The notes below the pieces were generated by a model. The model had not been told where the DNA came from, did no database searches, and saw only the letters and a program-made list of their open reading frames with translations. Below are positions 1 to 60,658 of a stretch of DNA of 60,658 nt, piece after piece. Location: assembly GCA_023129255.1 (NCBI GenBank), contig JAGMCH010000060.1, forward strand, positions 1 through 60,658, read 5' to 3'. Positions within the stretch are counted from its first letter, which is position 1. The number at the start of each line of letters is the position of its first letter. The translations under genes were made by a program, and so were the position numbers. This DNA comes from Dehalococcoidales bacterium (GTDB lineage Bacteria; Chloroflexota; Dehalococcoidia; Dehalococcoidales; BS750m-G39).

Positions 1-53
1 CCGAAAATCTGCGTGCTGTGATGGATGCTGCCAAAGAGTATGGTACCTACTAA
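1..53 (+). CDS. 3' end of an unidentified CDS entering from upstream (..ENLRAVMDAAKEYGTY*)
   Basis: Frame is open from the window edge to TAA at 51-53. Too short to name. Confidence 0.3.
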   Translation, partial: ENLRAVMDAAKEYGTY

Positions 54-125
54 ATAGAGCCACAGCTTGCCGTTTTCTGGCATACTAAGCGCCAAACTTA
101 TCAGCATCGCTTTCTGTTTAGAGTA

Positions 126-153
126 TTGACAAGCAAAATACTGGTAGTATAAT
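126..153 (+). promoter_or_regulatory. Sigma70-type promoter for the ABC transporter operon
   Basis: Perfect TTGACA (126-131), 16-nt spacer, perfect TATAAT (148-153), about 125 nt upstream of the binding-protein start. Confidence 0.6.
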
Positions 154-279
154 TACAATTAACCCAAATGTAATAGCTTGAAAACTAAAAAGCCTCACTT
201 AAAGAAAGGAGGTAAACAATGATTCAGGTAGGGGTAAAATAGTTTAATGGGGAATTCACAAAGGAGGTATAGTTTAGCA

Positions 280-1893
280 ATGAAGAAGTTTTTGTTAATT
301 TCGCTAGTATTGTTGTTAGCTCTCAGCTTGGTTGCGCTTTCTCTCGGCTGTCCGACGGAAGAGGAAGAACCACCACCGGTAGACGAGGAGGAAGAGGAAG
401 AAGAGGAGGAGCCACCAGCAGGACCGGTATACGGCGGCGTCATGAAAGTCATTGGGACTGGCTTTCCAGTGAATATAGGATATACACCGGAATTCATGCC
501 TACTGACAGCATATACGCCCTGCCCAGCCTAGAAAGATTATGCGAGTGGGATGAAGATGGGATTCAAATCCCAGTGTTAGCTACATCCTGGGAAAGCGAC
601 CCGGATAACCTGACCATCACCTGGTACCTGAGGGAAGGCGTTACCTTTCATGATGGGACACCCTGGAATGCCGAGGCATGCCGATGGAACTTCCAGCTAC
701 AACTGGATGGGGGCAGGCTACCTTATGGTCAATTCATAGAGTCCCTTGAAGTTGTTGATGATTACACTATCACGATGCATCTTACGGCATACACCTGGTA
801 CATGATCGTAAACTACGGGTGGGTCATGATGATTTCGCCGACAGCATTTGAAAATGCCGGCGACACTCTTGAAGAGCGTATAGATTGGGCTCGCTCAAAC
901 TCAGTAGGGACAGGTGCCTTCGAAGTTGTTGATTTTCAACGAGATGTCGTCCTCAGATACGCCAAGAATGATAACTATTGGCGGGAAGGCATGCCCTATC
1001 TTGATGGTATCGAAGCCCGTTACATTCCAGACCCCGTGACCGCCGCAGCCACGATGGAGGCGGGAGAGGCGGATATGTGGATACAGGCATCAGAGGTACA
1101 AAGTCTTCTTGACTTAGAGGAAATGGGGCTTACGGTAAACTGGGGGACTGGCCTGGCTGGCATGTTCTGGTCGCTCTTGCCTAATTCCAGCGACCCCGAC
1201 TCACCACTGGCCAATCAGAAGGTACGCGAGGCAATAGAGTATGCCATTGACCGCGAGGCCATAGCCGAGATGCTGGGATTTGGCAAGTATGAACCCCTTC
1301 ATCAGATGGCTTCCTCGGATTGGCCGGGTTACGTCCCGGGTTATGACCCCCGACCGTATGATCCGGAGAAGGCCATAGAGTTGCTGGCAGATGCGGGCTA
1401 CGCCGGTGGCTTCGAGACCACGATACTGGCCACCGATGCGGCACGGGATGCTGTCGCCGCTTTACAGGCCAATCTGGCTGATGTAGGCATCATTGTTGAA
1501 CCGGATATTGCCGACTTTGGCCGATACATAGTTTCTCTCTTTATGATGGGCTGGGAAGACCTAGCATTAGCTGCGTCCGGAATAAACCCCGACGCTACCG
1601 ACATATTCGTCCATTTTGGCCCCAACCCGATGACCTTCATGACCGGTAACATCTATAAGTCGCCCGAATACCTAGCTCTATGCGAAGAGGCGCTGGGCCT
1701 CGAGTATGCAGATGCATTTGAGGCAATGGATAAAATAAAGGAAGCAGTAGAGCAGGCCGGTGAGGATGCTATGATTATCCCACTTTGGAGAGATGTCAGC
1801 GTGGCGGTGATGCAGCTCTATGTTCACAGCGATTATTTCACAATACACGGCGTCATCTGGACCCCGTATGACACTTGGATGGAAGAGCATTAA
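280..1893 (+). CDS. ABC transporter substrate-binding lipoprotein, family 5 (peptide/nickel, DppA/OppA-like)
   Basis: Start set at ATG 280, 13 nt after AAGGAGG (261-267). Signal peptide with lipobox LSLGC, then an acidic Glu/Pro linker. Length and position ahead of two permeases and two ATPases fit an SBP_bac_5 protein. Confidence 0.9.
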   Translation: MKKFLLISLVLLLALSLVALSLGCPTEEEEPPPVDEEEEEEEEEPPAGPVYGGVMKVIGTGFPVNIGYTPEFMPTDSIYALPSLERLCEWDEDGIQIPVLATSWESDPDNLTITWYLREGVTFHDGTPWNAEACRWNFQLQLDGGRLPYGQFIESLEVVDDYTITMHLTAYTWYMIVNYGWVMMISPTAFENAGDTLEERIDWARSNSVGTGAFEVVDFQRDVVLRYAKNDNYWREGMPYLDGIEARYIPDPVTAAATMEAGEADMWIQASEVQSLLDLEEMGLTVNWGTGLAGMFWSLLPNSSDPDSPLANQKVREAIEYAIDREAIAEMLGFGKYEPLHQMASSDWPGYVPGYDPRPYDPEKAIELLADAGYAGGFETTILATDAARDAVAALQANLADVGIIVEPDIADFGRYIVSLFMMGWEDLALAASGINPDATDIFVHFGPNPMTFMTGNIYKSPEYLALCEEALGLEYADAFEAMDKIKEAVEQAGEDAMIIPLWRDVSVAVMQLYVHSDYFTIHGVIWTPYDTWMEEH

Positions 1894-1910
1894 CTAGCCT
1901 GAATAAGAAA

Positions 1911-1963
1911 GCCGGGTGATTCATTCTCATCCCTGGAATGGGGTCGGGGGTGAATCACCTGGC
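1911..1963 (+). other. Intercistronic stem-loop between the binding-protein and permease genes
   Basis: GCCGGGTGATTCA (1911-1923) pairs with TGAATCACCTGGC (1951-1963), giving 13 bp with one G-U pair. No T-run follows, so it is more likely an mRNA stabiliser or attenuator than a full terminator. Confidence 0.45.
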
Positions 1964-2094
1964 GTCAAAGAAGAAAGTAGTAGTTCTTTTCTAGTAGCTA
2001 GACTGCGGATTACTTAGACAAATCTTTGAGGTCTGGACTGAATACAGGTTTGTGCCCGACCAAGAAGATTTCTTAATGCCGACCGGGGTTTAAT

Positions 2095-3054
2095 ATGACA
2101 ACATATATTATCCGGCGACTGATACAGGCGTTGGTCGTTCTTATCCTGGTGACCCTGATTGTTTTCTTTGTCATGCGGTTGCTGCCCGGCGACCCAGTAC
2201 TGATTTACGTGGCTCAGACTGCGGAGTTTGAAGCTATGCCCCCGGAAACGCTTGATAGACTCCGGGCTGAGTTCGGTCTGGATAAGCATATAATGGTGCA
2301 ATACGCCAACTGGGTGGCGGGCATCTTCCGGGGAGACTTCGGCACCTCAATATTCTACCGCGAGGATGTGGGCACGCTCATGCTTGAGCGTTTCCCCATA
2401 ACCATTCACCTGGGCTTTCTCGCCGTGATAATTGGTGCCGTTTTCGGCGCCCTGGCGGGGATGCTCACGGCTGTGAGGCGGGGCAAATGGTTAGATAAAA
2501 CAGTCACACCTCTAACATATGGCGGTCTAACCATCCCTGTGTTCTTGCTGGGGATATTGCTGATATACGCTTTTGGCGTCAAGCTCGGCTGGCTTCCCAT
2601 ATCGGGCTACACCTCGCCACTGGATGATTTCTGGTTGAGCACCAGGCAGGTGATTATGCCCGTCTTTTGTCTGGCTGTTTTTGGTTTGGCGGCTAACGCG
2701 CGCCAGATGCGGTCAAGCATGCTTGAGGTTACCCGGCAGGACTATATTCGCACCGCCTGGGCCAAGGGCCTAGGAGAACGCGTCGTAGTAATGAGGCATA
2801 TGCTGAAAAACAGCCTCATCCCGGTTATTACCCTGATGGGTGTTGGTGTCAGCATCATCCTTGGCGGTTCGGTGCTCGTTGAGAGGGTGTTTGCCATTCC
2901 CGGTGTCGGCAGTTTGTTTGTCAGCAGCATTTTTGGCCAGGACTACGTAGTGGTACAGGCCATTACTTTGGTCTTTGCCGTCATAATCTTAATGGTCAAT
3001 TTGATTGTTGATATATCCTATGCTTGGCTTGACCCCAGGATACGGTATGGCTAG
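2095..3054 (+). CDS. ABC transporter permease (DppB/OppB-like)
   Basis: 319 aa and polytopic. Binding-protein-dependent transport family signature region (..RTAWAKGL..). Operon context. Confidence 0.9.
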   Translation: MTTYIIRRLIQALVVLILVTLIVFFVMRLLPGDPVLIYVAQTAEFEAMPPETLDRLRAEFGLDKHIMVQYANWVAGIFRGDFGTSIFYREDVGTLMLERFPITIHLGFLAVIIGAVFGALAGMLTAVRRGKWLDKTVTPLTYGGLTIPVFLLGILLIYAFGVKLGWLPISGYTSPLDDFWLSTRQVIMPVFCLAVFGLAANARQMRSSMLEVTRQDYIRTAWAKGLGERVVVMRHMLKNSLIPVITLMGVGVSIILGGSVLVERVFAIPGVGSLFVSSIFGQDYVVVQAITLVFAVIILMVNLIVDISYAWLDPRIRYG

Positions 3055-3066
3055 CGAGTGTAGAAC

Positions 3067-3975
3067 ATGGTAGAAAAACATACCAGCGACATAGGTTTCT
3101 CAGAAGCTCCAGTCCGCGTCAGCGAGTGGCGGCGCTTTCGGCGGGTATTCTTTGAGCGCAAGCTGGTTACCTTCGGGCTGGGGGTATTAGTGTTGCTGGT
3201 GATTGCCGCCTTCTTTGCCCCGTTGCTGGCACCCTACGACCCCTATGAGCTAGGAGACGCGGGTGAGTCGTTGCTTCAACCGAGCGGGGAGCACCTCATG
3301 GGCACTGACATTCTTGGTAGAGACACGCTAAGCCGGCTCATCTACGGCGCAAGGACGGCGCTGATGGTTGGCTTTATATCGGTCACGGTTGCTGGCATCA
3401 TTGGTATTCCGCTGGGGATAATTGCCGGATACTTTGGCGGCGTTCTTAATATGGTCATCATGAGGGCTATGGACGCGCTTATGTGCTTCCCGATGCTTTT
3501 ACTGGCCCTGTTCCTTGCCGCCGTGCTAAAAGAATACTTTAGCGGCATCTGGGTCGTTATCATCGCCCTGAGCGTCGCCATAATACCTGGATACGCCAGG
3601 GTAACACACGGACTGACCTTGAGCATCAAGGAAAATGATTATATCATGGCCCAACGGGCTATGGGCTCCAGCAACTCGCGCGTGATGTTTAGACATATCC
3701 TGCCCAATGCCTTTCCGCCGCTGATAGTGCTGGTGACGATGCAGCTGGGGGCTTTAATCCTGGCCGAAGCCGGGCTCAGCTTTCTCGGCATCGGCATCGA
3801 CCCACCGGGTGCGGCCTGGGGAGCAATGGTTTGGGATGGCTATAGATATTTAGCGAACAATCCGGTGCTTTGGCTGGCGCCTGGTATTGCCATTGCGCTG
3901 GTGGTATTTGCCTTCAATATAGTGGGGGATGGCCTGAGGGATGCCCTCGACCCCAGGCTCAGAGGCTTACTCTAG
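3067..3975 (+). CDS. ABC transporter permease (DppC/OppC-like)
   Basis: 302 aa and polytopic. N-terminal OppC-type segment and an EAA-like loop (..AQRAMGSSNSRVMFRHILPN..). Confidence 0.9.
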   Translation: MVEKHTSDIGFSEAPVRVSEWRRFRRVFFERKLVTFGLGVLVLLVIAAFFAPLLAPYDPYELGDAGESLLQPSGEHLMGTDILGRDTLSRLIYGARTALMVGFISVTVAGIIGIPLGIIAGYFGGVLNMVIMRAMDALMCFPMLLLALFLAAVLKEYFSGIWVVIIALSVAIIPGYARVTHGLTLSIKENDYIMAQRAMGSSNSRVMFRHILPNAFPPLIVLVTMQLGALILAEAGLSFLGIGIDPPGAAWGAMVWDGYRYLANNPVLWLAPGIAIALVVFAFNIVGDGLRDALDPRLRGLL

Positions 3976-3990
3976 TATAAGGAACAGAGA

Positions 3991-4995
3991 ATGGCGGAAT
4001 TATTGAAAGTAGAAAACCTGAAGACCCAGTTTAACACCGAGGGCGGTGTGGTCAAGGCTGTCGACGGCATTTCCTACCACATAGACGAGCAAGAAATAAT
4101 CGGCCTGGTGGGGGAGAGCGGCTGTGGTAAATCAGTCAGCCAGCTATCGGTAATGCAATTAATATCCACGCCGGGTGAAATTGTCGGCGGCGAGGTTATC
4201 TTCGAGGGTCAGGACCTGCTCAAGTATAAGGCTCACGGATCGGAAATGCGTTCCATTCGCGGTGCCAAGATAGCCATAATATTCCAGGAGCCAATGACCT
4301 CGCTCAACCCGGTATTGACCATTAACCAGCAGCTAACAGAAATGCTGGAGCTACACCTGAAGATGAGCAAGAAGGCGGCTAGGGAAAGGGCAATCGAACT
4401 GCTCAGCATGGTGGGTATCCCCAGTGCCAAGAGCCGCATTGATGATTATCCTCACCAGTTCAGTGGCGGCATGCGGCAGAGGGTGATGATTGCCATGGCG
4501 CTTTCTTGCAGCCCAAAGATAATCATCGCCGATGAGCCGACCACGGCTGTGGATGTAACCACCCAGGCACAGCTATTAGAGCTGATGAAAGATATGGTTG
4601 AGCGATTTAAGACCTCGCTGGTTATCGTGACCCACAACCTGGGTGTCGTGGCTCGGTATGCGCAGAGGATATATATTATGTATGCCGGGCGCATCGTCGA
4701 GGAAGGCACTACCAAGGATATATTCGGCAAGCCGCGCCATCCATATACTATAGGACTGCTCAAATGCATACCCAGGCTGGATGAGGAGGAGGGCAGGAAA
4801 CTGGTCCCTATTGAGGGCCTACCGCCTAATCTGATTAACATGCCACCCACCTGCGCCTTTCTACCCCGGTGCTCTTACAAGGTCGGAAGGTGTTTTCAAG
4901 AGTCCTGGCCTCCGCTCAAACATCTGCATGGCCAACACTACATCAGTTGCTATGCTAATACTGAGGAGAGGACAAGTGAGCCCGCAGCAAGATGA
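3991..4995 (+). CDS. ABC transporter ATP-binding protein (DppD/OppD-like)
   Basis: Walker A GESGCGKS, signature FSGGMRQR, Walker [10 protein letters not shown]-terminal oligopeptide-type extension with Cys residues. Confidence 0.92.
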
Positions 4996-5965
4996 CGCTA
5001 TTTTGGACGTCAAAGACCTGAAGATGTACTTCCCGGTTACCAGGGGCATCTTAAGGAGAAAAGTAGCTGATGTAAAAGCCGTTGACGGCGTCACCTTCAC
5101 ATTGAAGAGAGGTGAAACCCTAGGTCTGGTGGGGGAGAGCGGCTGTGGCAAAACCACCACTGGTCGCTGTGTTCTCCGACTGTATCAACCCACCGCGGGA
5201 CAGATTTTGTTTGAAGGAGAGGATATTTCGTCGCTTTCGGAGTCAAAGATGAGACACATCCGCAGCAATATGGCGCTCATCTTTCAGGACCCTTACAGTT
5301 CGCTAGACCCCCGCCAGAGCGCCGGCAGTATCGTCGGCGAGCCGCTAAAGATTCACAACTGGGTTGGCAGCCAGTCTGAATATAAGGATAGGGTGGAGCA
5401 GCTTTTTCGCCTGGTCAGCCTGGACCCCAGCATGATAGACCGATTCCCCCATGAGTTCAGTGGTGGCCAAAGGCAACGCATTGGTGTGGCGCGTGCCCTG
5501 GCTTGTGAACCTTCTTTAATAATCTGCGACGAGCCCATTTCAGCTTTGGATGTTTCCATACAAGCCCAGATAATCAACCTGCTAGAGGAATTACAGGAAG
5601 GGATAAAGGGGCTGACCTATCTCTTCATCGCCCATGACCTTTCGGTGGTGAGACATATAAGCGATCGGGTGGCGGTGATGTATCTGGGCCGCATAGTGGA
5701 AATCACTAAATCAAGAACGCTATACGAGAACCCCTTGCATCCGTACACTAAAGCGCTGCTTTCCGCAGTGCCCATAGCTGACCCCTTTGTGGAGGAAAAG
5801 CGTGAGCGCATTATCCTGAAGGGAGAGGTGCCCACCCCGTTAAACCCGCCGTCCGGCTGTAGTTTCCATCCTCGCTGCTTCATGGCCGTGCCGGAATGCA
5901 GCCAGGTGATACCACCGCTCCGCAACGTTGGTGATGGTCACCAAGTAGCCTGCATCAGGGTTTAA
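4976..5965 (+). CDS. ABC transporter ATP-binding protein (DppF/OppF-like)
   Basis: Walker [10 protein letters not shown], signature FSGGQRQR, Walker [10 protein letters not shown]. Start placed at in-frame GTG 4976 after GAGGAGAGG. The longest ORF (ATG 4928) would overlap the upstream gene by 68 nt. Confidence 0.88.
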
Positions 5966-6043
5966 AGTACACTTAAAAAAAGTGACCAACCGGTTATAGA
6001 CTGGGGCTAATTAACCTGAGTTTTTAATAAGGAGGACACACAA

Positions 6044-7999
6044 ATGAGTACATGGCATGATTATTTTAAGGAACAAGGTCACGCACCAGATTGGCCGTAT
6101 CCTATCCGCTACGACCAGGAGCAAGAAATCGATGCCGATGTCCTGGTGCTTGGAGGCGGTATCGCCGGTTGCTGGGCGGCCATCAGCGCTGCCAGGCAAG
6201 GATTAAACGTGGTTCTGGTGGAAAAGGGTGATACTGTCAGGAGTGGTGCCGGAGGTCCGGGATGTGACCACTGGTGTAATGTTCCCGCGAATCCTGTATC
6301 CAATGTAGACACGGATGAGTGGGCAGAGCACATGGCCGACCGTCCTTACTGCAACGGCATCGGCATCCAGATCCAGTGCCGCGAGGACTATGATTGTTTG
6401 CTTGAACTGGAACAGATGGGCGGTAAAATCAGAGACACCGGCGATGAATACGTGGGCGCCCAAGGCCGGGATGAGAAGACCAAATTCATGATTTCCCCGC
6501 GCTATACTCGGATACATAGCTATTTCCCTGTGCCTGAGACAGAAGCCGAGAAAGAAAAATTCAGAAAATCGGAACATAAACTGAGCAACGTGGTAATACG
6601 GGTCTGGGGGTCCACTTTTAAACCGGCATTAAAGAAGGAGTGTAAGCGCTTGGGGGTCAGAATCTTTGATCGCGTGGTGGTGACCAGCCTGCTGACCGAG
6701 AACGGAGTCCAGGGCGCCCGGGTAGTCGGGGCCACTGGCCTCAACAGCCGTACCGGTGAATTCATGATTTTTAAATCTAAAGCGGCCATTCTCGCCACCG
6801 CCGGATCCGGGTCGATGTGGCTGATAAGTACTGAATTAGGCGGGTATTGCAACATGATGCCCCGAACCGTTAGCGGCGACGGCACCGCCATGGCCTGGAG
6901 AGCCGGGGCTGAACTGACCACGATGGAAAATAACGGAATCTTGCGTATTGCTACCGGCTATAAGCATAAGTGGTATACCGGGGCAGGTGACGCCAGTTAT
7001 GAGAATGTCCCAATCGTAGATGCCAACGGCAAAGTGCTGCCGTATCCGATACAGGGCTGGGTTGATTGGGGGGCCATGGTCCCGTTTCCCGAAGTTGAGG
7101 AAGCTGTCCGGGAGAAGATACTTAAAGGTGAATACGCGCTACCATTCTACGGTGATTTCCCGGCCATGCCGGAGGTAGAAAGAAATGCTACCTGGAATCT
7201 GATGTTGGGGGAAGAATCTACCACCAAAGTTATTATCAAAACTTTCAGCAATGCTGGCTATGACCCGAGCCGGGACTTACTCCAGAGTTATAGGTTTATT
7301 GAGGGCAACAGTTTACCGCAATGGCGGGAGGCCAGCCACAGTGGTGGTCTGTTAGTCGACTGGGACTTGAAAACCACTCTAGACGGGCTGTATGCCGCCG
7401 GAATGCAGATGTTCGCCCCCGAGGACCATAGCTATGCGGCGGCTACCGGCAGGTATGCCGGCCGAAAAGCCGCAGCCTATGCCCGGCAGGTCGGTGAACC
7501 CAAAATATCAGGCGAACAGGTCGCCCTTGAGAAAGCCCGGGTTTATGCCCCGGTTAAGCGCAGCAGCGGCATGGAGTGGAAAGAGCTGCATGCCGGTATT
7601 GCCAGAGCCATGCAATATTATTGCAGTGAATTTAAAACCGAGTCTCTTCTGAAAATGGGTCTAGGTACCCTGCGAAGAATTGAAGAGGAATCGGTGCCTT
7701 TGCTGTTTGCTCTGGACCCGCATAAGCTGATGCGCAGCCTGGAAGACCTCAGTCTTTTAACTCACGCTCAAATCATCATCCACGCTTCGCTGGCGCGTAA
7801 GGCCAGTAGCACCCCGCTGAATTTCCACAGGATAGACTACCCGGCTCTGGACCCGCCGGAGTGGAGGAAGTATCTTACGATTAAACTGGAAAACGGCAAG
7901 GTCAAAATCGGGGAATTGCCGCTGGCTTTTTGGGGTAACATGAAAAAACAGTATGAAGCCCGTAATAAAGATTATACCGGCGTATATAAGGGGAAATGA
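6044..7999 (+). CDS. FAD-dependent oxidoreductase, AprA / fumarate-reductase flavoprotein-like
   Basis: AAGGAGG RBS. N-terminal dinucleotide fold DVLVLGGGIAGCWAAISAARQG..VEKG. The ~650 aa size and motif spacing resemble the adenylylsulfate reductase alpha family. An AprB-like ferredoxin follows. Confidence 0.7.
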   Translation: MSTWHDYFKEQGHAPDWPYPIRYDQEQEIDADVLVLGGGIAGCWAAISAARQGLNVVLVEKGDTVRSGAGGPGCDHWCNVPANPVSNVDTDEWAEHMADRPYCNGIGIQIQCREDYDCLLELEQMGGKIRDTGDEYVGAQGRDEKTKFMISPRYTRIHSYFPVPETEAEKEKFRKSEHKLSNVVIRVWGSTFKPALKKECKRLGVRIFDRVVVTSLLTENGVQGARVVGATGLNSRTGEFMIFKSKAAILATAGSGSMWLISTELGGYCNMMPRTVSGDGTAMAWRAGAELTTMENNGILRIATGYKHKWYTGAGDASYENVPIVDANGKVLPYPIQGWVDWGAMVPFPEVEEAVREKILKGEYALPFYGDFPAMPEVERNATWNLMLGEESTTKVIIKTFSNAGYDPSRDLLQSYRFIEGNSLPQWREASHSGGLLVDWDLKTTLDGLYAAGMQMFAPEDHSYAAATGRYAGRKAAAYARQVGEPKISGEQVALEKARVYAPVKRSSGMEWKELHAGIARAMQYYCSEFKTESLLKMGLGTLRRIEEESVPLLFALDPHKLMRSLEDLSLLTHAQIIIHASLARKASSTPLNFHRIDYPALDPPEWRKYLTIKLENGKVKIGELPLAFWGNMKKQYEARNKDYTGVYKGK

Positions 8000-8053
8000 T
8001 GGTTTCAAAATCGAAACTATATCTTTTAAACGAGCCGGTTTTTGGAGGAAAAG

Positions 8054-8350
8054 ATGACTCAGGAAAAAGTAAGTGCTATGCCTAATGTTGTTACACCGAG
8101 TGCTCCGGTGATTTTTAATCCTGATATCTGCGATGGGTGTAACACCTGTGTAGAAGTCTGCCAGATAGATGTTTTCATGCCCAATCCAGTGAAAGGCAAA
8201 CCACCTATCATATTGCACCCTGATGAATGCTGGTATGGCGGCTGCTGTGTTATTGATTGTCCCCGTCCCGGGGCTATCACATTCAACTGGCCGCTGCAAC
8301 AGCGAGGATACTGGAAGAACAAGGCCACCGGGGAAGTCCATCAAATCTAG
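8054..8350 (+). CDS. 4Fe-4S dicluster ferredoxin, AprB-like N-terminal domain
   Basis: CDGCNTCVEVC plus ECWYGGCCVIDCP cluster motifs. ATG 8054 follows GGAGG (8044-8048). Lies immediately downstream of the flavoprotein. Confidence 0.75.
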   Translation: MTQEKVSAMPNVVTPSAPVIFNPDICDGCNTCVEVCQIDVFMPNPVKGKPPIILHPDECWYGGCCVIDCPRPGAITFNWPLQQRGYWKNKATGEVHQI

Positions 8351-8358
8351 CCGCCTAG

Positions 8359-8427
8359 AATTCGGATGTCCTTATTCTTGGTGGTGAGGCTGGATGCCGT
8401 GCCGCCATCGGGATAACAGCCAGATAG
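8359..8427 (+). pseudogene. Possible remnant of the N-terminus of a second FAD flavoprotein (NSDVLILGGEAGCRAAIGITAR*)
   Basis: 22 codons with no start codon. They resemble the FAD-binding N-terminus of the 6044 gene (DVLVLGGGIAGCWAAISAAR) and end at TAG 8425-8427, where composition changes. Confidence 0.3.
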
Positions 8428-8473
8428 CCGGGGGTTTTAATATCGCTACAGGACTTAACGAGGAGAGGAGGAG

Positions 8474-8722
8474 GTGAAATTTGATGGTCTGGACTACGTG
8501 CTCTATCACTATCCTTCCGTCGGACCCGAGCTAAGAAAGGCGCTACAGAATGCAGAGAGTTCCCTGTTCAACTGCAAGGCGGAGCTTATCTTTGCAGTGG
8601 ACAAGCTGACTTACGGAGAGCGACCCAAGGTGGTCTATAAGGGCAGAGAGATAGAATTGCACTCCATATTTGGAATGCTCGTCCCTGAGGGTCCCGGGCA
8701 TTTCTACACAGAGAGAGTGTAG
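8474..8722 (+). CDS. Hypothetical protein (82 aa)
   Basis: GTG start directly after a strong AGGAGGAGG. No recognisable motif. Confidence 0.4.
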   Translation: MKFDGLDYVLYHYPSVGPELRKALQNAESSLFNCKAELIFAVDKLTYGERPKVVYKGREIELHSIFGMLVPEGPGHFYTERV

Positions 8723-8815
8723 AGACAACTTCTATACATTCCGTCAAAATGTTCAAAGTCTAGATTGCTGAATAAATCTTTCTACGAGGCATACTGAATC
8801 GAATAGAATCAACAA

Positions 8816-8845
8816 GGCGGAGCCGTTGTGCTCCGCCTTACTTTC
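8816..8845. terminator. Hairpin between convergent genes (bidirectional terminator candidate)
   Basis: GGCGGAGC-cgttgt-GCTCCGCC (8816-8837) followed by TTACTTT. Lies between the 3' ends of 8474..8722 (+) and 8876..9058 (-). Confidence 0.55.
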
Positions 8846-8875
8846 AATAATCCGCTTGTGGGTACTGGTAGGTGA

Positions 8876-9058
8876 CTATGTGGTCGTGAAGGTGGTATGA
8901 GGAACTTCCGATACTTCGCTCACTATCTCCCGTAGTTCTGAGATGGCTTCCAACTCAGCAGTTTCAACCTCAAATGATTGGGTGTCAAGCTCTTCAGTTT
9001 CAGATTGAAGGCGATTTAGTTCTTCAAAAATAATGTTATATCGACCTTTTTCTTTCAT
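8876..9058 (-). CDS. Small acidic coiled-coil protein (60 aa), co-transcribed with the protease
   Basis: AAGGAGG RBS, 18 nt after the protease stop. Glu/Leu-rich heptad-like sequence. No known motif. Confidence 0.5.
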   Translation of the reverse strand: MKEKGRYNIIFEELNRLQSETEELDTQSFEVETAELEAISELREIVSEVSEVPHTTFTTT

Positions 9059-9075
9059 GAGAGCCGACCTCCTTA

Positions 9076-10227
9076 TTAAACTATATTCTTCTTACTCTGT
9101 GCCTCAATCTGGTTGCGAAGATCAACCAAATTGCTTTGTGTGCCACAGTTGGGACAGACGAAAACATTATCTTTAGGAAAGGGCACAGCTCCTTTCTGCA
9201 ATGGCTGTGATTTAGAAAGATTTGCTTGTATCCTTGACCTATTTTGACATTTTGGACATTGAAAATCAACCATAGCTAGTTCGCCAGCTGGCTTTGCCTG
9301 TGGTAGTGGTGCTGGGGGTGAGAGAAAGCGATAAATCTGAGAAGTTGGAGTCTCAAAAAGTTTATAGATGTTGGTGTCGAATGTCATACGCAGTAGCGTA
9401 TAGTATCGTTTTATTGCGTCGAATAAATCTGGATCCCTTCCATAGTCGACTACTTTAAGTCTCATCTGATCAAAGTCCTCAATCTTGATTGACCTATTGT
9501 GTGTTAACCAATACCCGTGGTCACAGAGGTGATCAGCGATTTCCTTAGCACGAGACTGTTTTTCTTCATCAGTAACTGGCTCGCCTGAGCTTGAGTGCGT
9601 TGTCCAAGGCTTGAACTTGAAATTGGTGAGCCAGTTGGTTACGAGTGTACTGGAAAACTTCTGTGCGTTCTCACAACTCTGAATCTCTCCAGGTGAGATA
9701 CCTTGCAGGATGGGAATGTAAGCTCTATTTAGTTGCCCTGTTTCATCTACTTCGCGTTTAATCTTCTCAAGCCCTTCAAGAAAGGCATCAGCAGAGAACA
9801 CTTTACCTTGATGTAAAACCTGCGCGTCGATTGGCCCAAGTGAGGAAGTAGGTCCCATGAGTATCTCATCGCCCGCCATAGCCATTATAGTACCGGCACT
9901 CTTAGCGGTCCCCGGAACGATAACCCCAACTTTGGAGAACCTATTTCGTAAAAGTTTCATAATGTCTTCTGCGATCTCTGCTGAACCGCCAGGTGTTTCC
10001 AGAATTATATCTACCTCATCCCCAGACAAATTATCAATTTGATCGGCAATTGGCAAAATGTCTGAGTAGTCTATTAAAATAGGCCCGCGTTTTTGAAGAT
10101 CGCTTGCAAATGTGAGGATACTAGGACGCTTTCGAATAGAAGCAATACGAGCCAGCTGTTTCTTCCTTTCAGCCGTGATTTCCTGAGGTCCCTTAAGATT
10201 GTCTAGATATTCGGAATAAACGCCCAT
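9076..10227 (-). CDS. ClpP-fold serine protease of the S49/SDH (serine dehydrogenase proteinase-like) type with a C-terminal double zinc ribbon
   Basis: Core ILETPGGSAEIAEDI..VPGTAKSAGTIMAMAGDEILMGPTSSLGPID is typical of SppA/SDH_sah-like ClpP-fold peptidases. C-terminus carries CPKC..(33 aa)..CPNC. Confidence 0.7.
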   Translation of the reverse strand: MGVYSEYLDNLKGPQEITAERKKQLARIASIRKRPSILTFASDLQKRGPILIDYSDILPIADQIDNLSGDEVDIILETPGGSAEIAEDIMKLLRNRFSKVGVIVPGTAKSAGTIMAMAGDEILMGPTSSLGPIDAQVLHQGKVFSADAFLEGLEKIKREVDETGQLNRAYIPILQGISPGEIQSCENAQKFSSTLVTNWLTNFKFKPWTTHSSSGEPVTDEEKQSRAKEIADHLCDHGYWLTHNRSIKIEDFDQMRLKVVDYGRDPDLFDAIKRYYTLLRMTFDTNIYKLFETPTSQIYRFLSPPAPLPQAKPAGELAMVDFQCPKCQNRSRIQANLSKSQPLQKGAVPFPKDNVFVCPNCGTQSNLVDLRNQIEAQSKKNIV

Positions 10228-10390
10228 CAGCTACCCCCTAGGTAAGTACATTATATTATACCATATAGTTTGCTGCACAATATTTATTCATCATAGAGAA
10301 CAGGGAATCATTGTAGTTAATGAACAAAAAGCCATTTTGTTTATAGTCGCAGGTGGGGCAAAGGCAATCCTGATAAGGAAGCGCCACGCC

Positions 10391-10765
10391 TCACCTAGGG
10401 CTTTTCAAGAACTGGTCAACTGCATTCAGCAAGTCCCGAGGGGTAAATGGCTTGGTTATATATCCATTAGCGCCTATCTCCTGACTAAGCTTCACGTTGA
10501 GTTCGTGGTCTACGGCGCTAAGCATGACTACGGGAATCGCCCTGGTAATCGGGTCTTTCTTGATTTTGTTGCAGGCAGTATAGCCATCCATCTTTGGCAT
10601 CAAAATATCCATCAGGATGAGGTCTGGTTGCTGGCTGCGAGCCATGTCTACCGCTTCTCTCCCGTCACTCGCTCCGAGAACGACATAGTCTTTGCCCAGC
10701 ATGCTGCTTACCAGTAATCTGATATTCTCTTCGTCATCGGTTATAAGTATTTTCTTCCTACTCAT
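10391..10765 (-). CDS. Single-domain response regulator (CheY-like receiver)
   Basis: DDEE acidic pocket, phospho-acceptor context LILMDILMP, and KPF. 124 aa with no output domain. Confidence 0.9.
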   Translation of the reverse strand: MSRKKILITDDEENIRLLVSSMLGKDYVVLGASDGREAVDMARSQQPDLILMDILMPKMDGYTACNKIKKDPITRAIPVVMLSAVDHELNVKLSQEIGANGYITKPFTPRDLLNAVDQFLKSPR

Positions 10766-10930
10766 TTAGCTCCCCCTTTTATTCTTTTATCTTTCATCTT
10801 GCGCCTCCTCTGCTTTCCTGCGCGCGGCTTGGGACAATTCCAATTCAGCAATTCGTTTGCGTATTTCTGCTAACTCATTCATCATCCGTTCTTTTGTCTT
10901 GTCACGGTCTCACATCTCTCTAGCTTTGCC

Positions 10931-10980
10931 AAATTAAAAAGGGCGCCAGCCACCGCATATCACAGCGGTTCCAGCGCCCT
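10931..10980 (-). terminator. Rho-independent terminator after the Xis/MerR-like gene
   Basis: On the minus strand, AGGGCGC..(inner stem ACCGC/GCGGT)..GCGCCCT is followed by TTTTAATTT. Confidence 0.6.
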
Positions 10981-10987
10981 TGCTTCA

Positions 10988-11188
10988 TTACTTGATCTTG
11001 TGAGCCTCTTCTCCGATTCTCTTGATGTCAGCCTCCATGAACAGCCTCCATCCTCGTCTGTCCCTGTGAGGTACATCGTCAAGGATACCAGCCTTAAGCC
11101 ATCGAAACAGGGTAGACCTGCCTATGCCCACCACTCGACAGACCTCTGAGGTTCTATAATAGGTCTCTCCTTTGATTATGACTGGCAT
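10988..11188 (-). CDS. MerR/excisionase-family helix-turn-helix protein (66 aa)
   Basis: YYRTSEVCRVVGIGRSTLFRWLKAG is the HTH_17/Xis-MerR type motif. The size is typical of excisionase or AlpA-like regulators. Confidence 0.7.
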   Translation of the reverse strand: MPVIIKGETYYRTSEVCRVVGIGRSTLFRWLKAGILDDVPHRDRRGWRLFMEADIKRIGEEAHKIK

Positions 11189-11327
11189 GACCTAAGCCTC
11201 CTTCGAACTGCTACGGACCGATTGACATATCTCACATCTACTCAGCCTCCACGCCGGAATGAAAAGAAAATTTAGAAACTCAACCTGCTCAACTACACCA
11301 AGAAGACGAGGGAGCGGGAGGGAGCCT

Positions 11328-11549
11328 TCACCCTGCCAGAGATATGAGTAGCTCAATCCCTGATTCGCCTGGCATCTTGATATCCAGAATCACCGGTACA
11401 ACCGAGCTGTTTCGTATCCTATCTAGAGCTAGAGTCGTATCGCCTGCTTGCTGGCATTGGTAACCCTAGCTCGACAGCTTCTGACAAAGATGCCTCCTTA
11501 TTCCTTTCTTGTCATCAACAACCAGTATTCCTTCTTGTTTGGCAGTCAT
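11328..11549 (-). pseudogene. Decayed response-regulator receiver gene (in-frame TAG, truncated)
   Basis: Reads MTAKQEGILVVDDKKGIRRHLCQKLSS*GYQCQQAGDTTLALDRIRNSSVVPVILDIKMPGESGIELLISLAG*. In-frame TAG at 11466-11468, and the domain ends before the conserved T/K region. Its ATG overlaps the upstream TGA as ATGA (11546-11549). Confidence 0.6.
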
Positions 11550-11920
11550 CTCGCTATTTGCCTTAAGGTTTCTCGGACTATGCTCTTTAACTCATCAGGT
11601 GTAAATGGTTTAGGCAAAAACGGTCTGCCAGCTGCCTCCAAAAAGTGCTTGGTATATCCATCGGCCATATCCCCAGTGGTGAATATCACACCCCCGACTA
11701 GCTTTTCATGTTTCCCAACGATAACTTGATAGAGCTGTTCACCGTTCATTACTGGTGTCTTAACGTCAATGAGGCAAAGCTCGTAGTCCTTTTCCTCTAA
11801 CATATCTTGAGCTAGCTTGCCATCGACAGCAATATCTATCTCAAATCCTTCAGTGGTAAGGACTCTCCGGCAGAGTTCACAGATGGCTGGCTCATCTTCA
11901 ACTACCAGGATTCTCTTTAT
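11546..11920 (-). CDS. Single-domain response regulator; full receiver lacks a canonical start codon (ATA 11918-11920 proposed)
   Basis: The track ORF starts mid-domain (MLEEKDYELCLIDVKTP..). The same frame stays open upstream and reads (I)KRILVVEDEPAICELCRRVLTTEGFEIDIAVDGKLAQD, the missing beta1-alpha1-beta2 of a receiver. There is no ATG/GTG/TTG between the upstream TAG and 11803. GGAAGGAG lies 7 nt before ATA. Confidence 0.6.
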   Translation of the reverse strand: MKRILVVEDEPAICELCRRVLTTEGFEIDIAVDGKLAQDMLEEKDYELCLIDVKTPVMNGEQLYQVIVGKHEKLVGGVIFTTGDMADGYTKHFLEAAGRPFLPKPFTPDELKSIVRETLRQIAR

Positions 11921-12316
11921 TTTATAGCTCCTTCCCTATCATTCCTGACTGATAAGTAGCTCCACAAAAAGGTGGTGTCTTTGCCTAACTCACTCTCAGC
12001 GGACCCCTTACCGGTCCCTCAGGTTTTCCATTACTTCATTAATTACATATACTATCGAGCAGGAAATGGAACATCCGTCAGCCAAAGACTAGACGTTTTA
12101 CCGGACTTTGGTGACGCTCAGCATTATATAGGACACTTCGCTGCCTCCGTCTGCGCATCATTATAAATAGGCACAGTGCTATTGCCTAACTGTCCTGACT
12201 TTCTCACCTCACTCGCCTGCCGCTGGCATAACAAGTTGTGACATCGCTTGACAAGGTTAGGGGCGAAGGCAGGAGCTATGTCCTCCTACCTGCGGTCCTT
12301 CTCCTTCGCTGGTAGA

Positions 12317-12460
12317 CTATGGTATCGAGCCAACGGGACCTGCTACCACAGCTGTTACCGGTATGAAAGTAAGTATTGCTATAGCTGCTATGACAGCGAG
12401 TATAAACAGGGCTCTTAGTACGACGTTATGTCGCTCAGCTACGTGGAAAAGTCGTCTCAT
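12317..12460 (-). CDS. Possible small membrane protein (47 aa)
   Basis: Internal ATG 12460 is preceded by AAAGGGGGTG. One hydrophobic helix (LRALFILAVIAAIAILTFIPVTAVVAG). Weak support. Confidence 0.3.
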   Translation of the reverse strand: MRRLFHVAERHNVVLRALFILAVIAAIAILTFIPVTAVVAGPVGSIP

Positions 12461-12565
12461 GTGTGTCACCCCCTTTCCTCGGCCTTTAGAGACCGCAAAA
12501 TGTGAACACAAATATGATAAGGGAGAAGTTCTTACCAATCTCTTACCGAGGTGGGGGGAGAGCAC

Positions 12566-12607
12566 GAAGAAAACAGTAACGGGGCTTGCTTAATCGCAAA
12601 CCCCGTT
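12566..12607 (-). terminator. Rho-independent terminator after the STAND regulator gene
   Basis: On the minus strand, AACGGGG-loop-CCCCGTT (12578-12607) is followed by ACTGTTTTCTT. Confidence 0.55.
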
Positions 12608-12641
12608 CATGTCAAGACCAAGTTTGAATCTCGATTTGGCT

Positions 12642-15600
12642 TCAGGTAATTTCTTTCCCCACTAGGATGCGATCACGTAGTGCCTGGATGCGGGCTGGGG
12701 GAGCGTTCTCAGTGTCTCGAGCTGCGGTATCGACGTAACGCTTGTATGTTCGTAACGCCGCAGGTTGTTCTCCTAGCGCCAGATGCCACTCCATTATTTG
12801 ACAGTATATCTCGTCCTGATAAGGGTCAATAGTGATGAACTTTTCGAGGAGAGTGATGGCTTTTTGGTATTGTCTCTTGTCCGCGTAGAAACCGGCCAAC
12901 AATGAAAGAGTCCTCAGATACTTGTCCTCAAGATAACGGCGACGCATTTCGACCCAGTCACCATAAAATCCCTCCATGAAGCCTCCCCTGTACAGTTGGA
13001 TAGCCTGTTCTAGGTTGGCCATCCTAGCTTCGCTCTCAGGTGGCAGATTCTCTGCCCGCGACGACAAGTCTTCGAACTCTGCTACATCAAACCAAATATC
13101 TAGGTCAGGGTTGAGCTTGTATCTCCCATGTTCAAGAGTGAATATTCCAGGAAATACTGCTCTCCGTGCCCGGTACAAATTGATATGGAAGTTGCTAGTG
13201 CCCTTGGCTGGGGAAAGGTCAGGCCACACCTCAGCCATTATCTGTTCCTTTGTTTGTCCCTCACCACAAAGAAGTAAATAAAAGAATATTTCCTTGGCCC
13301 TGTTGCTTCTCCATTCGCCCTCACTGATTGGTCGACCACTAATAGTAACTAAAGTTTCTCCAAAAGCGCGAGCTTCAATCACAGGCTTAGCTATCACCCG
13401 AGGGAGAGCCGAAACCTCAGAAATTCTTAGTCGGCTATTGACGTTATCGTGCCTCCTAATTTTCTCCATGATGCGTGCGAAGCGGTCGCCTCCTACCTGT
13501 TTAGAGGCGGCGTATTGAATAAGGAGAACTGAGTTTCTACCTTCAATTGCTAAGAAGTCTTCGTAGCCCAGCTCATCGGCTAACTGGGATACCCTTTCAA
13601 GCCAGTTAATAGCTAAGTCATATTTCTTAGACAGAAACGATACCTGAGCCAGATGAAAATACGCTTTGACCAAGCCGTCTTTGTCTCCTGTGTCCCTGAG
13701 ACGTTCAGAGACACCGAGGAGAATATCCATTGCATTCTCATACCGACCCCGCTCGTACTCGATAATTCCAATCTGCATGGCAAACAGCGCCGCTTCGTAG
13801 GTCTGTCCCTGTTCCTTAGCCTGGGAGACGGCTTCCTTAAGGAGTACCTCTGCCTTGTCATGAGCACCAAGCAGCCGATATGTTTCTCCTATTCCAGCAG
13901 TAGCATGCGCCACATAATATGTTTCCATGACCTGTCTTGCCAGTTCAAGTCCTTCGCGATATGCTGTCAGCGCCTCATCATATAGTTCTAAGTTGCGTAG
14001 TACCTCAGCCTTGTTGATAAGAATCAAAGCCTCAGCTCGTCTATATCCGGTTTCTCTAGCTTTGTCCAAGCCGCTATGAAAGATATCCAGCGCCAAGTCA
14101 TATTGTCCCCGGAGGCGATAGACTATTCCTATATTATTTAGAGTTATAGCCATATCCCCGTAATTCTTTACCTTTTGCCACCCTTCTCTAGCACGCTCGA
14201 AGTGCAAGCTGGCCCCTGTCAGGTCACCAACATGTTCATAGATGTTGCCCAGCTCGTTGTGTACCGCGGCGATCATTCCCACATCAAGGATGGCAGAGTA
14301 CTGCTTTAACGCACGGCGCTGGTACCTGAGAGCTACGCGCAGATGGCCCTGGTCCGTATAAATGTTTCCTAGCCGTCTGTAGGCGTCGCCGAGAACATTT
14401 GCCGGGCCGTTATGTTGCTCAAGAAGCTGAATGGCAGCCCGTATGTCGCGCTTCGCTTCGGTAAAATGCCCGGTGAGGCGAAAAGCGGCACTCCGCCAAC
14501 TAAGTGCCTTTGCCCGATAGAGCCAATTTTCATCGACTTCGCCCCGCCCCAGGATTTCCGTTAAAAGGCATACCCCCTTGTCTACTTGGCCGACATGAAT
14601 CAAGCTTTGAGCCTGAAGTAGCACCAATTCGGGGTCAGACACTAGCATGTCCCTTGGGAGTGTTTCAACCCATTTTGAAACGGTGGCCCATTTCCCCGAC
14701 TTGATAAAGTCTTCACCAGCAATCTTAATAACTCTTAAAGCTGCCCCATATTCTTTTGCGGCCAAAAAGTGATTGATTGCCTCGTTCCACCTCTCTTCTT
14801 GTTCAAACAGTAGGGCAGCTTTGTGGTGTAAAAGCGCATATTCTTCGGGATTTTCCTCTAATAGCTTTGTCTGAAGAAATTCGCGAAACAGGTGATGGTA
14901 ACGATACCAGGGTTTTTCGCCTATGCGACTAGTGAAGAGGTTCTGCCTTTCGATGTCCTGGAGGAGCTTTCCTGAGTTCGTGATTCCCAATAGCCGCTGA
15001 CAAATCTCCGATTCCATTTCATTCAAGGTGCTAGACGCAAGTAGGAATCTCTTCACGTCGGGCAATTGTTTCCCATAGACTTCCGTGGCTAAATAGCGAA
15101 AAATATCCTCTCGCGATAATGTGAGCCTAGCTTTGCTTGGCTGACTTATGCCCTCGCCATAAGTGCTAAGCAATATCCCGGCTATCCAGCCCTCGGTCTC
15201 CGTACTTAACTTTTCTGCCTGCTCGTTGGACACCTGAAGCCCTTGTGTGGCAAACAACTCCCTTACCTCTGTGGCGGTGAACGACAAATCCGACGCACTG
15301 AGGCTCGTTGCAGAACGTTGGAACTTTAGCGAAGTTATAGATGGCAATTCAACTGGCGTTCGGCTAGAGATTATGACGTGGCAATTCTCTGGAATACGGC
15401 TCACAAAGAGGTCCAGGATTCGCTTTGCCGGGTCGCTATCTTGAACGCAGTGATAGTCTTCAAGTACGAGGACGAAATAGTCGGGAATGCCCTCGTAGAT
15501 TTCTCCAGTAAGCGTACTAACCAGGTGTGATGCGCTGATACCTACATCCTCCGTCAGTAGTAAGCGGGATTCTGTTAGCTGGCCGAATCCGGGAAAACGA

Positions 15601-15911
15601 AACCGGATAGATGCCAAAATGCCTTCGAGAAGTAGTCGGGGGTCTTGGTCATAGGTATCCAGTGAGTACCAGCAAGCCGGAATATCCAAATCGTTGGCAA
15701 AGTCTACTAGCAAAGTAGTCTTCCCGTAGCCAGCTGGTGCCGACACAACTTCGAGACGGAGATGAATATATTCGTGGAGGAAATCAAGCAATCTTTGGCG
15801 GCGTATAATGTCCTGCCGTCGTCGGGGAACCAAAACCTTGGTCGTGAATTCGGTACTAGCGACTGTCATACATATCACACTATAGTTTTCTCCACAGCTT
15901 TCGATTGACAT
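12642..15911 (-). CDS. STAND NTPase (MalT-like) - TPR - C-terminal SARP (OmpR-type wHTH + BTAD) transcriptional regulator
   Basis: Walker A SAPAGYGKTTLL and Walker B FVLVLEDYH, followed by long TPR-like repeats. C-terminal ..ISGRPISEGEWRSNRAKEIFFYLL..NFHINLYRARRAV.. is the wHTH, and ..LEQAIQLYRGGFMEGFYGDWV..YQDEIYCQIMEWHLALGE is the BTAD. The start is uncertain (ATG 15911, GTG near 15878, or ATG 15869) and none has a good RBS. Confidence 0.8.
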   Translation of the reverse strand: MSIESCGENYSVICMTVASTEFTTKVLVPRRRQDIIRRQRLLDFLHEYIHLRLEVVSAPAGYGKTTLLVDFANDLDIPACWYSLDTYDQDPRLLLEGILASIRFRFPGFGQLTESRLLLTEDVGISASHLVSTLTGEIYEGIPDYFVLVLEDYHCVQDSDPAKRILDLFVSRIPENCHVIISSRTPVELPSITSLKFQRSATSLSASDLSFTATEVRELFATQGLQVSNEQAEKLSTETEGWIAGILLSTYGEGISQPSKARLTLSREDIFRYLATEVYGKQLPDVKRFLLASSTLNEMESEICQRLLGITNSGKLLQDIERQNLFTSRIGEKPWYRYHHLFREFLQTKLLEENPEEYALLHHKAALLFEQEERWNEAINHFLAAKEYGAALRVIKIAGEDFIKSGKWATVSKWVETLPRDMLVSDPELVLLQAQSLIHVGQVDKGVCLLTEILGRGEVDENWLYRAKALSWRSAAFRLTGHFTEAKRDIRAAIQLLEQHNGPANVLGDAYRRLGNIYTDQGHLRVALRYQRRALKQYSAILDVGMIAAVHNELGNIYEHVGDLTGASLHFERAREGWQKVKNYGDMAITLNNIGIVYRLRGQYDLALDIFHSGLDKARETGYRRAEALILINKAEVLRNLELYDEALTAYREGLELARQVMETYYVAHATAGIGETYRLLGAHDKAEVLLKEAVSQAKEQGQTYEAALFAMQIGIIEYERGRYENAMDILLGVSERLRDTGDKDGLVKAYFHLAQVSFLSKKYDLAINWLERVSQLADELGYEDFLAIEGRNSVLLIQYAASKQVGGDRFARIMEKIRRHDNVNSRLRISEVSALPRVIAKPVIEARAFGETLVTISGRPISEGEWRSNRAKEIFFYLLLCGEGQTKEQIMAEVWPDLSPAKGTSNFHINLYRARRAVFPGIFTLEHGRYKLNPDLDIWFDVAEFEDLSSRAENLPPESEARMANLEQAIQLYRGGFMEGFYGDWVEMRRRYLEDKYLRTLSLLAGFYADKRQYQKAITLLEKFITIDPYQDEIYCQIMEWHLALGEQPAALRTYKRYVDTAARDTENAPPARIQALRDRILVGKEIT

Positions 15912-16148
15912 GAGGTAGTCGGATGGCTGCAGAACTAATCCCGTTATGAGATATTATAACTTCTTCTGATGGAGTGTGACAAGTAGCGAGAGGGCAATAA
16001 TGCCTAGACTATGGTAGCCGGGCAGTAAAGGTACGGGGTTTGAACTGCACTTTTCATCTTATTGTAAAGCGGCCAAAAGCCATTTTGTTTGCACCTTGCT
16101 CCCATCATGGACTTTTGCTCCAAAGGTCATTAGAATAAGAATAATACT

Positions 16149-17666
16149 ATGAAAATACTTTTGGTATATCCACAGTACCCGGATACTTTCTGGAGTTTTA
16201 AGCACGCCTTAAAATTCGTCTCCAAAAAGGCGGCTTTCCCGCCGCTGGGCTTATTAACTGTGGCAGCAATGCTCCCCAGTGAGTGGGAGAAAAAGCTGGT
16301 GGATATAAATGTAGCCAGCCTGACTGATAAGGACATCAGGTGGGCTGATTATGTGTTTATCAGCGCTATGGTGGTGCAAAGGGATTCGGTGAAGGAAGTT
16401 ATTGCCCGATGTAAGAAATTCAACACCAAGGTGGTTGCCGGCGGTCCCCTGTTCACAACTGGGTATAAAGAGTTTGACGGGGTAGACCATTTTGTGCTTA
16501 ATGAGGCTGAAATTACCCTTCCGCCCTTTTTAGAGGATTTAGAGAGAGGATGCGCCCAACATCTTTATACATCTGATGAACGACCAGACATAAGCAAAAC
16601 GCCTATCCCCCTATGGTCGCTTATCAACATGAAAAAATACGCCACCATGAATATTCAGTACTCTCGGGGCTGCCCGTTCAACTGTGAATTCTGCGATATT
16701 ATCATATTAAACGGGCATAAGCCACGAACCAAGGATAAAGTTCAGATGCTAGCAGAACTGGATGCATTATATAATCATGGCTGGCGGGGTGGGGTATTCA
16801 TTGTTGATGATAACTTCATAGGCAATAAGAGGAAACTAAAGACGGAAATTCTGCCGGCAATAATCGAGTGGATGAAAGGGGAAAGGTATCCCTTTGCCTT
16901 TTCTACGGAAGCATCTATAAATCTTGCTGATGATGAAGAGCTAATGCAATTGATGATCAAGGCAGGGGTTAACACCGTATTTGTTGGCATTGAAACCCCT
17001 AATGAAGAAAGCCTGGTTGAATGCAACAAGTTTCAAAATCAAAATCGTGATTTAGTGGCTTCGGTTAAGAAGATTCAAAACCGCGGCTTTGAGGTGACGG
17101 GAGGATTTATTGTTGGCTTTGATAATGACCCAATTTCCATCTTTAAGAACCAGATCAGTTTCATTCAGAGGAGTGGAATTGTTACCGCGATGGTCGGTTT
17201 ACTTAATGCTCCCCGCGGCACCAGATTATATCAGCGTTTGAAAAAGGAGGATCGCTTATTAAAGGATAGTTCTGGCGACAATACCGACTGTTCCATCAAC
17301 TTTATACCTAAAATGAACTATGAAACACTCATCAATGGCTATAAGCATATCCTAAATACAATTTATTCACCCAAGCAGTATTACGAGCGTATCAAAATAT
17401 TTCTAAAAGAGTATAAACCTCAAAGAAAAAGGGCACCTCAACTTCACCTTCATAATCTCTGGCCATTCATTAAATCTATGTGGCTTTTGGGTATCAAGGA
17501 AAAAGGAAGAGGGTATTACTGGAAGCTTTTTGTCTCAACCTTGCTAAAGCAACCGCGGAAATTTCCCCTTTCGATGAGCCTTAGCGTCTACGGATATCAT
17601 TTCCGCAAAGTTGTTGAGAAGTATATTAGTCTACCGGTTGAACATCCTGATAGTTCCGGTAACTAA
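16149..17666 (+). CDS. B12-binding radical SAM protein (class B, with DUF4070-like C-terminal region)
   Basis: N-terminal cobalamin-binding-type Rossmann segment. Radical SAM cluster motif YSRGCPFNCEFCD. 505 aa with a conserved C-terminal extension. Confidence 0.85.
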   Translation: MKILLVYPQYPDTFWSFKHALKFVSKKAAFPPLGLLTVAAMLPSEWEKKLVDINVASLTDKDIRWADYVFISAMVVQRDSVKEVIARCKKFNTKVVAGGPLFTTGYKEFDGVDHFVLNEAEITLPPFLEDLERGCAQHLYTSDERPDISKTPIPLWSLINMKKYATMNIQYSRGCPFNCEFCDIIILNGHKPRTKDKVQMLAELDALYNHGWRGGVFIVDDNFIGNKRKLKTEILPAIIEWMKGERYPFAFSTEASINLADDEELMQLMIKAGVNTVFVGIETPNEESLVECNKFQNQNRDLVASVKKIQNRGFEVTGGFIVGFDNDPISIFKNQISFIQRSGIVTAMVGLLNAPRGTRLYQRLKKEDRLLKDSSGDNTDCSINFIPKMNYETLINGYKHILNTIYSPKQYYERIKIFLKEYKPQRKRAPQLHLHNLWPFIKSMWLLGIKEKGRGYYWKLFVSTLLKQPRKFPLSMSLSVYGYHFRKVVEKYISLPVEHPDSSGN

Positions 17667-17674
17667 GGAATCAG

Positions 17675-17752
17675 GTGGAGTGGATAGAACAGTCAGCTGA
17701 AGTCACCCCGCTGATAAACTCCTGTCAGTGCGGTTACTATGGTGCCTTTTAG
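17675..17752 (+). CDS. Unannotated 25-codon ORF (MEWIEQSAEVTPLINSCQCGYYGAF), candidate precursor peptide
   Basis: GTG 17675 lies 5 nt after the AGGA core (17666-17669) of TAAGGAA, which overlaps the radical SAM stop codon. The ORF begins 8 nt after that stop. It is below the ORF-track size cutoff, and ORFs this short arise by chance, so support is positional only. Confidence 0.25.
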   Translation: MEWIEQSAEVTPLINSCQCGYYGAF

Positions 17753-18291
17753 TAGTTTTTCTATCCGGTCGTCTTGCATTTAACATTTCATCGGTATGTG
17801 TGATTAACTTAGAAGCAAAGGCCTGCAGACGGCGTTATTTTCCTGTTCAGACTCTGTCAGAAACAGAGATAGGTCTCCCAGCCATCTTAATGTACCGAGT
17901 CATATGGGTCTCTCAAAAGTACGGTCAGTTGACTGTTCAGATCAGCAGGACGTCACTTCACTGGACTACTGAAAAACAATTACTTCCTCATTCTCCTATG
18001 CTGCCTATCCTCACAATTCCACCATAGGCAAGGCTCTAGGAATAAAGCCCGACTCCCTCAAGCCTTGTGGTCAAGGGAACTCTCCCGAAAGAGCGGGATT
18101 TTCCTCATTAGTTAGATGCTAATCTACGCAGTCCGTGTAATCCGGTGCCGGAGAAATACTGAACATCTGACTGACTGAACGACTGAACAACGAGGTGAAC
18201 GTTTGCCTGAACTCTTTTTGGCCTGCATCAGTTAGCGGATTGTCTGGTGTGCTCTTTCCAATCTTTTCTCAATATTCCGTCAGCGATTCGC

Positions 18292-18777
18292 CTAGCTCCT
18301 TTTATCAAGTCTTCCCTTGGCCTCCTCGTATATCTTCCTAATGACCCTGGGGGCTAAGGTCGGGTCTGGGAGCGTTTCATTTATCACATCCCAGCAGAAG
18401 AGCACACTACTTGGTAGTGGTGGTAATGGAGGCGGAGAAGACTCTAATGATGCTGCTACAGCATCGACTGCCCGGTCATATATGTCCTTCTTAACCGTTT
18501 GCCTGCTTCCACAATGCGGACACTTCCGTCTCTTCCAATCCCGGTAGCCCTGAACCCTGCCTTTCCAAGGTTGAAGGCACTTCAAGCACAAGTAATCTTC
18601 CATCGCACACAAAGTATACTTCAACATCCACCCTTCTACAACCTTAGGAGGCAACGGATTGGCAGTTGACTTTTTCCATGACATGGAATAGAATGATTGA
18701 AAGACAAAACCCGAGAAGTTTGCATGGGCGTAGCCAAAAGAACAATACGCTATATCAAGGCTACGAATTAGCTTCAA
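18292..18777 (-). CDS. Hypothetical zinc-ribbon protein (up to 161 aa; start uncertain)
   Basis: CLKC..(23 aa)..CPHC zinc ribbon and a Pro-rich stretch. Divergent from the recombinase gene. No good RBS at TTG 18777 or ATG 18681. Confidence 0.45.
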   Translation of the reverse strand: MKLIRSLDIAYCSFGYAHANFSGFVFQSFYSMSWKKSTANPLPPKVVEGWMLKYTLCAMEDYLCLKCLQPWKGRVQGYRDWKRRKCPHCGSRQTVKKDIYDRAVDAVAASLESSPPPLPPLPSSVLFCWDVINETLPDPTLAPRVIRKIYEEAKGRLDKRS

Positions 18778-18865
18778 ACTCGGCTTAATAGGGAGTTCCT
18801 TTCAAGCCCTGAGTAAGTTGTGCAGGATAAGGAGTCATTCAGAATGGTTAAAGAGGAAGTGAACG

Positions 18866-20410
18866 ATGAGGTCAGCATTCTATCGCAGAGTCTCACTTGA
18901 TGAGCAAGTAACAGGCACGTCACTTGAGAATCAGAAGGCAAAACTGGGAGTCTTTTGTGGTGGTGATGAGACAATCTTGGATTATTGTGACGCTGGCTGC
19001 AGCGGTAAGGACGACAGACGTCCTGACCTACAGAGACTGCTAACAGACGCCAAACTACGACGCTTTGACCGTCTCGTATGCACTACGCTCGACAGACTTG
19101 CGCGCAATTTGCGATTACTACTCGAGCTTGATGAGGAACTACGCAAGCACAGCATCTACCTAGTCTTCATTGACCAAGGGGTCGACACTTCCAAGCCAAT
19201 GGGGAAGTTTGTCTTCCAAATTCTCGGCATTATCGCTGAGTGGGAGAGAGAGACTATTATTGAACGAACCAAATCTGGTCGCTATGCTCGTTATCAGGAA
19301 GGCAAATGGGGGCCAGGGCAACCACTGTATGGCTATGCTTATAACAGGGAAACCAAAAAGCTGGAGATTAGAGAGGATGAGATGGCAGTAGTTAAACGCA
19401 TTTATAGTCTCTACGTGTTTGACAGGCTGGGGATGGAGCAAATCGCAAGGCTGCTAAATATCGACCATGTGAAACCACGCCAGCAAGGCAGGTTATGGCA
19501 TAAGGCAGCAGTTCGGGACATCCTCATACACCCCGCCTATAAGGGCGAACATCCTACCGGTGTCGAAACACCTACCATTATCGAACCTTGGTTGTGGGAA
19601 TCAGCCCAGAAAAGACGCCATGAGAATCCACACCTACATCGTCGTAAAGGTTTGCGTTGGCTATTGCAGGGCATGATTCATTGCGGGCTTTGCGGTCGCA
19701 TACTGAGTTGCTCATACTCGCATGGCACTAAAGGTCGCCGAGTTTACTCATGCCCTGGTAGACGACTTGAAACTAAAGCTGCAGATGAGCAGAGGTGCCA
19801 GCTACCAACCCTTGACGCCGAATGGTTGGAACAGAAGGTCTATGATCACTTCACTGATGCCATGAGCAACCCAGAGGCAATGTCAAAAACGCTAAGAGAC
19901 GCTATCACTAGCCTCACAGTGAGGAAAACTCAACTAGAGGAAGAAATAAAACCAGTTGATGATAAGCTAGCCGAGATAGGGGAGAAATTAGAGAGATTGG
20001 CTGAGGACTGGGTTGTGAAACGTTTAAACCCAGAGAAGGCAGATTTAATGCGACATAAGCTAGAAGCTGAAGAGGTGAGGCTAACAGGCGTAAAACAGAA
20101 CTTAGATCCGGAACAGCTAGCCGAGCTTGAAGATATGGACTTTAGGCTTGAGCTGTACCAAGGCCAACTCAACTGCATTGCAAGGGGAGATACTGAAGGC
20201 TTTCCTTTCCTGATAATGGATCTACCTGAGACAAAGGACGAGGCTGAGCTTCAGACTGTCGCAAGAAGAGCCTCCCTCGACTACGTTCAGGCAGAGCTTT
20301 GGGCATACCCAGACCGTACCGAGGTCAAGGCACAAATTCCCGTAACAAGTGTTGAATCGCAACAGTTGGAACCTGGTTATAGGTCAGGACGTTACCCACA
20401 ATCTCGATGA
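18866..20410 (+). CDS. Large serine recombinase (phage-integrase type)
   Basis: Catalytic N-terminus AFYRRVSLDEQ, resolvase core ..LDRLARN.., recombinase domain, zinc ribbon CGLCGR..YSCPG, and a long coiled-coil. The last ~12 codons run antisense through the capsid gene stub. Confidence 0.88.
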   Translation: MRSAFYRRVSLDEQVTGTSLENQKAKLGVFCGGDETILDYCDAGCSGKDDRRPDLQRLLTDAKLRRFDRLVCTTLDRLARNLRLLLELDEELRKHSIYLVFIDQGVDTSKPMGKFVFQILGIIAEWERETIIERTKSGRYARYQEGKWGPGQPLYGYAYNRETKKLEIREDEMAVVKRIYSLYVFDRLGMEQIARLLNIDHVKPRQQGRLWHKAAVRDILIHPAYKGEHPTGVETPTIIEPWLWESAQKRRHENPHLHRRKGLRWLLQGMIHCGLCGRILSCSYSHGTKGRRVYSCPGRRLETKAADEQRCQLPTLDAEWLEQKVYDHFTDAMSNPEAMSKTLRDAITSLTVRKTQLEEEIKPVDDKLAEIGEKLERLAEDWVVKRLNPEKADLMRHKLEAEEVRLTGVKQNLDPEQLAELEDMDFRLELYQGQLNCIARGDTEGFPFLIMDLPETKDEAELQTVARRASLDYVQAELWAYPDRTEVKAQIPVTSVESQQLEPGYRSGRYPQSR

Positions 20411-20516
20411 AGGGCATCTGCTGAAGGATGGGCGAGTCCTTGACTATAGTCTCCACTACTCCTTGAAGTAGCATATCATTTGACAGCTTGGCTGCCTCAT
20501 CTAATGTTAAAGCCAT
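20325..20516 (-). pseudogene. 5' stub of a phage major capsid gene (about 48 native codons, then unrelated sequence)
   Basis: MALTLDEAAKLSNDMLLQGVVETIVKDSPILQQMPFIEIVGNVLTYNQ.. matches the N-terminal pattern I associate with HK97-fold major capsid proteins. It sits directly after portal and scaffold. Only 63 codons remain, and it converges on and overlaps the recombinase 3' end. Confidence 0.5.
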
Positions 20517-20519
20517 TTT

Positions 20520-21011
20520 CTATCTCCTTTCTCCTATTGCGTATTGAATCTTCTCCTGTGGGGATAGGGCTGAGAGGTCTACCGGCGTCCTCTGTGGAGC
20601 CCCAGCCGGCACCCTAGCCCCGGCTATCTCGGCCTCCAGTTCCTTCCTCACCCTGTCGATGAGGGTCTGGGCATCTTCCACCGACTTATCAATAGCCTCA
20701 ATGCTGTCCCCGGCTATCAGCTCTTCGGGCATACCGGGGTTTGATTTGACCGCCAGAGCCCGGTAGCTTGATACTACCTGAGATAGACTATTCTCCAGGT
20801 CAGTCAACTTCTGCTCTAGCTCAGCCATAGATTGCTTGAGGGCAGCAATTTGGTTATCCTTGCTGGCTATGGCTTGCTCAAGTTCAGAGAGGCGCAAGTC
20901 CTTGGCCGCCAGCTGCTCATCCTTCTCGGCTATCAGCCCCTCAAGCTCGGTAGTTCTGGAAGTCTCCGGCTCTTCCCCGCTGGGATTTTGGTTTTGTTTA
21001 TTATCTGGCAA
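20520..21011 (-). CDS. Phage scaffolding protein (coiled-coil, acidic)
   Basis: 163 aa with a Glu/Leu/Ala-rich coiled coil. Sits in the canonical position between portal and capsid genes. Confidence 0.6.
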   Translation of the reverse strand: MPDNKQNQNPSGEEPETSRTTELEGLIAEKDEQLAAKDLRLSELEQAIASKDNQIAALKQSMAELEQKLTDLENSLSQVVSSYRALAVKSNPGMPEELIAGDSIEAIDKSVEDAQTLIDRVRKELEAEIAGARVPAGAPQRTPVDLSALSPQEKIQYAIGERR

Positions 21012-21023
21012 TTTTCGACCTCC

Positions 21024-22424
21024 TTATGAGGAAGATTCCTCAACGCCTTCGGTCTCCGTGGCTGAAACTCTCCCTCTCTCTCCGCCTCGCGTTGACCTGG
21101 CGTTAAGCTCTTTATTCATCCTGAGGATAGCCTCCCTCTCCTCCAACCACCGCTCGAACTCATCCTCTGAGTCTTTAACCCCTATTTCATCCATAGCCCT
21201 ACGCCTGGAGTGGATACCGGTCTGAACCAGCGTCTGTTCGTTGGCAACCAGCCTGGTTAAATCCTGAGGCAGTATCGGACTCCATATTACCCGCAGGCGG
21301 TTATTATCGCCAAACTCCGTTCCCTGGTACCTCTCCAGGAGCTTGAGAATGAGCCTGTTTCTACGGTTATAGACCGCAGTCCTGATAATCCGCTTTCGCC
21401 TTACCTTCTGAAGTAGTGGGTTAAGCTCAATCTCAAGGGCTACCCCCGATAAGTCCCTCTCGGTGCCGCCAAAGGCAGCCCGAGGAGATTCCGATATGTC
21501 ATGCAGGGTCCTGTATAGTAGATTTATATAATCTATGTGCAGCCTGACCCCCCCACCCTGCAAGAGGTCAAGCAGATAGGCTTTAGCATCCTCGGGGATA
21601 TTCCACACCGCCCCGGGTTTGACCGTAATATCCTCAGATTCCTCCACGTTCTCCAGCACGGCAATGGGGTTGCCCGATAGCTCTAATATCCGGGATAGCT
21701 GTGACATCGCCCGATTAAGCTCCTGCTGCGACTCTATAATCTGTGACAAATCAGATATGCCCCAGAACCTCTTTGGCTCCCTGAGGTTAGGGTAGATGAT
21801 AAACGGGATAAAGCCGTAGGGATTGGGCTTACTTTCAATCAGGTTATCATCTAGGTAAAGCTCAAATTCCCCGTCGGTCCACAGCTCAACAACGGTCGCC
21901 TTCTTAGCCTTGGGCTTCACCTGATACAGGAACTCGGTTTCCTCGGCACTCAGGCTGTATTTAGAGGCTACCCTCCATATTCTTGAGGTATCATCCCCCA
22001 GCCACCAGGCATAGATGCCCTGGACATCGGGGGCGGTAATCCTCACCCTCTTTGCCTCCCCGTCCCAGATAACCTTATAGCTGGCATCGCCCAGGATAGC
22101 GCAATCAATCTCGGTCTCAAGGTCGAGCTGCTCCAGATTATTATCCTCGTAAACCTGGTGCAGGGTGGCCTCGGCTCTCTGGGCTCTGGCTTTATCCTCC
22201 TCCGAGCCCCCCGCCGCTTCCACAGCAAAGTTAATGCCCGACATTAGATATGAAGTAACCTTGTCTATGAATACCTTGGTATAGTTGAAGGTCAGGCGTT
22301 TCTCCCCTCGCCTTTCCCTACCTTCCCACTGCCGACCATGGTAGAAATCAAGTAGCCCTCTATACTCTCTGAGCCGGTCTATATCATGGCGGTTTAACTG
22401 GGCGATAATAGAAGTTTTATTCAT
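21024..22424 (-). CDS. Phage portal protein (SPP1 gp6-like)
   Basis: 466 aa. N-terminal ..YYHGRQW..LTFNYTKVFIDKVTSYL.. pattern, acidic C-terminal tail, and position in the head module. Confidence 0.8.
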   Translation of the reverse strand: MNKTSIIAQLNRHDIDRLREYRGLLDFYHGRQWEGRERRGEKRLTFNYTKVFIDKVTSYLMSGINFAVEAAGGSEEDKARAQRAEATLHQVYEDNNLEQLDLETEIDCAILGDASYKVIWDGEAKRVRITAPDVQGIYAWWLGDDTSRIWRVASKYSLSAEETEFLYQVKPKAKKATVVELWTDGEFELYLDDNLIESKPNPYGFIPFIIYPNLREPKRFWGISDLSQIIESQQELNRAMSQLSRILELSGNPIAVLENVEESEDITVKPGAVWNIPEDAKAYLLDLLQGGGVRLHIDYINLLYRTLHDISESPRAAFGGTERDLSGVALEIELNPLLQKVRRKRIIRTAVYNRRNRLILKLLERYQGTEFGDNNRLRVIWSPILPQDLTRLVANEQTLVQTGIHSRRRAMDEIGVKDSEDEFERWLEEREAILRMNKELNARSTRGGERGRVSATETEGVEESSS

Positions 22425-22731
22425 TGGTGCCCCCTAAAATCTTGATTTTTGGGGTAGATTCCTCTCTGGCTCTCTTTAATATCCGCTGAATGGTGCGCTG
22501 ACTAACGCCGAACATCAATGCCAGCTCCTTTATTCCTTTACCCTGGGCGGTGAATAGCCTTAACACCTCTTTGTCTCTCAACCTCTTCAGCCACCGCTGC
22601 CTGCCCCCAGGCTGGGCATAAATACATTCTGGAAACGGGCAGTTGAGGCAGGAGCTAGCAAATTCGCATCCATCATCCTGGTAGCGGCAATACTCCGGCA
22701 ACAAATCCAAATCGCTCTCATCCAAACACAT
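22417..22731 (-). CDS. Phage small Cys-rich / HTH protein (104 aa)
   Basis: N-terminal Cys cluster (CEFASSCLNCPFPEC). C-terminal HTH IKELALMFGVSQRTIQRILKRA. Overlaps the portal start by 8 nt. Confidence 0.6.
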   Translation of the reverse strand: MCLDESDLDLLPEYCRYQDDGCEFASSCLNCPFPECIYAQPGGRQRWLKRLRDKEVLRLFTAQGKGIKELALMFGVSQRTIQRILKRAREESTPKIKILGGTNE

Positions 22732-22765
22732 AGCGTCTCTTTCAAAACGAACCGGTACGATGCTT

Positions 22766-22794
22766 ATATTAGCACACTTGTTCTATATGGTCAA
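22766..22794 (-). promoter_or_regulatory. Promoter for the HTH-portal-scaffold operon
   Basis: Minus strand reads TTGACC, 17 nt, TAATAT, about 35 nt upstream of ATG 22731. Confidence 0.5.
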
Positions 22795-22821
22795 TGATGT
22801 TTTGTCGTATTTTGGCAGGCA

Positions 22822-22851
22822 TTGACAGAGCATAAAGCCATCGTTTATCAT
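22822..22851 (+). promoter_or_regulatory. Promoter for the surface-protein gene
   Basis: TTGACA (22822-22827), 18-nt spacer, TATCAT (22846-22851). Confidence 0.5.
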
Positions 22852-22893
22852 TAGATAGGTTTTGCAATCTGGCAAAAATGATGGAGGTAAAAG

Positions 22894-24531
22894 GTGAAGT
22901 ATAATAGGTTTTTACGCACTCTGGCTGTAGCCGTTATCCTTTCCCTGCTGATGATAGCCATACCGGCTACACCAGCCCTGGCTGCAGAGACACTCGCGGC
23001 CTACCCCAGCAGTGGTGAAGTCGGTGATAATGTTAACGTTTTCGGTGATTTTTTCCTGCTTACGGCCCCAGTGTATATCTACTTCTCCAGCCAGTGGGCG
23101 AAGGCGGGTGATTTCATGGATGTTGATGTTACTGCCTATGAAAAGATGGTAACAAAAACACCCGACGCGGAAGGTTATTTTAATACCGATTTCGAAGTTC
23201 CTGATGAACTCACTGACGGTGACGATGAGGAGGATGTCCATAGCGGCTACTACTATATCTATACCGCCTATTCCGATGACGAGATACTTACCGTTACCGA
23301 ATTCACTGTAAGAGGCGTTGAGCTGGACCCGAGTGAAGGTCCGGTAGGCACTGAGGTTGAGATTGATGGCATCGGCTTTAAGGAAGACAGGGGTGTTATC
23401 ATCGAATACGATGGCACTAATGTGGATATAGTTAGTGGTGATGAAGAAACTGATAGCTATGGTGAATTTAGCTCAACAACTATTATTATCCCCGAGAGCA
23501 CTGCCGGTGACCACACCATAAGAGTTAAGGCTTATTATATTGTTGAGATTAAGTTTAGCGTGGAGCCGACGCTGGCTATTAGCCAAACTTCGGGCGTAGT
23601 CGGTGATGAGGTAACGGCTAACGGCACCGGCTTCGGCTATAAGAAGAGTGTTACCATCACCTTTAGTGGTATTGAGGTGGCGACTGACGTGACCAATGAA
23701 GATGGCAGCTTTGAGACTGTCTTTGAAGTGCCCGAAGTGGGACCGGGAACCTATGAGGTTGAAGCTAGGGATAAGAGTAATAACGAAGCTAGTACTGCCT
23801 TCACCATCACTACCAACCTCGCTATCAGCCCGGTTACCACTGCGGATTCACCCGGCTATGTCGGCGAAAGCGTAACCGTTAGTGGCACCGGCTTTAAGCC
23901 TAGCTGGCAGATAACCATCACCTACGCTTCTACGCCAGTTGTGTTTACCACTACCAGTGAAGAAGACGGCAGCTTTTCCTATACCTTTGAGGTGCCTCCC
24001 AGTGCAGCCGGGGCTCACACCATAACTGCCACTGACGGCACAGGCAACGCAATGCAGGTCATCTTTTTCATGGAGTCAACGCCACCTGGAATACCGTTAC
24101 CAATGCTGCCATACATGGATGAAAAGGCGGCTTCAGAGGCATACTTTGACTGGGCTGATGTTACCAAGGATGCTAATGGTGCTGTCGAGCTGAGCACGCC
24201 AGTAACCTATGACTTCCAGGTAGCTACTGATGCCGATTTCGCCAATATATTAGTGGAGAAGACAGGGCTGACCATATCGGAATATACCCTCACTGAGGAG
24301 GAGAAGCTGGAGTCAACCAGTAAGGAAGAACCTTACTACTGGAGGGTGAGAGCTGTAGATGCTGCCTCCAATGTCAGCGATTGGTCAGGCGCCGGCACTT
24401 TCTATGTTGGCTTTTCCTTTAAAATGCAGGGCTGGCTGCTATATACCCTGATAGGAATCGGAGCGATTGGGGTCTTTTTCCTCGGCTTCTGGCTGGGCAG
24501 GAGGACCATCCCCGAAGATTATTATTACTAG
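22894..24531 (+). CDS. Secreted, membrane-anchored protein with four IPT/TIG-like Ig repeats and an FN3-like domain
   Basis: Signal peptide. Four ~90-aa repeats each carry a G.VG..V.V.G.GF motif. The YYWRVRAVDAASNVSDWS segment is FN3-like. C-terminal TM helix plus RR anchor. Confidence 0.7.
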   Translation: MKYNRFLRTLAVAVILSLLMIAIPATPALAAETLAAYPSSGEVGDNVNVFGDFFLLTAPVYIYFSSQWAKAGDFMDVDVTAYEKMVTKTPDAEGYFNTDFEVPDELTDGDDEEDVHSGYYYIYTAYSDDEILTVTEFTVRGVELDPSEGPVGTEVEIDGIGFKEDRGVIIEYDGTNVDIVSGDEETDSYGEFSSTTIIIPESTAGDHTIRVKAYYIVEIKFSVEPTLAISQTSGVVGDEVTANGTGFGYKKSVTITFSGIEVATDVTNEDGSFETVFEVPEVGPGTYEVEARDKSNNEASTAFTITTNLAISPVTTADSPGYVGESVTVSGTGFKPSWQITITYASTPVVFTTTSEEDGSFSYTFEVPPSAAGAHTITATDGTGNAMQVIFFMESTPPGIPLPMLPYMDEKAASEAYFDWADVTKDANGAVELSTPVTYDFQVATDADFANILVEKTGLTISEYTLTEEEKLESTSKEEPYYWRVRAVDAASNVSDWSGAGTFYVGFSFKMQGWLLYTLIGIGAIGVFFLGFWLGRRTIPEDYYY

Positions 24532-24612
24532 ATTTAGGGTAACCTCTCCCCCTGACCCCCTCCCCTTATCAAGGGGAGGGGGAACTTTTTATGGAAAAGG
24601 GAGCTTCAGCGC
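24532..24612 (-). repeat. GC-rich palindromic repeat unit (reverse orientation, copy R1)
   Basis: ATTTAGGGTAACCTCTCCCCCTGA followed by CCCCCTCCCCTT-atc-AAGGGGAGGGGG (24556-24582) and then AACTTTTT. It is the reverse complement of the 28391-28441 unit and can act as a + strand terminator for 22894..24531. Confidence 0.8.
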
Positions 24613-24663
24613 TGTATAATTAGGTCAGAGAGAACCGTCGGCAAATCCTATAAGGAGAAGATT

Positions 24664-25224
24664 ATGGAAAATAGGGTAGCAATCTTCATAGATGGTAGCA
24701 ATCTATATCACGCTCTACGAGGTAACTTTAAACGCCAAGACATCAACTTCGCTGATTTTACCAGCAAGCTATGTGGGTCCAGGAGCTTGTTCCGGACATA
24801 CTACTACAACGTCTTACAGGACCCAATGCAATGGCCTGAGGGCTATCGAGAACAACAGGAATTCCTTGATATCCTGCGCAAGACACCATATCTGGAGGTT
24901 CGGCTAGGGAGTACCAAGGTGGCACAGGGTGTCGCTGTTGAGAAGGGTATAGATATTATGCTGGCTACAGACCTGCTATATTTTGCTTGGAATGACTTCT
25001 ACGACGTGGCAATGCTTGTGAGCGGTGATTCTGATTTCGCTTATGCTCTTCAAGCTGTAAAGAACATGGGTAAGCATGTTGAGGTAGCCTACTTCGAGAG
25101 AGGGATATCCAAGGACCTTTTGAGTGTAGCCGATGACCGCTATCTACTGAACCGGAGCTTCTTCAAGGGTTTGTGGGTAGGTAGACGTCGTATCAAACAC
25201 AGAAAGGTCAGCGGAGAAGACTAA
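24664..25224 (+). CDS. NYN-domain (LabA/DUF88-like, PIN-fold) predicted RNase
   Basis: VAIFIDGSNLYHAL, GIDIMLATDL and LVSGDSDFAYAL acidic motifs typical of NYN/LabA proteins. Confidence 0.8.
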   Translation: MENRVAIFIDGSNLYHALRGNFKRQDINFADFTSKLCGSRSLFRTYYYNVLQDPMQWPEGYREQQEFLDILRKTPYLEVRLGSTKVAQGVAVEKGIDIMLATDLLYFAWNDFYDVAMLVSGDSDFAYALQAVKNMGKHVEVAYFERGISKDLLSVADDRYLLNRSFFKGLWVGRRRIKHRKVSGED

Positions 25225-25322
25225 ATTTATAGGTAATCCCACCCCCTGACCCCCTCCCCTTGATAAGGGGAGGGGGAATTTTTTAATAAAAAAGGGGGCT
25301 TACGCCCCCTCTTGGACTCTCT
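25224..25322 (-). repeat. GC-rich two-hairpin repeat unit (reverse orientation, copy R2)
   Basis: CCCCCTCCCCTT-gat-AAGGGGAGGGGG (25250-25276) plus a T-run, then AGGGGGC-ttac-GCCCCCT (25293-25310). It is the reverse complement of the consensus seen at 28351-28441. Confidence 0.85.
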
Positions 25323-25335
25323 TCTTCCCCCCGAT

Positions 25336-25596
25336 TTATGCAGGGAGTTTGATATGATGTTTCGCTAACAATCGCTCTATTTCCCCGCGATGGGGCAGGT
25401 CGTTTGGAATCACGCCCTCGCTGACACAAAGCAATTCTATACCCATTGGGTTTCCGGCTGCATCATAATCAATGCGCCTTTCATCATCTAAGTCAACTCC
25501 ATAAGCATACGGTGCATCGCTAAGATATATATATATAGCATCAGCTTCTCTGTCATATTCTAATCTCACTTGCCACCTCCTTATCTTAATCCCCAA
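25336..25596 (-). CDS. DUF2283-family protein (putative antitoxin)
   Basis: YDREADAIYIYLSD motif. 86 aa. Overlaps the upstream DUF4258 gene by 11 nt. Confidence 0.7.
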   Translation of the reverse strand: MGIKIRRWQVRLEYDREADAIYIYLSDAPYAYGVDLDDERRIDYDAAGNPMGIELLCVSEGVIPNDLPHRGEIERLLAKHHIKLPA

Positions 25597-25795
25597 CCGT
25601 GATTATCTTATCTGGATTATCTTTTGCCACCACGACTTTGATGCGCCGATCATTTGGGGTTGTTGACCTATAAACAGGGTTGCCTTTCTTGTCCGTATGA
25701 GATACGTCGTAATTATTGAGGCAATACTCTATTTCCGCTTTAGTTATTGAGCGTTCTCGCATCCTTTTGCGGGCGTGATTAGTGTATTGTAACAT
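25586..25795 (-). CDS. DUF4258-family protein (putative toxin)
   Basis: N-terminal YTNHARKRMRERSITKAEIE pattern. 69 aa. Paired with DUF2283, a recurrent two-gene arrangement. Minus-strand promoter candidate upstream: TTGACA at 25897-25902, 17-nt spacer, TATACA at 25874-25879. Confidence 0.7.
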   Translation of the reverse strand: MLQYTNHARKRMRERSITKAEIEYCLNNYDVSHTDKKGNPVYRSTTPNDRRIKVVVAKDNPDKIITVGD

Positions 25796-25922
25796 AACAT
25801 AGCCGACCTCCTTTCGCCAGCCGAATGCCAGCTTCTCGCGCTATCTCCTGCAAACAATCGCCCACAAGTACATACTAATTGTATAACATTTGACTAGACA
25901 CTTGTCAACTTTTTGCCCCCCA

Positions 25923-25950
25923 TTGACACCCCTTACTTTAGTAGTATAAT
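25923..25950 (+). promoter_or_regulatory. Consensus sigma70 promoter pointing antisense into abiV
   Basis: TTGACA (25923-25928), 16-nt spacer, TATAAT (25945-25950). No + strand ORF with an RBS lies downstream. Confidence 0.4.
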
Positions 25951-25986
25951 CCGCCCCCTCTTAAACTCTCTTCCATTTAATCTCAA

Positions 25987-26706
25987 CTAATTATCCATTT
26001 TGTCCTCAATTTGCCCCAAGTTTAGCCAGTTCATTAATTGATTTACGTCCATTCCATCTTTATACTTACCCCGTTCCTTCAATTCAGCAAAGTAATGTAG
26101 TGAAGCTTTCCTTACGTCATCCATGTCCATATCCATGCCCTTCTTAAAATGCTTGGCCCATATCCTTAAATCCTCTACCGTTTCTTCTTCATCGCTCTTC
26201 AGAAGTTTAGCTGTTTCTAGCGTTATCTCCGCTAATTCTTCATTCATAAATTTAGATGGTTCAGACCATCTAATTTCTCCTATGCAATCTGTATACAAGC
26301 AAAACTGCTTCAGTTGCTCTATCATATAAGCGTGTTTCCCTGTGGAAAAAAGATGTTTTAAATCATCGAACTTCCATTTGCCCATAGCAATAAAATGTGG
26401 AAGTAACCACATCATATTTTTCTTAGTATGTTTTCTATAATCTCTCCAGTGGTCAATAATATCCTTATTTTTAGTTAATACGGACATTCCTCGAAGTAGC
26501 GATTTCTTACCAGACTCTTCGATAGACAATATTGCTAGAGCTGCGGCTGACGCGTATCTTTTATTCTTTAGTAGTAATTCCGCGTCCTCAATTAAGCTAA
26601 TAGCATTTCTATTTGCAGCATTAATACCATTAGCTATCTGCTTAAAGTTAAGTTTTCCCTTGTATTGAGGTGTACCCTTTGTTACATCATCTATTGACAT
26701 CAGCAT
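25987..26706 (-). CDS. AbiV-family abortive-infection protein (HEPN)
   Basis: ..NAISLIEDAELLLKNKRYASAAALAILSIEESGKK.. is the characteristic AbiV N-terminal helix pair. RDYRKH fits the HEPN Rx4H motif. Confidence 0.75.
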   Translation of the reverse strand: MLMSIDDVTKGTPQYKGKLNFKQIANGINAANRNAISLIEDAELLLKNKRYASAAALAILSIEESGKKSLLRGMSVLTKNKDIIDHWRDYRKHTKKNMMWLLPHFIAMGKWKFDDLKHLFSTGKHAYMIEQLKQFCLYTDCIGEIRWSEPSKFMNEELAEITLETAKLLKSDEEETVEDLRIWAKHFKKGMDMDMDDVRKASLHYFAELKERGKYKDGMDVNQLMNWLNLGQIEDKMDN

Positions 26707-26802
26707 TCACCTCCATTTGCAGAATACCTAAATCGTTCGCCTTGATTCTTGTTTATTATACTACAGTCCACTCCTTCAGGGAGACAACCTAAATATATAA
26801 AA

Positions 26803-28197
26803 TTACTCCCCCCTCACCCTCCCCACGGCTGTTTTCGGCTCATACTGGTTGGCGGCTTCCACCACCAGTGCCAGGCTCATGAGGAAGTCGTCGTGCCCCT
26901 CAGCCGGGCTGACATAGAAATTTACGGTCTGTGACGGGCGGAACTGACTCTTTGCCCTCTCCATCTCATTCCAGAACTCCCTATGCTCATCTGAGCCGTC
27001 TCCAGCGTAAACCTTCAGCCTGCCCGAGTTAATAGCGGCTAAAAGATTGAAGCCCAGCTCCGACTTCGCCCGCGCTGTGAAGGTAAAGGCTGAGACCTTT
27101 GAGCCGAGCGCTTTCCTTAAAAACGAGCTTACCGGCTGGCCGATGCCGGTGGCATCAACCACCACCTTGCGGCAGTGCCACACATTTTTGAGGATATCAA
27201 CCAGCCGGGGGTAGAGCCGGGTGTGCTTCTCGCCTGTCCACCAGTAGTGCTCAACCACGCATACCCTTGGCTGCTTCTGGATGTCGTCGCAGATAGAGAA
27301 GTCCAGCTCCCCGATGGTAACCACCGTGGAGTCCTGGTGCGGCTTGAGACTGCTCAAATATACTCCCTCCTCCACCTCAGCCTCCCCCGCCAGGTCGATG
27401 CCGGCAACATAGACCTTGCCCCGCTCGGACGAGTGCTTTCTCATATGCTCCCCGTTTAGCTGAGCCAACTGCTGCCGACTCAAAAAACCACCGCCGCCAT
27501 GGATGGGTAAAAGCCGATACTGGGTCAAAAACAGGGGGTGATTTTCGCCCAGACGCTCTCTTTCTGCCTCAACATAGGCTAGGTAATCAGGGTTATAGCT
27601 GGCTATCTCCTGCCAGTCATATCGGAAGTGGCGCTTAACACCGTCCTTCCTCTCCAGTTCAAGGTTGGTCTGCTTCACCTCCTCCAGCAGGGTAGAATCG
27701 TCCCAGGTAGTGCCGTAGTGGACGGTGGTAACATTGGTCGTTGCCCCCATCGGCTTGAACTCCTTGGTGTATTTCTCCCGGCTCACATCCTGCGACTCGT
27801 CTATTTCCAGCAAAATGTGGGCGGTGTTGCCCACCACATTGGCTGAGACATCGGCAGAGAGAAATATTGCCCTGGCATTCCCCAGCCTGATGATATAGCC
27901 CAGCTCAGCCATCCAGATGCCGCTGAATCCAGCGTCATTCAACCTATCCTTGAGCCGCATCATGGAGATGACTGTCTGCGGCTTGAAGGTGGGCGAGCAC
28001 TTCACCAGGTTCTGGGGCTGGGTCATATACAGGGTTAACAGCAGAAGCTCAAGCTGGGCTGATAGCTCATTCTTACCTCCCTGACGAGCCATTTCCACCG
28101 AGAAGGTAAGCCCCTTCTTGCCGAAAACACTGCTCAATATAGCCGAAGCCACCTCCCGCTGGTATGGTCTCAGCCTATTAATACTGTTCATTGACAT
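26803..28197 (-). CDS. Phage terminase large subunit
   Basis: 464 aa. N-terminal ATPase with LRPYQ..ARQGGKNE P-loop-like motif. C-terminal RNase H-like nuclease motif VVVDATGIG. Preceded by a terS-like gene. Confidence 0.8.
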   Translation of the reverse strand: MSMNSINRLRPYQREVASAILSSVFGKKGLTFSVEMARQGGKNELSAQLELLLLTLYMTQPQNLVKCSPTFKPQTVISMMRLKDRLNDAGFSGIWMAELGYIIRLGNARAIFLSADVSANVVGNTAHILLEIDESQDVSREKYTKEFKPMGATTNVTTVHYGTTWDDSTLLEEVKQTNLELERKDGVKRHFRYDWQEIASYNPDYLAYVEAERERLGENHPLFLTQYRLLPIHGGGGFLSRQQLAQLNGEHMRKHSSERGKVYVAGIDLAGEAEVEEGVYLSSLKPHQDSTVVTIGELDFSICDDIQKQPRVCVVEHYWWTGEKHTRLYPRLVDILKNVWHCRKVVVDATGIGQPVSSFLRKALGSKVSAFTFTARAKSELGFNLLAAINSGRLKVYAGDGSDEHREFWNEMERAKSQFRPSQTVNFYVSPAEGHDDFLMSLALVVEAANQYEPKTAVGRVRGE

Positions 28198-28225
28198 AAT
28201 ATTGTTACTCCCCCGTTTTTAACCT

Positions 28226-28441
28226 GTGTCTTGCTTCCCACCCTCCCACCCAATAGAGGCTCCGCCTCTCTTCAATTCTCTTAATTTTTCTTCCCCCCGC
28301 CCTCATAAGCTGCGCTTCTAAAACTTTCTGCCCTGCCCCCCGTTTTAATTGGGGAGTTTAAGAGGGGCGAAGCCCCTCTTTTTAATAATCCTCCCCCTCC
28401 CTTGATAAGGGAGGGGGATACAGGGGGAGGGTTCCCTAAAT
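28226..28441 (+). repeat. Composite multi-hairpin GC-rich repeat (C-rich/G4 module plus two-hairpin module), copy F1
   Basis: Contains CTTCCCACCCTCCCACCC, AGAGGCTCCGCCTCT and a second TTTTTCTTCCCCCCGCCCT module. Then GGGGAGTTTAAGAGGGGCGAAGCCCCTCTT (28351-28380) and CCTCCCCCTCCCTTGATAAGGGAGGGGGATACAGGGGGAGGGTTCCCTAAAT (28390-28441). Confidence 0.85.
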
Positions 28442-28444
28442 TCA

Positions 28445-28822
28445 CTATTTAGTGACGGTTTGTCCGATGCCGATGCCGAGCGGGATGGCGATATCCTTGA
28501 GGACATTGCCTATAGCCTCCTTCAGCCCCTTCCTCTGCTCTTTGCTGATGTTGTATCTGGTCCTGACCAGTCTCTCCAGGGCATTGGTCATCTGCAGAAT
28601 GAGCTGGATATTCTCCGGGTCATTCTGCAGCAGAGACTTTATCTTAACCCGAAGTAGGGCAATCTCATCATCAAAGCCCTCAACGCCAGAGGCTAGTTCA
28701 AAATCTAGCTGTTCCGCTTCGTCCAGCACTTTAGAGTAGAAGCCGTGTTTACGAGCGTTCTGATTGCCCTTTGGGGCGCCTCTTTTTCGCTTTACCTTTT
28801 CCGCCATCCGGTCTATCTCCAT
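28445..28822 (-). CDS. Putative terminase small subunit
   Basis: Basic N-terminus KRKRGAPKGNQNARKHGFYS, a motif seen in small terminase-like phage proteins, and position just upstream of terL. The start may be ATG 28807 (GGAGA RBS). Confidence 0.5.
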   Translation of the reverse strand: MEIDRMAEKVKRKRGAPKGNQNARKHGFYSKVLDEAEQLDFELASGVEGFDDEIALLRVKIKSLLQNDPENIQLILQMTNALERLVRTRYNISKEQRKGLKEAIGNVLKDIAIPLGIGIGQTVTK

Positions 28823-29030
28823 TCTTCAGTAGCCTGGCAGTAGCCAAGACGATGGTATGGGCGGCCAGGTCCCACCGTTTAGTCTCCACGGCCAGTCGCA
28901 GCAGTCTCATCGCCTCCCCCTTTCTGCGTATTTATAATAGCACATATGTTCTAATATGACCATAAGCAGTTGTCATGTTTTACCGGGGGTGAGCTGGTTC
29001 AGATTGCACCCCACCCCACAGCTACTTTAG

Positions 29031-29250
29031 GTTTTTCTTCCCACCCTCCCACCCTATAGGGGCTTTGCCCTTAACCCCCTGCTTTCAGGGGTGTTTCAGA
29101 GGGACATAGTCCTTTCTAAAATCTTTTCCCTCTTGAGGGAGACAAACATGAAAATGGAGTTTAAGAGGGGCTGACGCCCCTCTTTTTAAATATCCTCCCC
29201 CTTCCCCTTGTCAAGGGGAAGGGGGATACAGGGGGATAGGGTTCCCAAAT
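29031..29250 (+). repeat. Composite multi-hairpin GC-rich repeat, copy F2
   Basis: Contains TTTTTCTTCCCACCCTCCCACCC, GGGGCTTTGCCC, CCCCCTGCTTTCAGGGG and AGAGGGACATAGTCCTTTCT. Then GGAGTTTAAGAGGGGCTGACGCCCCTCTT and CCTCCCCCTTCCCCTTGTCAAGGGGAAGGGGGATACAGGGGGATAGGGTTCCCAAAT. Confidence 0.85.
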
Positions 29251-29298
29251 GAATTGATATTATGGTATAGCCGTTATAGAATAGGCTGGAAGTGAGAA

Positions 29299-29994
29299 AT
29301 GGGTGTTGCCAAGCAGCTTTATCAGCTTCAGGAGGTCGACTTAGAGATTGAGTCCAGTGAGCGGGCGCTAACCCGTGTTACCAGCCAGCTGGGGGAGAGT
29401 CAGGCGGTGGCTAGAACCCAGAACCAGCTTGAGTTGGAGCAGCAGCGCCTGGGGGAATCAAGGCATAAACAGCGCTCTGCGGAGTGGGAGATAGATGACA
29501 TCGTGACCAAGCTCACTGCTGCCGAAGAGACGCTATTCAGCGGCAGGATAAAGAACCCCAAGGAGCTGACCAATCTCCAGCATGAGGTTGATGCGCTGAA
29601 AGCCAGGCGCAACCAACTGGAGGATAAAGCACTGGAGATAATGGACAAGGTTGAGCAATCTGAGACCAGGGTAGCTACGATAAGTGATAAGCTGGAAAAT
29701 CTGAAGGCTGAGTGGCAGCGCCAGCAACAGCAGCTATCCGATGAAGCGGAGAAGCTCAAAGTCAAACTCTCTGACCTCGGGCATAAGCGGCAGCTACTGG
29801 CCGGCGAGATTGACCCACCGGCAATCGAGTTCTATCAGGAACTGAGAAAAGAAAAGGGGACAGCGGTAGCCAGGGTGGAGCAGGGGATATGCCGTGGCTG
29901 TCGGATATCACTGCCCACCACTGAGTTACAGCAGGCGAGAAGTGGCAACCTGGTGCAGTGCAGTAGCTGCGGGCGTATCCTGTTCTTAGCCTGA
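29299..29994 (+). CDS. Coiled-coil C4 zinc-ribbon protein (COG1579/DUF164 family)
   Basis: ~200 aa coiled coil ending in CRGC..(21 aa)..CSSCGRIL. Followed by RNase HI, a recurrent pairing. Confidence 0.75.
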   Translation: MGVAKQLYQLQEVDLEIESSERALTRVTSQLGESQAVARTQNQLELEQQRLGESRHKQRSAEWEIDDIVTKLTAAEETLFSGRIKNPKELTNLQHEVDALKARRNQLEDKALEIMDKVEQSETRVATISDKLENLKAEWQRQQQQLSDEAEKLKVKLSDLGHKRQLLAGEIDPPAIEFYQELRKEKGTAVARVEQGICRGCRISLPTTELQQARSGNLVQCSSCGRILFLA

Positions 29995-30006
29995 AGTAGT
30001 AGAAAG

Positions 30007-30408
30007 ATGAAAGCGAAAAGAGTGGTAATATGCACCGATGGTGCCTCGCTGGGTAATCCGGGGCTAGCAGCTATAGGGGCTACGGTAAAAGACGAGCAGG
30101 GTAGGCTGATTGCCCGTATTTCCCGGCGCATTGGACGGACCACCAATAACCAGGCAGAATACAAGGCTATCATTGCCGCCCTGGAAGAAGCAATCAGGTT
30201 GGGTGCCAGCCAAGTTGAACTAAGCTCAGATTCAGAGCTGGTGGTGAAACAAATTAACGGCAGCTACCGGGTAAAGAAGGCAGCTCTTAAACCGTTATAT
30301 CAGCGGGTGAAGCAACTGGTCGGCTCACTGGAAGCTTTCACCATAACCCACATTCCCCGTAAGCAAAATACTGAGGCTGATAATCTGGCTCACCTGGCAT
30401 TAAGGTAG
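30007..30408 (+). CDS. rnhA: Ribonuclease HI
   Basis: DEDD catalytic pattern: CTDGASLGNPG, NNQAEYKAI, SDSELVV, NTEADNLA. 133 aa. Confidence 0.88.
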   Translation: MKAKRVVICTDGASLGNPGLAAIGATVKDEQGRLIARISRRIGRTTNNQAEYKAIIAALEEAIRLGASQVELSSDSELVVKQINGSYRVKKAALKPLYQRVKQLVGSLEAFTITHIPRKQNTEADNLAHLALR

Positions 30409-30460
30409 CTCCTGCTGCCTTCGGTTGACTAATAACACCCCTCATACTACACTATAGATA

Positions 30461-30821
30461 GGTCAAGTAAACCGGGTGACCGCTGTGGTAGCTTGCTATT
30501 ACAGAGGAAAGTCCGAGCTCCACCGGGCAGGATGCTGGGTAACGCCCAGGAGGGGTGACCCTACGGAAAGTGCCACAGAAACACACCGCCCTTCAGCCGA
30601 AGGGTAAGGGTGAAATGGTGAGGTAAGAGCTCACCAGCGGCTGGATGACTGGTCGGCTGGGTAAACCCCATCCGGAGCAAGACCAAATAGAGGGACATAG
30701 GGACGCCCGGCCTGTCCCCGGGTTGGTCGCTTGATCCTTCCGGTAACGGAAGGGCTAGATAGATGGTCACCGCCCTTCACTTGTGAAGGATACAGAACTC
30801 GGCTTACAGGTTTACTTGACC
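30461..30821 (+). ncRNA. rnpB: RNase P RNA, bacterial type A
   Basis: P1 pairing of GGTCAAGTAAACC (30461-30473) with GGTTTACTTGACC (30809-30821). Universal motifs GAGGAAAGTCCGAGCTCCAC, ACAGAAACACACCGCC, GGTAAGGGTGAAATGGTG, GTAAGAGCTCACCAG, GGTAAACCCCATCCGGAGCAAGACCAAATAG and ACAGAACTCGGCTTACAG. Confidence 0.95.
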
Positions 30822-30911
30822 TTTTCACCACAATTTCTTCCTCTCCCAGCTTGGAGTTGAGGAAAGGGGAGTAACCGGCGGCTTTTAAGCATAATTAGGG
30901 CTAAAAATATA

Positions 30912-31220
30912 ATGCCAACAGCCCTCAGTGAGTTTGTCAGCCAAGCCGGTTGGGCATATAGTAGAGTGTCAGAGGGTCAATCTCCGGAAATAGCCAGTAT
31001 GGAAACAGTCGATCCAGTAGTTCGTGATTTTATCCTCTTCTGCGTTCAGCGTCAGGGGAAAGAGTGGCCAGCCCTCTATGATGAGATGTGTTGGGTAACT
31101 GGGCGTCGGCTGTTCCGGGGGCTGGGCTATACCGATTTAAGAAAGCTGGGGCTATCCTTAAGTCTCACCAGCATAGAAGATACCATTAGGATGGTAGACA
31201 CCGTCGCTGCTGCAAAGTAG
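30912..31220 (+). CDS. Hypothetical protein (102 aa)
   Basis: ORF only. No motif recognised. Confidence 0.4.
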   Translation: MPTALSEFVSQAGWAYSRVSEGQSPEIASMETVDPVVRDFILFCVQRQGKEWPALYDEMCWVTGRRLFRGLGYTDLRKLGLSLSLTSIEDTIRMVDTVAAAK

Positions 31221-31314
31221 CCTGGCTACCACATTTCACCTTTCTTTTCTTCCCCCTCTTTGATAAGATAACCTCGCTTGCTTAATTGAAGCGCTTTAAG
31301 GGAGAGTGAGTCCG

Positions 31315-32457
31315 ATGTCAAAAACGATAAAAATTATAACAATAAGCCTGTTATTGGCGGCTATTGTTGCCCTATCTTTCGGTGCTGGCTGTGTTCTAGG
31401 TAGCAGAAACTCCACGGAGCCAGAGCCGGGTCTGGAGGTTGTGGAGCAGGCGTGGGACATAATCTTCCAGGATTATGTGGATAAGGACAAGCTTGACACT
31501 GGCACATTGGCTCAGGGGGCTATCAGGGGTATGGTGGAGGCGCTGGATGACCCCTATACCTCCTACCTGGATGCTGAAACCTACCAGCTGAGTTTGAGGA
31601 GCCTGGAAGGGAAATTTGAGGGCATTGGCGCCTATGTAGCAATTAAGGATGAACAGCTAATAATTATTGCCCCCATTGCTGATTCACCGGCGGATAGGGC
31701 GGGCATCAGGGCTGGTGATATAATTCTGGAAATCGATGGCAGGTCTACTTCAGGCATGAGCCTGGCTGAGGCTGTGCTCAATGTTCAAGGTCCCGCGGGG
31801 ACGACTGTCACCCTCCTTGTCCTTCATGAGGGCGAGACCGAACCAGAGGTGATTGAGATAGTTAGAGCTGAGATTGAGCTGCCCAGCGTACACTTTGAGA
31901 TGAGGGAGGAAATCGCTTACATCAATATCACCTATTTTTCTGAGCGCACTGCTCAAGAGCTAGCACCGGTGGTGGAGAGTATAAACCAGCAAGCGGCTAC
32001 TGGCATCATCCTTGACCTGCGCGGCAATCCCGGTGGCTTACTGGAGGCAGTGATTGATGTCGCTGGCTTCTTTCTGAATGAGGGGGTGGTGCTGGATGTG
32101 GTGGATAATGAAGGAAGGCATGATTCTTACTCGGTCAAGCCTGGCGAAATAGCCACCGACCTGCCTCTGGTGGTTCTGGTAGATGGCTATAGTGCTAGCG
32201 GCAGTGAGGTGCTGGCTGGAGCCCTGCAAGATTACGGTCGCGCCACCATTGCTGGCACCAAAACCTTTGGCAAGGGCAGTGTCAATATCCTGTGCCAGCT
32301 TACGGATGGCTCGGGGTTATATATCACCAACGCTCGCTGGCTCACTCCCCATGGTCGTCTGATAGAGGGTGAAGGGTTATACCCCGACTATGAACTTGAG
32401 CTTGAGGGCGAGGATGCCATACAATGGGCTATAGACTACCTGAGGGGCAATGAATGA
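31315..32457 (+). CDS. Carboxy-terminal processing (S41, Ctp/Prc) peptidase
   Basis: TM/signal segment. PDZ motif DSPADRAGIRAGDIILEIDG. S41 motifs LDLRGNPGGL, SASGSEVLAGALQD and GTKTFGKGS. ATG 31315 lies 9 nt after GGGAGAG; GTG 31306 is an alternative start. Confidence 0.9.
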   Translation: MSKTIKIITISLLLAAIVALSFGAGCVLGSRNSTEPEPGLEVVEQAWDIIFQDYVDKDKLDTGTLAQGAIRGMVEALDDPYTSYLDAETYQLSLRSLEGKFEGIGAYVAIKDEQLIIIAPIADSPADRAGIRAGDIILEIDGRSTSGMSLAEAVLNVQGPAGTTVTLLVLHEGETEPEVIEIVRAEIELPSVHFEMREEIAYINITYFSERTAQELAPVVESINQQAATGIILDLRGNPGGLLEAVIDVAGFFLNEGVVLDVVDNEGRHDSYSVKPGEIATDLPLVVLVDGYSASGSEVLAGALQDYGRATIAGTKTFGKGSVNILCQLTDGSGLYITNARWLTPHGRLIEGEGLYPDYELELEGEDAIQWAIDYLRGNE

Positions 32458-32869
32458 TATGAAAAGCTTATCTCTCAGGATATGCTTGATAGCCAGTGTG
32501 ACCTTCGCTACTAGTGCTGCCATTATCCGCTTGGTATGGGCGCTCACCAAACCCATGCCGGTGGTCAGTCTGGTGATTTTAATCCTGCTCACATTTGCTG
32601 CTCTTGGCATCTATGCTCTTATCCTCTATCTCACTATCAAGCCCAGCCTGAAGAAGCTTATCAGTCTGCCGGTGGCAATATCGGTTACAATAGTATTTAC
32701 TGGCGCTCTGGCTGGTGCCACCATTCACTATATTCGTTTTGTTCCCTCGCCTGAGGTGGCTTCACCCCTTAGTGTAGTAATGGCCAGCCTGCTCCTGGCC
32801 GCTGGTATTAGTGCCTATCTGCTGGTGCTATGGGGCATCTGGAAGGCTCGGAAGACCAAGGGGAAGTGA
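32450..32869 (+). CDS. Hypothetical polytopic membrane protein (139 aa)
   Basis: Four hydrophobic helices. Overlaps the ctp stop by 8 nt. Confidence 0.55.
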   Translation: MNDMKSLSLRICLIASVTFATSAAIIRLVWALTKPMPVVSLVILILLTFAALGIYALILYLTIKPSLKKLISLPVAISVTIVFTGALAGATIHYIRFVPSPEVASPLSVVMASLLLAAGISAYLLVLWGIWKARKTKGK

Positions 32870-32882
32870 TAGAGATAAGGCT

Positions 32883-33260
32883 ATGGACAGAGGAAAATTT
32901 GAGTGGCTGGTGGCAAGGGTAGTTGATAGCTTACCTGATGAGTTTCGCACCAGGCTGGAAAACATTGATGTGGTGGTGGAGGATTGGCCGACTCAAAGTC
33001 AACTGGCTGAGGTTGGGCTGGGGGGCGGCCAAACCCTGCTTGGTCTTTACCAGGGTGTGCCCCTAACCAAGCGAGGCAAACATTATGGGCTGGTGCCGCC
33101 GGATAAAATAACTATTTTTCAGAAGCCGATTGAGGCTAAATGCAGAGGTGACGCCAGGATTGCGGCTGAGATACAGAGGGTAGTCCGACATGAAATAGCC
33201 CATCACTTTGGCATCGGGGATGCCAGACTGAGACAACTGGAAAGGGGTGAAGCCCCTTAG
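32883..33260 (+). CDS. Zincin-like metallopeptidase family protein (DUF1025-like)
   Basis: HEIAHHFG (HExxH) near the C-terminus and a VVVEDWP..LLGLYQG pattern. Start moved to ATG 32883 to avoid overlapping the membrane-protein gene. Confidence 0.7.
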   Translation: MDRGKFEWLVARVVDSLPDEFRTRLENIDVVVEDWPTQSQLAEVGLGGGQTLLGLYQGVPLTKRGKHYGLVPPDKITIFQKPIEAKCRGDARIAAEIQRVVRHEIAHHFGIGDARLRQLERGEAP

Positions 33261-33269
33261 ACATATCGC

Positions 33270-34637
33270 CTATGAGCTTAAATCCCTGACCATATAGTCT
33301 CCCTGTAAGCTATAGCCAAATTCAGTGCGGTAGTATTCTCTGGCGCCAACGCCACTTAAGATTATCATTCTCGGCGCCTGAAATTCCTCACCGGCAATTC
33401 GCTCCGCCTCCCGGAGCAAGGCTTTACCCAGACCCTTATGCTGAGCTACCCCTTCTTTCTTCTCACTGAGGGGAACCTCAGGTCCGTAAACATGTAGTTC
33501 CCGTATCAAAGCCGAATTTCCATTGGTCTCTGGCTTGGATTGAATCCTCATCCGCAGCAAGCCAAACAGGGTTTCAGCTTCATCCTCAAAGGATAGAAAG
33601 ATTTCCCTGCCCCCTGAGGCTTCATAATCCATCCTCACCATCCGGGGCTCGCCTATTTCCCAGCCATCTCGTGCCCGATGACCATACTCCCGACAGCGGA
33701 TGCACTTACATTCAATCGCTCTCTGCTTCATTTGCTGCTTAATCACCCCACGCAGCGAGTCCTTGCAACCGGCGGTGATGAACTTGGCTGGAATATCACG
33801 CAACACCCGCGATATCCTGACATACTTGGGCACAATGGACTTAATATCAATCATCAGGTTGACCATAGTGCTGACCTCGTATGGCTGGTAGCGGTCTTCC
33901 CGATACCATCTCTCCAGCTCGGTGCCCTCGACCACCATGGTGGGATATAGCTTCAAGCCATCCGGTCTAAAGCGGTCATCATCAAACAGCTTTCTGGATA
34001 GCTCTAAATCATGCTCCGGGGTAGAGCCGGGAAGTCCTGGCATCCAGTGGTAGTGCACCTTAAAGCCATGCTCCCGGAGCAAAGCGGTAGCCTTGACCAC
34101 ATCCTCCACCTTATGCCCTCGCCTCGTCAGGCGGTAGATTTCATCATCTAAGATTTGAACCCCCAATTCCACCCTGGTGGTGCCAAACTGGAGCATCCTG
34201 TCTATTTCCTCCTGCTGGCACCAATCTGGTCTGGTCTCTATGCACAGCCCGGTGCAGCGGTGTTTGGCCGTTTCGTTGAGTCGCTTTGCCTCTTCCAGGT
34301 CTACCGACTCCTCGTTATTTAAGGCATCAAAGCAGTCCTTGATAAACTGGTATTGATAATCCTTGGGGTAAGCCAGGAAGGTGCCCCCCATCACTATCAG
34401 TTCAACCTTATCTGTTGGGTGCCCCATTTCGGACAGAACTTTTAGCCTTAGCTTAATCTGCTTCTTGGCATCAAAGCCGCACTTTATAGCTCGTAGCACT
34501 GCCGGCGACTCCGGGGTATAGCTCTGGGGAATAGCTGAGTAGGTGGGGCAATATATGCATTGTCCTGGGCATTTGAGGGGCAGGGTCATCACCGCCACCG
34601 GGGTAACCCCAGATATAGTCCTTGCAAATTTCTTCAT
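33270..34637 (-). CDS. elp3: Elp3-like radical SAM / GNAT tRNA U34 modification enzyme
   Basis: Radical SAM cluster CPGQCIYCP, central Elp3 core, and C-terminal GNAT QHKGLGKALLREAERIA. Start taken at MKKFARTISGVTPVAVMT (ATG 34637). Confidence 0.85.
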   Translation of the reverse strand: MKKFARTISGVTPVAVMTLPLKCPGQCIYCPTYSAIPQSYTPESPAVLRAIKCGFDAKKQIKLRLKVLSEMGHPTDKVELIVMGGTFLAYPKDYQYQFIKDCFDALNNEESVDLEEAKRLNETAKHRCTGLCIETRPDWCQQEEIDRMLQFGTTRVELGVQILDDEIYRLTRRGHKVEDVVKATALLREHGFKVHYHWMPGLPGSTPEHDLELSRKLFDDDRFRPDGLKLYPTMVVEGTELERWYREDRYQPYEVSTMVNLMIDIKSIVPKYVRISRVLRDIPAKFITAGCKDSLRGVIKQQMKQRAIECKCIRCREYGHRARDGWEIGEPRMVRMDYEASGGREIFLSFEDEAETLFGLLRMRIQSKPETNGNSALIRELHVYGPEVPLSEKKEGVAQHKGLGKALLREAERIAGEEFQAPRMIILSGVGAREYYRTEFGYSLQGDYMVRDLSS

Positions 34638-34748
34638 CTTATGCCATAAACAGTTTAGCAGATTAAAGCTGATGGCAACAACTAAAGTCATCTTTCAATT
34701 TATATCTTTCCCCACCCGCCGCCCTTAAGGAGGGGGGATAAAAGGAAG

Positions 34749-34880
34749 AGATTAAGAGGGACGAAGTCCCCCAGAAATAGCCTGCCTTGGAAATGGGGAG
34801 TTTAAGAGGGGGCGAAGCCCCTCTTCTAAAAAAACCTTCCCCCTTCCCCTTGAGGGGAAGGGGGATACAGGGGGATGGGG
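34749..34880 (+). repeat. GC-rich two-hairpin repeat (copy F3) preceded by a degenerate partial copy
   Basis: Degenerate GAGATTAAGAGGGACGAAGTCCCCC, then GGGGAGTTTAAGAGGGGGCGAAGCCCCTCTT and CCTTCCCCCTTCCCCTTGAGGGGAAGGGGGATACAGGGGGATGGGG. Confidence 0.8.
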
Positions 34881-35530
34881 TGAATAATAATAAAAATGTC
34901 TTCGACCAGATAGCCCCGAGCTGGTATAACTTCAGGCACTGGTCTATATTCCGCAGCGAGCTGGAAGCGCTGGCTCGTCGCTGGCAAAAAGGCAAACTGC
35001 TAAACATTGGCTGTGCCCATGGACCTGACTTCTTGCCTTTCAGGCAGGGCTTTGAGCTATATGGGGTGGACTTCTCGGCTGAGATGCTGAAGTTCGCTGA
35101 AAAATACTCCCAAAAATTTGGCTTTGTTGTCAATCTGACGCTGGCTGATGTCTGCCACCTTCCCTATCCCGACCAGACCTTTGACTGGGCAATATCGGTG
35201 GCTACCTATCACCATCTCAGGGGTGGGGAGCAGCCAGCGGCACTAAGTGAGCTCAAGCGGGTATTAAAGCCGGGCGGTGAAGCCTTTATCACGGTGTGGA
35301 ATCGGTGGCAGCCCAGGTTCTGGCTCAAACCGAAGGAGGTAGCTGTCCCTTGGCGAAAAAGGGGCAAGACCCTCTATCGCTACTACTACCTATTTTCTTA
35401 CCCCGAGCTGGGGAAGCTGGTGAAGAGGGCAGGCTTTGAGGTGCTTAAATCATTCCCCGAAAGCGCCTACCGCTTCCCGCTAAAGTTTTTTTCCCGAAAT
35501 ATTTGCCTGCTGGCGAAAAAGAGTGCTTAG
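34880..35530 (+). CDS. Class I SAM-dependent methyltransferase, Trm9-like
   Basis: VFDQIAPSWYNFRHW, LLNIGCAHG (motif I), LPYPDQTFDWAISVATYHHL and LKRVLKPGGEAFITVWN parallel the Trm9/ALKBH8 methyltransferase motifs. Start set at GTG 34880 because the longer ORF translates the repeat element. Confidence 0.65.
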   Translation: MNNNKNVFDQIAPSWYNFRHWSIFRSELEALARRWQKGKLLNIGCAHGPDFLPFRQGFELYGVDFSAEMLKFAEKYSQKFGFVVNLTLADVCHLPYPDQTFDWAISVATYHHLRGGEQPAALSELKRVLKPGGEAFITVWNRWQPRFWLKPKEVAVPWRKRGKTLYRYYYLFSYPELGKLVKRAGFEVLKSFPESAYRFPLKFFSRNICLLAKKSA

Positions 35531-35538
35531 GAGCTAGT

Positions 35539-35757
35539 TTATTCCATTTTGTTCCTTATCAGCATGACGACTACTGCCAAGAAGACCATACCCGCGGCAA
35601 GTGCGAAAGCAACGGCGTCGTTTAGTCCCAGCGCCTCACTACTAAATAGTACGTCGCGGAAGCTCATAGCAATTAAGGTTATGATCGCCATCGCCAGCCC
35701 ACAAATCCACAGTATCCAGGCAGTTATTGAGGCTAGAGCTTTGAATATATCTGGCAC
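35539..35757 (-). CDS. Small two-helix membrane protein (72 aa)
   Basis: Two hydrophobic helices. GGAGGGAAAAG RBS region before the ATG. Confidence 0.5.
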   Translation of the reverse strand: MPDIFKALASITAWILWICGLAMAIITLIAMSFRDVLFSSEALGLNDAVAFALAAGMVFLAVVVMLIRNKME

Positions 35758-35840
35758 TTTTCCCTCCTTTTGGCCTTATTCTATACCAGTATTATAACAC
35801 TCTTGTCAAGTAATTGGCTTCTAGATTTTATTTTGTCAAC

Positions 35841-35925
35841 CTCACCTCCTTAATCCCCCTCTCCTTACCAAGGAGAGGGGGAGAAATAAAAAAGAGGGGG
35901 CGAAACCCCCTCTTAAAACTACTTC
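35841..35925 (-). repeat. GC-rich two-hairpin repeat (reverse orientation, copy R3)
   Basis: CCCCCTCTCCTT-acc-AAGGAGAGGGGG, then AGAGGGGGCGAAACCCCCTCT followed by TAAAAC. Confidence 0.8.
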
Positions 35926-35947
35926 CCCCTTCCCCACTTGAGTCGGC

Positions 35948-36454
35948 TTAGCTTTTGGAGGTCCTGGTGTAGATGACAAGCTCGCTGCGGTGGAAGCCTA
36001 GCCTCTGGAAATAGTTCTGCAGTTCCCAGTGACGCTCGTCAATGACGGCGCGCACCGTGTTAACCCCCCTGGCGTGGCAGCGCTCGGCTAGGGCGTTGAC
36101 TAATCTGCCGGCAATACCCTGCCGTTGGTAGTCGGGGTCAACAATTATCATGTGGATGATGCCCACTTCATCAACTGGTATGCCGGCGAAGGCTAACCGG
36201 CCCCAGATAAAGCCAATGACCTGCCCATCGGCTTCAGCGACAAAACTCAAGTCGAGCGGACCTCCGGGGTTAGTCGAGGCTACCTCTTCGTAGGTCATGG
36301 TGCCTCTATAGCTAAGACGGCTCCGCTTGGTGCCGGGTATCTTTTCCTCCCTGATTTTGTCGTAAATAGCTAAAACGGCACTAATATCTCTACTCTCCAT
36401 GGGTCTGATATTTACCTCGCCTTTCTCTACATTCACCATAATAATCACCCCCAC
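35948..36454 (-). CDS. GNAT family N-acetyltransferase
   Basis: Acetyl-CoA motif VDPDYQRQGIAGRLV. Paralogue of 37082..37537. Confidence 0.85.
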   Translation of the reverse strand: MGVIIMVNVEKGEVNIRPMESRDISAVLAIYDKIREEKIPGTKRSRLSYRGTMTYEEVASTNPGGPLDLSFVAEADGQVIGFIWGRLAFAGIPVDEVGIIHMIIVDPDYQRQGIAGRLVNALAERCHARGVNTVRAVIDERHWELQNYFQRLGFHRSELVIYTRTSKS

Positions 36455-36613
36455 TTTATGTTTATCGGGACAAACTAACTACTTTCCAGAATAGGCTGCA
36501 TTATAATAACAGCTTCCCCACTTTTGTTCAATGTTCTTCTTGATTTTTCTTATAGACATGACGGCAGGTTTATGGTTTAATTAAATTTTGGAGTTAGAGG
36601 TAAGGAGAGACCG

Positions 36614-37087
36614 GTGGGTTTTGACTGGGAAGAAATAGGTAAATTTTTCTCCTACCTGATACCAGTAATTGTCCTTGTATTGGTCAATGTTTTCTTCCGC
36701 AAGCAGCAGGAACAGAAGAGGCGGCTGACCGTGGTTAAAAGCCTGCTATCTGAGATAGACCATAACCAGAAGCTTATGGAAGCCTTCCTCTTTCAGTGGC
36801 AAACCAAGAAGTTTAAGACCGGTGGCTGGAAGAGAAATAGGGATAAAATGGATTATATAGACCGGGGTTTGCACGCTACTCTGGCTGGCGCCTATGAAAT
36901 TGCTGAAGAGTTCAATAAGGAGATAGATACGGCTAAGAAGCATAGGTCGGCGAGCTACCTGGCAGGTATCCGGGTGGATAGATTGAGAGAGCCACTGGCT
37001 AAGAGTAAACAGGGGCTTGAGGAATGGCTTGAGCTAAATAAGGGGAGGAAAAAGCCAGCCGAAGAGGGCAGTGATTCGACTTCATAA
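36614..37087 (+). CDS. Hypothetical membrane-anchored protein (157 aa)
   Basis: GTG after GGTAAGGAGAG. One N-terminal TM helix. Its 3' end overlaps the convergent GNAT gene by 6 nt. Confidence 0.5.
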   Translation: MGFDWEEIGKFFSYLIPVIVLVLVNVFFRKQQEQKRRLTVVKSLLSEIDHNQKLMEAFLFQWQTKKFKTGGWKRNRDKMDYIDRGLHATLAGAYEIAEEFNKEIDTAKKHRSASYLAGIRVDRLREPLAKSKQGLEEWLELNKGRKKPAEEGSDSTS

Positions 37088-37537
37088 GGTCTTGGTGTAG
37101 TCTATAAGCTGTCCCCGTTTAAAGCCCATATGGGCGAAGAACGGCTGTAGCTGGCTATCACGTTCGGTAATCATTATCCGCACTGTGTTAAGCTTCTTGG
37201 CCTGGCAGGCGTCCAACAGGGCATTGACCAGTTTGGTGGCAATACCCTGGTGCCAGTAATCGGGGTCAACGCCCAGAATTTGAATCAATCCCACCTCAGC
37301 CACCGGTTCCCCAACATACACCCGCCGAGCCAAGATAAAGCCGGCTATCTGACCATCGACCTCGGCGATAAAACTGAGGTCAAGCACCCCTCCCAGGTCT
37401 CCGGTAATCAAATCTGTATAGGTAACAGCCCTCCGCACCCCGCTGATTTTCCTGTCGATAGCTAAAACATTGTCAATATCCTCAGGTTCCATGGGTCGGA
37501 TTCTTACTTTACTTTCCTTTCTTTCTATGGCCGTCAC
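37082..37537 (-). CDS. GNAT family N-acetyltransferase (paralogue)
   Basis: VDPDYWHQGIATKLV motif. Collinear similarity to 35948..36454 (IRPME..D..VLAI, LDLSF.AE.DGQ). Minus-strand promoter upstream reads TTGACA (37610-37615), 17 nt, ATAATA (37587-37592). Confidence 0.85.
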   Translation of the reverse strand: MTAIERKESKVRIRPMEPEDIDNVLAIDRKISGVRRAVTYTDLITGDLGGVLDLSFIAEVDGQIAGFILARRVYVGEPVAEVGLIQILGVDPDYWHQGIATKLVNALLDACQAKKLNTVRIMITERDSQLQPFFAHMGFKRGQLIDYTKTL

Positions 37538-37680
37538 GGTGAACGCCTCCTTCCTCCAATTAAGGGGTGCGTTTTTATGTATGCATCGTATTATCCGCTT
37601 TTTTTTACTTTTGTCAATAGGTTATTGATTTAATCCTTGACCTATTTTGGGGGTCAAGTTATTATCACCACTGAGGCTTT

Positions 37681-38535
37681 ATGAAAAGGACGGGAATATT
37701 TTTTGCCTATTTCCTGGGGGAGAGGCTGAGGGATTTCCCTCAGGCATTGGAGGGCATCCTGGATAAGGAAAATATATCATATTATGACGCCGTTTATGAC
37801 TCTGGCGATGGACTTTGCTATGTAGCACCGGCGCCTGAGGAATTGCTGCTCAAGGTGCATTCCCCAGCTATGGTGCAGAGGGTAAGGCTGACCGGCGACT
37901 ATGAATCGGCTTTATACTCAGCCGGGGGTACAGTTCAGGCAGCCGACAAAATCTATCACGGGAAAATAGATAGCGCCTTTGTTTTTACCAGCTTTGGTGA
38001 CCACCATGCCGGCAGAAATTTTTATGGCGGGATGTGTTATTTCAATGGTGTTGCCTTAGCTATAGCCGCTCTCAGGGAGAAGGGGGTGGGGCGGTTCGCT
38101 ATCGTGGATACCGATAGCCATCACGGCGATGGCACCAGGGACATCTTTGCCGCTGACGATGATGTGCTTCATGTATGCCTTTGTTCTCAGGATTACCTTG
38201 ATGAACATAACAATGTGGATGTCATGATTCCATATAACACCTCAGACGAGGAGTATCTTGCCCGGATGAGGCAGGAATTTGTTCCCAGAGCCATAGCCTT
38301 TAAGCCAGAGTATATTTTCTGGGAATTTGGCTATGATGCTACCCAGGGGGAGTATGGAGACAAGGGTTTGACCGGGGATTGCCACCTTGAGCTGGCAAGG
38401 CTCATCAAGGGGGTGGCGGATGAGGTCTGTCACGGCAGACTAGTTGCTATCCTGTGCGGTGGCTCAGGACGAGCTCTGGCTACATACACTATACCCAGGA
38501 TTATTGATTGTCTGGCTGAGCTGGGGAGGTTCTAG
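37681..38535 (+). CDS. Histone deacetylase / acetoin-utilisation family (arginase-deacetylase fold) protein
   Basis: FGDHHAG and DTDSHHGDGTRDIF metal and catalytic motifs. At 284 aa it is short for the family. Confidence 0.8.
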   Translation: MKRTGIFFAYFLGERLRDFPQALEGILDKENISYYDAVYDSGDGLCYVAPAPEELLLKVHSPAMVQRVRLTGDYESALYSAGGTVQAADKIYHGKIDSAFVFTSFGDHHAGRNFYGGMCYFNGVALAIAALREKGVGRFAIVDTDSHHGDGTRDIFAADDDVLHVCLCSQDYLDEHNNVDVMIPYNTSDEEYLARMRQEFVPRAIAFKPEYIFWEFGYDATQGEYGDKGLTGDCHLELARLIKGVADEVCHGRLVAILCGGSGRALATYTIPRIIDCLAELGRF

Positions 38536-38591
38536 CCGCTATCGGGCAAGGCGGTAGTCGGCTATTCCCCATTTTTGAGAGTGAGCCTGCT

Positions 38592-39173
38592 TCAACCGCT
38601 GGAGGTTTGCCTGAACCGGGGCTGAGGTGATATTTCCAGGGACATCAAAACCCCATCCTCTCTGTTATCAGTGTAGTAGCCATGGCGCACACCTACTTGG
38701 GTGAAGCCATACTTAGAATAGAGGCTCTGGGCAGCGGTGTTGGAGGCACGTACCTCCAGGGTAATAAAACGGACGTCTAACTCTGTGGCTAGGTCTATAA
38801 GGGCTATGAGCAGCGATTCTCCTATCCCCTGGCGGCGGTGTTTCTCCCATACGGCAAGGTTGGTTATGTGAGCTTCCCCAGTCATCATCCAGAAACCAGT
38901 GAAACCGAAAATGTATTGCCTTCCAGGTGAGGGAAGTTCATTGCCGAAGAACCGCCTTAGCCTGGATACCAAGCCAGGGAAGCCTTTCTTTGGGATGGCT
39001 TTCGGCTCCGGCGGCTCAACCCTTTCCTCCTCATCGCAGGCTACAATATAATGGGCTAGCCGGTTTTGTAGCTCACGCTGGTAGTTAGCCGGCGGCCACA
39101 GGGTGGGGAAGGCTTCACGGTCAATCTCAGTGACCTGGGGGATGTCCTCTTTACGCATCAAGCGCAGATACAC
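38592..39173 (-). CDS. rimI: Ribosomal-protein-alanine N-acetyltransferase-like GNAT
   Basis: ITNLAVWEKHRRQGIGESLL and YSKYGF motifs. Carries a ~40-aa insertion relative to typical RimI. Confidence 0.6.
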   Translation of the reverse strand: MYLRLMRKEDIPQVTEIDREAFPTLWPPANYQRELQNRLAHYIVACDEEERVEPPEPKAIPKKGFPGLVSRLRRFFGNELPSPGRQYIFGFTGFWMMTGEAHITNLAVWEKHRRQGIGESLLIALIDLATELDVRFITLEVRASNTAAQSLYSKYGFTQVGVRHGYYTDNREDGVLMSLEISPQPRFRQTSSG

Positions 39174-39422
39174 GCCGAATTCTTATCCTTGGAAAAGTTA
39201 TGATATTAAAATCATTGTAGCATATTCCCGTTCTTGATGGCATCTAAGACCTGTGGATTCTTTGAGCCCCCCCGTTCCCAACGTAACCTTTTCTTCCCTC
39301 CCCCCCGCCCTAGACTGGTAGCGTTTTTAAACAACCTCAACCTATCTTTTCACTGCTTCCTTCGTTATACTATATGCACAGGATAACGCCATAATTGCCG
39401 TAAAGCGGTAGGGGGTTGTCAG

Positions 39423-39968
39423 GTGCAAAGTGAAGAGAGCCTGGTTCGGCGGGCGCAGAATCGTGACCAGGAGGCTTTTGCTCAGTTATATGAAGAGCAT
39501 TTCGATAAGATTTATCGGTATATAGCTCTCAGGATAGGAAATGAGGCGGAGGCGGAGGATATGACTCAACAGGTCTTTCTAAACGCACTCCAGTCCATCT
39601 CTTCCTTCAGGTGGAAGGGTGTACCCTTCTCCGCCTGGCTATTCCGCATTGCTCACAATCAGGCGGTCGACTATTTGAGGAGGAAAAAGCATACCGCTGT
39701 GCCCCTGGATGAGTCGGTGGCAAGCAACGATAATACCCCCCAGTTGGTAGCTGAGCAGAAGCTGGATATTGAGCGGCTGCTCTTGGCTACCCAAAAGCTA
39801 ACCGATGCCCAGCGCGAGGTGATTTCACTCCGCTTTACCAGCGAGCTGTCAATCGCTCAGGTAGCCAAGATTATGGGCAAGAGTCAGGGGGCGGTAAAGG
39901 CATTGCAGCACAGTGCCATAGTAGCTCTGCGTCGGGCACTACCGGTGACGGAAAATGAAGAAAAGTAA
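39423..39968 (+). CDS. ECF-type RNA polymerase sigma factor
   Basis: Region 2 (..FDKIYRYIALRIGN..AEDMTQQVFL..) and region 4 HTH (LSIAQVAKIMGKSQGAVKALQHSA). Confidence 0.9.
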   Translation: MQSEESLVRRAQNRDQEAFAQLYEEHFDKIYRYIALRIGNEAEAEDMTQQVFLNALQSISSFRWKGVPFSAWLFRIAHNQAVDYLRRKKHTAVPLDESVASNDNTPQLVAEQKLDIERLLLATQKLTDAQREVISLRFTSELSIAQVAKIMGKSQGAVKALQHSAIVALRRALPVTENEEK

Positions 39969-40773
39969 AGAATTCGATAATGTCTTAAACGAATGTCTGG
40001 AGCGACTGCTGGTCAGGGGCGAGACCATAGAGCAGTGTCTTCAGCGCTATCCTGAGCAGGCAGCGGAACTCAAGCCATTGCTTGAGACGGCTCTGGTTGC
40101 CAAGAAGGCGTCAGCCATTCAGCCCCGAGCCGAGTTTAAAGCCAGAGCCAGATACCAGTTCCGCTCGGCGCTCCAGGAGACGGCCTCCCGGAGAGGTCGC
40201 CCCTTCTTTGGCTGGCTGCCTCGATGGGCAACGGTGGTGACTATAGTTCTCATCCTGCTGCTGGCTGGTGGAGGCACAGTGGCGGCGGCTAGCAACAGTA
40301 TGCCCGATAGCCCTCTCTACCCGGTGAAGCTGGCCACAGAGCAGGTGCAGTTAATGCTGACCCCCTCTCAGATGGGTAAGATAAGGCTGTGTGCTAGGTT
40401 GGCGGATAGGAGAGTGGCAGAAATAATCTATATGGCAGACAAAGGTGATGTCCATCAGGTGGAGTTAATCACCCAGCGCTTGGATAAGCGTCTGGCAATG
40501 CTAGTGGTTCTAGCCTTAGCTCTGGAAGCGGAGGAGGAGTCGCCGATGTTGCTGGCACCATCTGCTGAGGAGGCTGAGGGTGACAGAGGTGTCTCTACCT
40601 GGGCTAATAACCGGGCTCAACTCAGGATGCTCCTTGAGCGTTATGCGGTTAATCACCCAGCGGCTCTACGCGCTATACTGGAAAAAGTGCCGGAGGCGGC
40701 GAAGCCTGCCCTGCTTCGAGCAATTGTGGTATCGGAAGCCGGCTATCGGGAAGCCCTTGAGGCTTTAGATTAG
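39955..40773 (+). CDS. Anti-sigma factor-like membrane protein (DUF5667-like)
   Basis: Overlaps the sigma gene by 14 nt. N-terminal cytoplasmic helices, one TM (VVTIVLILLLAGGG), and an extracytoplasmic helical domain. Confidence 0.65.
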   Translation: MKKSKEFDNVLNECLERLLVRGETIEQCLQRYPEQAAELKPLLETALVAKKASAIQPRAEFKARARYQFRSALQETASRRGRPFFGWLPRWATVVTIVLILLLAGGGTVAAASNSMPDSPLYPVKLATEQVQLMLTPSQMGKIRLCARLADRRVAEIIYMADKGDVHQVELITQRLDKRLAMLVVLALALEAEEESPMLLAPSAEEAEGDRGVSTWANNRAQLRMLLERYAVNHPAALRAILEKVPEAAKPALLRAIVVSEAGYREALEALD

Positions 40774-40871
40774 ACAATCTTTTTCTTTAAAATCGCTCAA
40801 GTCGCCACTAACCAAACGGCGACTTTTTCGTTATATATTACTGGAAAGAGTTTTTTGAGAGGAGGTGAATA

Positions 40872-41624
40872 GTGAAACGGAATTTTCTGGTGGCTACAGG
40901 TATGGCGGCTATAGGTCTGGCCCTGGTGCTATCTCTGGTCGGTTTTTCCGCTTGCACTGCTGGACCCACCACCATAGGAACGGTAGACTTAAATAGCCAG
41001 CAGGAGGGGATTTGGGTCACCGGTGAAGGAAAGGTCACCGTCACCCCTGACATCGCCACCCTGTGGTTGGGCATTGAGGCTCAAGCGGCAACTGTGGCTG
41101 AGGCTCAGTCTCAGGCGGCTGAAGCCATGAATGAGGTAATGACTGCCCTGACTGACAATGGCGTGGATGAGGATGACATTCAAACCCAGTATTTCAGCAT
41201 TGACCAGGTAACCAGGTGGGATGATTTCGAGGACGAAGTGGTTGTGGTTGGCTACCGGGTAACCAATATGGTGACTGCCAAGATAAGGGAGATAGATAAA
41301 GTCGGCTCTATTATTGATGCTGTTGCTGCCGCCGGTGGAGACTACACCCGCATCAATAGCATAGGCTTTTCTGTGGACGACCCCTCAGCCTATTACGAGG
41401 AGGCACGGCAGGAGGCAATGGCTGATGCCAGAGCCAAAGCCGAGCAACTGGCTGATTTAGCCGGCGTTGAACTGGGTAAACCAACCTATATCTCCGAGGG
41501 CGTCATATATCCTCCCGTTATATATAGAGACGCAGGGATGGAAGAAGCAGCACCCTCAGCACCAATCAGCCCCGGGGAGATAGAGCTCACCCTTACTGTT
41601 CAGGTAGCTTATGCTATCGATTAG
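40872..41624 (+). CDS. SIMPL-domain (DUF541) secreted protein
   Basis: Lipoprotein-like signal (..LVGFSAC). TVTPDIATLWLGIEAQA..AEAQSQAAEAMNEV and the C-terminal GEIELTLTVQVAY pattern. Confidence 0.8.
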   Translation: MKRNFLVATGMAAIGLALVLSLVGFSACTAGPTTIGTVDLNSQQEGIWVTGEGKVTVTPDIATLWLGIEAQAATVAEAQSQAAEAMNEVMTALTDNGVDEDDIQTQYFSIDQVTRWDDFEDEVVVVGYRVTNMVTAKIREIDKVGSIIDAVAAAGGDYTRINSIGFSVDDPSAYYEEARQEAMADARAKAEQLADLAGVELGKPTYISEGVIYPPVIYRDAGMEEAAPSAPISPGEIELTLTVQVAYAID

Positions 41625-41729
41625 AGAAAAATCTTTAAACAGGAGGCTGGAAATGAACAAGCTGTTGACCATTCTTTGGCTAATCTTAACCGCCGGAAGA
41701 GAGCCTAAATTACAGGAGGTAAGGGTGGA

Positions 41730-42425
41730 ATGTCAAAGGTTTTAATCATAGCTGGAGTCTCGATACTAGCCCTCGGTTTGATTCTGGGGCTAGCCCTTCC
41801 CGCTCTGGCCGCCCCAGGTGAAGCACCGCCTTGGGCTGGCGATTCTCAGACTAGAGTGGTGAGAGGCAAGGTGCTCAGTGTTGGTGGCCAGGAATTTGTT
41901 ATCCAGTCCGGGGAAGAGGAAGTCACCATAAAAGTAGATGAGAATACCAAGTACTTCAAACTGTGTGTGCCGGGGCGGATTATGGCTTTGGCTCGGCATC
42001 AGATAGAGTTGAGGGCTCAGGACCAGCTACCCCCGCCGGAAGATGTAGGCATACCTAGGCTCCAGCGAGCCAGGCTGAAGTTGCTCCATCACTTTGGCGA
42101 AAAGGCTGAATTCGGAGATATTGCTGTTGGCGATAGGGTGGCGGTGTGGTTAGCCCCTGAAGAGAATAACCTGGCACAGAGGGTGCTGATTATAAAGCCG
42201 ACCACCTACGCTCATGTCAGCGGCACTATTAGTGTTTCCCTAGCGGGTGAAGCCATCACCATAACTCCTGCTGATGGTGAGCCAGTTACCCTGTCCTATA
42301 ATGGGAGCACGGAGTTTGTCCTCAACGGGTTTATCGCCGTGGAGGAAGGACAATATGCCCATGCCATCTATAATAGTGATAATATGGTAGCCAAGAGGGT
42401 GGCGGTGTATCAAGAGGTGCCTTAG
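41730..42425 (+). CDS. Secreted hypothetical protein (DUF5666-like beta-rich repeats)
   Basis: Signal peptide. Repeated V.G.V.SV..(..)I...G..V.I motifs. Context with the ECF and anti-sigma genes. Confidence 0.5.
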   Translation: MSKVLIIAGVSILALGLILGLALPALAAPGEAPPWAGDSQTRVVRGKVLSVGGQEFVIQSGEEEVTIKVDENTKYFKLCVPGRIMALARHQIELRAQDQLPPPEDVGIPRLQRARLKLLHHFGEKAEFGDIAVGDRVAVWLAPEENNLAQRVLIIKPTTYAHVSGTISVSLAGEAITITPADGEPVTLSYNGSTEFVLNGFIAVEEGQYAHAIYNSDNMVAKRVAVYQEVP

Positions 42426-42449
42426 CCAGCCCGGTAAATGCCTGATTCT

Positions 42450-42487
42450 AGGGGGAGCCCTTCAAAGAAGGGCTCCCCCTATTTTAT
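42450..42487 (+). terminator. Rho-independent terminator
   Basis: AGGGGGAGCCC-ttcaaagaa-GGGCTCCCCCT followed by ATTTTAT. Abuts the convergent queH stop. Confidence 0.7.
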
Positions 42488-43021
42488 GGTTATATTGGCA
42501 TAGCGTTCCCACTCACTATAGACGCAGCCGCAGTATTGCTGGCGGTGGAGATTCAATGGCTTGGTCATCCGGCGGCTATCTGAGTAGCGCTTCCTGAGGT
42601 CGGCATAGAGGAAATCTATGCCCCTTTCCCCAGCCAGCTCATTGCCAATCTCCTGGAGAAGGTCATGCTTCTGGTGGGGGCTGATGAGCAGGGTGGTGGT
42701 GAAAGCGTCAAAGCCCATCGCTTTAGCGGTTTCAGCCGTTTTTGACAGCCGTAGCCGGAAGCAGTACCGACAGCGCTCGGATTCATGCCCCACTACTTGG
42801 CGAAAGTAATCAATGATGTCATAGCCGCTAGTGGTTATTAAGGGCAGGCTCATTTCTTGAGCCAGCGTCTGCATTGCCTCCAGGCGGTGCTGGTGCTCCA
42901 TATAGGGGTGGATATTGGGATTATACCACAGGGCGCTGACCTCGTACCCCTGCTGGCGCCAGTGGCTAACGGTATAGGCGGCGCAGTGGGCGCAGCAGCT
43001 ATGAAGTAGCACTTTTTTCAT
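42479..43021 (-). CDS. queH: Epoxyqueuosine reductase QueH
   Basis: LLHSCCAHCA N-terminal motif, conserved Cys pattern (..ERCRYCF.., ..QQYCGC..), 180 aa (DUF208 family). Confidence 0.85.
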   Translation of the reverse strand: MKKVLLHSCCAHCAAYTVSHWRQQGYEVSALWYNPNIHPYMEHQHRLEAMQTLAQEMSLPLITTSGYDIIDYFRQVVGHESERCRYCFRLRLSKTAETAKAMGFDAFTTTLLISPHQKHDLLQEIGNELAGERGIDFLYADLRKRYSDSRRMTKPLNLHRQQYCGCVYSEWERYANITIK

Positions 43022-43410
43022 TTTTTACCACTGTATTTCCGGCTATAGTAGGTATATAGAATATTATAGAGTATCAGTATGGTGCATACCGAATAGGCCA
43101 GCGTAAGGCCGGCCGGTTCTAGATCGGGCGAACCACCTTGGCTCATAGCTATTAAGGTGGCTCCGGAAATGGCCATAAAGATGACAACGATTTCAACGGT
43201 GCGCCTCGATGCTTGGTTGACTATACTACGCGCTCTCTCATCTTCAGTAAACGCTTTTACCCGTCTCTGGCATAGGTATAGTATGATGGCTCCAGCAAGA
43301 AATGTTGGTATCGGTACCAGTACATTGCCGGTTGTTACCGACCAGCCCACCAGGGCAGCAACAATCATGGTAATTACTACCATCCACAGCCTGTATGTTT
43401 TAATACTCAT
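43018..43410 (-). CDS. DUF2178-like membrane protein
   Basis: Four TM helices. Follows a small XRE regulator, which is the usual pairing. 4-nt overlap with queH. Confidence 0.6.
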   Translation of the reverse strand: MSIKTYRLWMVVITMIVAALVGWSVTTGNVLVPIPTFLAGAIILYLCQRRVKAFTEDERARSIVNQASRRTVEIVVIFMAISGATLIAMSQGGSPDLEPAGLTLAYSVCTILILYNILYTYYSRKYSGKK

Positions 43411-43422
43411 CGCTTTCCTCCC

Positions 43423-43635
43423 TTAATCCTCGTATTGAAAGACCTCTTCCAGAGGTACGCCGAAAGCTCGGGCAATCTTGAAAGCCAGCTCGATAGACGG
43501 CACGTATTTCCCCTGCTCCAGAGCGATTATAGTCTGCCGGGTGCAGCCGGCGCGGCTGGCCAGCTCTTCCTGTGTCATTTCATCGTGGTCGAAGCGCAGC
43601 CTCCGGATGCGGTTGTTTATCCTGGCGTTAGCCAT
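43423..43635 (-). CDS. XRE-family helix-turn-helix transcriptional regulator (70 aa)
   Basis: MTQEELASRAGCTRQTIIALEQGKYVPS is a Cro/C1-type HTH. Confidence 0.85.
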   Translation of the reverse strand: MANARINNRIRRLRFDHDEMTQEELASRAGCTRQTIIALEQGKYVPSIELAFKIARAFGVPLEEVFQYED

Positions 43636-43720
43636 ATCTCCCCGTATCTAAGTAATCTGAACAATACATATTGTAATATATGTAAAACAAAATGTCAAGC
43701 GATTTTTACATTATTTGTTA

Positions 43721-43948
43721 AAAATTTTTCTTCTCCCCCAACCCCCCCCCGCTGTTTTAAAAAATCTCTTTTCCCCCACCCACCCGCCCTCGGGAGCTTT
43801 GCCCTTAATACCTTTTGCTATTGGGGTGTCTGGAAGGGCAAAGTCCCCAAATATATTACGGGGAGTCTTAGAGGGGCGAAGCCCCTCTTATACAACTAAT
43901 CCCCCCTCCCTTGTAAGGGAGGGGGATAAAGGGGGAGGGTTGCTAAGT
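43721..43948 (+). repeat. Composite multi-hairpin GC-rich repeat, copy F4
   Basis: Contains TTTTTCTTCTCCCCCAACCCCCCCCCGCTG, CCCCCACCCACCCGCCC, GGGAGCTTTGCCC and GGAAGGGCAAAGTCCCC. Then GGGGAGTCTTAGAGGGGCGAAGCCCCTCTT and CCCCCCTCCCTTGTAAGGGAGGGGGATAAAGGGGGAGGGTTGCTAAGT. Collinear with copy F2. Confidence 0.85.
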
Positions 43949-43977
43949 GAATGTTTAAAGGGGGTGAGGTAGATAAA

Positions 43978-45006
43978 TTATCCCTCCCACAGGGTTGGCT
44001 GAGGAGGTTTTTCTTTGTTATAGGGCAGACCCAGGTGCTGATAGGCTAGCTGGGTGGCTAATCTACCACGAGGGGTGCGCTCCAGAAAGCCAAGTTGAAG
44101 CAGGTAAGGCTCATAGACATCCATGATAGTATCTGCCTCCTCGCTGATAGAGGCAGCGATGGTATCCAGTCCCACCGGTCCCCCGTTAAACTTGTCAATG
44201 ATGGTATGTAACACCTTGTGGTCTATCTCATCCAGACCTATATGGTCGACTTCAAGCTTGGATAGTGCCTCAACGGCTACCGGTTGGGTGGCTACACCCT
44301 CTGCCTTCACCTGAGCATAGTCCCTGACCCGCTTGAGCAGTCGGTTAGCCACCCGGGGTGTACCCCTGGCCCGGCGGGCTATCTCCTTTAGCCCTCCCCC
44401 TTCCGCTTTTACCTGGAGAATTTTGGCTGAGCGAATGAGGATTGTCTCTATAGCTGCCTGGTCATAGAAATCGAGGCGGTAAACGGCGCCGAATCGGTCT
44501 CTTAGGGGTGGGCTGAGCAGGGCAAAGCGGGTGGTGGCACCAATCAGGGTAAAGGCAGGCAGGTTTAGCCGCAGGCTTCGGGCACCGGGACCCTTGCCGA
44601 TAATGATATCCAGGGCGAAATCCTCCATAGCCGGGTATAGCACCTCTTCTACCGCCCGATTTAAGCGGTGGATTTCATCAATAAACAGTATATCGAGGTT
44701 GCGCAAATTGGTTAGGATAGCTGCCAGGTCTCCGGTGCGCTCCACCGCCGGACCTGAGGTAATCCTGATGTTGACCCCCATCTCAGCGGCAATGATATAA
44801 GCCAGGGTGGTTTTGCCCAGGCCGGGGGGACCGTAGAGCAGGACATGGTCCAATGCCTCTTCCCTGCCTTTAGCCGCAGTGATAGCTATCTTCAGGTTTT
44901 CCTTAATCTTGTCCTGCCCGATGAAGTCATCAAAGCATCGGGGTCGGAGGCTAGTATCAAGGGTTACATCCTCGGCTCCGGGCTTACCTGAAATAATGCG
45001 GTCTAT
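43978..45006 (-). CDS. ruvB: Holliday junction branch-migration helicase RuvB; conserved N-terminus requires a non-canonical start (ATA 45004-45006)
   Basis: Walker [10 protein letters not shown], Walker B LFIDEIH, and sensor and winged-helix regions. The frame stays open upstream of the track start (TTG 44853) and reads (I)[56 protein letters not shown], the canonical RuvB N-terminus. There is no ATG/GTG/TTG between the upstream TAA and 44853. GGAGGG lies 6 nt before ATA. Confidence 0.85.
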
Positions 45007-45032
45007 TTCAATCCCTCCCTGCTGGTCACCAT

Positions 45033-45041
45033 ATTATAACA
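45033..45041 (-). promoter_or_regulatory. Extended -10 promoter element (TGTTATAAT) for ruvB
   Basis: Minus strand reads TGT-TATAAT about 27 nt upstream of the proposed ruvB start, just after the rpoC terminator. Confidence 0.45.
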
Positions 45042-45052
45042 TATCTGAGGCG

Positions 45053-45093
45053 GGGTAAAACAAAGAGCCGCCTCTCTGCTTTGGGCGGCTCTT
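45053..45093 (-). terminator. Rho-independent terminator after rpoC
   Basis: Minus strand reads AAGAGCCGCC-caaagcagaga-GGCGGCTCTT followed by TGTTTTA. Confidence 0.75.
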
Positions 45094-45121
45094 AATCTTA
45101 AAGCCATCGGTGGTGCCATAC

Positions 45122-48100
45122 TTAGCTGGTTGTCTCTTCCTCTTTATTCTCTTCACCGGCGCTCAAGCTCGGCGTCTCCTCGGCTACCAGGCTTGGCGGT
45201 TCCTCGGAGACCGGGCTGTAAGCTGGAATCAGCTTACCGATGATTACATTTTCCTTAAGCCCAACCAGCCTATCAATCTCGCCTTTGATCGCAGCTTCGG
45301 TGAGCACCCTGGTGGTCTCCTGGAAGGAAGCTGCTGCCAGCCAGCTCTCAGTATTCAGCGAGGCTCTGGTTATGCCCATAAGCACCGAGTGGGCGGTGGC
45401 TGGCTCACCTCCTTCAGCCAGTACCTTGGCGTTAATATCCTCGTAACGGAATATGCCTAGCAGCTCCCCGGGCACCAGCTCGGTGTCACCCGAGGAGTCA
45501 ATGCGGACCTTAGACAGCATGCGATGGACGATAACTTCAATGTGTTTATCGTTGATATTCACTCCCTGGGAGCGGTATACCTTTTGCACCTCATCTACCA
45601 GGTATTGCTGGGCTACCTCCTTACCTAGAATATGCAGGATATCCTGTGGGTTGATAGAACCCTCGGTAAGTCGCTGTCCTGCCTTTATGTGCTCTCCACT
45701 TTGAACACGAATATGGGCACTAGCCGGAACCGCGTATTCCTGCTGCTGCTCCTCCATGTAACTGATAACTAGCTGGACACCTTTAATAGTTACCTCCCCA
45801 GCGACACGTGCCAGGATAGGTTTGGTTTCAGTAGTTAGGGCTTTTGACTTTTTTGACGAAGCTTTAGCCTTAGGTGGGCTGGCTAACTCGGCGCCTATAT
45901 CCACCCATTGACCGTCCTTCACCATAACCTGCCACTTTGGTGGCAGCGGATACTCATCATGGTACACCTCAGAGCTGGTAACCTTTATCACCTTCCCCTC
46001 CTCATCCTGAACCACCTCAGCCACCCCGTCTATTTCTGAGATAATGGCTTGACCCTTGGGTGGTCTGGCCTCAAAGAGTTCTTCCACTCTGGGCAGACCG
46101 CTGGTGATGTCAAGCCCTACCACGCCGCCGGTGTGGAAGGTACGTAGAGTTAACTGCGTACCTGGCTCACCGATGCTCTGGGCGGCAATTATGCCTACGG
46201 CGGTGTTGGGGTCAACCAGATGCCCCCGGGCAAGGTCTCGGCCATAGCACTGCTGGCAGGCACCGTGCCTGGAGTGGCAGCTAAGGGGAGAGCGGACATG
46301 AACCTTGGTTAACCCGGCAGCAATAATTTCCTTTGCCTTCTGCTCGTCAATCTCCTCATTTCGGTCAACGATGACTTTCTTGGTCTTGGGTTTAACTATT
46401 TTGCTGGCCGCCAACCGACCGATTATTCGCTCAGCCAGTGGTGGTAGCAGTTCCCCTTCTTGCGGTTTAGATATCCATGTGCCATCGGTAGTGCCGCAGT
46501 CCTCTTCGCGAGTGATAACATCCTGGGCAACATCAATGAGGCGTCGGGTGAGATAGCCGCTATCCGATGTCCTCAGGGCGGTATCGGCTAGTCCCTTTCT
46601 GGCACCATGGGTGGAGATAAAGTATTCCAGAACGCTCAAGCCTTCACGCAGACCTGACTTGATAGGGAAGTCTATTATTTTGCCCGAGGGGTCAGTCATC
46701 AACCCCCGCATACCTGCCATCTGTCTGATCTGGGAAATATTACCCTTTGCCCCCGATGTTGCCATCATGTAAATGCCACCATAGCGGTCAAGAGTCTGGG
46801 AGATGATATCAGTAATCTTGTCGGTAGTTTCCATCCATACCCCTATGGTGTTATTATACTTTTCGTCCTCGGTGATTAAGCCACGGTTATACTGGTTTTC
46901 AATAATGGACACCCTCTCCCCGGCCTCTTCCAGTAGCTTGGGCTTGCTCTGAGGAACTTGAATATCGCTCATAGCAATGGTAGTTCCCGATTTAGTGGCA
47001 TAGCGGAAGCCTAGCTGCTTGATGTTGTCCACTACTTTAGCGGTATCCTCGTTACTTAGCAGCTTATAGCAATCGGTTACTATTTGCTTTAAGCTTGACT
47101 TATCAATGGCTTTATTGTAGAAGCCCAGCTCGGGGGGCAAAATATCATTAAAGATGATACGACCCACGCTGGTCTTAATCTTCTGCCCGTTTTCTTGTTG
47201 CTTTCTGACCTCAATCTCGGCTCTGAGGTCAATATATCCCAGTTCATAGATGAGCTTTGCCTCTTCAAAGCTACCGAAGATTGTGCCCTCACCCTTGGCT
47301 CCGGGTATGATAGTAGTCAGGTAATAGCAGCCAAGAACCATGTCCAGGGTTGGGGTTATTATTGGCTCACCGGAGCTTGGCAGCAGCATATTGTGGGTGC
47401 TGAGCATGATTTCCCTGGCTCCCTTAACCGCAGCTTTAGACAGGGGAACATGAACTGCCATCTGGTCACCATCAAAATCGGCATTGAAAGCAGCACATAC
47501 TAGGGGATGTATCTGGATGGCACTGCCACCAATGAGCACTGGCTCAAAGGCTTGGATGCTAAGCCGATGCAGGGTGGGAGCCCGGTTAAGCAACACCGGC
47601 TGCTCCTTGACTACCTCCTCAAGTATGTCATATACCTCTGGCTTATTTCTCTCCACCAGCCGGCGGGCACTCTTGATGTTGTGGGTAAGCCCTTGCTCCA
47701 TCAGACGGCGCATAATAAAGGGCTTAAATAGCTCCACCGCCATCCGTCTTGGTAGTCCGCACTGGTGAAGCTTAAGCTCGGGGCCAACCACGATAACCGA
47801 GCGTCCACTATAGTCAACCCGCTTGCCCAGCAGGTTCTGGCGAAAGCGCCCTTGTTTGCCCCGCAGCATGTCTGAGAGTGACTTAAGTTTATGATTACCG
47901 CTAATCGAGATGGCTCGTCCTCGCCTGCCATTATCGATAAGGGAATCGACCGCTTCCTGGAGCATTCTTTTCTCGTTGCGGATGATAACCGCTGGCGCCT
48001 CTATCTCCAGCAGGTGACGCAACCGGTTATTGCGGTTAATGACTCGCCGATAGAGGTCATTGAGGTCACTGGTGGCGAATCTACCTCCGTCTAGCTGAAC

Positions 48101-49024
48101 CATAGGTCTAAGGTCGGGAGGTAGGACAGGCAGCACAGTTACAACCATCCACTCTGGCTTATTGCCGCTGCGGCGAAAAGCCTCCACTACCTGTAGCTGC
48201 TTAGCCGCCTTTCGGCGGCGTTGACCTGAAGCAGAGCGGGTTTCTCGGAGTAGCTCATTACGCATTTCGTTAAGGTTGACGTCCTTAAGTAACTGCAGAA
48301 TAGCCTCAGCCCCCATCTCGGCGCTGAAAACCTGACCATATCTTTGTTTCAGCTCATAATATTGACTCTCGGTGAGCAGGGCACATTTCCGCAGGTCCTT
48401 TAGCTGTTCCACATTGGCAGAAAGCTTCTCCTTAAGCTGCGTTTCTTCCTCGGAGAAGTCTTGCCGCATTCGGTTTATCTCCTCTACTTTTGCCCCCTCC
48501 TTCTCCTTCTCGGTAACTTTAGCCTCCAGCTCGCTCTGTTTTTCCTCTATTTGCTGCAGGCAGTTCTCCTCCAGTTGCTTGATTGCTTCCTGGCACGCCT
48601 CCTCGTCTATGGAGGTGATGATGTAATGAGAGAAGTAGAGGACACGCTCCAGGCTCCGCGGTGATAGGTCAAGCAGCAGTCCCAAGCGGCTGGGTATCCC
48701 CTTGGCAAACCAGATATGGCTCACCGGGCAGGCCAGCTCAATGTGCCCCATGCGCTCTCTTCTCACCTTGGCCCGGGCGACCTCAACGCCACACTTATCG
48801 CAGATGACCCCCTTGTAGCGTATCCTCTTGTACTTACCACAATAACATTCGAAGTCCTTGGTGGGACCAAAGATTCTCTCACAGAAAAGCCCGTCTCTTT
48901 CTGGCTTCAGGGTGCGGTAGTTAACCGTCTCTGGCTTGGTTACCTCGCCGTAGGACCAGCTCCTAATCTGCTCCGGTGAAGCCAGTGAGATACGAATAGC
49001 ATCAAAATCGTTGACTTCAAGCAT
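45122..49024 (-). CDS. rpoC: DNA-directed RNA polymerase subunit beta'
   Basis: Zn-binding [23 protein letters not shown], catalytic NADFDGDQM, trigger-loop and bridge-helix regions. 1300 aa. Confidence 0.98.
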
Positions 49025-52000
49025 TTTTCTCTTCTACCTTTTCCTCTGGTTCAGTTTGACTCTCGGCAGCCTCAGGCTCTGATTCCAGTTTAGGGGTTTC
49101 AGTAACCTCCTTGGTAGCCTCAGGCTTTGCTTCCAGTTTAGAGGTTTCAGCAACCTCCTTGGCAGCCTCAGGCTCTGCTTCTAGTTTAGGGGTTTCAGCA
49201 ACCTCCTTGGCAGCCTCAGGCTCTGCTTCCAGTTTAGGAGTTTCAGCAGTTTCCTTGGCAGCCTCAGGCTCTGCTTCCAGTTTAGAGGTTTCAGCAACCT
49301 CCTTGGCAGCTTCAGGCTCTGCTTCCAGTTTAGGGGTTTCAGCAACCTCCTTGGTAGCCTCAGGCTCTGCCTCTAGTTTAGAGGTTTCAGCAACCTCCTC
49401 GGCGGTTGCTCTTTCCTCTTCGTTAATTACCTCAATAGCCAGCCCCAGGCTTTGCAGTTCCTTGACCAGAACCTTGAATGATTCTGGCACGCCGGGTTGG
49501 AGAATATCTTCATTCTTAACTATAGCCTCATAGGTTTTGGCTCTGCCGGTGACGTCGTCTGACTTAATGGTCAGGATTTCTTGAAGGTTATGGGCGGCGC
49601 CGTAGGCTTCCAGTGCCCATACCTCCATCTCACCAAAGCGTTGACCACCAAATTGAGCCTTACCGCCCAGGGGCTGCTGGGTAATCAGGGAGTAGGGTCC
49701 GGTGGAGCGGGCGTGAACCTTATCCTCAACCAGGTGGATTAACTTCATCATATAGATGTTGCCCACCGTTACCGGCTGGTCAAAGGGTTGGCCGCTTCGC
49801 CCGTCGCGGAGAACAACCTTGCCTATGATAGGTGGGGGCAGGTTCCGCTCCGTTTTTACCCTCTCCACTGCTTCCTCTAGTTGCTGTTGGTCAAGGTCTC
49901 GGCTGTCTATGCCCAGGTCTTCAAGCCACAGGCGCAGGCAAACATCCTTCGCCTCCCCCGGGCAGTCATCACTGAACACCCTATCCCCATTGTAGCCATG
50001 ACTTTCAAGCCACTCATTAGCCTTCTCCATTTTAAGGGTGGGGTGCTCATTAGAGGGGCTAAGGTCAACGGCGCCACTTCTTTGAGCTATCCAGGCTCTG
50101 GCTAGAGCATCCTCAATGGCAGCATCACTGGCACCATCAAAAACAGGGGTGAGCACCTTGAACCCCAGCATCTGGGCAGCCCATCCCAGGTGGGTTTCCA
50201 GAACTTGGCCCAGATTCATCCGTGATGGGACACCTATGGGGTTGAGGATAATATCTACTGGTGTACCATCGGGAAGGAAGGGCATATCCTCAGCCGGCGC
50301 TATCAGGGAGATGACCCCCTTATTGCCATGCCGCCCGGCTAACTTATCCCCCACCGAGATTCTTCGCTTCTGGGCAATCCAGGCCTGAACCCACTGGTTA
50401 ACCCCAGCCGGCAGGTCATCACCACTATCACGGGAGAAGACCCTGACATTAATCACCTTGCCCCACTCACCATGAGGCACCCGCAGGGAGGTATCCTTCA
50501 CCTCCCGGGCTTTCTCACCGAAGATAGCCCTAAGCAGTTTCTCCTCAGCCGATAGCTCGGTCTCCCCCTTGGGGGTGATCTTACCCACCAGTATATCGTC
50601 CGGACCCACCTCAGCGCCAATGCGAACAATGCCAGTTTCATCAAGCTCGCGCAGGCTTTCCTCACCGACATTGGGTATATCCCGGGTAATCTCTTCCGGT
50701 CCCAGCTTGGTATCGCGGGCTTCTACCTCATGCTTCTCAATGTGAATGGAGGCGAACTTGTCCTGCTCCACCAGACGGTTACCGATGATAATAGCATCCT
50801 CAAAGTTATAGCCTTCCCAGCTCATAAAGGCACAGGTTACATTCTGTCCCAGAGCCAGCTCCCCGTATTCGGTAGATGAGCTATCGGCTAGAACCTGCCC
50901 CGGCTCCACCCGGTTGCCCTTGCCTACTATAGGCTGCTGGCTGATACACGTCCCCTGATTGGTGCGGACAAATTTCATTAGTGGGTATACGTCCTTATCG
51001 CCGTTATCCCTGGTGACCACAATATGGGAGCTGGTAACCGAGTTGACTACCCCGGCGTTTTGGGCAAAGATGACCTGCCCGCTGTACTTGGCGACTTCTA
51101 TTTCCATGCCGGTAGCTACCACCGGCGCCTCAGGGCGGAGCAGGGGTACCGCTTGCCGCTGCATATTAGACCCCATCAGGGCACGATTGGCATCATTATG
51201 CTCAAGGAAGGGAATCAGGGCGGTGGCAACGCTAACTATCTGCTTGGGTGATACGTCAATGAACTCTATTCTGTCACGCCCTTCCAGTAGATAGCGGTCA
51301 CCTAATCTGGCCTCAACCCTTTCGTCAACAAATTGGTTCTTCTCATCAAGGCGGGCATTAGCCTGGGCAATAATATATTCATCCTCTTTATCTGCCGTCA
51401 TATAGACGACCTCATCAGAGACAAAGGGCACCACCTTTATCTTTCTGGGCGGTAATTTAGATAGCTTGGTGGCAAGCTTGGGGGTAATGGTAGTCCTGGC
51501 TTTGGCTACGGCATTACCCTTGTCATTAAGCACTGCCTTCTGGATTGTCCTGCCCTCCAGCTCGTCAGAGGTATTGTTCACCTCAGCGATAACTCTGCGG
51601 TATGGTGTCTCAATGAAGCCATATGGGTTAATCTGTCCATAGGTAGCTAGAGAGCCGATAAGACCAATGTTAGGTCCCTCTGGTGTCTCAATGGGGCAGA
51701 TTCTACCGTAGTGGGAGAAGTGGACATCGCGGACCTCAAACCCAGCCCGCTCTCGTGATAGCCCCCCCGGCCCCATTGCCGATAGGCGGCGCTTATGGGT
51801 TAGCTCAGCCAGTGGGTTGGTCTGGTCCATAAATTGTGATAGCTGTGAGCCGCCGAAGAACTCCCTGACCGCAGCCACTACCGGGCGAATGTTGACCAGA
51901 ACACTGGGGGTAACGACATCAGCACTGATAATACTCATCCGCTCCCTGACCACTCGCTGCAGGCGCAGTAACCCAATGCGAAACTGGTTTTGAATTAGCT

Positions 52001-53012
52001 CACCAACGGTGCGCACTCGCCGATTTCCCAGATGGTCTATATCATCGGGGATATCGTTCCTATTATTAATCATAATGATGTGTCTTACTATCTCGACAAT
52101 ATCTTCCTTGGTTAGAGCCCGTTTGCTTTCCAAAATATCAAGCCGCAGTCGCTTGTTAAGCTTATAGCGACCTACCTCCCCCAGGTCATAGCGCAGGGGG
52201 TCAAAGAACAGATTCTTTATTAGTTTTTTGGCATTTTCAATATTAGGTGGGTCGCCGGGGCGCAACTTTCTATAGATATCGAGCAGAGCTTCAGGCTCAT
52301 CCTTGACCAAAGGCTCGCGCTCCATAGTTGACCTGATAAATTGGTGCTCCGGGGAGTTATCCGCACCGGAGAATAGCTCCAGCAGTTGCTTCTCACCACT
52401 ATAACCGATAGCCCGCATCAGTGTGGTGATGGGAATCTTGCGTTTGCCGTTTATCTTGGCTGAGATTACATCCCGATTGCTGGTCTCAAACTCTAGCCAA
52501 GCCCCGCGGGCGGGGATTAGCTTAGCATGGCACAATTCACGGCCACTAGTGGCATCTTCTTCAAGGGTGAAATAGACACCTGGAGAACGGAGTAACTGGC
52601 TTACTGTTACCCGTTCGGCACCACTGGTAATGAAGGTGCCTTTAGCCGTCATCAGTGGAATGTCACCGAAAAACAGGTCTTGTTCCTTGATTTCCCCGGT
52701 TTCCTTAACCAGAAGTTGTGTCCTGACATAGAGGGGGGCGGAGTAGGTGAGGTCTTTTTGGCGGCACTCCTGCTCGGTGTAATGAGGCTCGCGGAATTCA
52801 TAGTCTATGAAGCTGAGCGCCAGTCGGTTGCCGGTGAAGTCCTCAATAGGAGATATCTCCCCCAGCAACTGCCTTAGCCCCTTCTCCTGGAACCAGCGGA
52901 ATGAATCGGTTTGAACCTTAATCAGATTTGGCACCTCTAATATCTGGGGCAACCTGGCGTAAGATTTCCTGGGTGCGAGAGGCACCTTCTGTTCAATGTT
53001 TGTTGGCAACAT
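49017..53012 (-). CDS. rpoB: DNA-directed RNA polymerase subunit beta, with a repetitive acidic C-terminal extension
   Basis: Conserved beta-subunit blocks (..GPNIGLI.., ..GRHGNKGV.., ..MNVGQ-like [12 protein letters not shown]..). 8-nt overlap with rpoC. C-terminal ~125 aa contain seven 16-aa repeats. Confidence 0.98.
49064..49400 (-). repeat. Tandem repeat, 7 x 48 nt, coding (RpoB C-terminal tail)
   Basis: The unit GCAGCCTCAGGCTCTGCTTCCAGTTTAGGGGTTTCAGCAACCTCCTTG recurs with few substitutions. It encodes [16 protein letters not shown]-type units. Confidence 0.9.
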
Positions 53013-53148
53013 AAAACTCGTCTCTTGCTCTACCTATAAAAAAGTGGGCAAAATTTTACATAAATGCAGCACTAGTCCCAAATGAAACCAGTGGTCAATA
53101 AAGGGGTATAATAAGGTGAAAAGGTTAGTGGCATAATTACAACCCTAT

Positions 53149-53177
53149 ATGTTATCACGAATTCTAAATTTTGTCAA
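53149..53177 (-). promoter_or_regulatory. Promoter for rpoBC
   Basis: Minus strand reads TTGACA (53172-53177), 17-nt spacer, TAACAT (53149-53154), about 135 nt upstream of the rpoB ATG. Confidence 0.5.
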
Positions 53178-53225
53178 TACCCTTTTGCCCTATTTTTGAT
53201 TAAAAATGGATTAATTGCCCTCAAT

Positions 53226-53573
53226 TCATGGATGTAGTGGGATGAGGCAAATGAAACGAAGCACCTCGCCGCCGGTATTGACAAAGCAATGTTGCTCATT
53301 GGGGGCAATAAAGACGACACTACCCGTGCCTATTGGGGTCTCTCCCTGTTCGCCTACCACCACCCCCTCGCCGGAAAGGATAAATACCTCATGTTCCCAC
53401 TGGTGGGAATGGTTGGGGGTGGAGCTACCCGGCTCAACCTCAAACACCCTCATATAGAAATTCGGTGCCCCGTCTTCGGCGGTAATAACCTCGCGCTTAA
53501 GTACTCCGGGCAATTCTTCAGTGGGCTGGGTATCAACATAATTACTTACTTTCATAGCTGTCCTTTGCCTCAT
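53226..53573 (-). CDS. Cupin-domain protein
   Basis: Cupin motifs GSSTPNHSHQWEHEVFILSGEG and GSVVFIAPNEQH. 115 aa. Confidence 0.85.
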   Translation of the reverse strand: MRQRTAMKVSNYVDTQPTEELPGVLKREVITAEDGAPNFYMRVFEVEPGSSTPNHSHQWEHEVFILSGEGVVVGEQGETPIGTGSVVFIAPNEQHCFVNTGGEVLRFICLIPLHP

Positions 53574-54313
53574 TTGCTGGCGAGAAACTCCTGCTTTAGT
53601 TCCTCGGCTACTTCCTGAAATCGCCGGTTGTGCGCATCTCTACCCTCAAGGTAATCGGAAGGGACCCACTCCATCTCCTTTAAATTTTCCACCATCATGG
53701 GCAGCTGGTCGTAGGGGATGGATATAATTACCAGGCCTTTCGGCAGTACCTGTCTTGAGTTCCAGCCCGAACTAAAATTGGTGACGGTAAAATTCAATTC
53801 GCCGCTCAAGTAGGGATAAATGAACAGCCAGGCGCAGCCGATTACTGTTGTCCCTTTAGCCGTCCACATTTTGCCGGTGGTATAGCTATAGGCTCTGAGT
53901 AAGATTTCGGCTTGGGTCGGGTCGGCAGTAAACACTAATACGTCGGGCTCGAACGTCATTTTGTCCATGGGGGAGAAAACGATATATCTAGCGGTACCCT
54001 GGGCCAGTCTGGGAACGGGCGGATAGATTCTTTGGTTGGCGCGGGCTTCCTTAAAGAGCCCCAACTTGGGTCCCATCTGCCCGCTCTCGAAAATTGGGTC
54101 AGGCTCCTCCATGCCCAATATTAGTGGTCCTACGCACTCGAAATCTTCTTTGGTGGCGTAAAAAGGGCTTCCTTGGTGGGCTTCTGGAAGCATCTCGCAG
54201 AAAGCTAAGGTCTTATCCAGTTTCTTGATTCCAGACGGTTTATTGAGTAGGAACTTAATGCCTACCGGCGGTCGGTCGAAGTTAAACTTTTTAAATATGG
54301 ATAAGTCGCTCAT
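53570..54313 (-). CDS. DUF169-family protein
   Basis: N-terminal PVGIKFL..LAFCEM pattern and ~250 aa size typical of DUF169 (COG2043). 4-nt overlap with the cupin gene. Confidence 0.7.
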   Translation of the reverse strand: MSDLSIFKKFNFDRPPVGIKFLLNKPSGIKKLDKTLAFCEMLPEAHQGSPFYATKEDFECVGPLILGMEEPDPIFESGQMGPKLGLFKEARANQRIYPPVPRLAQGTARYIVFSPMDKMTFEPDVLVFTADPTQAEILLRAYSYTTGKMWTAKGTTVIGCAWLFIYPYLSGELNFTVTNFSSGWNSRQVLPKGLVIISIPYDQLPMMVENLKEMEWVPSDYLEGRDAHNRRFQEVAEELKQEFLASK

Positions 54314-54330
54314 CTTGCCCTCCTTTTAAC

Positions 54331-54412
54331 TGGGGAAGGGGGGATTTGAACCCCCACGCCTTGCGGCACATGATCCTAAATCATGCTCGTCTGCCAATTC
54401 CGACACTTCCCC
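54331..54412 (-). tRNA. tRNA-Leu (anticodon UAG)
   Basis: Minus strand reads GGGGAAGTGTCGGAATTGGCAGACGAGCATGATTTAGGATCATGTGCCGCAAGGCGTGGGGGTTCAAATCCCCCCTTCCCCA. The 7-bp acceptor stem pairs GGGGAAG with CTTCCCC. Anticodon stem is CATGA/TCATG with loop TTTAGGA. Long variable arm and T-loop GGGGGTTCAAATCCCCC. Confidence 0.93.
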
Positions 54413-54515
54413 TTGCAAAAAGCTGCTTAATATTTTAGCATATTACTTAACAATATTGTAGCTGCTTGACACCCGTTACTTATGGGTATATCTTGATACT
54501 GTTGAGGAGGAAGAT

Positions 54516-55199
54516 ATGTGGAAGAAGTTGACCGCAAAATGGAAACCGTTAGCTATAGGCTTGGGTCCAGTGGTGTTCCTTTTACTTGTTTTCTCGTTTG
54601 TGCCTATCATGCGGGTCTCTTATGTGGTTGAAGAGACGTATCAGGCTACGGAGACCTATTATGTCAGGGAAAGCTATACCGCGATGGAACCTTATACAGT
54701 CATGGAGCCCTATATAGAAATCGAAATCTACTGTGACGGGGAGCCCTGCGAGAAATTTATTCCAATTGACTATTCAGTAATTGGTGGAGAGGGTTATAAC
54801 TATATTGATGGTTCAGGGTGTCATATTGAATTATATATCAAGAACACAGACGTAATAGGTGGCACTTTTACCGTGGAATTCCTTATAATATTACAAACAG
54901 GCGGAACCACCACAATAGCTGGGTCAAAATATATAGAGGCAGGTAGCATTGGAACGGTCTCAGCATCCTACGAAGGTGCACCTTTGAAAACCCGGCATTC
55001 TTATACATATTCTGTTGATGCTCCAAAAAAGCTCAATCCGGCATATGAAGAGGTAGAGGTTATTAGGTATCGACCAGTAACAGAGTATAGGGAGACTATC
55101 AAGTACAGATTTGTCCCTGAAGAGGTGACTGTATTAAAGACGCGAATCGTAACACGCTATAAAAGGGTTTCCTCGCTGGAGTATTTAACAAGCTACTAA
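54516..55199 (+). CDS. Hypothetical membrane-anchored protein (227 aa)
   Basis: GAGGAGGAAGAT RBS. One N-terminal TM helix. Short E-x-Y periodic segment. No known motif. Confidence 0.55.
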   Translation: MWKKLTAKWKPLAIGLGPVVFLLLVFSFVPIMRVSYVVEETYQATETYYVRESYTAMEPYTVMEPYIEIEIYCDGEPCEKFIPIDYSVIGGEGYNYIDGSGCHIELYIKNTDVIGGTFTVEFLIILQTGGTTTIAGSKYIEAGSIGTVSASYEGAPLKTRHSYTYSVDAPKKLNPAYEEVEVIRYRPVTEYRETIKYRFVPEEVTVLKTRIVTRYKRVSSLEYLTSY

Positions 55200-55264
55200 G
55201 CCCTTCTCGTTAGCTATGAATCTCTTAGACCCCTTGACGTTGTCTATCACCATATCTCACCGGG

Positions 55265-56950
55265 CTATACTTCTACCACTCCCAGGTCGGTTAGCCTGAT
55301 TTCAGGAATTACTGGCAGAGCCAGGAAGGAGAGAGTGGCGAAGGGTGAAGATAGCTTCGTGCCCAGTTCAGCGGCTATTTTCTCCAGTCTCTCCAATTTA
55401 CTGACTACCACCTCCAGCGGCTCATTAGATAATAGTCCGGCAACAGGTAGAGCTAAGCTGGCTAATACCTTGCCCCCGGCAGCCGCCACCAGACCACCCT
55501 GCAAGCGTTCAATCTCCTCGATGGCGGTGAATACATCCTCATCATTGGTGCCGACGGCAATGATGTTATGAGAATCGTGGGCAATAGATGAGGCCAGAGC
55601 CCCTTTCTTTAAGCCAAAGCCGGCGACCAGCCCCAGACCGATGTTTCCTGTAGCCTTATGCCTCTCCACTACCGCCAGCTTCAGAATATCCCTCCCGGTA
55701 TCAGGCATAATAGTCCCGCGGGTAGCCTTGATTTTCTCCATCTTCTTCCTGGTGATTATCTGACCGGGGACAATCTCAATAATCGGCTCGGCTTCCCCTG
55801 AAGGTGAGAGCTTTAGTGCCTCTATAGTGAAGGGCTTAATATTCACGGTATTGGTCAGCCCTCTGCCGGTGGCTTTAGGCGTGGGGAATAGTGGCTCCCC
55901 TTCTTTAGCTACCAGGCGACCCCGATAGAAGACCATGTCTATTTGCAACCGGGATAAATCACTGAGCACAATTAAATCAGCCATAAAGCCGGGGGCTACC
56001 GCCCCCAGCCCGTCCCGCCGGAAATAATCTGCCGGATTGATAGTAGCTAGCTGAATAGCCCGCACCGGGTCAAGCCCGAGACGGATTGCCTTTCGCACTA
56101 CCCCGTCAATATCACCGTCCTTGAGCAGGTCAACACAACTGCGGTCATCAACGACAAACAGGCACCTTTTGTAGGTTTTATCAGTGACCAGTGGCAGCAG
56201 GGCATCCAGGTTTTTCTCCGAGGAGCCCTCCCTAATCATGATAAACATGCCCTGCCTCAGCTTTTCTTTAGCCTCATCCAGAGAAACAGACTCATGGTCG
56301 GAATAAATACCGGCGACAATATAGGCGCTTAAGTTCTTCCCGGCGAGGCCGGGGGCATGACCATCAATAATCTTCCGCCGGCCAAGGCTGATTTTCTTGA
56401 GCACTTCCTCATCACCACCGATAACGCCGGGGAAATTCATTACCTCACCCAACCCGATGCAGTCCTTCCAGCCTAGAACCTGGCGGATATCTTCAGCACC
56501 GAGGCTGGCGCCCGAGGTTTCCAGGCGAGTGGCTGGCACACAGGAAGGAGCCATCAGGAACAGGTTAAAAGGCAAACGGCGGGCGCAGTTCAACACATAC
56601 CTTATGCCCTCCAGACCACAGACGTTAGCTATTTCATGGAGGTCGGTGACCAGGGTGGTGGTGCCGTGGGGCACCACTGCCCGGGCATATTGACCGATAT
56701 CAAGCATAGAGCTTTCGGGATGAATGTGCCCGTTGATAAGACCGGGGGCAATATATCTTCTCCCCAAGTCCAGCACCTGCTTCCCCTCCTGGTAGTCCCC
56801 CACCCCGGCTATCCTCTCCCCACAGATAGCTACATTGCCAGGTTCAATCTCACCGGTAAAGACATTAACTACCTCGGCGTTAGCCAGGAGCAGGTCGGCG
56901 GGGAGCTCCCCCTTGGCTACCGAGATTAAGCGAGCCAATGTGGTTGGCAT
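55265..56950 (-). CDS. ade: Adenine deaminase
   Basis: Amidohydrolase metal motif GLINGHIHPESS. Ade-type central and C-terminal domains (..IIAVGTNDEDVFTAIEEI..). 561 aa. Confidence 0.88.
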   Translation of the reverse strand: MPTTLARLISVAKGELPADLLLANAEVVNVFTGEIEPGNVAICGERIAGVGDYQEGKQVLDLGRRYIAPGLINGHIHPESSMLDIGQYARAVVPHGTTTLVTDLHEIANVCGLEGIRYVLNCARRLPFNLFLMAPSCVPATRLETSGASLGAEDIRQVLGWKDCIGLGEVMNFPGVIGGDEEVLKKISLGRRKIIDGHAPGLAGKNLSAYIVAGIYSDHESVSLDEAKEKLRQGMFIMIREGSSEKNLDALLPLVTDKTYKRCLFVVDDRSCVDLLKDGDIDGVVRKAIRLGLDPVRAIQLATINPADYFRRDGLGAVAPGFMADLIVLSDLSRLQIDMVFYRGRLVAKEGEPLFPTPKATGRGLTNTVNIKPFTIEALKLSPSGEAEPIIEIVPGQIITRKKMEKIKATRGTIMPDTGRDILKLAVVERHKATGNIGLGLVAGFGLKKGALASSIAHDSHNIIAVGTNDEDVFTAIEEIERLQGGLVAAAGGKVLASLALPVAGLLSNEPLEVVVSKLERLEKIAAELGTKLSSPFATLSFLALPVIPEIRLTDLGVVEV

Positions 56951-57483
56951 TACCCCTTATCCTCCACGACATATATATCGGGAAGATGGCGAAACCTCTC
57001 ATCCCAATCCAAGCCATAGCCGACGATAAACTTGTCAGGGACAGTTAATCCACGGTAATCAATATTAACCGGGGTCTTTCGCCGGGCGGGCTTATCGGTC
57101 AGAACGCAGAGCTTCAGTGAGGCTGGCTTTTTCTGGCGCAGATAATCCAGAAGAAAATCGGCGGTGAGCCCGGTATCTATGATATCCTCAATGACCAGAA
57201 CGTGCCTGCCTCTAACTTCAGACTGAAGACCCTGCACCACCTTAATTTTCCCTGAACTCTCCCTGCCGCCGCCGTAGCTGGAAAGCCGGATAAACTCCAC
57301 CTCCAGCGGGAAATCAAGAAGCCGAATAAGGTCTGCCAGGAACATAAAGGAGCCCTTGAGAACGGCTATCAAGACGGGGTTTTTGCTGAGGTAATCCTGC
57401 CTGATTTCAGCCGCCAGCTTGTTAACGGTGGCTGCTATCTCATCCCTGGTGAAAAGGACGCTGAGTTTGACTTCAGAACCCAT
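56950..57483 (-). CDS. hpt: Hypoxanthine(-guanine) phosphoribosyltransferase
   Basis: PRPP-binding VLVIEDIIDTGLT and the FIVGYGLDW motif. 1-nt overlap with ade. Confidence 0.92.
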   Translation of the reverse strand: MGSEVKLSVLFTRDEIAATVNKLAAEIRQDYLSKNPVLIAVLKGSFMFLADLIRLLDFPLEVEFIRLSSYGGGRESSGKIKVVQGLQSEVRGRHVLVIEDIIDTGLTADFLLDYLRQKKPASLKLCVLTDKPARRKTPVNIDYRGLTVPDKFIVGYGLDWDERFRHLPDIYVVEDKG

Positions 57484-57546
57484 AGCTACCTGAGATTATA
57501 GTCCTTACCCCTAATCCTGTCCATCTATCCCCATTTTGAAGTTTTG

Positions 57547-57690
57547 TTTTTCTTCCCATACCCTCCCGCCCTCAAAGGCATAGCCTTTAAAAATCTCTTT
57601 CCCCACTCCCCAGAGGAGAGAGATTAGCCACCTTATCCCCCATAAAGGAGGGTAAAGAGGTCAGACCTTTGTAGGGTGGGAAAAACAACA
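57547..57690. repeat. Degenerate member of the GC-rich repeat family
   Basis: Contains TTTTTCTTCCCATACCCTCCCGCCCT, AAAGGCATAGCCTTT, TATCCCCCATAAAGGAGGG and AGAGGTCAGACCTTTG. Confidence 0.6.
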
Positions 57691-57695
57691 CCCGC

Positions 57696-58496
57696 TTATT
57701 TTTGGTGATTAGCACTCCCCTTGGGCATAATCACTATGTGGGGGGTGCCGGTTAGGGGGTGCTGCTCCACTCTAACCAATGCCGAAAAGACCTCGCTTAT
57801 TCTAGCCTCGGTTAAAACCTGATTCGGAGTTCCATCAGCCCAAACCCTGCCCTCTTTGAGCAAGATTAAGCGGTCAAAGTAGAGCGATGCCAGGTTAAGG
57901 TCGTGCATGGCGGCAATGATAGTAAGCCCCTGCCCCGTATTGAGCTCTCTCACCAGCTCCAGGATTTCCATCTGGTGGGCGATATCCAGATGCACTGTGG
58001 GCTCATCAAGGAGCAGCAGCTTGGGCTGCTGAGCTAGTGCCATAGCCAGGATAACCTTCTGCCGTTCCCCTCCGCTCAGCTCATTAAAACGACGCTCCGC
58101 CAGCTCGCTGATGCCAACTAGCTCTAAAGCATTATTGACCAATCGCCTATCAGCTTCACTTTCCTCAGCCAGGGCTCTGAGGAAGGGGGTTCTGCCTAGC
58201 ATAACTATCTCGCCGGTGGTAAAGGCAAAGGGTATATGAAATTGTTGTGGCACCACGGCTACCTTGCGGGCGATATACTTTCGGCTCAACTGGCTTATGC
58301 TATATCCATCAAGCCTTATTTCCCCTTGAGCGGGCTTCAAAATGCCGCTGGCCAGCTTGAGCAGGGTGGTCTTGCCCGAGCCATTGGGACCAAGCAAGCC
58401 CACTATCTCACCAGCCTTAACTGAAAGGTCGATTTTATGCAAAACCAGCCCATCAAGGTAAGAGAAGTCAACCTGGCTAATCTGCAAGCTAATCAT
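57696..58496 (-). CDS. ABC transporter ATP-binding protein (FecE/BtuD type)
   Basis: Walker A GPNGSGKTT, signature LSGGERQ, Walker B LLLDEPT. 1-nt overlap with the permease. Confidence 0.9.
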   Translation of the reverse strand: MISLQISQVDFSYLDGLVLHKIDLSVKAGEIVGLLGPNGSGKTTLLKLASGILKPAQGEIRLDGYSISQLSRKYIARKVAVVPQQFHIPFAFTTGEIVMLGRTPFLRALAEESEADRRLVNNALELVGISELAERRFNELSGGERQKVILAMALAQQPKLLLLDEPTVHLDIAHQMEILELVRELNTGQGLTIIAAMHDLNLASLYFDRLILLKEGRVWADGTPNQVLTEARISEVFSALVRVEQHPLTGTPHIVIMPKGSANHQK

Positions 58497-59542
58497 CAGA
58501 AAGCGTACTCCTTTCTGGTGCGCCTTAGCAGGTAAAGGAAAAATGGAGCCCCGATAATGGCGGTGATAATCCCCACCGGAATTTCTGTCGGAGCCATGAT
58601 GGTACGAGCCAGAAGGTCGGCGATAATTACAAAGGCACCTCCGCCCAGTGCCGCCGCTGGCAGGAGAAATCGATGGTCAGGCCCAAAGCTCAACCGCATG
58701 GCATGGGGCACTACCAGCCCAACAAAACCAATCAAACCACTAATGGAAACGGCGGCTGCGGTGAGCAGAGAGCCCAAAGACAGGATAAGTATTTTATCCC
58801 TCTCCACCTCAACCCCTAGATAGGCAGCCCCCTCCTCCCCTAGGGAAAGAGCATTCAGATGGAAGGCAAAAAATCGGGCGCCGATAATACCACCGATGAC
58901 CAGTGGGGCAATAACCGCTATCTGCTCCCAGCCGGTTACTGAGATATGACCCAGAAGGAAGGAATAAACTGACTGGAGATTTAGCTGTAGGCGGTCGCTT
59001 AAAGATATCAAAAGTGCCATAATGGCTGCCATTAAGGAGCTAACCACCACCCCGGCTAAGAGCATACTTATGATAGGCGTCTTGCCCCCCACCCTAGCCA
59101 GATTATAGACCAGGAACACTGTAGCCAGGGCGCCACCAAAGGCGGCTATCGGCACCAGGCCAAAGCCGAGGAAAGCCAGATTTATCGGCAGTAACATGGC
59201 TATGGTAGCTCCCAGAGCAGCTCCGGCTGAGGTGCCTATGATGTAAGGGTCAGCCATGGGATTGCGCAGTAAGCCTTGAAACAGTACTCCCGCCGTAGCC
59301 AGAGCCATTCCCACCAGTGCCCCGCCGATTACCCTGGGCAGCCTAATCTGGAAGATTATCGTTTCCTCTGCCGCCCTCCACGTCGATGGAAAATCAAAAA
59401 TAGCCACCTTATTAAGCGCCATCTTTACTATATCAGGCAAAGAGATAGATACTGCTCCAAAGGCGCTAGCCAGAAATAGGGCGGCTATCAGGCTGACTCC
59501 CAGCAGGGACAAAACCAGGATTAGCTTATTACGGCGTCTCAA
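58496..59542 (-). CDS. FecCD/BtuC-family ABC permease (corrinoid or iron-chelate uptake)
   Basis: 348 aa with ~10 TM helices. FecCD-family motifs (..RLPRVIGGALVG.., ..GIITAIIGAPFFLYLL..). TTG start after GGGGG. Controlled by a cobalamin riboswitch. Confidence 0.88.
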   Translation of the reverse strand: MRRRNKLILVLSLLGVSLIAALFLASAFGAVSISLPDIVKMALNKVAIFDFPSTWRAAEETIIFQIRLPRVIGGALVGMALATAGVLFQGLLRNPMADPYIIGTSAGAALGATIAMLLPINLAFLGFGLVPIAAFGGALATVFLVYNLARVGGKTPIISMLLAGVVVSSLMAAIMALLISLSDRLQLNLQSVYSFLLGHISVTGWEQIAVIAPLVIGGIIGARFFAFHLNALSLGEEGAAYLGVEVERDKILILSLGSLLTAAAVSISGLIGFVGLVVPHAMRLSFGPDHRFLLPAAALGGGAFVIIADLLARTIMAPTEIPVGIITAIIGAPFFLYLLRRTRKEYAF

Positions 59543-59570
59543 TTCAATAAACCCCCAAGTAGCTATTTGA

Positions 59571-59780
59571 TATAAAAATCCCCTCGTCTGCAGAACAAGG
59601 GGATTCCCATCATCTATAATCTGCCCCCCTTCTCCGCGGAGGCGACACCAATTAGGGGCTAGTGTTCTGACTTATGAGGTCTAAAACCTCAATCACAGCA
59701 GGCGGGACTGTGGCGGATTTGCACCGCACTTGCCTTCCATTTAAGCCCTCGCTCGTGCAAGGGCACCCCTGTAGCTCTAT
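59571..59780 (-). ncRNA. Cobalamin (B12) riboswitch with terminator-type expression platform
   Basis: Minus strand reads ..AGGGGTGCCC..GAGGGCTTAAATGGAAGGCAAGTGCGGTGCAAATCCGCCACAGTCCCGCCTGCTGTGA..AGTCAGAACACTAGCCCCT. These are the conserved core and a B12-box-like GCCTGCTG. The terminator AATCCCC..GGGGATT plus TTTATAT follows (59571-59608). Confidence 0.85.
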
Positions 59781-59837
59781 TCAGTTTTACTAGAGCATAT
59801 CAAAAAGGCGAGCCAAAGTCAACTTAACTGGTTTGAT

Positions 59838-60658
59838 TTAATCAGGCTTATCGCTGGCGGTAAAGAATGTTTTGGTCAACTGCCCGGTTTTCATCTTCTT
59901 CACTTTAACTTGGGGCAGCAGTTTTTCCACATCAGCCTTGCGGGCTAGTTCCGTGCCCGGGGTTAACACGGCGGCAGTCCCCATAGCTACCGCTAATCGG
60001 CAGGCTTCGGCTAATGGCTCTTCATTGGCCAGCTTCAGGGCAAGACCAGCAATAGCGCAATCGCCGGCTCCCACCGCACTTCGTACCTTTACCGGGGGTG
60101 GAACTGCCTTCAGGAGCTCTTTCTTGGTGGCGGCAATGATGCCATCTTTACCTCTGGAGATAACCACTATTTCAATGTCCATGTCAACTAGGTCAAGTGC
60201 TGCCTTGATGATTGCCTCTTCGGTGTGGAGCTCCCGGTTGAGCAGTCCCTCAGATTCCCGGACATTGGGCTTGATGAGGTAGGGCTTAGCTTTTATACCC
60301 TCCGCTAGCCATTGGGTATCAGCGTCCAGAATAGTTTTTACCCCAAAGGCTTTAGCTTCTATAGTTATGGTGTAATAAACATCGCCGGGGATGCCCGGGG
60401 GCACACTGCCGCCAGCCACGATTAAATCGGGACGGGGGCGAATCCGCAGCATTTTCATGCGGAACCTCTCAAACTCTCCCTTAGAAATATGGGGACCGGG
60501 AGCATCAATTCTGGTCTGCTGGGAGCTTTTGCTATCGGTGATGATGAAGTTAGTCCGTGTCTCCCGCTGGATAGGGGTGAAGCTGAAGGGCACCCCTTCT
60601 TCATCAAGCAATATTTCCACCGCCCGACCTATGGTGCCACCGATAAATCCGTAGGCTG
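59838..60658 (-). CDS. PfkB-family sugar kinase (1-phosphofructokinase-like), 5'-partial at the window edge
   Basis: C-terminal GAGDCAIAG anion-hole motif and a DTQW..LIKPN pattern. The frame stays open to the window end (..AYGFIGGTIGRAVEILL..), so the true start is outside the window. Confidence 0.8.
   Translation of the reverse strand, partial: AYGFIGGTIGRAVEILLDEEGVPFSFTPIQRETRTNFIITDSKSSQQTRIDAPGPHISKGEFERFRMKMLRIRPRPDLIVAGGSVPPGIPGDVYYTITIEAKAFGVKTILDADTQWLAEGIKAKPYLIKPNVRESEGLLNRELHTEEAIIKAALDLVDMDIEIVVISRGKDGIIAATKKELLKAVPPPVKVRSAVGAGDCAIAGLALKLANEEPLAEACRLAVAMGTAAVLTPGTELARKADVEKLLPQVKVKKMKTGQLTKTFFTASDKPD

Follow-up and report, generated by a model that had tools for sequence, protein, structure and literature searches.

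The stretch of DNA analysed here (the window, 60,658 nucleotides of a Dehalococcoidales MAG contig) carries a phage-like head and packaging cluster in which the major capsid protein (MCP) gene is reduced to a stub. The genes on this side of the locus are given below, with the evidence in parentheses.

20325-20516, minus strand: truncated MCP stub open reading frame (ORF), 63 aa, made of 48 capsid codons, 15 unrelated codons and a stop
20325-20372, minus strand: non-capsid tail of the stub ORF, 15 codons and a stop (antisense of the recombinase 3' end)
20373-20516, minus strand: true MCP codons 1-48, MALTLDEAAKLS...VLTYNQ (PHROG 212; 82-90% identity to intact MCPs)
20520-21011, minus strand: scaffold-like coiled-coil protein (coiled-coil matches; portal-capsid position kept in 79-80 loci)
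21024-22424, minus strand: portal protein (SPP1_portal, 2.8e-29; 63-89% identical in 80 species genomes)
22417-22731, minus strand: small Cys-rich HTH protein (Mor / sigma-70 region 4-like), first gene of the head operon (Pfam/PHROG; kept in 82 loci)
26803-28197, minus strand: terminase large subunit (Terminase_6C; PHROG terL; 81% identical to the L022 homologue)
28445-28822, minus strand: terminase small subunit-like gene (PHROG 1889 terS, 8.5e-08)

The cluster order is terS-terL-HTH-portal-scaffold-MCP-adaptor. It was found in 237 of 363 genomes and 108 of 156 genera of Dehalococcoidales, mostly as a single copy, and its conserved set comprises only terS, terL, HTH, portal, scaffold, MCP, LamG, adaptor and two unknown genes. 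Most of 80 cluster loci have a full MCP gene, and MCP identities were 79-100% among the matches listed in an order-wide search. The first-pass annotation had spoken of a resident prophage, a label that had to be dropped, as the cluster is phage-like, order-wide and strongly conserved and not an ordinary prophage. An ordinary inducible prophage, which would be sporadic and bring its own integrase and full sets of lysogeny, replication, tail and lysis genes, was likewise ruled out as host of the capsid gene by the order-wide, usually single-copy spread and the restricted conserved gene set. The cluster is probably a domesticated particle system. As had been noted, tail genes are missing from the window.

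The capsid gene had been read as a 63-codon ORF whose first ~48 residues look capsid-like, and the profile search bore this out: stub residues 1-49 correspond to positions 4-54 of the 301 in PHROG 212 'major head protein' (E = 1.5e-10). Residues 1-52 are 82-90% identical to intact capsid proteins of 305-306 aa from related Dehalococcoidia, the full-length MCP being 306 aa in its intact form. The N-termini of many phage capsid genes match the stub, tblastn and PHROGs being needed for detection; a Pfam scan of the stub gave no match. Beyond codon 48, intact MCP genes read on as EKTLPTIDFYDVGD, whereas the window reads VPTVAIQHLLREFVP followed by a stop, and these extra codons vary from locus to locus among the split loci compared. 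DNA identity with intact capsid genes ends directly after AACCAGG (20372-20378), within a few bases of the junction that had been placed near 20373.

Facing the stub is a recombinase gene, and the junction lies inside its 3' end:

18866-20410, plus strand: large serine recombinase (LSR), 514 aa (Resolvase, Recombinase and Zn_ribbon_recom domains; PHROG 95)
20372-20378, no strand: shared 7-bp core, CCTGGTT on the plus strand and AACCAGG in capsid sense (identity break; partner junction; L096)
20345-20410, no strand: very probable hybrid attachment site, with a P-type (recombinase-side) arm left of the core and a B-type (capsid-side) arm right of it

The LSR has the N-terminal resolvase-type catalytic domain with the serine nucleophile (Resolvase PF00239, 4.8e-37, residues 4-148) and the C-terminal recombinase and zinc-ribbon domains (Recombinase PF07508, 1.3e-12, residues 170-254; Zn_ribbon_recom PF13408, 2.8e-10, residues 266-328) that define this family, as well as weak coiled-coil-type matches at residues 323-440 in the Pfam scan. 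It matches PHROG 95 integrase at 8e-93, and catalytic R8/S10 (YRRVSLDEQ) is invariant in an alignment of 14 homologues. PDB matches were to the catalytic domains of invertase, resolvase and TP901-1, and also to Bxb1-type and SprA integrases. No other LSR-type recombinase was found in the MAG by tblastn with the window LSR as query.

The C-terminus of this protein comes from two sources. Residues 1-504 are element-encoded, while residues 505-514 (YRSGRYPQSR) and the stop are antisense capsid DNA. The convergent ORFs overlap at 20325-20410, just as the first-pass annotation had it, and the LSR does read to its stop antisense through the stub, its last 10 codons (~12 in the first-pass count) coming from capsid DNA. 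The crossover being inside the LSR 3' end, integration replaces the native C-terminal tail by YRSGRYPQSR. All verified capsid-junction LSRs end in the tail xRSxHxPQSR or at an earlier stop, and the capsid-junction-type tail was present in 39 of 120 database LSR homologues. In unrecombined relatives such as the LSR of L004, the native tail differs from the capsid-read one; P0038 and P0068 are 80% identical as far as ...YR and then split into the two tail types. When the window LSR is joined to the arm at the far end of the island, the resulting tail is homologous, at the DNA level too, to the natural tails of unrecombined relatives (L004). The native tail is therefore predicted from these joined sequences to run ...YKIEPLPLRMVLELGQ... 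and to be lost on integration, so that ~10 terminal residues in the integrated form stand against ~30 in the free form. C-terminal residues shared among full-length homologues had been taken in advance as a sign that there is no fusion. Homologues do share them, but this is not evidence against a fusion, because these homologues sit at the same capsid junction.

The junction is no product of the assembly. In four metagenome runs from cold seeps it is crossed, at 35-300x, by unitigs that agree with the window without a mismatch; these independent unitigs cover 17836-20858 or similar stretches, and their depth is even. The same runs contain a partner junction, in which the far end of the island is joined to the MCP from codon 47 at the same 7-bp core. 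Partner and window junctions have equal depths (36.3 vs 34.9 in X1; 309 vs 302 in X2), and a near-identical partner junction lies on a 1.2-kb JGI contig, L096. AACCAGG is thus common to both junctions in the same metagenomes and to L096. The 3' part of the capsid gene was recovered from these metagenomes, joined to the far end of the island. The MAG gave no match to the MCP remainder by HMM or by tblastn with eight close MCPs; the remainder is missing there through a gap in the assembly and was not deleted. The far-end sequences (30 nt from unitigs; the 1.2 kb of L096) had no match in the MAG either, and the 20.4 kb of the window contig to the left of the junction do not include the partner junction. 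Downstream cluster genes of the same MAG (adaptor, LamG, 667-aa and 70-aa genes) are on contigs C99 and C19, and the end of C99 coincides with the expected start of the capsid gene. A same-strain empty site or circular form was not seen in Logan unitigs, which drop rare variants; run X5 has an intact capsid allele, but from another strain.

This arrangement recurs. In at least 10 species genomes and in other metagenome contigs, the MCP is broken at the same codon and directly adjoined by an LSR, these LSRs being 30-81% identical to the window LSR; such splits were found in G001, G002, G004, G083, G090, G106 and G159 and on contigs L003, L005, L007, L118 and L121. Both MCP halves are present and free of stops in G002, G003, G004, G106, G090, G145 and G159, that is, a coding gene is split at a precise site with both halves intact, as in gene-interrupting elements. 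The dN/dS of the MCP remainders was 0.04-0.15, against an intact median of 0.125. In G106, both halves are on one contig, with an LSR element of 7.9 kb between them. The identities of portal and LSR do not vary together (87% vs 49% for L005, 78% vs 81% for L029, 81% vs 41% for L015), which points to independent insertions, and the presence of related islands at the same spot in many genomes makes the capsid gene a regular docking site. The cargo of the G106 element is nearly all without known function and includes a small HTH_17/MerR protein, a candidate directionality factor. Assemblies often break near capsid-docked islands.

In the window, the DNA to the left of the recombinase contains the following:

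8370-18865, no strand: ~10.5 kb of accessory DNA of lower GC, contiguous with the recombinase and probably the near part of its island (synteny with three relatives ends at 8369; GC 0.43-0.49; Pfam)
10988-11188, minus strand: MerR/HTH_17 gene, 66 aa, candidate directionality factor (Pfam)
18292-18777, minus strand: Zn-ribbon gene, 161 aa, adjoining the LSR and without a resolvase domain

The accessory part encodes an NfeD/SDH-protease-like protein, response regulators, a BTAD-TPR regulator and a B12 radical SAM protein, and positions 18034-18703 are 80% identical to the DNA upstream of the 49%-identical LSR in L005. Farther left, positions 104-8369 are 86-90% identical to, and syntenic with, a chromosomal block of G016, G028 and G013. 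In G016 this block stands in a housekeeping context, and its neighbours there are on contig C11 of this MAG, so that here a rearrangement, or an insert of very large size, may part the two junctions and not a simple small insertion. Past the synteny break, contig C11 carries an rdhA-like gene and metabolic genes.

The window junction is very probably a hybrid attachment site, one of two, formed when the attP of the LSR, which lies within the 3' end of the LSR gene itself, recombined with attB at MCP codons 47-48. The event is a site-specific recombination and not a deletion. Of the two scenarios that the first-pass annotation had offered, the integration of a recombinase-bearing element into a resident capsid gene is supported by the partner junction at equal depth and the intact MCPs elsewhere; a recombination junction inside the LSR 3' end is borne out by the position of the core, the tail swap and the recurrence at the same codon. 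The junction, its partner, the recurrence and the tail swap were observed, while the recombination chemistry, a current activity of the LSR and its reversibility are inferred from sequence. By this mechanism, LSR dimers would bind two sites of ~40 bp and cleave them at the central dinucleotide, which lies in AACCAGG, after which one half would rotate and the ends would be rejoined into two hybrid sites. The first 48 MCP codons are left as a stub and the rest of the gene lacks its N-terminal part; with the island in place, the cluster could thus not make capsid. The docked LSR reads 10 antisense capsid codons (YRSGRYPQSR) instead of its native tail. Reversal would restore both genes exactly. 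Integrases of the LSR family recombine attP with attB conservatively and need a directionality factor for excision; what was seen here are end products. The capsid site serves many divergent LSR islands as a conserved single-copy dock, as tRNA and tmRNA genes do for others.

Judging from what both junctions share, strand exchange must have been located within AACCAGG. The dyad-symmetry centre would put it at AA (20377-20378). The best symmetry centre is identical in the reconstructed attB and attP, TATA/ACCA or TGTA/ACCA (slash at the centre), in a dyad symmetry that is weak (15/36 and 14/31 complementary positions in the symmetry scan). Half-site motifs of the reconstructed attB/attP are GGGCA(A/G)(C/G)GTC and GGYAAGRGT, and the consensus attB of intact genes has 7-bp perfect inverted ends, GTGGGCA...TGCCCAC.

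The same chemistry could have acted in another topology, with the LSR site already chromosomal and an intramolecular inversion with the capsid site, or with a later inversion having one end in the island; the DNA left of the LSR would then not simply be inserted island. This is a possibility of some substance, though we doubt it. It would suit the end at 8369 of the block syntenic with the G016, G028 and G013 chromosomes, a joint confirmed by unitigs that cross it; the location of dxs, pgk and other genes, which follow the block in G016 and are here on C11; and the partner junction, which is on neither C62 nor C11. However, G106 shows a plain insertion of 7.9 kb, the Opp/FAD block has a patchy distribution (9/30 genomes of the family) and could itself be island cargo, and contig ends carry no orientation information.

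A recombinase-mediated deletion had been the second scenario of the first-pass annotation; such a deletion, or one of another kind, would have taken out the capsid remainder together with the structural genes beyond it, and what is left would be dead. The capsid C-terminal part is indeed nowhere in the MAG and the window is without tail genes, but capsid codons 47 onward occur at equal depth in the same metagenomes, the downstream adaptor, LamG, 667-aa and 70-aa genes are on C99 and C19 with C99 stopping at the expected capsid start, and in other genomes the two halves are free of stops, with a normal dN/dS. A deletion is therefore very improbable. Nor do we give much credit to a co-inherited functional cassette that would unite the LSR and the stub with the scaffold, portal and HTH genes, such as a satellite or decoy with a selected 48-residue N-arm peptide, and in which there would be no insertion junction. 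It is true that the five-gene arrangement repeats in several contigs and that the LSR tail is conserved; against this highly unlikely reading, most genomes with HTH-portal-scaffold have a full-length MCP and no LSR, portal and LSR divergence are uncoupled, the capsid remainder is found at the other end of the island, and the extra stub codons differ between loci. An assembly or binning join of the DNA of two organisms might be suspected, the MAG being in 104 contigs and drawn from a complex sediment community, and assemblies often breaking near these islands. Its probability is negligible, given independent unitigs from four runs with 0 differences and the same junction type in more than 10 other assemblies.

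Integration into the capsid gene has partial parallels in known systems. Gene-interrupting elements that are excised by LSRs include skin (SpoIVCA, in sigK) and SPbeta (SprA, in spsM) of B. subtilis and the Anabaena fdxN element (XisF). In these as well, an LSR element splits a protein gene, the recombinase is at the element edge and precise excision would rebuild the gene. However, they interrupt host developmental genes and are excised at set times in development, whereas here the target is a virus-derived MCP and many unrelated islands use one site. In Myxococcus phage Mx8 and fusellovirus SSV1, attP is inside the integrase gene, and integration alters or splits the integrase. The likeness is an att site in the recombinase coding sequence, and therefore a C-terminus that is not the same in the integrated and the free recombinase; Mx8 and SSV1 use the tyrosine recombinases of complete viruses, unlike the serine recombinase found here, which exchanges only those ~10 (integrated) or ~30 (free) terminal residues. 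The LSRs of phages and ICEs (phiC31, Bxb1, TP901-1, A118, TnpX) share the domain architecture and probably also short att sites with a small core and without a long target duplication, but have low identity to the window LSR outside the catalytic domain and another target, and the element here is a cargo island, not a phage.

The ssrA-specific islands of Dehalococcoides, which carry a ~540-aa CcrB-like serine recombinase, DsiB, beside one att site (McMurdie et al. 2011, PMC3146451), come from the same bacterial class. They also target a conserved single-copy gene, carry variable cargo and are regarded as integrative mobilizable elements (PMC3146451). Their target is the tmRNA 3' end, where a 20-bp ssrA direct repeat flanks them, in contrast to the MCP of a phage-like cluster. 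No tmRNA was found in the window, which has one distant tRNA-Leu only; positions 7000-30000 gave no Rfam match, and there was no 20-bp ssrA repeat. The LSR tail class ..QLCTST.. was considered as a mark of a tRNA/tmRNA target, as in ssrA islands, and rejected, no tRNA, tmRNA or Rfam match lying beside P0116. The ssrA islands have a six-gene integration module in which a second, small serine recombinase (DsiA) adjoins DsiB, whereas the gene beside the window LSR is the 161-aa Zn-ribbon gene and Pfam revealed no DsiA next to the LSR; a crossover inside the recombinase ORF is a feature of the capsid-docked island, unlike the ssrA islands. A literature search returned no gene transfer agent in Dehalococcoidia and no report of a capsid-targeting serine recombinase, an absence that is not proof of novelty.

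The island is a known kind of element with a new target. It adds a new, precisely mapped natural attB/attP system, in which a divergent LSR clade (30-81% identical to the window LSR) keeps one 7-bp core and one target; this clade is useful for studying how LSRs hold or change site specificity. It is also a serine-recombinase case of an att site in the recombinase's own gene, with a C-terminus that differs between free and integrated forms. The target is unusual in being the MCP of a virus-derived cluster conserved across an order of environmental and bioremediation interest, and the cluster is thus a hotspot of island traffic as well as a probable domesticated particle system. We can imagine, as a rather unlikely extension, that LSR islands are reversible switches on an order-wide domesticated GTA-like particle system: docking in codon 47-48 would turn it off and excision would restore the MCP and the native LSR tail. 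Exchanging the tails might favour one direction of recombination, or it might tie the escape of the island to the making of particles, in which the island could even ride. Finally, island docking explains the MAG assembly breaks at the capsid locus in these organisms.

The large serine recombinase (LSR) gene and the truncated capsid gene overlap at their 3' ends, with scaffold-like, portal and HTH genes preceding the capsid stub:

18866-20410, + strand: LSR, 514-aa ORF (Resolvase, 4.8e-37; Recombinase, 1.3e-12; Zn_ribbon_recom, 2.8e-10; PHROG 95 'integrase', 8e-93)
20516-20325, - strand: capsid stub, 63-codon ORF (PHROG 212 'major head protein', E 1.5e-10)
21011-20520, - strand: coiled-coil scaffold-like protein, 163 aa
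22424-21024, - strand: portal, 466 aa
22731-22417, - strand: HTH protein, 104 aa

Solved structures of invertase, resolvase, TP901-1, Bxb1-type and SprA enzymes match the LSR catalytic domain. A Pfam scan of the stub returned no match. Its residues 1-49 align with positions 4-54 of the 301 in the PHROG 212 profile, and many phage capsid genes resemble it at their N-termini. The profile check proposed in the first-pass annotation thus detected the expected similarity, confirming that the capsid gene is present only as a short N-terminal stub.

A portal-based scan of species-representative genomes matched 145 loci, every one in a Dehalococcoidia-type MAG; 80 of them were retained, with portal identities of 63-89%. 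In most loci with the region on the contig, the scaffold gene is followed by a full capsid gene of 305-306 aa, and no recombinase is present. The window stub is 82-90% identical to these intact proteins over residues 1-52; the intact proteins read ...VLTYNQEKTLPTIDFYDVGD, while the window reads ...VLTYNQVPTVAIQHLLREFVP and a stop at the same place. The last DNA identical to intact capsid genes is AACCAGG, at 20372-20378 (CCTGGTT on the + strand), within a few bases of the junction predicted near 20373.

This junction is real, as Logan unitigs of four metagenome runs from cold seeps cross it with 0 mismatches and at flat depth:

17836-20858: unitig from run X1, 34.9x
18377-20621: unitig from run X2, 302x
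18161-20550: unitig from run X3
20285-20550: unitig from run X5

Run X5 also contains a second, diverged strain (variants at ~139x), whose unitig carries on from 20374 as intact capsid sequence. The community therefore also contains an uninterrupted capsid allele, though in another strain.

The partner junction, joining the far end of the island to the rest of the capsid gene, was found by comparing the X1 and X2 unitigs with the intact capsid gene of locus L009. In the partner unitig, the capsid gene begins at nucleotide 139 (AACCAGGAGAAG...) and is preceded by unrelated DNA (...CCATTCTAAAAGGTAAGGGTTCTATCTTGT); its depth (36.3x in X1, 309x in X2) is the same as that of the window's organism. 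The reciprocal loose end in this comparison, at 2750, coincides exactly with the recombinase side in the window, and the two together define AACCAGG as a 7-bp core common to both junctions. A JGI metagenome contig (L096), found with a 22-mer across the junction, is built in the same way and includes 1.2 kb of the island far end. The capsid 3' part, which the first-pass annotation proposed to search for, was not found on the MAG contigs and is present in the X1 and X2 unitigs and in L096. Two other contigs of the MAG carry the genes found 3' of the capsid gene in intact clusters: C99 encodes a LamG-domain protein, an SU10-adaptor-like protein, a 101-aa protein and most of a 667-aa protein, and stops just where the capsid gene should begin, and C19 supplies the remaining end of the 667-aa protein along with a 70-aa protein. 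Given these genes and the partner junction at equal depth, the missing capsid remainder is an assembly gap. The same evidence rules out a recombinase-mediated deletion of the capsid remainder and downstream genes, one of the two origins initially envisaged. The other, integration of a recombinase-bearing element into a resident capsid gene, is supported by the partner junction and the shared core.

The contig extends 20.4 kb from the junction on the recombinase side and does not reach the partner junction. Positions 8370-18865 are accessory DNA of lower GC (0.43-0.49) with Zn-ribbon, B12 radical SAM, BTAD-TPR regulator, response-regulator, MerR/HTH_17 (66 aa) and NfeD/SDH-protease-like genes. 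Positions 104-8369 encode an Opp-type transporter, an FAD oxidoreductase and a ferredoxin, and are syntenic with, and 86-90% identical to, a block in three relatives; the synteny ends at 8369, a joint confirmed by unitigs. Two arrangements would account for this: the stretch between the junctions is very large and takes in the 104-8369 block, or the junctions were separated by rearrangement. A rearrangement or other non-simple topology, such as an inversion that has one of its ends inside the island, or intramolecular recombination between attP (the element's own site) and attB (the site in the capsid gene), seems rather unlikely to us; in its favor, the block in relative G016 is followed by dxs, pgk and other genes, which in the window's MAG lie on contig C11. 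The nature of the junction is unchanged by this topology. Directly beyond the end of G016 synteny, C11 carries a reductive-dehalogenase-like gene with PF13486 and 4Fe-4S domains (21166-22635; L117 1667-3136). Within the accessory DNA, unitigs of all four runs contain a joint skipping 174 nt at 17975-18150, at about the main depth and with short anchors (22-29 nt); several alternative unitig paths begin at 17783, 17923 and 18178, and contig C71 holds copies 70-77% similar to this region, which may be a dispersed repeat or structural variant.

Insertion at this site is recurrent and site-specific. The codon at which an LSR gene adjoins the capsid gene is the same in L003, L005/L006, L007, L015, L029 and L050, and further in G083, G090, G159, L118 and L121. 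The capsid remainder (from ..YNQEKT) lies on a separate contig in G002, G003, G004, G090, G145 and G159. A single contig of G106 carries both capsid halves, oriented in the same direction and with 7.9 kb between them; the intervening element is bordered on one side by its LSR gene and also encodes an HTH_17 excisionase-like protein, its other genes being of unknown function. From match tables, about 10 of the 237 capsid-bearing genomes of the order show an insertion-type split. The capsid-junction LSRs are only 30-81% identical to that of the window, and their divergence does not track that of the neighboring portal (87% for the portal and 49% for the LSR in L005, 78% and 81% in L029, 81% and 41% in L015), which argues that different islands entered the same site independently. 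In each of the independent assemblies L005, L006 and L118-L121, a break lies 280-1150 nt before the recombinase gene starts, suggesting that, within populations, the inside of an island is heterogeneous or repeated. The window stretch 18034-18703 (non-coding DNA and a 161-aa Zn-ribbon gene) is 80% identical at nucleotide level to the DNA preceding the recombinase gene in L005; set against the 49% identity of the recombinases, this indicates that island ends are mosaic.

The crossover had been placed inside the recombinase 3' end, with a C-terminus shared by full-length homologues to count against a fusion. Homologues down to ~38% identity do share the window-type C-terminus (..P.YRSGHYPQSR), yet this tail is the antisense of capsid IEIVGNxLTYN, and the fusion stands. 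Every LSR verified at a capsid junction has the capsid-antisense tail or an earlier stop. The tail is found in 39 of the 120 closest database clusters, and other relatives end differently (for example, P0017 with ..PAHRIEGLPLKLILEMKK and a stop). When the window LSR up to the core is joined to the reverse complement of the L096 far-end arm, the frame runs on as ..EPGYKIEPLPLRMVLELGQIPARK.. and aligns with the natural tail of L004, codon by codon and in DNA. P0038 shares 80% identity with P0068 as far as ..YR, beyond which each carries one of the two tail types. These comparisons indicate that in the native, attP-state enzyme the tail is longer and contains a conserved LP-x-KL-x-LE motif; integration swaps this tail for 10 capsid-antisense codons. 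Judged from the tail classes and the rebuilt attP frame, the crossover does fall inside the recombinase 3' end, and LSR residues 505-514 and the stop (20378-20410) are target-derived. This tail exchange may matter for the direction of recombination.

The attB consensus of intact genes is GTGGGCAACGTCCTGACCTAYAACCAGGAGAAGACCCTGCCCAC, with 7-bp perfect inverted ends. The far-end (P) arms of eight elements share GGYAAGRGT ~12 nt from the core, echoing GGGCAACGTC of the capsid arm. The best symmetry axis of the reconstructed attB and attP falls between TATA or TGTA and ACCA; this weak symmetry (15/36 and 14/31) suggests AA at 20377-20378 as the exchanged dinucleotide. A large LSR subgroup (P0058-P0121) ends in ..QLCTST(R/K)G.. 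and lacks the capsid-derived tail, pointing to a different conserved target. At the one such locus inspected (L097, 1430-3082), the gene adjoins bioY and riboflavin genes, and no tRNA or tmRNA was found nearby.

Gene-splitting LSR elements include skin/SpoIVCA, SPbeta/SprA and the fdxN element/XisF, whose functional arrangement resembles that of the split capsid gene. Mx8 and SSV1 carry attP inside a tyrosine integrase gene and share with the window LSR a tail swap through an att site in the integrase gene. Nearest in kind are the DsiB-carrying ssrA genomic islands of Dehalococcoides, which occur in the same bacterial class, place the same enzyme type beside the attachment site and target a conserved single-copy gene (PMC3146451). 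The window island differs in its capsid target, in lacking a DsiA partner next to the LSR and in having the att site inside an ORF. In our literature search, no serine recombinase island was described as docking in a capsid gene; the element is of a known kind, and its target is new, well mapped and recurrent.

The target gene is present in 237/363 genomes of the order (100/131 high-quality genomes, 108/156 genera), usually in single copy and with 79-100% identity among the matches listed. It belongs to a compact, phage-like cluster seen across window 20325-28822, contigs C99 and C19, and loci L008-L087, in the order terS-like, terL, a variable gap, then HTH, portal, scaffold and major capsid protein (SU10_MCP / HK97-type), with the LamG, SU10-adaptor-like, 667-aa and 70-aa proteins also conserved. 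The terminase genes in the window are:

28445-28822: terS-like, conserved cluster gene
26803-28197: terL, conserved cluster gene

No lysogeny, replication, long-tail or lysis module is conserved in the cluster, and it is not an ordinary prophage. It resembles a domesticated particle system, possibly a gene-transfer-agent-like one, for which the literature search found no earlier report, and the LSR islands may act as a reversible switch on it. The capsid remainders of split genomes contain no stops. Compared pairwise with the nearest intact gene, they give dN/dS values of 0.04-0.15, where pairs of intact genes have a median of 0.125, and thus show no sign of decay; since dS is large (0.56-1.0), these values fit recent insertion and continued selection alike. 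In the single-contig genome G193, the capsid gene is split elsewhere, at codon ~270, into parts 142 kb apart on opposite strands (C1:1541802-1542614(-) and 1399552-1399662(+)), which suggests that a large inversion had a breakpoint within this gene. The complete genome G072 encodes, besides the conserved capsid gene, a second homologue with 47% identity (C1:833163-834032).

Follow-up and report, generated by a model that had tools for sequence, protein, structure and literature searches.

A probable gene-accumulating gap within an inherited, virus-derived gene cluster of Dehalococcoidales

Overview

The 4 kb at positions 22732-26802 of the window (the whole 60,658-nucleotide stretch analyzed here) probably constitute a gene-accumulating gap that splits an old, inherited, virus-derived cluster of Dehalococcoidales and holds four unrelated units: a gene for an Ig-repeat surface protein, an NYN nuclease gene, a DUF4258/DUF2283 pair, and an AbiV-family gene (Table 1). 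We are similarly confident that only two of these units are of a defense type, and we reject their reading as a single new multigene defense system. Every ORF listed in the initial annotation was recovered at its position, and HMM matches from Pfam, PADLOC, and PHROGs supported all of its domain calls, including NYN, AbiV, and DUF4258/DUF2283.

Table 1. Features of the cluster, the gap, and the adjoining repeats in window coordinates
Feature	Positions	Strand	Evidence or remarks
Large serine recombinase	18866-20410	+	3' end abuts capsid breakpoint; phrog_95 integrase, 8e-93; Resolvase, Recombinase, and Zn_ribbon_recom domains
Capsid stub	20325-20516	-	ORF given as 52 codons; capsid part 20372-20516, first 48 codons; phrog_212 major head protein N terminus, positions 4-54
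Coiled-coil scaffold	20520-21011	-	Position and coiled-coil matches
Portal	21024-22424	-	SPP1_portal, 2.8e-29; phrog_64, 3e-44
HTH regulator, Cys-rich, Mor/sigma-r4-like	22417-22731	-	First gene of head operon; Mor and HTH_23; PHROG late transcriptional activator
HTH-portal promoter, TTGACC-17-TAATAT	22766-22794 (region 22766-22810)	-	Operator AGAACAAGTGTGCT at 22771-22784; ACGACAAAA block upstream
Ig gene promoter, TTGACA-18-TATCAT	22822-22851	+	Divergent from HTH-portal promoter; conserved across 19 loci
Ig protein gene	22894-24531	+	Secreted, five Ig-like domains, C-terminal membrane anchor; Pfam TIG and Big_6
Repeat copy A	24531-24625	.	Terminator-like hairpin after Ig; promoter-like site 24592-24620 before NYN
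NYN gene	24664-25224	+	Housekeeping-type nuclease; Pfam NYN, 4.5e-26
Repeat copy B	25225-25335	.	Terminator-like after NYN; left edge of hypervariable slot
DUF2283 gene, putative antitoxin	25336-25596	-	Pfam, 2e-12
DUF4258 gene, putative toxin	25586-25795	-	Pfam, 4.5e-14
Consensus promoter, TTGACA-16-TATAAT	25923-25950	+	12/12 matches; antisense into AbiV 3' end
Partial repeat copy	25952-25973	.	Right-hand 22-bp direct repeat flanking TA-like module; partner 25303-25324; family D8, 91% identity
AbiV-family HEPN RNase gene	25987-26706	-	Pfam HEPN_AbiV, 1.2e-33, positions 1-153/155; PADLOC AbiV, 3.8e-9
terL, large terminase	26803-28197	-	Terminase_6C and PHROG terL
Repeat copy between terS and terL	28330-28445	.	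Wider block 28228-28443; folds at -61 kcal/mol, z = -4.7
terS	28445-28822	-	First gene of packaging operon; PHROG terminase small subunit, 8.5e-8
terS promoter, TGGTCA-17-TATTAT	28934-28962	-	Operator AGAACATATGTGCT at 28939-28952
Repeat copy on other side of terS	29130-29253		

Two operons under one operator

The cluster is podovirus-like and consists of structural genes only. Its terS adjoins terL, at 47 to 84% identity, in 54 related loci; terL shares 32% identity, across 94% of its length, with annotated terminases from phage isolates. The HTH regulator was present in 90 related loci and the scaffold was conserved in 128, while relatives of the portal were encoded in 166 stretches of species-representative genomes (69 to 89% identity in the best 80 loci). 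In this phage-derived particle gene cluster, the genes would form two operons that have their own promoters and are regulated jointly, one comprising terS-terL and the other HTH-portal-scaffold-capsid plus the genes after the capsid, with positions 22732-26802 as a variable spacer between them.

The separate promoter that the initial annotation had assigned to the downstream head genes, TTGACC/TAATAT, was located upstream of the HTH gene, and both operons share one conserved operator. Its motif precedes HTH in 84 related loci and terS in 14; the two exact matches in the 60-kb window both lie in the HTH-portal and terS promoters, and 98 of the 100 exact matches in 1.68 Mb of relatives fall upstream of one of these two genes. 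Two separate promoters, both with this operator (AGAACAnnTGTGCT), would allow the operons to tolerate the spacer.

Vertical inheritance, selection, and an interrupted capsid gene

Within Dehalococcoidales, the cluster is passed on vertically and maintained by selection. Many loci share its flanking host genes, with rnpB/RNase H/DUF164 at one end and FAD-dependent protein/rpsU/YqeY at the other, and the identities of cluster genes follow those of the flanking host genes (rho, 0.67 to 1.0). Measured between lineages, dN/dS was 0.08 to 0.12 for terL and 0.08 to 0.13 for portal. These observations bear on the initial description of a head-only prophage remnant. If the cluster were decaying, the head genes would be functionless leftovers of an ordinary temperate prophage with morons and the cargo would have come with the phage. 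It is true that the capsid gene stops after 48 codons, that tail and lysis genes are absent from the window, and that distant IMG/VR relatives are genuine temperate phages, in which a tyrosine integrase, an HNH endonuclease, and a methyltransferase adjoin terS. We nevertheless consider such decay improbable: the terS, terL, portal, scaffold, and HTH genes have all kept their full length; dN/dS stays near 0.1 even in the comparison of the window with L144, both of which have an interrupted capsid gene; identical chromosomal flanks recur across species with saturated synonymous sites; and cluster and host genes diverge in step. Loci holding both flanks lack an integrase, and one of them (L021) was too tightly packed to accommodate integrase, lysis, or replication genes. 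The capsid family, moreover, is very large (over 5696 clusters) and highly conserved, with at least 90% identity in the top 120.

The capsid truncation itself is a precise, site-specific insertion rather than erosion. The break follows ...ACCTATAACCAGG and falls between window positions 20371 and 20372; the remainder of the gene was not found in the window. An identical breakpoint was seen in five other genomes (L144, L025, L007, L024, and L027), in the first four of which a homologue of the large serine recombinase, 40 to 81% identical, occupies the same position. Because a serine-recombinase element sits in capsid codon 48/49, the cluster could not make capsids in this genome as it stands, and it may be non-functional here through this interruption.

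A gap of variable content between terL and portal

That the 4 kb are extra DNA, as initially proposed, was confirmed by 42 related viral contigs in which terL adjoins portal, at a spacing of at most ~100 nt and mostly 8 to 45 nt. Seven loci had only the HTH gene plus 20 to 260 nt in this interval, and 26 Dehalococcoidales loci had a gap of 2.4 to 9.5 kb containing one to three Ig genes. The other gap ORFs (76 in total) fell into 53 clusters, mostly singletons, and their products included MMPL, SDR, patatin, TRAP transporter, MscL, FtsZ-like, SocA/Panacea, and HTH_17 proteins; few gap ORFs matched PADLOC models.

Comparison with about 230 related loci, all relatives being metagenome-assembled contigs, revealed that the four window units differ in age, and the spacer would have been filled stepwise by four independent transcription units. 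The Ig gene would be the old, order-wide unit, divergent from the HTH-portal promoter and evolving fast at the membrane-distal end of its product. The NYN unit would be clade-specific, a housekeeping-type nuclease gene that arrived here in the window's own clade. The two recent units would be the DUF4258/DUF2283 genes, a low-GC toxin-antitoxin-like pair between 22-bp direct repeats, and AbiV, a low-GC HEPN RNase gene; together they would fill a hypervariable slot reaching from the NYN terminator repeat to the terL stop codon.

Homologues of the Ig protein, whose family comprises at least 1306 clusters, reside in the terL-portal gap of 26 of 29 Dehalococcoidales loci. Its AlphaFold model (pLDDT 80) has a signal helix at residues 5 to 22, five beta-sandwich domains, and a transmembrane helix at residues 513 to 537. 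The gene evolves with a dN/dS of 0.25 to 0.97 overall, rising to 1.8 to 2.9 for residues 41 to 310, the distal domains, in the comparison with L139. It is conceivable, though we lean against it, that the Ig protein works together with the particle cluster (as a cell-surface receptor for the particles, as a recipient factor, or in superinfection exclusion), which would leave NYN, the TA-like pair, and AbiV as the only true cargo. Such a role would fit the divergent Ig gene directly upstream of HTH in 41 loci, the conserved Ig and HTH promoters some 50 bp apart with the conserved ACGACAAAA block between them, and the dN/dS above 1 in the membrane-distal domains. The best PDB fold match, 7ptp, is an archaeal S-layer protein, in keeping with the signal peptide, five Ig domains, and C-terminal anchor, but such a match is unspecific for proteins built of tandem Ig domains (TM-score, 0.18). 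Furthermore, the gene is missing in the phage relatives and in L037, L081 to L083, L128, and L131, and it lacks the AGAAC-N4-GTGCT operator.

The NYN gene has homologues in 504 metagenome loci, is under purifying selection (dN/dS, 0.15 to 0.20), and was located in the gap only in the window's closest relatives. Elsewhere its commonest neighbors are housekeeping genes (Liv-type ABC transporter, acetyl-CoA synthetase, HIT, and IspH). Among the best 80 of the 504 loci, at 80 to 97% identity, Ig adjoined NYN in 5, and phage-like surroundings were found in 3 of the 36 that spanned at least 7 kb.

In the slot beside terL, the DUF2283 and DUF4258 genes overlap by 11 nt, and public gene calls give a 77-amino-acid DUF2283 product overlapping or closely following DUF4258; the pair would act as a toxin-antitoxin module. 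DUF4258 was missing from all related loci compared, save at one unrelated position in L081. The AbiV protein carries the Rx4H motif as R88DYRKH93. The nearest homologue outside the window population shares 48% identity with it. The family is scattered across phyla and elsewhere adjoins integrases and HTH genes and none of the window's partners; AbiV thus appears to be a population-specific, low-GC acquisition that moves independently. GC content was 0.36 over AbiV and 0.41 to 0.45 over the TA-like pair, versus 0.52 to 0.58 in terL and portal, and both units were confined to the window population, which bears out their initial designation as foreign defense/TA-type cargo.

The slot held only small ORFs in L139, three genes of unknown function in L140, and DUF4411 plus an RmrA-like HTH/M78 protein (1.7e-20) in L144. 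Sampled in these three genomes and the window, it seems to behave as a small defense/addiction hotspot, a reading based on the other modules that the nearest relatives hold there; two of the four slot contents lacked recognizable defense genes.

Probable independence of the four units

The initial annotation had proposed that the surface Ig protein, NYN, DUF4258/DUF2283, and AbiV could form one undescribed multigene phage-exclusion system, inserted as a cassette with GC-rich repeats as module borders. Four units do lie within 4 kb, three of them with nuclease-type folds; NYN matched the PADLOC candidate HEC-09 (3.5e-17), the TA-like pair is flanked by 22-bp direct repeats, and the Ig-then-NYN order is preserved in four close relatives. 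The proposal is nonetheless very unlikely and appears largely refuted already by gene distribution: Ig spans the order, NYN spans the clade and mostly maps to other genomic positions, and the TA pair and AbiV occur in this population only. The units are also unequal in GC content and are encoded on both strands; promoter-like and terminator-like sites accompany each of them, pointing to separate transcription. Homologues were not co-localized elsewhere: AbiV occurs without these neighbors, the three closest relatives hold other genes in the slot, and relatives carry Ig here as an ordinary accessory gene. The defense-type modules would cooperate neither with one another nor with NYN or the Ig protein.

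A partnership of NYN with Ig was not supported, since 42 Ig homologues in 26 loci had no adjoining NYN and NYN lies mostly in housekeeping surroundings. The two genes, separated by a terminator-like hairpin and a promoter-like site, are adjacent in the window's nearest relatives (L138, L139, L140, and L144), and a clade-specific functional link may exist.

As for the GC-rich repeats, they are best read as dispersed, two-hairpin intergenic elements and not as cassette borders, given that they also occur in host intergenic DNA (at 34.8, 35.9, and 43.9 kb) and on both sides of terS. Chance would be expected to yield 0 copies of the palindrome core, which was not found in 137 more distant loci. 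Copy B occupies the same place in L139, L140, and L144. Outside the window clade, terS and terL overlap in relatives. The copies flanking terS and those in host DNA had been overlooked in the initial annotation.

Comparison with known systems

In Lactococcus, AbiV cuts rRNA and is kept in check by an RNA antitoxin (bioRxiv 10.1101/2024.05.05.592566). The window gene resembles this pair of HEPN RNase AbiV1 and RNA antitoxin abiV2 in its full-length HEPN_AbiV domain, in an equivalently placed Rx4-6H motif (R88...H93, versus R91...H97 in Lactococcus; bioRxiv 10.1101/2024.05.05.592566), and in being single, small, and horizontally scattered; by analogy, it would act alone as a HEPN RNase. It differs in that an abiV2-like antitoxin is not evident in the mere 96 nt upstream, which lack significant RNA structure, in having instead a perfect promoter antisense into its 3' end, and in matching the solved AbiV structures 9bj5 and 9bj7 only weakly (E ~2e-4).

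Like REP/MITE-like repeats, the window repeats are units of ~100 nt with two GC-rich hairpins that resemble terminators and lie between genes, often convergent ones; unlike them, the family is lineage-confined, and of its seven copies in the window, four fall within the 5 kb around the cluster.

Variable defense or cargo hotspots are known between conserved genes of prophages and satellites, such as those of P2 and P4. Here too conserved genes bound the variable stretch, terL at one end and NYN/Ig/HTH-portal at the other; no two of the four closest genomes have the same content, and known defense/TA families occur (AbiV in the window, RosmerTA-like RmrA in L144). The carrier, however, is a chromosomally fixed, structural-genes-only cluster rather than a mobile prophage, and order-wide, much of the gap consists of ordinary host-type genes rather than defense genes, the slot being sampled in four genomes only.

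Intervening elements that split genes and excise via large serine recombinases include skin (SpoIVCA), SPbeta (SprA), and the cyanobacterial fdxN element (XisF). As in these, the recombinase gene here abuts a precise in-gene breakpoint, and diverged elements use the same site in six genomes; in contrast, the interrupted gene encodes the capsid protein of a phage-derived cluster, and one junction of the element is seen.

Gene transfer agents such as RcGTA have siphovirus-like structural genes. The Dehalococcoidales cluster departs from RcGTA in its phylum (Chloroflexota), in structural genes that are SU10/podovirus-like rather than siphovirus-like, in being split by a cargo gap into two operons, and in being known from genes alone rather than from particles or packaging of host DNA. 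Like RcGTA, it has genes for head, packaging, and connector functions but none for integrase, replication, or lysogeny, and it is fixed in the chromosome, under purifying selection, and co-diverging with its host.

Gene content of the cargo gap

The 4-kb cassette between terL and the HTH-portal genes (22732-26802, here the cargo gap) is an ordinary hotspot that holds known defence and toxin-antitoxin (TA) families, an apparent housekeeping nuclease, and a surface protein. The genes named in the initial annotation were all recovered in place by an ORF map and by Pfam, PADLOC, and PHROGs profile searches, as was the separate promoter proposed for the HTH-portal genes (TTGACC-17-TAATAT, upstream of the HTH gene). 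Its description of the region as a defence cassette applied to part of the cargo, namely, the AbiV protein and the TA-like DUF4258/DUF2283 pair, and not to the nuclease or the surface protein. As a side result, a phage or ICE identity for window positions 1-18.8 kb was ruled out by the presence of an Opp transporter, a flavoprotein with ferredoxin, regulators, and a radical SAM enzyme.

Features of the window and contents of the hypervariable slot in its nearest relatives
Feature	Position	Strand	Basis or remark
MerR/HTH_17 (excisionase-like) small gene	10988-11188	-	left of recombinase
Large serine recombinase	18866-20410	+	at capsid cut
63-codon ORF (capsid stub)	20325-20516	-	residues 1 to 48-52 match major head protein N terminus
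Scaffold	20520-21011	-	ORF map and profile searches
Portal	21024-22424	-	ORF map and profile searches
Cys-rich Mor-like HTH	22417-22731	-	ORF map and profile searches
Operator copy	22771-22784	-	spacer of HTH-portal promoter
Ig/TIG protein, secreted, membrane-anchored	22894-24531	+	between terL and HTH
Terminator-like hairpin	24556-24582		between Ig and NYN
Promoter-like site	24592-24620		between Ig and NYN
NYN nuclease	24664-25224	+	between terL and HTH
22-bp direct repeat	25303-25324 and 25952-25973		flanks TA-like module
DUF4258/DUF2283 pair	25336-25795	-	between terL and HTH
Sigma-70 consensus promoter	25923-25950	+	TTGACA-16-TATAAT, perfect
HEPN_AbiV protein	25987-26706	-	R88DYRKH93; between terL and HTH
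terL	26803-28197	-	ORF map and profile searches; 32% identity over 94% length to annotated terminases of isolated phages
GC-rich repeat copies, either side of terS	28330-28445, 29130-29253		profile search
terS	28445-28822	-	ORF map and profile searches
Operator copy	28939-28952	-	spacer of terS promoter
RNase P RNA (class A)	30464-30822	+
GC-rich repeat copies, host intergenic DNA	34777-34888, 35828-35937, 43838-43950		profile search
tRNA-Leu	54331-54412	-
Cobalamin riboswitch	59640-59783	-
Slot content, window			TA-like pair and AbiV
Slot content, L139			four small ORFs
Slot content, L140	L140: 6724-8910	-	three-gene operon (263, 209, 251 aa); zero Pfam or PADLOC matches
Slot content, L144			DUF4411; HTH/Peptidase_M78 protein similar to RosmerTA antitoxin RmrA (1.7e-20); more small genes

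The gap across relatives

A portal scan of species-representative genomes returned 166 stretches encoding a relative; among the 80 loci listed (69-89% identity), nearly all were from Dehalococcoidales or Dehalococcoidia. A terL scan of IMG/VR yielded 57 viral contigs, and the proteins of the window were mapped onto all portal and terL loci. The proposal that the region was inserted between terL and the portal gene was borne out, since terL adjoined portal in 42 viral contigs, mostly at a distance of 8-45 nt (terL 56-77% identical). At 7 loci, the interval between the two consisted of the HTH gene plus 20-260 nt and nothing else.

Of the 29 Dehalococcoidales loci in which the gap is large (2.4-9.5 kb), 26 held one to three Ig homologues on the opposite strand, which argues that the Ig gene is a normal resident of the terL-HTH position and not peculiar to the window. 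The other gap ORFs (76 in 53 clusters, most of them singletons) belonged to families such as HTH_17, MMPL, SDR, patatin, CGGC, SocA/Panacea, TRAP transporter, and MscL, together with a tubulin/FtsZ-family protein and an AMP-binding enzyme; few matched PADLOC models. Order-wide, the gap is a general variable region, carrying mostly non-defence genes, rather than a pure defence island. HTH_17 was matched by six gap ORFs across the 29 loci, and the MerR/HTH_17 gene that lies left of the recombinase in the window has homologues (66-71% identical) within the terL-HTH gaps of L007, L011, and L012.

The reading of the cargo as one multi-gene exclusion system did not survive this comparison, as its components fail to co-occur in other genomes. 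Ig was found without NYN in 26 loci and NYN without Ig in most of 80 loci, and AbiV and the TA pair were missing from all 217 other loci save contigs of the window's own population, where alone the arrangement was seen (ZHAN22-2 metagenomes; MAG GCA_030629395.1).

The suggested pairing of Ig with NYN as a functional unit was likewise not general. The NYN domain itself was well supported (Pfam 4.5e-26; PADLOC candidate model HEC-09 3.5e-17), and relatives occurred in 504 metagenome loci, the best 80 of them at 80-97% identity; an Ig gene adjoined NYN in 5 of these best 80. NYN occupied the Ig-NYN-...-terL position in 3 of 36 loci of at least 7 kb, namely, the nearest relatives of the window, L139 (97%), L140 (96%), and L144 (91%). 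Its commonest context elsewhere comprised a Liv-type ABC transporter, a cNMP-binding protein, and acetyl-CoA synthetase, with HIT and IspH genes close by in some other loci, and its dN/dS was 0.15-0.20. The metagenome loci, dN/dS, and neighbours revealed no patchy distribution, rapid turnover, or residence in defence islands or mobile elements, as would mark a defence-type NYN; judged by these properties, the gene behaves as a housekeeping nuclease gene that, in the window's clade, happens to be located in the gap. In the window, a terminator-like hairpin and a promoter-like site separate Ig from NYN.

GC-rich repeats

The GC-rich palindromic repeat was confirmed, with 0 matches expected by chance, and a profile built from four copies identified seven in the window. 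Every unit folds into two strong hairpins, and plus-strand terminator scoring picks out the copies that follow Ig and NYN as intrinsic terminators. The repeats had been taken for borders of the cassette; copies also lie in ordinary host intergenic DNA and on both sides of terS, which is at odds with that role. DNA alignment placed them at corresponding intergenic sites in L139, L140, and L144, the only relatives to carry them, and the repeat core had no exact match in 137 more distant related loci. They are lineage-specific REP/MITE-like intergenic elements and do not mark the edges of a cassette. In the window, terS and terL, which overlap in relatives outside its clade, are separated by an inserted copy. 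The exception to the general pattern is a 22-bp direct repeat that flanks the TA-like module, so that this module may have arrived by recombination at a repeat copy.

A hypervariable slot beside terL

Alignment of the window with L139, L140, and L144 revealed DNA homology up to the repeat after NYN (~25330) that resumes at the terL stop codon (26803). These flanks are common to all four genomes at 83-94% DNA identity, and the sequence between them, here the slot, is unrelated in all four. Recognised defence or TA-type content was present in the window (AbiV and the TA-like pair) and in L144 (the RmrA-like protein and DUF4411), and the three-gene operon of L140 is a candidate for a new defence or addiction system. 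GC content was 0.36 for AbiV and 0.41-0.45 for the TA-like pair versus 0.52-0.58 for terL and portal. The swapping of slot content among relatives, together with the occurrence of AbiV elsewhere without its partners here, argues from the four genomes compared that the slot is a small defence/addiction hotspot of independently acquired modules.

The AbiV assignment was supported by Pfam PF18728 (E = 1.2e-33; model positions 1-153 of 155), a family present in 84 of 84 AbiV homologues, and by the PADLOC AbiV model (3.8e-9), and the anticipated catalytic Rx4-6H motif was found as R88-D-Y-R-K-H93. The AbiV protein of Lactococcus, a HEPN RNase, breaks down rRNA, requires R91 and H97, and is restrained by an upstream RNA, abiV2 (bioRxiv 10.1101/2024.05.05.592566). 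Given its domain and catalytic motif, the AbiV of the window would probably likewise act as a HEPN RNase. No significant structure resembling abiV2 was found in the 96 nt between the AbiV start and the terL stop, which fold at the level of shuffled sequence (z = -0.1). Between the TA-like pair and AbiV lies a promoter that matches the sigma-70 consensus perfectly and points antisense into the AbiV 3' end; an antisense or antitoxin RNA might be transcribed from it, or it might be a leftover of insertion. Outside the window's population, the next best AbiV homologue was 48% identical, the family being scattered over Proteobacteria, Syntrophus, and others, and no relatives were found in IMG/VR. 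Four homologues inspected in their own contexts adjoined integrases, HTH or HicB genes, or conjugation genes, and none had NYN, DUF4258, DUF2283, or Ig genes beside it.

DUF4258 (Pfam 4.5e-14) and DUF2283 (2e-12) are encoded by small neighbouring genes on the same strand, with an 11-nt overlap between the ORFs (public gene calls instead set them 16 nt apart). This is the layout of a type II TA module, and the genes are considered a putative TA pair. No solved structures were found for either domain, and a literature search returned no paper on the pair or naming both domains.

A fast-evolving surface protein

The AlphaFold model of the Ig protein (pLDDT 80) comprises a signal helix, five beta-sandwich domains, and a C-terminal transmembrane helix. 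Fold searches with this model returned generic multi-Ig matches with TM-scores of at most 0.27, the best PDB match being an archaeal S-layer protein at a low TM-score; the likeness to S-layer proteins is no more than a lead. The family spans at least 1306 clusters, with a varying number of repeats. In pairwise comparisons, Ig diverges much faster than the genes of the phage-derived cluster, with an overall dN/dS of 0.25-0.97. For the membrane-distal residues 41-310, comparison with the closest relative, L139, gave a dN/dS of 1.8-2.9, against ~0.1-0.2 for neighbouring genes, the Ig values being pairwise estimates from few substitutions. This pattern suggests diversifying selection on the membrane-distal domains and would fit a receptor or an exclusion factor.

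A putative operator shared by both operons

Alignment of the divergent Ig/HTH intergenic region from 19 loci revealed a near-invariant block, ACGACAAAA...TTGAC-N5-6-TAGAACAnnTGTGCTAnTAT. Only two perfect matches to its core, AGAAC-N4-GTGCT (AGAACAnnTGTGCT; also given as TAGAACAnnTGTGCTA), occur in the 60-kb window: the spacers of the HTH-portal and terS promoters each contain one. Related loci totalling 1.68 Mb contain 100 exact copies, of which 98 are upstream of HTH (84) or terS (14); ~3 were expected by chance. The motif at both promoters argues that the operons on either side of the gap, terS-terL and HTH-portal-scaffold-capsid, are units co-regulated through a putative shared operator, an arrangement that would explain the tolerance of insertions between them. 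An extended -10 element may account for part of the motif. The core resembles the Gram-positive LexA box (GAAC-N4-GTTC), or Cheo box. In the true-phage relatives L093, L094, L096, and L100, a canonical-looking CGAACAAGAGTTCT palindrome lies ~40 nt upstream of a 118-120 aa gene near terS.

An apparently domesticated, phage-derived gene cluster

In relatives with an intact cluster (L003, L013, L011, L026, and L226), the scaffold gene is followed by genes for a 306-aa SU10/HK97-type capsid protein and for proteins of ~168 aa, ~317 aa, 197 aa (SU10 adaptor-like), ~110 aa, and 667 aa. Beyond the 667-aa gene lie host genes for an FAD-dependent protein, DUF454, ribosomal protein S21 (rpsU), and YqeY; on the opposite flank, DUF164, RNase H, and RNase P RNA (rnpB) lead directly to terS. 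The stretch from terS to the 667-aa gene sits between host genes in L021, L003, L013, and L226, and in these four the cluster had no integrase, replication, or lysogeny genes; in L021, which spans both flanks, lysis genes were also absent. Two distant relatives from IMG/VR differ: beside terS, both L125 and L137 have genes for a tyrosine integrase and an HNH endonuclease, and L125 has a methyltransferase gene as well.

Pairwise NG86 dN/dS was 0.08-0.13 for portal, 0.08-0.12 for terL, and 0.14-0.28 for terS; the host genes on the flank gave values as high as those of portal and terL or higher (DUF164, 0.11-0.31; RNase H, 0.08-0.22). Sequence identity of the cluster genes rose and fell with that of the neighbouring host genes (Spearman rho 0.67-1.0). 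The capsid family is large, with more than 5696 clusters at 90% identity, and the L140 capsid, which served as query, shares at least 90% identity with each of the top 120. The restriction to structural genes, fixed flanks, purifying selection, and co-divergence with the host together point to a domesticated phage cluster; it has the properties of a vertically inherited, phage-derived unit, GTA-like in organisation. It is this fixed and selected cluster, and not the prophage remnant of the initial annotation, that adjoins the cassette.

Interruption of the capsid gene

In the window, the capsid gene is cut after ...ACCTATAACCAGG (also given ...ACCTAYAAYCAGG), at codon 48/49 (20371/20372). L144 and L025 share this exact site, and in L007, L024, and L027 the cut is no more than 1-2 nt away, making six genomes altogether. 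In the window and in four of the five other cut loci, the opposite strand carries a large serine recombinase gene directly at the cut; these recombinases are 40-81% identical to one another. Because the close relative L140 (portal 92% identical) has an intact capsid gene, whereas the more distant L025 (portal 78%) has a window-type recombinase (81%), the insertion does not follow host phylogeny, and the capsid gene looks like the attachment site of a mobile element family. The metagenome contigs L047, L058, and L066 end at capsid codons 46-53, as would be expected if populations were mixed for presence and absence of the element.

The rest of the capsid gene was sought in three ways. A search of the window with the full L003 capsid and downstream proteins matched the 52-residue N-terminal piece and nothing else; the 120 listed matches of the capsid protein search were all full length, with no C-terminal fragment; and two capsids with identical N termini, looked up individually, came from intact relatives. 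No second junction was found on the source contigs, the longest of which (a 317-kb scaffold) stops ~19 kb past the recombinase, and the DNA left of the recombinase encodes host-type functions. Excision, deletion, and inversion are all possible. Excision of an element would restore the capsid junction, joining ...AACCAGG to AAAAGACC...

Significance and relation to known systems

The value of the cassette is as a negative result: nuclease-fold genes lie together here because they accumulated step by step, and they do not make up one system. New defence genes could be sought in the slot next to terL, the three genes of L140 being an example. Worth more than the cassette are the particle cluster and the recombinase elements with a target in its capsid gene, the latter a lead in that this gene is apparently their attachment site. 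Dehalococcoidales are abundant, organohalide-respiring bacteria of the subsurface with small genomes and no known genetic tools; a selected, order-wide cluster of terminase, portal, capsid, and connector genes with a shared operator is a candidate route of horizontal gene transfer among them.

As a tentative proposal, which we regard as possible rather than probable, the genes from terS to the 667-aa gene form an undescribed, order-wide, domesticated GTA-like particle system of the podovirus/SU10 type, with two promoters under one operator and a fast-evolving, S-layer-like Ig receptor or exclusion partner, switched off (and perhaps on again) by serine-recombinase elements that attach at capsid codon 48/49. 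The 4-kb "cassette" would then be no more than its cargo gap. No prior description of the cluster was found in the searchable literature, nor any GTA of Dehalococcoidia or Dehalococcoides or a Dehalococcoidia prophage with terminase and portal; the IME1 elements of a Dehalococcoides virus preprint are different, unrelated elements without tailed-phage genes. The likeness of this cluster to GTAs lies in its content of structural and packaging genes only, its fixed chromosomal position, its co-divergence with the host, and the purifying selection acting on it.

Follow-up and report, generated by a model that had tools for sequence, protein, structure and literature searches.

The window analysed here, positions 1 to 60,658 of contig JAGMCH010000060.1 from a Dehalococcoidales bacterium (60,658 nucleotides), carries in its intergenic regions seven full copies of a short GC-rich repeat, whose neighbours include ruvB, a methyltransferase gene, a TerL site and genes for Ig-domain, NYN, DUF2283 and Elp3-like proteins (Table 1). 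The stretch from 28226 to 28441 combines a C-rich head module with a core of ~95 nt. Read along a single strand, the core consists of a G-rich third strand, hairpin A, an A/T spacer, hairpin B and another G-rich third strand, and its 5' end in the family consensus is (A/T)n-GGGG(A/T)GT; in what follows, each hairpin together with its G-rich segment is called module A or module B. All seven full copies listed in the preliminary description as homologous intergenic units were recovered in the window, both by a direct-repeat search and by an nhmmer profile that was trained on these seven copies and then run against the window and the host's own genome, a MAG of 1.31 Mb (104 contigs, 51% G+C, 90.8% complete). 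The family that had been proposed from the window does extend through the genome: the profile search returned 128 non-overlapping matches, 109 of them strong (E<1e-6), which corresponds to a density of ~83 units per Mb or about one copy per 12 kb; contig ends are not enriched for copies in this genome (2/109). Among the sites put forward as degenerate copies, 34745-34774 holds up as a remnant of hairpin A and 25950-25975 as a 16-nt piece of the hairpin A module, and 57632-57690 resembles a copy by eye but falls below the profile threshold; the C-rich heads thought to be related to the family at 39283-39330 and 57547-57600 are similar by eye and reach no profile threshold. Single-strand Watson-Crick folding gives the two hairpins much as they had been drawn (DNA z-scores of -3.9 to -6.0), while the G-run at the 5' end and the tail at the 3' end stay unpaired or pair only marginally. 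Hairpin A is paired in 98.3% of the alignment cells, and six of its eight pairs show changes on both sides. A covariance model (R1) was used as a detector only, its RNAalifold structure of hairpin B being distorted by ragged alignment.

Table 1. Modules and copies of the repeat in the window (positions count from the first nucleotide of the window)
Feature	Position	Strand	Remarks
Core copy, hairpin A decayed	24532-24620	-	begins 1 nt past the Ig-domain gene's stop codon; on the + strand, hairpin B and a T-run are terminator-like
Core copy	25226-25327	-	between the convergent NYN and DUF2283 genes; on the + strand, hairpin B and a T-run are terminator-like
C-rich head module and spacer	28224-28349	+	head profile match; CTTCCCACCCTCCCACCC and small hairpin AGAGGC-TCC-GCCTCT
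Complement of the head module	28224-28349	opposite strand	contains GGGTGGGAGGGTGGG
Core of the first composite	28347-28442	+	nhmmer profile match
Module A third strand GGGGAGTT	28351-28358	+	mirrors purine arm AAGAGGGG; class I arrangement
Hairpin A AAGAGGGG-CGAAG-CCCCTCTT	28360-28380	+	from the fold; followed by a T/A-rich spacer
Hairpin B TCCCCCTCCCTT-GAT-AAGGGAGGGGGA	28392-28418	+	pyrimidine arm, loop 1, purine arm
Module B third strand AGGGGGAGGGTT	28422-28433	+	mirrors the purine arm of hairpin B; class II arrangement; 12/12 triplets valid
Second composite	29027-29252	+	head 29027-29152, intact core 29151-29252, subtype C5TTC4; between two divergent promoters
Decayed hairpin A module in the second head	29088-29117	+	within head 29027-29152
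Hairpin A remnant, then intact core	34745-34774, 34791-34890	+	between the divergent Elp3-like and methyltransferase genes
Core copy	35829-35925	-	forward in terms of minus-strand transcription; flanked by the stop codon of gene 35948-36454 and the following gene's promoter
Third composite	43762-43950	+	head 43762-43860, core 43857-43950, subtype C5TC3; downstream of ruvB
Orphan third strand GGGGGTGAGGTAGATAAATTATCCCTC of another subtype	43960-43986	+	relic of an older copy, intact at the same site in genome G007

In three places of the window the core had been described as preceded by ~130 nt of collinear hairpins, and here the order of the parts stands whereas their full collinearity does not. 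Genome-wide there are 78 head modules, of which 44 are solo and 34 lie within 120 nt of a core; 31 of these 34 stand 5' of the core and in the same orientation. What the three window heads of ~130 nt have in common is only the C-rich start and the small hairpin, with a decayed hairpin A module shared in addition by the heads at 29027-29152 and 43762-43860. Head-then-core is a preferred, non-random arrangement but not a fixed unit. At the TerL site (the head at 28224), genome G004 carries a different head and G003 an inverted one; three decayed cores are piled up 5' of an intact core in G004. Solo heads are often the left arm of another mosaic element, one that ends in GGGTGGGAGGGTGGG.

The feature that links all parts of the core is a threefold correspondence within each module. 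Each hairpin is adjoined by a G-rich segment that is the mirror image, and not the complement, of its purine arm; in module B of the first composite (28392-28433) the blocks follow each other as TCCCCCTCCCTT / AAGGGAGGGGGA / AGGGGGAGGGTT, the third mirroring the purine arm. The preliminary description had rightly counted the tail as a part of the core, but its reading as a plain tail gives way to one in which it mirrors the purine arm of hairpin B, just as the 5' GGGGAGTT mirrors that of hairpin A. When the copies were scored for the triplets of the purine motif (C-G*G, T-A*A and T-A*T), at least eight valid triplets were counted in module B of 86 of the 109 copies, and 12-13 in 50. In the mirror register of module B, A faces A or T at 363 of 366 positions and G faces G at 668 of 688, so that 97.8% of the triplets are valid, as against at most 57% when the third strand is slid by 1-3 nt; the corresponding figures for module A (60 copies) are 99.5% and at most 67%. 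The purine arm comes in 15 variants (GGGAGGGGG, GGAGAGGGGG, GGGGAAGGGG, GGGAAGGGGG, GGGAGAGGGGG, GGGGAGAGGG and others), and the tail tracks each of them, with a mean of 0.27 mismatches to the tail of the same copy and 2.28 to the tails of other subtypes. Scanned de novo for perfect G/C-rich triplex motifs whose stems measure 9 nt or more, the genome yielded 64, of which 62 fall within the repeat family, while shuffled genomes yielded none. Two alternative pairings were tried and rejected: a Watson-Crick helix of the tail with the pyrimidine arm would, as manual inspection of the subtype sequences showed, be mismatched at precisely those positions that suit the mirror code, and pairing of the tail with the C-rich head, be it in the manner of terminal inverted repeats or as a competing helix, is at odds with a head sequence that stays constant across the tail subtypes.

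Intrastrand triplex motifs have been sorted into classes I-IV, and TMECO, also called BoxC or PIT, has been described as one such element (Holder et al. 2015; PMC4666352). In the ITxF definitions, a class II motif runs 5'-pyrimidine arm, purine arm, reverse-Hoogsteen purine strand-3', with stems of 6-15 nt, loops of 1-6 nt, no more than one mismatched triplet, and C-G*G, T-A*A and T-A*T as the permitted triplets; a class I motif runs 5'-reverse-Hoogsteen strand, purine arm, pyrimidine arm-3' (PMC4666352). By these definitions, and judged by sequence, module B has the design of a putative class II and module A that of a putative class I purine-motif triplex. The 86 module B copies that score at least eight triplets comprise 63 without a mismatch and 23 with one, their loop 2 measuring 3-5 nt and their loop 1 mostly 2-6 nt, up to 8; the 60 module A copies have 6-10 valid triplets. 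Module A by itself would be weak evidence for a triplex, given its short stems (6-8 nt). Copies of one subtype share descent, and the number of independent events is therefore ~7-15 rather than 86. The intact match could likewise reflect recency, or conversion from a few master copies, instead of selection on each copy, and many copies may be young.

A further indication comes from loop 2, into which six copies of three subtypes have received, at exactly this position, a self-pairing insert of ~38 nt, with three nucleotides of the loop repeated afterwards. The stem of the insert co-varies, the insert occurs in 13 of 15 same-family genomes, and an insertion of this size is tolerated in self-pairing form only. 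By folding on itself, such an insert leaves the purine arm beside its third strand, as a fold-back constraint predicts.

On which nucleic acid, then, would such a constraint act? At 200 of the 363 valid A positions of module B it is T that lies opposite A. The purine motif, on the G-rich strand, accepts T in this place, whereas the pyrimidine motif, on the complementary strand, would require the complement of an A there; the count fits the purine motif and the G-rich strand. RNA is reported to be unable to form triplexes of the purine motif (Semerad & Maher 1994, as cited in PMC4666352), and the three-way match is equally intact in every orientation relative to the neighbouring genes; taken together, these two points suggest that the three-block constraint acts on single-stranded DNA. 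They also speak against the structured RNA that the preliminary description had listed among its options, as does an Rfam scan of the window, which gave no match for the repeat and reported only RNase P, one tRNA and a cobalamin riboswitch.

The placement of the copies was examined against ORF-based gene calls (1237 genes, 87.5% coding). Of 100 placed copies, 20 lie between divergent and 12 between convergent genes; between co-directional genes 51 are forward and 17 reverse (p=4e-5), and this 3:1 orientation bias relative to transcription hints at selection or at an insertion bias. Neither GC skew around a copy (p=0.44) nor the gene-strand bias of its region (p=0.80) was linked to the strand on which the copy lies (n=64), the test being a weak one in a fragmented assembly. 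Terminator-like signals with T-runs, said earlier to depend on orientation, were indeed flagged in some copies, in the window in five of seven and in either direction. Hairpin B followed by a T-run, in the reading from the tail side, is found at 24556-24582, 25250-25276 and 43926-43901, each time just past a stop codon and in the sense fit to terminate that gene, and hairpin A with a T-run at 35914-35892, between a stop codon and the next promoter. Across the family the T-run past hairpin A is modest (a mean of 4.9 T in 10 nt). From these sequence features, a role as two-way terminator or insulator appears plausible.

Two observations concern individual genes. The longest-ORF call of the methyltransferase gene (34787-35530) does run through a repeat copy, as had been pointed out; the gene likely starts at GTG 34880, inside the repeat tail, which at this start provides an SD-like GGGGGA. 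The idea that copies bracket cargo genes of the prophage fared less well: ORF 28445-28822 is kept at its site in relatives without the right-hand copy, which makes the bracketing there coincidental. At the end of ruvB, it is the flank of the orphan third strand (43960-43986) that provides the final two codons and the stop.

Comparison of orthologous sites reveals that the copies come and go and that their blocks change together. Genome G003 is without the whole composite of 29027-29252 (GTC-GCA-ATTGAT vs GTCA-[~240 nt]-ATTGAT), its empty site lying exactly between two divergent -35 boxes, and also without the copy at 35829-35925 (29 nt vs 149 nt); at these two sites, compared at ~80-85% identity, there are no terminal inverted repeats and no target duplication, which tells against the MITE nature considered in the preliminary description. 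G004 has the same core as 29151-29252 but a different head, and the copy downstream of ruvB is found only in G000 and G007 among 25 genomes. At the TerL site, G000 and G003 carry different subtypes, with all three blocks differing together. In two cases (window 43960-43986 vs G007, and C44:10261 vs G001) hairpin B and its tail have been swapped as a block, and the old tail is left orphaned 11-18 nt downstream; orphan tails of another subtype adjoin five of the 86 copies in the own genome. The G001 orthologue of the 34745-34890 copy shows a compensatory change from C-G to T-A in hairpin B that the third strand has not followed, a point against the triplex reading. From the empty sites, block swaps, orphan tails and loop-2 inserts we infer that turnover rests on recombination among copies, or on template switching from one to another, often with the junction in loop 2, and not on cut-and-paste transposition.

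The enzymes that might move such elements were searched for as well. PF01797 (Y1_Tnp/RAYT), searched for in the own genome and 40 relatives, is absent from the own genome (a 90.8% complete MAG) and was found in 0 of the 24 same-family genomes that carry the repeat, and a RAYT/IS200 partner was accordingly rejected; a DUF559 nuclease was rejected as partner in the same way, no DUF559 being present in the own genome (90.8% complete). A mobilising enzyme might yet lie in the part of the genome that the MAG lacks.

The covariance model detects the family in all 24 same-family genomes (10 to at least 106 copies each) and in 12 of 16 other families of the order, and across the phylum the repeat turned up in only 10 of 150 sampled genomes. 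All seven family f10 genomes sampled, of which six are closed and one has 40 contigs, were without it. We suspect that these seven are the cultured Dehalococcoides and Dehalogenimonas, which would explain the absence of the repeat from the literature; the library searched held no paper found to link triplex repeats to Dehalococcoidia. A generic pattern for module B matches genomes of many phyla and many IMG/VR contigs. That the latter carry the very same family was rejected, the 90-nt model scoring only 22-28 bits on 20 viral loci; the viral loci that match the generic motif are, as far as their sequence tells, other families of the same kind.

To our knowledge, intrastrand triplex repeats have been known since the 1990s and their function is still unassigned. 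How close does the present family come to them? As in BoxC/PIT/TMECO, a single strand carries the pyrimidine arm, the purine arm and, in mirror register, a third strand of purines, and the triplet code is that of TMECO, down to a GAGAG matched by GTGAG. Both are intergenic and multi-copy, vary in number among close relatives, sit at rearrangement-prone loci and have no associated transposase. The TMECO consensus is CCCTCNCCC N3-6 GGGNGAGGG N3 GGGNGAGGG, with 23 copies in E. coli MG1655, and oligonucleotides of the form CCCTCTCCC..GGGAGAGGG..GGGTGAGGG fold into triplexes by CD and NMR, while in vivo DMS footprinting did not detect the triplex in E. coli (PMC4666352). PIT elements, the loci of which are unusually variable, have neither promoter nor terminator activity, and the main text of the survey of triplex motifs does not mention Chloroflexota (PMC4666352). 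The differences are equally clear: the TMECO consensus has no match on either strand of the own genome, stems measure 10-13 nt here vs 9 in TMECO, a class I and a class II module are coupled on one strand whereas BoxC forms inverted pairs on opposite strands, the density of ~83 units per Mb contrasts with 23 copies in the whole MG1655 genome, the A/T spacer gives terminator-like signals, in contrast to the lack of terminator activity in PIT elements, and the host is a member of the Chloroflexota, a phylum other than that of TMECO. With the class I and class II definitions matched and the TMECO consensus unmatched, the repeat would be a variant of the TMECO kind that lies outside the TMECO sequence family.

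Other known systems resemble the family in part. With the REP/BIME elements of Enterobacteria and Pseudomonas, to which it had been likened, it shares short GC-rich intergenic palindromes, mosaic clusters, a position mostly after genes, and subfamilies, and the likeness holds as far as a mosaic intergenic multi-hairpin family goes. It does not extend to a REP with a cognate transposase. The REP/RAYT system has a cognate Y1 (IS200-like) transposase (TnpA-REP) and a GTAG or CGTC at the foot of the palindrome; here no RAYT was found (0/24 same-family carriers), the GTAG/CGTC tag is absent from the family consensus, and a third, mirror-symmetric block is present that REPs do not have. The purine arm and tail, separated by 3-5 nt, form a purine-tract mirror repeat as in H-DNA. 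H-DNA, however, needs only two blocks, in duplex DNA, and the pyrimidine arm on the same strand here co-varies as a third block, which fits folding of a single strand. Terminator-bearing MITEs such as Correia/NEMIS in Neisseria and RUP/BOX in Streptococcus, which affect neighbouring transcription units, are likewise non-coding, ~100-200 nt long and present or absent between strains, but the terminal inverted repeats, the TA or other target duplication and the matching transposase of MITEs were not seen. On balance, 28226-28441 is probably one composite copy of a non-coding, mosaic dispersed repeat with a triplex design of the BoxC/PIT/TMECO kind, and the best-supported reading of the family is that of a BoxC/PIT-like triplex repeat in a Dehalococcoidales variant, which unites a class I with a class II module and is linked to terminator-like hairpins.

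We propose that such a repeat works as follows. Wherever the G-rich strand is exposed as single-stranded DNA, be it in the course of replication or repair or in a transcription bubble whose non-template strand it forms, the hairpins would fold up, each with its third strand in the major groove and held by triplets of the G*G-C, A*A-T and T*A-T types. Selection would act to preserve this triplex fold. Copies would be born or overwritten by recombination or template switching, with other copies as donors and no element-specific transposase. The hairpins and A/T spacer of an established copy might then act as two-way terminators or insulators, and copies would persist where they are harmless or useful, i.e. 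past stop codons, between convergent genes and between divergent promoters.

A first competing explanation has the copies act at the RNA level, either as ordinary intrinsic terminators that work in both directions or by shielding mRNA 3' ends in the manner of REPs, with G-rich flanks that are incidental or serve as ribosome-binding sites. It would account for the hairpin and T-run of five of the seven window copies, three of them directly past a stop codon in the terminating orientation, for the 3:1 bias relative to transcription and for the SD-like GGGGGA that the tail offers at the likely methyltransferase start. Yet a fifth of the placed copies (20/100) lie between divergent genes, where there is nothing to terminate, one of them sits between two back-to-back -35 boxes, and the U-tract is weak in most copies; moreover, the mirror-register co-variation of the third block is left unexplained and the three-way match is equally intact in either orientation, and we regard this explanation as unlikely. 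Binding sites for a host protein (a nucleoid-associated protein, gyrase, IHF, or a structure-specific nuclease or helicase), with the mirror symmetry serving the recognition of a duplex or hairpin, are a rather improbable alternative. High copy number, intergenic placement, conservation across the taxonomic family (24/24 genomes) and a modular architecture as in BIMEs, where gyrase or IHF bind in E. coli, are all in its favour, but the arms vary freely (15 cores) as long as the three blocks match, which points to a fold and not to a sequence-specific site, and no candidate protein was identified.

Two further readings were weighed. The copies being present or absent between relatives, a subfamily structure suggestive of master copies, nested or adjacent copies and the 3-nt repeat that flanks the loop-2 mini-hairpin would all suit a non-autonomous transposable element, either a MITE or a REP moved by RAYT/IS200-type enzymes with the hairpins as transposase recognition sites; we consider such an element very improbable, as Y1_Tnp is missing from the own genome and from all 24 same-family carriers, DUF559 was not found in the own genome, the two empty sites show neither terminal inverted repeats nor a target duplication, and heads and cores combine independently. 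That the repeats are instead G-quadruplex elements, with four G-tracts drawn from the purine arm and the tail, seems most improbable of all. A canonical motif (G3+N1-7 x4, over purine arm and tail) is present in 42 of the 86 copies only, and head modules bear GGGTGGGAGGGTGGG on the other strand; half of the copies, among them the commonest subtype (GGAGAGGGGG / GGGGGTGAGG), are without four G3 tracts, neither the position-by-position mirror match of A to A or T nor a competing C-rich arm is predicted by a quadruplex, and for TMECO the NMR data favoured the triplex over the quadruplex (PMC4666352).

The reading of the family as a doubled triplex repeat of the BoxC/PIT kind bears on the genomes that carry it in several ways. 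Its density of ~83 double units per Mb is very high for genomes of ~1-1.8 Mb with little spare DNA, and its many subtypes amount to natural co-variation evidence for a three-stranded fold, of a sort that a single consensus such as that of TMECO cannot supply. The terminator-like hairpins, the block replacement and the self-pairing loop-2 insert lead to testable predictions on the role of the fold. In practice, the repeats mislead gene callers, one case being the start of the methyltransferase gene, and flag the places where these genomes are especially variable. A bolder version, which we think unlikely, takes the triplex fold as the very engine of the family: a polymerase would stall at the folded G-rich strand and switch template to another copy, overwriting or adding blocks of hairpin B plus tail, preferably with the junction in loop 2, so that the repeat would spread and become uniform without any transposase, and the same fold, when on the non-template strand, would stop transcription in both directions. 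If true, a structure-driven, self-propagating terminator or insulator would be carried by a whole family of uncultured Dehalococcoidales.

The core repeat is itself the site of a further insert, a self-pairing mini-hairpin (GGGTTCCCAGGAAAATCGAAGATTTTTCTGGGTGC) of about 38 nt that is placed exactly in loop 2, i.e. at the junction between the purine arm of hairpin B and the G-rich third strand, and after which 3 nt of the loop are duplicated. It is carried in loop 2 by three repeat subtypes, as defined by their purine-arm variants, and is present in 13 of 15 same-family genomes. Roughly 20 of the 37 distinct copies occupy loop 2; others have a copy of the tail on either side.

Coordinates of the mini-hairpin copies and of other features of the window
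Feature	Position	Remark
Loop-2 mini-hairpin	C1:15254-15288	own genome, outside window
Loop-2 mini-hairpin	C27:18800-18834	own genome, outside window
Loop-2 mini-hairpin	C27:20557-20591	own genome, outside window
Loop-2 mini-hairpin	C96:25174-25208	own genome, outside window
Loop-2 mini-hairpin	C11:10480-10514	own genome, outside window
Loop-2 mini-hairpin	C44:~5922-5957	own genome, outside window
Mini-hairpin	loci L321-L350	
RNase P RNA (class A)	window 30464-30822	
tRNA	window 54331-54412	
Cobalamin riboswitch	window 59640-59783	

Solo motifs resembling TMECO, the BoxC/PIT intrastrand triplex repeat of E. coli (CCCCCTCTCC..GGGAGAGGGGG-CTA-GGGGGTGAGG), occur in IMG/VR contigs, with up to six per viral locus (loci L204-L283). 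Among loci with at least two of them, 18 of 20 viral loci have every motif on the same strand, versus 3 of 13 bacterial loci. These viral motifs are a family different from the Dehalococcoidales core repeat.

In the own genome, a 2.5-kb stretch of another contig (C44:3515-6023) contains a pair of genes along with two core copies in direct orientation. Its counterpart in G009 is 307 nt, and that in G003 is 1.2 kb with another gene; the right-hand core in G003 lacks both its purine arm and its tail, the loss lying between two GAGGG words. G003 also has 3 nt between two back-to-back promoters, one for ORF 28445-28822 on the minus strand and one for a CT398-like gene on the plus strand. In the window's own genome and G004 a repeat composite (C-rich head plus core) sits exactly between the two -35 boxes (window 28925-29290).

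The RNase P RNA follows directly after an RNase H-like gene, within the region that the preliminary description called a prophage. Seven tandem 48-nt units, 75-92% alike, occupy 49014-49451 (minus strand) in the region of the 1300-aa ORF 45122-49024. A strong canonical terminator with a 15-bp stem and TTTT lies at window 42449-42481, so ordinary intrinsic terminator-like signals occur here also outside the repeat family.

The spacer 3' of ruvB forms a hot spot of variation (window 43400-43980; loci L001-L025): in some relatives it runs directly into a CCAHC-motif gene, by eye presumably queH-like, and in others it holds unrelated genes or repeat stacks. An orphan third strand at window 43960-43986 differs in subtype from the repeat copy there, and the older copy behind it is intact at the same site in G007. 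The last two codons and stop of ruvB (GAG GGA TAA) come from the flank of this orphan; in G004 and G001, the nearest relatives that lack the copy, the gene ends in TGG-TAA or TGG-TAG. At the methyltransferase gene, the longest ORF, with TTG 34787 as its start, includes the repeat in the translated sequence (window 34787-34900). The true start is likely GTG 34880, which lies in the repeat tail and is accompanied by an SD-like GGGGGA.

Follow-up and report, generated by a model that had tools for sequence, protein, structure and literature searches.

The locus lies in a window of 60,658 nucleotides, positions 1 to 60,658 of contig JAGMCH010000060.1, from the metagenome-assembled genome (MAG) of an uncultured Dehalococcoidales bacterium. 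Two of the open reading frames of this window are arranged head to head. The first, on the minus strand (33270..34637), encodes an Elp3 of 455 amino acids with radical SAM and GNAT/KAT domains and the short N terminus seen in the Elp3 of Dehalococcoides mccartyi (DmcElp3). The second, on the plus strand (34880..35530), begins with a GTG codon and encodes a Trm9-like class I SAM-dependent methyltransferase of 216 amino acids. A preliminary description of this DNA had reported an Elp3 gene divergent from a methyltransferase gene across a gap of about 240 nt. This layout is confirmed: the two starts are 242 nt apart, both genes lie where that description had put them, and the three motifs that it quoted are present in the translation of the methyltransferase.

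The longest open reading frame for Elp3 extends from 33270 to 34691 on the minus strand. We placed the true start at the ATG at 34637 (MKKFARTISGV...), because it matches residue 1 of the crystallized DmcElp3 and of all relatives. For the methyltransferase, the GTG at 34880 is also the choice of the gene callers (P0001) and is preceded by a G-rich, Shine-Dalgarno-like stretch. An in-frame TTG at 34787 would extend the protein by 31 residues encoded by repeat DNA. The identical 216-amino-acid protein was found on five contigs. The queH gene to which the preliminary description also drew attention is real (PF02677, 194 bits; 42479-43021), but it is 7 kb distant, takes part in another route of tRNA modification, and is irrelevant to a (m)cm5U pathway.

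The minus-strand gene encodes Elp3

Elp3 was reportedly described in Dehalococcoides by Glatt and colleagues in 2016. Structures of DmcElp3 are available as PDB entries 5L7J, 5L7L, and 6IA6 (Glatt et al. 2016; Lin et al. 2019). The protein encoded in the window scored 577.6 bits against TIGR01211 (cutoff, 350), covering positions 57 to 521 of the 522 in the model, and matched PF04055 and PF16199; by Pfam alone, the GNAT domain was weak (17.7 bits). Its match to PDB 5L7J had an E value of 1.6e-199, with 66% identity to DmcElp3. The Fe-S motif CPGQCIYC occupies residues 23 to 30 and aligns with C23/C27/C30 of DmcElp3. These three cysteines are conserved, as are K77, K193, E380 (Dmc E386), and Y435 (Dmc Y441); K77, K193, E386, and Y441 of DmcElp3 have been named as acetyl-CoA pocket residues (PMC6367351). 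Judged by its sequence, 33270..34637 on the minus strand is a true Elp3 with intact catalytic residues.

Elp3 had been called rare in bacteria in the preliminary description, a statement at odds with its presence in 70 of 401 sampled genomes within the phylum Chloroflexota. The bacterial Elp3 of Dehalococcoides is, moreover, already well known (PMC6367351; PMC7663514). In the Elp3 tree, the DmcElp3 sequence from the PDB adjoins the Elp3 of genome G055, a genome in which Elp3 is flanked by the methyltransferase as it is in the window. We found no published description of a divergent Elp3-methyltransferase pair, and two papers on DmcElp3 (PMC6367351; PMC7663514) do not mention a methyltransferase neighbor, which Glatt et al. 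2016 may mention.

A repeat cluster is inserted in the 5′ end of the methyltransferase gene

In 15 relatives with a compact spacer, the start codons of the two divergent genes are only 27 to 56 nt apart. The ancestral spacer between the divergent starts, 33 to 34 nt long, can be recognized in the window at 34638..34671 by a conserved motif, CATAAACAGTTTAGCAGATT, that is the same in these 15 relatives. This spacer is a probable shared promoter or leader region; a consensus scan of the intergenic region found no sigma-70-like promoter site. At 34672, the sequence ATGGCAACAACTAAAG differs very little from the beginning of the methyltransferase gene in two relatives, L050 and L061 (MATTKDIFNQIAP). 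This ancestral start (MATTK...; 34672..34728, plus strand) has been orphaned and now opens a reading frame of 18 codons that ends at a TAA at 34726-34728. Homology to the relatives is lost after codon 5 and resumes at about position 34894, within the current reading frame.

Comparison with the compact relatives showed that the intervening DNA is an insertion into the 5′ portion of this gene, made up of clustered GC-rich hairpin repeats of a dispersed, REP-like family (34688..34879). Repeat copies pair 34741 with 34791 and 34804-34849 with 35892-35935, and the 23-nt repeat core has 26 copies genome-wide when up to 4 mismatches are allowed. Within the cluster lies a terminator-like hairpin with a T-run on the minus strand (34865-34838). 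The earlier description of the gap as filled by repeats needs correction: dispersed GC-rich repeats are there, but their roughly 208 bp interrupt the methyltransferase gene downstream of codon 5, and the short ancestral spacer survives. The insertion has removed the original start and leader of the methyltransferase in the window, and expression from this locus is putative. Many relatives have gaps of 100 to 500 bp at the same site and have kept both genes. With a dN/dS of 0.09 to 0.13 against seven relatives, the methyltransferase gene is under purifying selection despite the insertion.

Profile searches support a Trm9 assignment for the methyltransferase

Only generic Pfam and NCBIfam models matched the methyltransferase (Methyltransf_11, at 72 bits, and Methyltransf_25), and a curated Trm9 model is absent from both collections. 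When a profile of 21 members of the methyltransferase family was searched against PDB sequences, Yarrowia Trm9 (5cm2_Z) came first (1.4e-21, 80 bits). The alignment spans 40 to 195 and includes the Trm9-specific C-terminal half with VPW and RYY, although the lead over uncharacterized methyltransferases of solved structure was small (80 versus 76 bits), as it was over the uncharacterized PH0226. With the single sequence as the query, Trm9 was third in the PDB, after two uncharacterized proteins. In the reverse direction, a Yarrowia Trm9 fragment searched against the genome found this gene at 5e-14 and the next match at 0.035, making the two reciprocal best hits. Identity between the methyltransferase and Trm9 is about 25 to 30%. 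An AF2 model of the protein (pLDDT 88.9) has Rossmann topology. In a Foldseek search with this model, 5cm2_Z ranked second, after an uncharacterized Clostridium methyltransferase (2p8j), and had the highest target TM-score (0.82); Foldseek is no discriminator here, as dozens of class I methyltransferases fell within two orders of magnitude.

Annotation pipelines differ, with many homologues labeled TRM9 by JGI and some labeled UbiE by other annotators. UbiE/MenG, ArsM, BioC, and TehB were considered and rejected: all 25 listed curated models were far under their cutoffs, and the best UbiE model, NF001244, gave 42 bits versus a cutoff of 216. A CmoM-like role was also rejected, since CmoB (TIGR00452) had no match in the same genome and none above cutoff in 10 relatives. 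Taken with the profile and back-searches, these scores agree with the preliminary view that the motifs of the protein track Trm9 rather than generic methyltransferases, for which a reciprocal profile search had been proposed as a check.

The residues on which Trm9 depends were located in HMMER alignments with 5cm2_Z. D64, H111-H112, W140, W158, R167, and Y169 correspond to yeast D72, H115/H116, W145, W168, R241, and Y243, and D64, which is invariant in the family, also aligns with Yarrowia D83. In yeast Trm9, D72, H116, W145, W168, R241, and Y243 are essential, while an alanine mutant of H115 keeps about one-quarter of wild-type activity (PMC4678810). The equivalents of the six essential residues are invariant or more than 90% conserved in 81 sequences, and H111 is also invariant; in the Anaerolineae-type methyltransferases, Y169 (yeast Y243) is not conserved. 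For Trm9 R29 and N271, counterparts are proposed by position only, as the crystallized chain lacks the N terminus and the alignments end before N222: one is R19, which is invariant in A2 and at least 90% conserved in A1, and the other is N207, an invariant residue with which the last strand begins. Homology-based Trm9 calls have erred before, Hvo_0574 being inactive and HVO_1032 the real enzyme (PMC6144793). Collectively, the comparisons support the methyltransferase as a bacterial member of the Trm9 family.

The two genes occur together and next to each other

We surveyed 301 genomes of the class Dehalococcoidia. Elp3 was present in 45 of them and the methyltransferase in 44, all of which also have Elp3; the methyltransferase was thus found in 44 of 45 Elp3-bearing genomes versus 0 of 256 without Elp3. 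In 39 of these 44 genomes, they lie side by side in divergent orientation. A locus search with the methyltransferase profile returned 80 loci, all from close Dehalococcoidia relatives, so that its adjacency statistics describe this group; Elp3 lies upstream in divergent orientation at 70 of the 72 species loci with enough flanking sequence. The same divergent architecture was found in Anaerolineae-type Chloroflexota, where the methyltransferases are 24 to 31% identical, and in DPANN archaea, where they are 36 to 44% identical. A phylogeny of the methyltransferase has long branches and yields no direction of transfer. Co-occurrence across Elp3-containing bacteria had been named in the preliminary description as a way to check the pairing, and both the class-wide counts and the recurrence of the diverged pair in other Chloroflexota and DPANN speak for it.

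Elp3 and MnmG are mutually exclusive, and Trm112 does not track the pair

MnmG is encoded in 94 of the 301 class genomes, with zero overlap with Elp3. Neither MnmG nor MnmE was found in the genome that contains the window; because this MAG is 90.8% complete, the absence of MnmG is weak evidence by itself, and the class-wide pattern bears the argument. The genome encodes MnmA and has U34 tRNAs, and we found no other known xm5U-chemistry enzyme in it.

Trm112 is the obligate partner of Trm9 in eukaryotes and Haloferax. An archaeal-type Trm112 is present in this genome (NF038101, 102 bits) and also in five of five Elp3-lacking genomes. No such Trm112 was detected in three genomes that retain the pair (G055, G098, and G241), and two Elp3-bearing genomes in which it was not found are closed. 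Trm112 was rejected as a third, specific linked component, being class-wide, independent of Elp3, and missing from some pair-bearing genomes. Since Trm112 does not covary with the pair, the methyltransferase probably has no strict need of it.

Discussion

The Elp3 family is known to form cm5U34, and DmcElp3 is reported to bind tRNA, which triggers its hydrolysis of acetyl-CoA. We consider it likely that the divergent pair described here forms a module that builds the C5 side chain of the tRNA wobble uridine in two steps. Elp3 would use radical SAM chemistry and acetyl-CoA to generate cm5U34, and the methyltransferase would move the methyl group of SAM onto the cm5 carboxylate to give mcm5U34. 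MnmA would then add the s2 group on tRNA-Lys(UUU), Glu(UUC), and Gln(UUG), yielding mcm5s2U, and the module would replace the usual bacterial MnmE/MnmG route in this lineage. Every chemical step in this organism is inferred; the data show what the two genes encode, that key residues are conserved, that the genes co-occur and adjoin, and that Elp3 and MnmG exclude each other. On these grounds, these bacteria probably make mcm5U-type tRNA modifications, and the preliminary reading of the locus as a (m)cm5U-type pathway in a bacterium is supported computationally. According to PMC7663514, there is no direct evidence for xcm5U34 in these bacteria, and DmcElp3 was only very weakly active in vitro.

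The methyltransferase could be tied to Elp3 and yet carry out another reaction, on another Elp3-derived intermediate, another atom of the same nucleotide, or a related xm5U derivative, in which case the product would not be mcm5U. The low identity to Trm9, the position of the R29 and N271 counterparts outside the alignable region, and the lack of conservation of Y169 in Anaerolineae-type proteins would fit such a divergence, as would the U34 chemistry of Haloferax volcanii, which is more complex than predicted, with cm5U quickly turned into unknown products (PMC6144793). We nevertheless regard this as unlikely, given that the carboxylate-positioning H112, its neighbor H111, the candidate R29 equivalent R19, and the uridine-stacking W140 and W158 are all conserved and that the genome yielded no further enzyme known from xm5U chemistry. 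Still less probable is an unrelated small-molecule or protein methyltransferase whose only link to Elp3 is a compact bidirectional promoter region used by both genes. The generic Methyltransf_11/25 matches, the uncharacterized Clostridium protein at the top of the Foldseek ranking, and the UbiE label can be read that way; the near-perfect co-occurrence with Elp3, the head-to-head order kept from Dehalococcoidia to Anaerolineae-type Chloroflexota and DPANN at 24 to 44% identity, the failure of the UbiE, ArsM, and BioC models, and the conserved Trm9-specific residues all argue against it.

The insertion raises the separate question of whether the module is impaired in this genome, with one or both genes poorly expressed because repeats separate the methyltransferase from its original start and leader sequence and the terminator-like hairpin points toward Elp3. 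The orphaned start, out of frame with its stop at 34726, the minus-strand hairpin with its T-run, and the lack of a detected sigma-70-like promoter are what such damage might look like. To this we assign the lowest probability of all: the methyltransferase reading frame is intact, its dN/dS is low, the same protein recurs on five contigs, a Shine-Dalgarno-like stretch precedes the GTG at 34880, and many relatives with gaps at this site retain both genes.

The proposed two-step module can be set beside several known systems. The Elp3 is an orthologue of DmcElp3, with the short N terminus (MKK..RTISGVTP), the same Fe-S cysteines, and the same acetyl-CoA pocket residues, and it differs in the organism only. 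Trm9-Trm112 (Saccharomyces cerevisiae; Yarrowia lipolytica, PDB 5CM2) and the ALKBH8 methyltransferase domain with TRMT112 convert cm5U34 to mcm5U34. The bacterial protein resembles them in its class I fold, as the best PDB profile match, in the seven mutation-tested residues that align and are conserved, and in a predicted action genetically downstream of Elp3. It is shorter, without the yeast or ALKBH8 insertions and without AlkB or RRM domains; Trm112 is not consistently alongside it, and its thiolation partner would be MnmA, not Ncs6/Urm1.

Among archaea, HvoTrm9 (HVO_1032)-Trm112 makes mcm5U in H. volcanii, with Trm112 needed in vivo (van Tran 2018, PMC6144793), and in Sulfolobus solfataricus the genes for Elp3 and Trm9 lie in a cluster (Grosjean 2008, PMC2584109). 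As here, the archaeal Elp3 stands alone, without other Elongator subunits, and a Trm9 homologue is clustered with it. The DPANN pair is similar, with 52% identity for its short Elp3 of 450 to 456 amino acids and 43% for its methyltransferase. What sets the present system apart from the archaeal ones is the bacterial host, bacterial MnmA thiolation, and a Trm112 that does not track the pair. MnmE/MnmG (cmnm5U/nm5U) also act on C5 of U34 and serve the same biological function. Their enzymes are unrelated to the present ones, as is the side chain, and MnmG and Elp3 exclude each other in the 301 class genomes sampled.

Our results show the module to be a stable alternative to MnmEG in several Chloroflexota lineages, and they suggest that the pair moves between DPANN archaea and bacteria as a two-gene unit. 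A wider proposal, which we hold to be evenly balanced, is that in Dehalococcoidia, and separately in other Chloroflexota, split codon boxes are read by mcm5U/mcm5s2U. An archaeal-type cassette of short Elp3 and Trm9, a unit common to DPANN, would have replaced MnmEG and would feed MnmA, and Trm9 would work without an obligatory Trm112. Trm9 activity that does without Trm112 would, if real, be mechanistically interesting. The methyltransferase, currently labeled "class I SAM-dependent methyltransferase" or "UbiE" in databases, would be the second enzyme to pair with the already crystallized DmcElp3, and with a conserved Trm9-like partner the end product can be predicted in concrete, testable terms as mcm5U or, if MnmA also acts, mcm5s2U. 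If the wider proposal is true, a wobble modification of the mcm5U type would be shown in bacteria for the first time, and a natural minimal Elp3-Trm9 system would be at hand, with an Elp3 of solved structure as its base.

Elp3 and its divergent neighbor

The Elp3 open reading frame spans 33270..34691 on the minus strand (473 codons). Its product scored 577.6 bits against TIGR01211 in an NCBIfam profile search (cut-off, 350) and contained Radical_SAM and Radical_SAM_C domains; the closest PDB entry was the Elp3 of Dehalococcoides mccartyi (DmcElp3; PDB code 5L7J; E = 1.6e-199), with 66% identity. Because the alignment with 5L7J begins at an internal ATG at 34637 (MKKFARTISGV), we take this codon to be the real start. 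Alignment with DmcElp3 also revealed that the Fe-S cysteines C23, C27, and C30 are retained, as are all of the acetyl-CoA pocket residues (K77, K193, E386, and Y441) named for DmcElp3 (PMC6367351). DmcElp3 is well studied and has been described as "a rare example of bacterial Elp3s" (Lin 2019, PMC6367351). The score and identity bear out the Elp3 assigned to this locus in the preliminary description, and the window Elp3 as such is an already known enzyme type.

The methyltransferase gene lies opposite to Elp3 on the plus strand (GTG start at 34880) and encodes 216 aa; the three motifs previously quoted for it are all found in this translation. Its Pfam and NCBIfam matches were to generic class I models only. 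UbiE, MenG, ArsM, BioC, TehB, and other curated equivalogs scored far under their cut-offs and were rejected, and no Trm9-specific model was returned from either collection; therefore, we assessed family membership by other routes. When the PDB was searched with the single sequence, Yarrowia Trm9 (5cm2_Z) ranked third, after two uncharacterized structural-genomics proteins, and among these top three matches only its alignment extended across the C-terminal half (residues 41 to 191). A profile built from 21 family members (48 to 100% identity) placed Trm9 first in the PDB (1.4e-21, 80 bits, positions 40 to 195); next came PH0226 (76 bits), which aligned over the Rossmann core only. In the reciprocal direction, the Yarrowia Trm9 fragment from the PDB alignment retrieved the window methyltransferase from its own genome at 5e-14 (64 bits), with a runner-up at E = 0.035. 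These results agree with the earlier proposal that this protein tracks Trm9 rather than generic families.

Residues with known roles in Trm9 can also be traced. Mutagenesis of the yeast enzyme identified R29, D72, H116, W145, W168, R241, Y243, and N271 as required, with a milder effect at H115 (Letoquart et al. 2015, PMC4678810). In HMMER alignments, the positions of D72, H115/H116, W145, W168, R241, and Y243 are occupied in the window protein by D64, H111-H112, W140, W158, R167, and Y169, all of which are invariant or >90% conserved in 81 homologues. R19 and N207 are plausible candidate equivalents of R29 and N271, although they lie beyond the alignable part. A Foldseek search with an AF2 model (pLDDT, 88.9) ranked Trm9 second, with the top target-normalized TM-score (0.82); this predicted fold is consistent with the assignment but not discriminating, because many class I methyltransferases score almost as high. 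Many homologues of 80 to 90% identity carry the JGI pipeline label "tRNA (uracil-5-)-methyltransferase TRM9." Homology can mislead in this family: Hvo_0574 of Haloferax was wrongly called Trm9 on this basis, and the true enzyme is HVO_1032 (van Tran 2018, PMC6144793).

A repeat insertion early in the methyltransferase gene

The two genes had been described as separated by ~240 nt of repeats. Their starts are indeed 242 nt apart and repeats are present; however, the repeats (~208 bp) lie within the methyltransferase 5' end, and the short spacer is intact. In compact relatives, the divergent start codons are 27 to 47 nt apart. This spacer persists in the window at 34638-34671, followed at 34672 by the original start of the methyltransferase (ATGGCAACAACTAAAG, MATTK). 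The spacer carries a conserved ~20-nt motif, CATAAACAGTTTAGCAGATT, which is common to loci L050, L061, L103, L115, and others at 70 to 87% protein identity and may represent a shared promoter, leader, or operator. GC-rich, REP-like hairpin repeats interrupt the methyltransferase after codon 5 (region 34672-34894); the ancestral ATG now opens an 18-codon ORF in a different frame, and the methyltransferase resumes at GTG 34880. The inserted elements are members of a family scattered through the genome, whose 23-nt core has 26 matches at ≤4 mismatches; related copies lie directly 3' of the methyltransferase, and expansions of 100 to 500 bp at the same site are frequent in relatives. The dN/dS of the methyltransferase (0.09 to 0.13 against seven relatives) indicates purifying selection.

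Within the repeat cluster, a 12-bp GC terminator-like hairpin with a T-run (minus strand, 34865-34838) points to Elp3. Should it work as a terminator, it would shield Elp3 from transcription arriving from the methyltransferase side. Immediately 3' of the methyltransferase, region 35948-38535 encodes two GNAT paralogs of 168 and 151 aa together with a histone-deacetylase-family protein of 284 aa; no connection of these genes to Elp3 and its partner was apparent.

Elp3 and the methyltransferase co-occur in the Dehalococcoidia

One sample of 301 species-level Dehalococcoidia genomes was searched for Elp3, the methyltransferase, and MnmG. Elp3 scored above cut-off in 45 genomes and the methyltransferase (E ≤ 1e-20) was present in 44, all 44 with Elp3; the genes were neighboring and divergent in 39 of these 44, counts that are not independent events because the genomes are kin. 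In the only Elp3-bearing genome that lacked the methyltransferase, Elp3 is 1.4 kb from the contig end. The co-occurrence of the two genes in Elp3-containing bacteria, a check proposed earlier, is upheld in this class by 44/45 genomes. MnmG, found in 94/301 genomes, showed zero overlap with Elp3. The other 162 genomes had neither; they include whole families of 17 genomes.

Among 80 further species loci retrieved by the methyltransferase profile, Elp3 was upstream and divergent in 70, the flank was missing in 8, and 2 had no Elp3 although >2.9 kb of upstream sequence was present. DmcElp3 groups in the Elp3 tree beside the Elp3 of genome G055, which lies ~60 bp from the same methyltransferase neighbor, indicating that the structurally studied enzyme also has this partner.

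The pair extends to other Chloroflexota and to DPANN archaea

Elp3 is not limited to Dehalococcoides, since 41 of the 70 Elp3-bearing genomes among 401 sampled Chloroflexota lie outside the Dehalococcoidia; one family carries it in 24/24 genomes. The close methyltransferase family (E ≤ 1e-25) was restricted to the Dehalococcoidia in this sample. In 4 of 5 inspected non-Dehalococcoidia Elp3 genomes, Elp3 adjoins a divergent methyltransferase of 246 to 259 aa with 24 to 31% identity to the window protein and an N-terminal SFSATR motif; its matches to the Trm9 fragment range from 4e-12 to 2e-5. MnmG was absent from all five. Such Anaerolineae-type divergent pairs (loci L119-L124; genomes G370, G531, G340, and G386) combine the SFSATR methyltransferase, whose relatives NCBI assigns to Brevefilum sp. 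(Anaerolineae) and JGI names TRM9, with a longer Elp3 (560 to 638 aa, ~41% identity) bearing an N-terminal extension that resembles archaeal Elp3.

When 1.8 billion cluster representatives were searched with a profile, the nearest non-Dehalococcoidia relatives of the methyltransferase came from DPANN archaea (Pacearchaeota, Woesearchaeota, Diapherotrites, and Nanoarchaeia). In three of seven DPANN contexts (L128, L132, and L133, Pacearchaeota-type; e.g., CP061211.1), it lies 42 to 55 bp from a divergent Elp3 of 450 to 456 aa; Elp3 was 1.7 kb off in one context and was not nearby in three. Like DmcElp3, these archaeal proteins are short and lack the basic N-terminal extension. One Pacearchaeota Elp3 scored 587 bits against TIGR01211 and shares 52% identity and the short N terminus with the window Elp3, and its paired methyltransferase is 43% identical to that of the window. 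Dehalococcoidia and DPANN Elp3 cluster together (SH-aLRT, 93), separate from Anaerolineae-type and M. infernus Elp3, in a small, thinly sampled tree; branching in the methyltransferase tree was not resolved. The Elp3 grouping suggests that the cassette was transferred as one unit; we claim no direction of transfer.

The predicted U34 modification pathway

In the window's own genome (90.8% complete), MnmG was not found, MnmE gave nothing above cut-off, and a profile search did not find CmoB. MnmA is present (TIGR00420, 371 bits; NF001138, 428 bits). There is no Ncs6/TtuA-type thiolase, because the sole PF01171-type PP-loop protein is TilS sized. The U34 tRNAs comprise Lys, Glu, Gln, Arg, Gly, and Leu plus those of four-codon boxes.

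Trm9 acts with Trm112 in eukaryotes, and an off-window contig encodes a 60-aa zinc-knuckle Trm112 (G000 contig C44:13338-13481; L005 1498-1680) of the archaeal type (NF038101, 102 bits with a cut-off of 77, versus 31 bits for bacterial YcaR). This gene adjoins queD, folK, and folP-like genes. Archaeal-type Trm112 was present in 5/5 tested Dehalococcoidia genomes without Elp3; searches of G055, G098, and G241, all of which retain the pair, did not detect it. We therefore rejected Trm112 as a specific partner of the pair and regard it as a class-wide protein.

A 2008 study pointed out that the Elp3 and Trm9 genes are clustered in Sulfolobus (Grosjean 2008, PMC2584109), and mcm5U formation by HvoTrm9-Trm112 was shown in 2018 (van Tran 2018, PMC6144793). 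Full-text searches, whose reach did not include Glatt 2016, found no published discussion of a Trm9-like neighbor of bacterial Elp3. Collectively, these data confirm the Elp3/Trm9-like pairing and support its initial interpretation; the novel element is a Trm9-family protein in a bacterium that is closely tied to Elp3. The chemistry is inferred throughout: such a pair would point to an mcm5U or mcm5s2U route replacing MnmEG in these bacteria.
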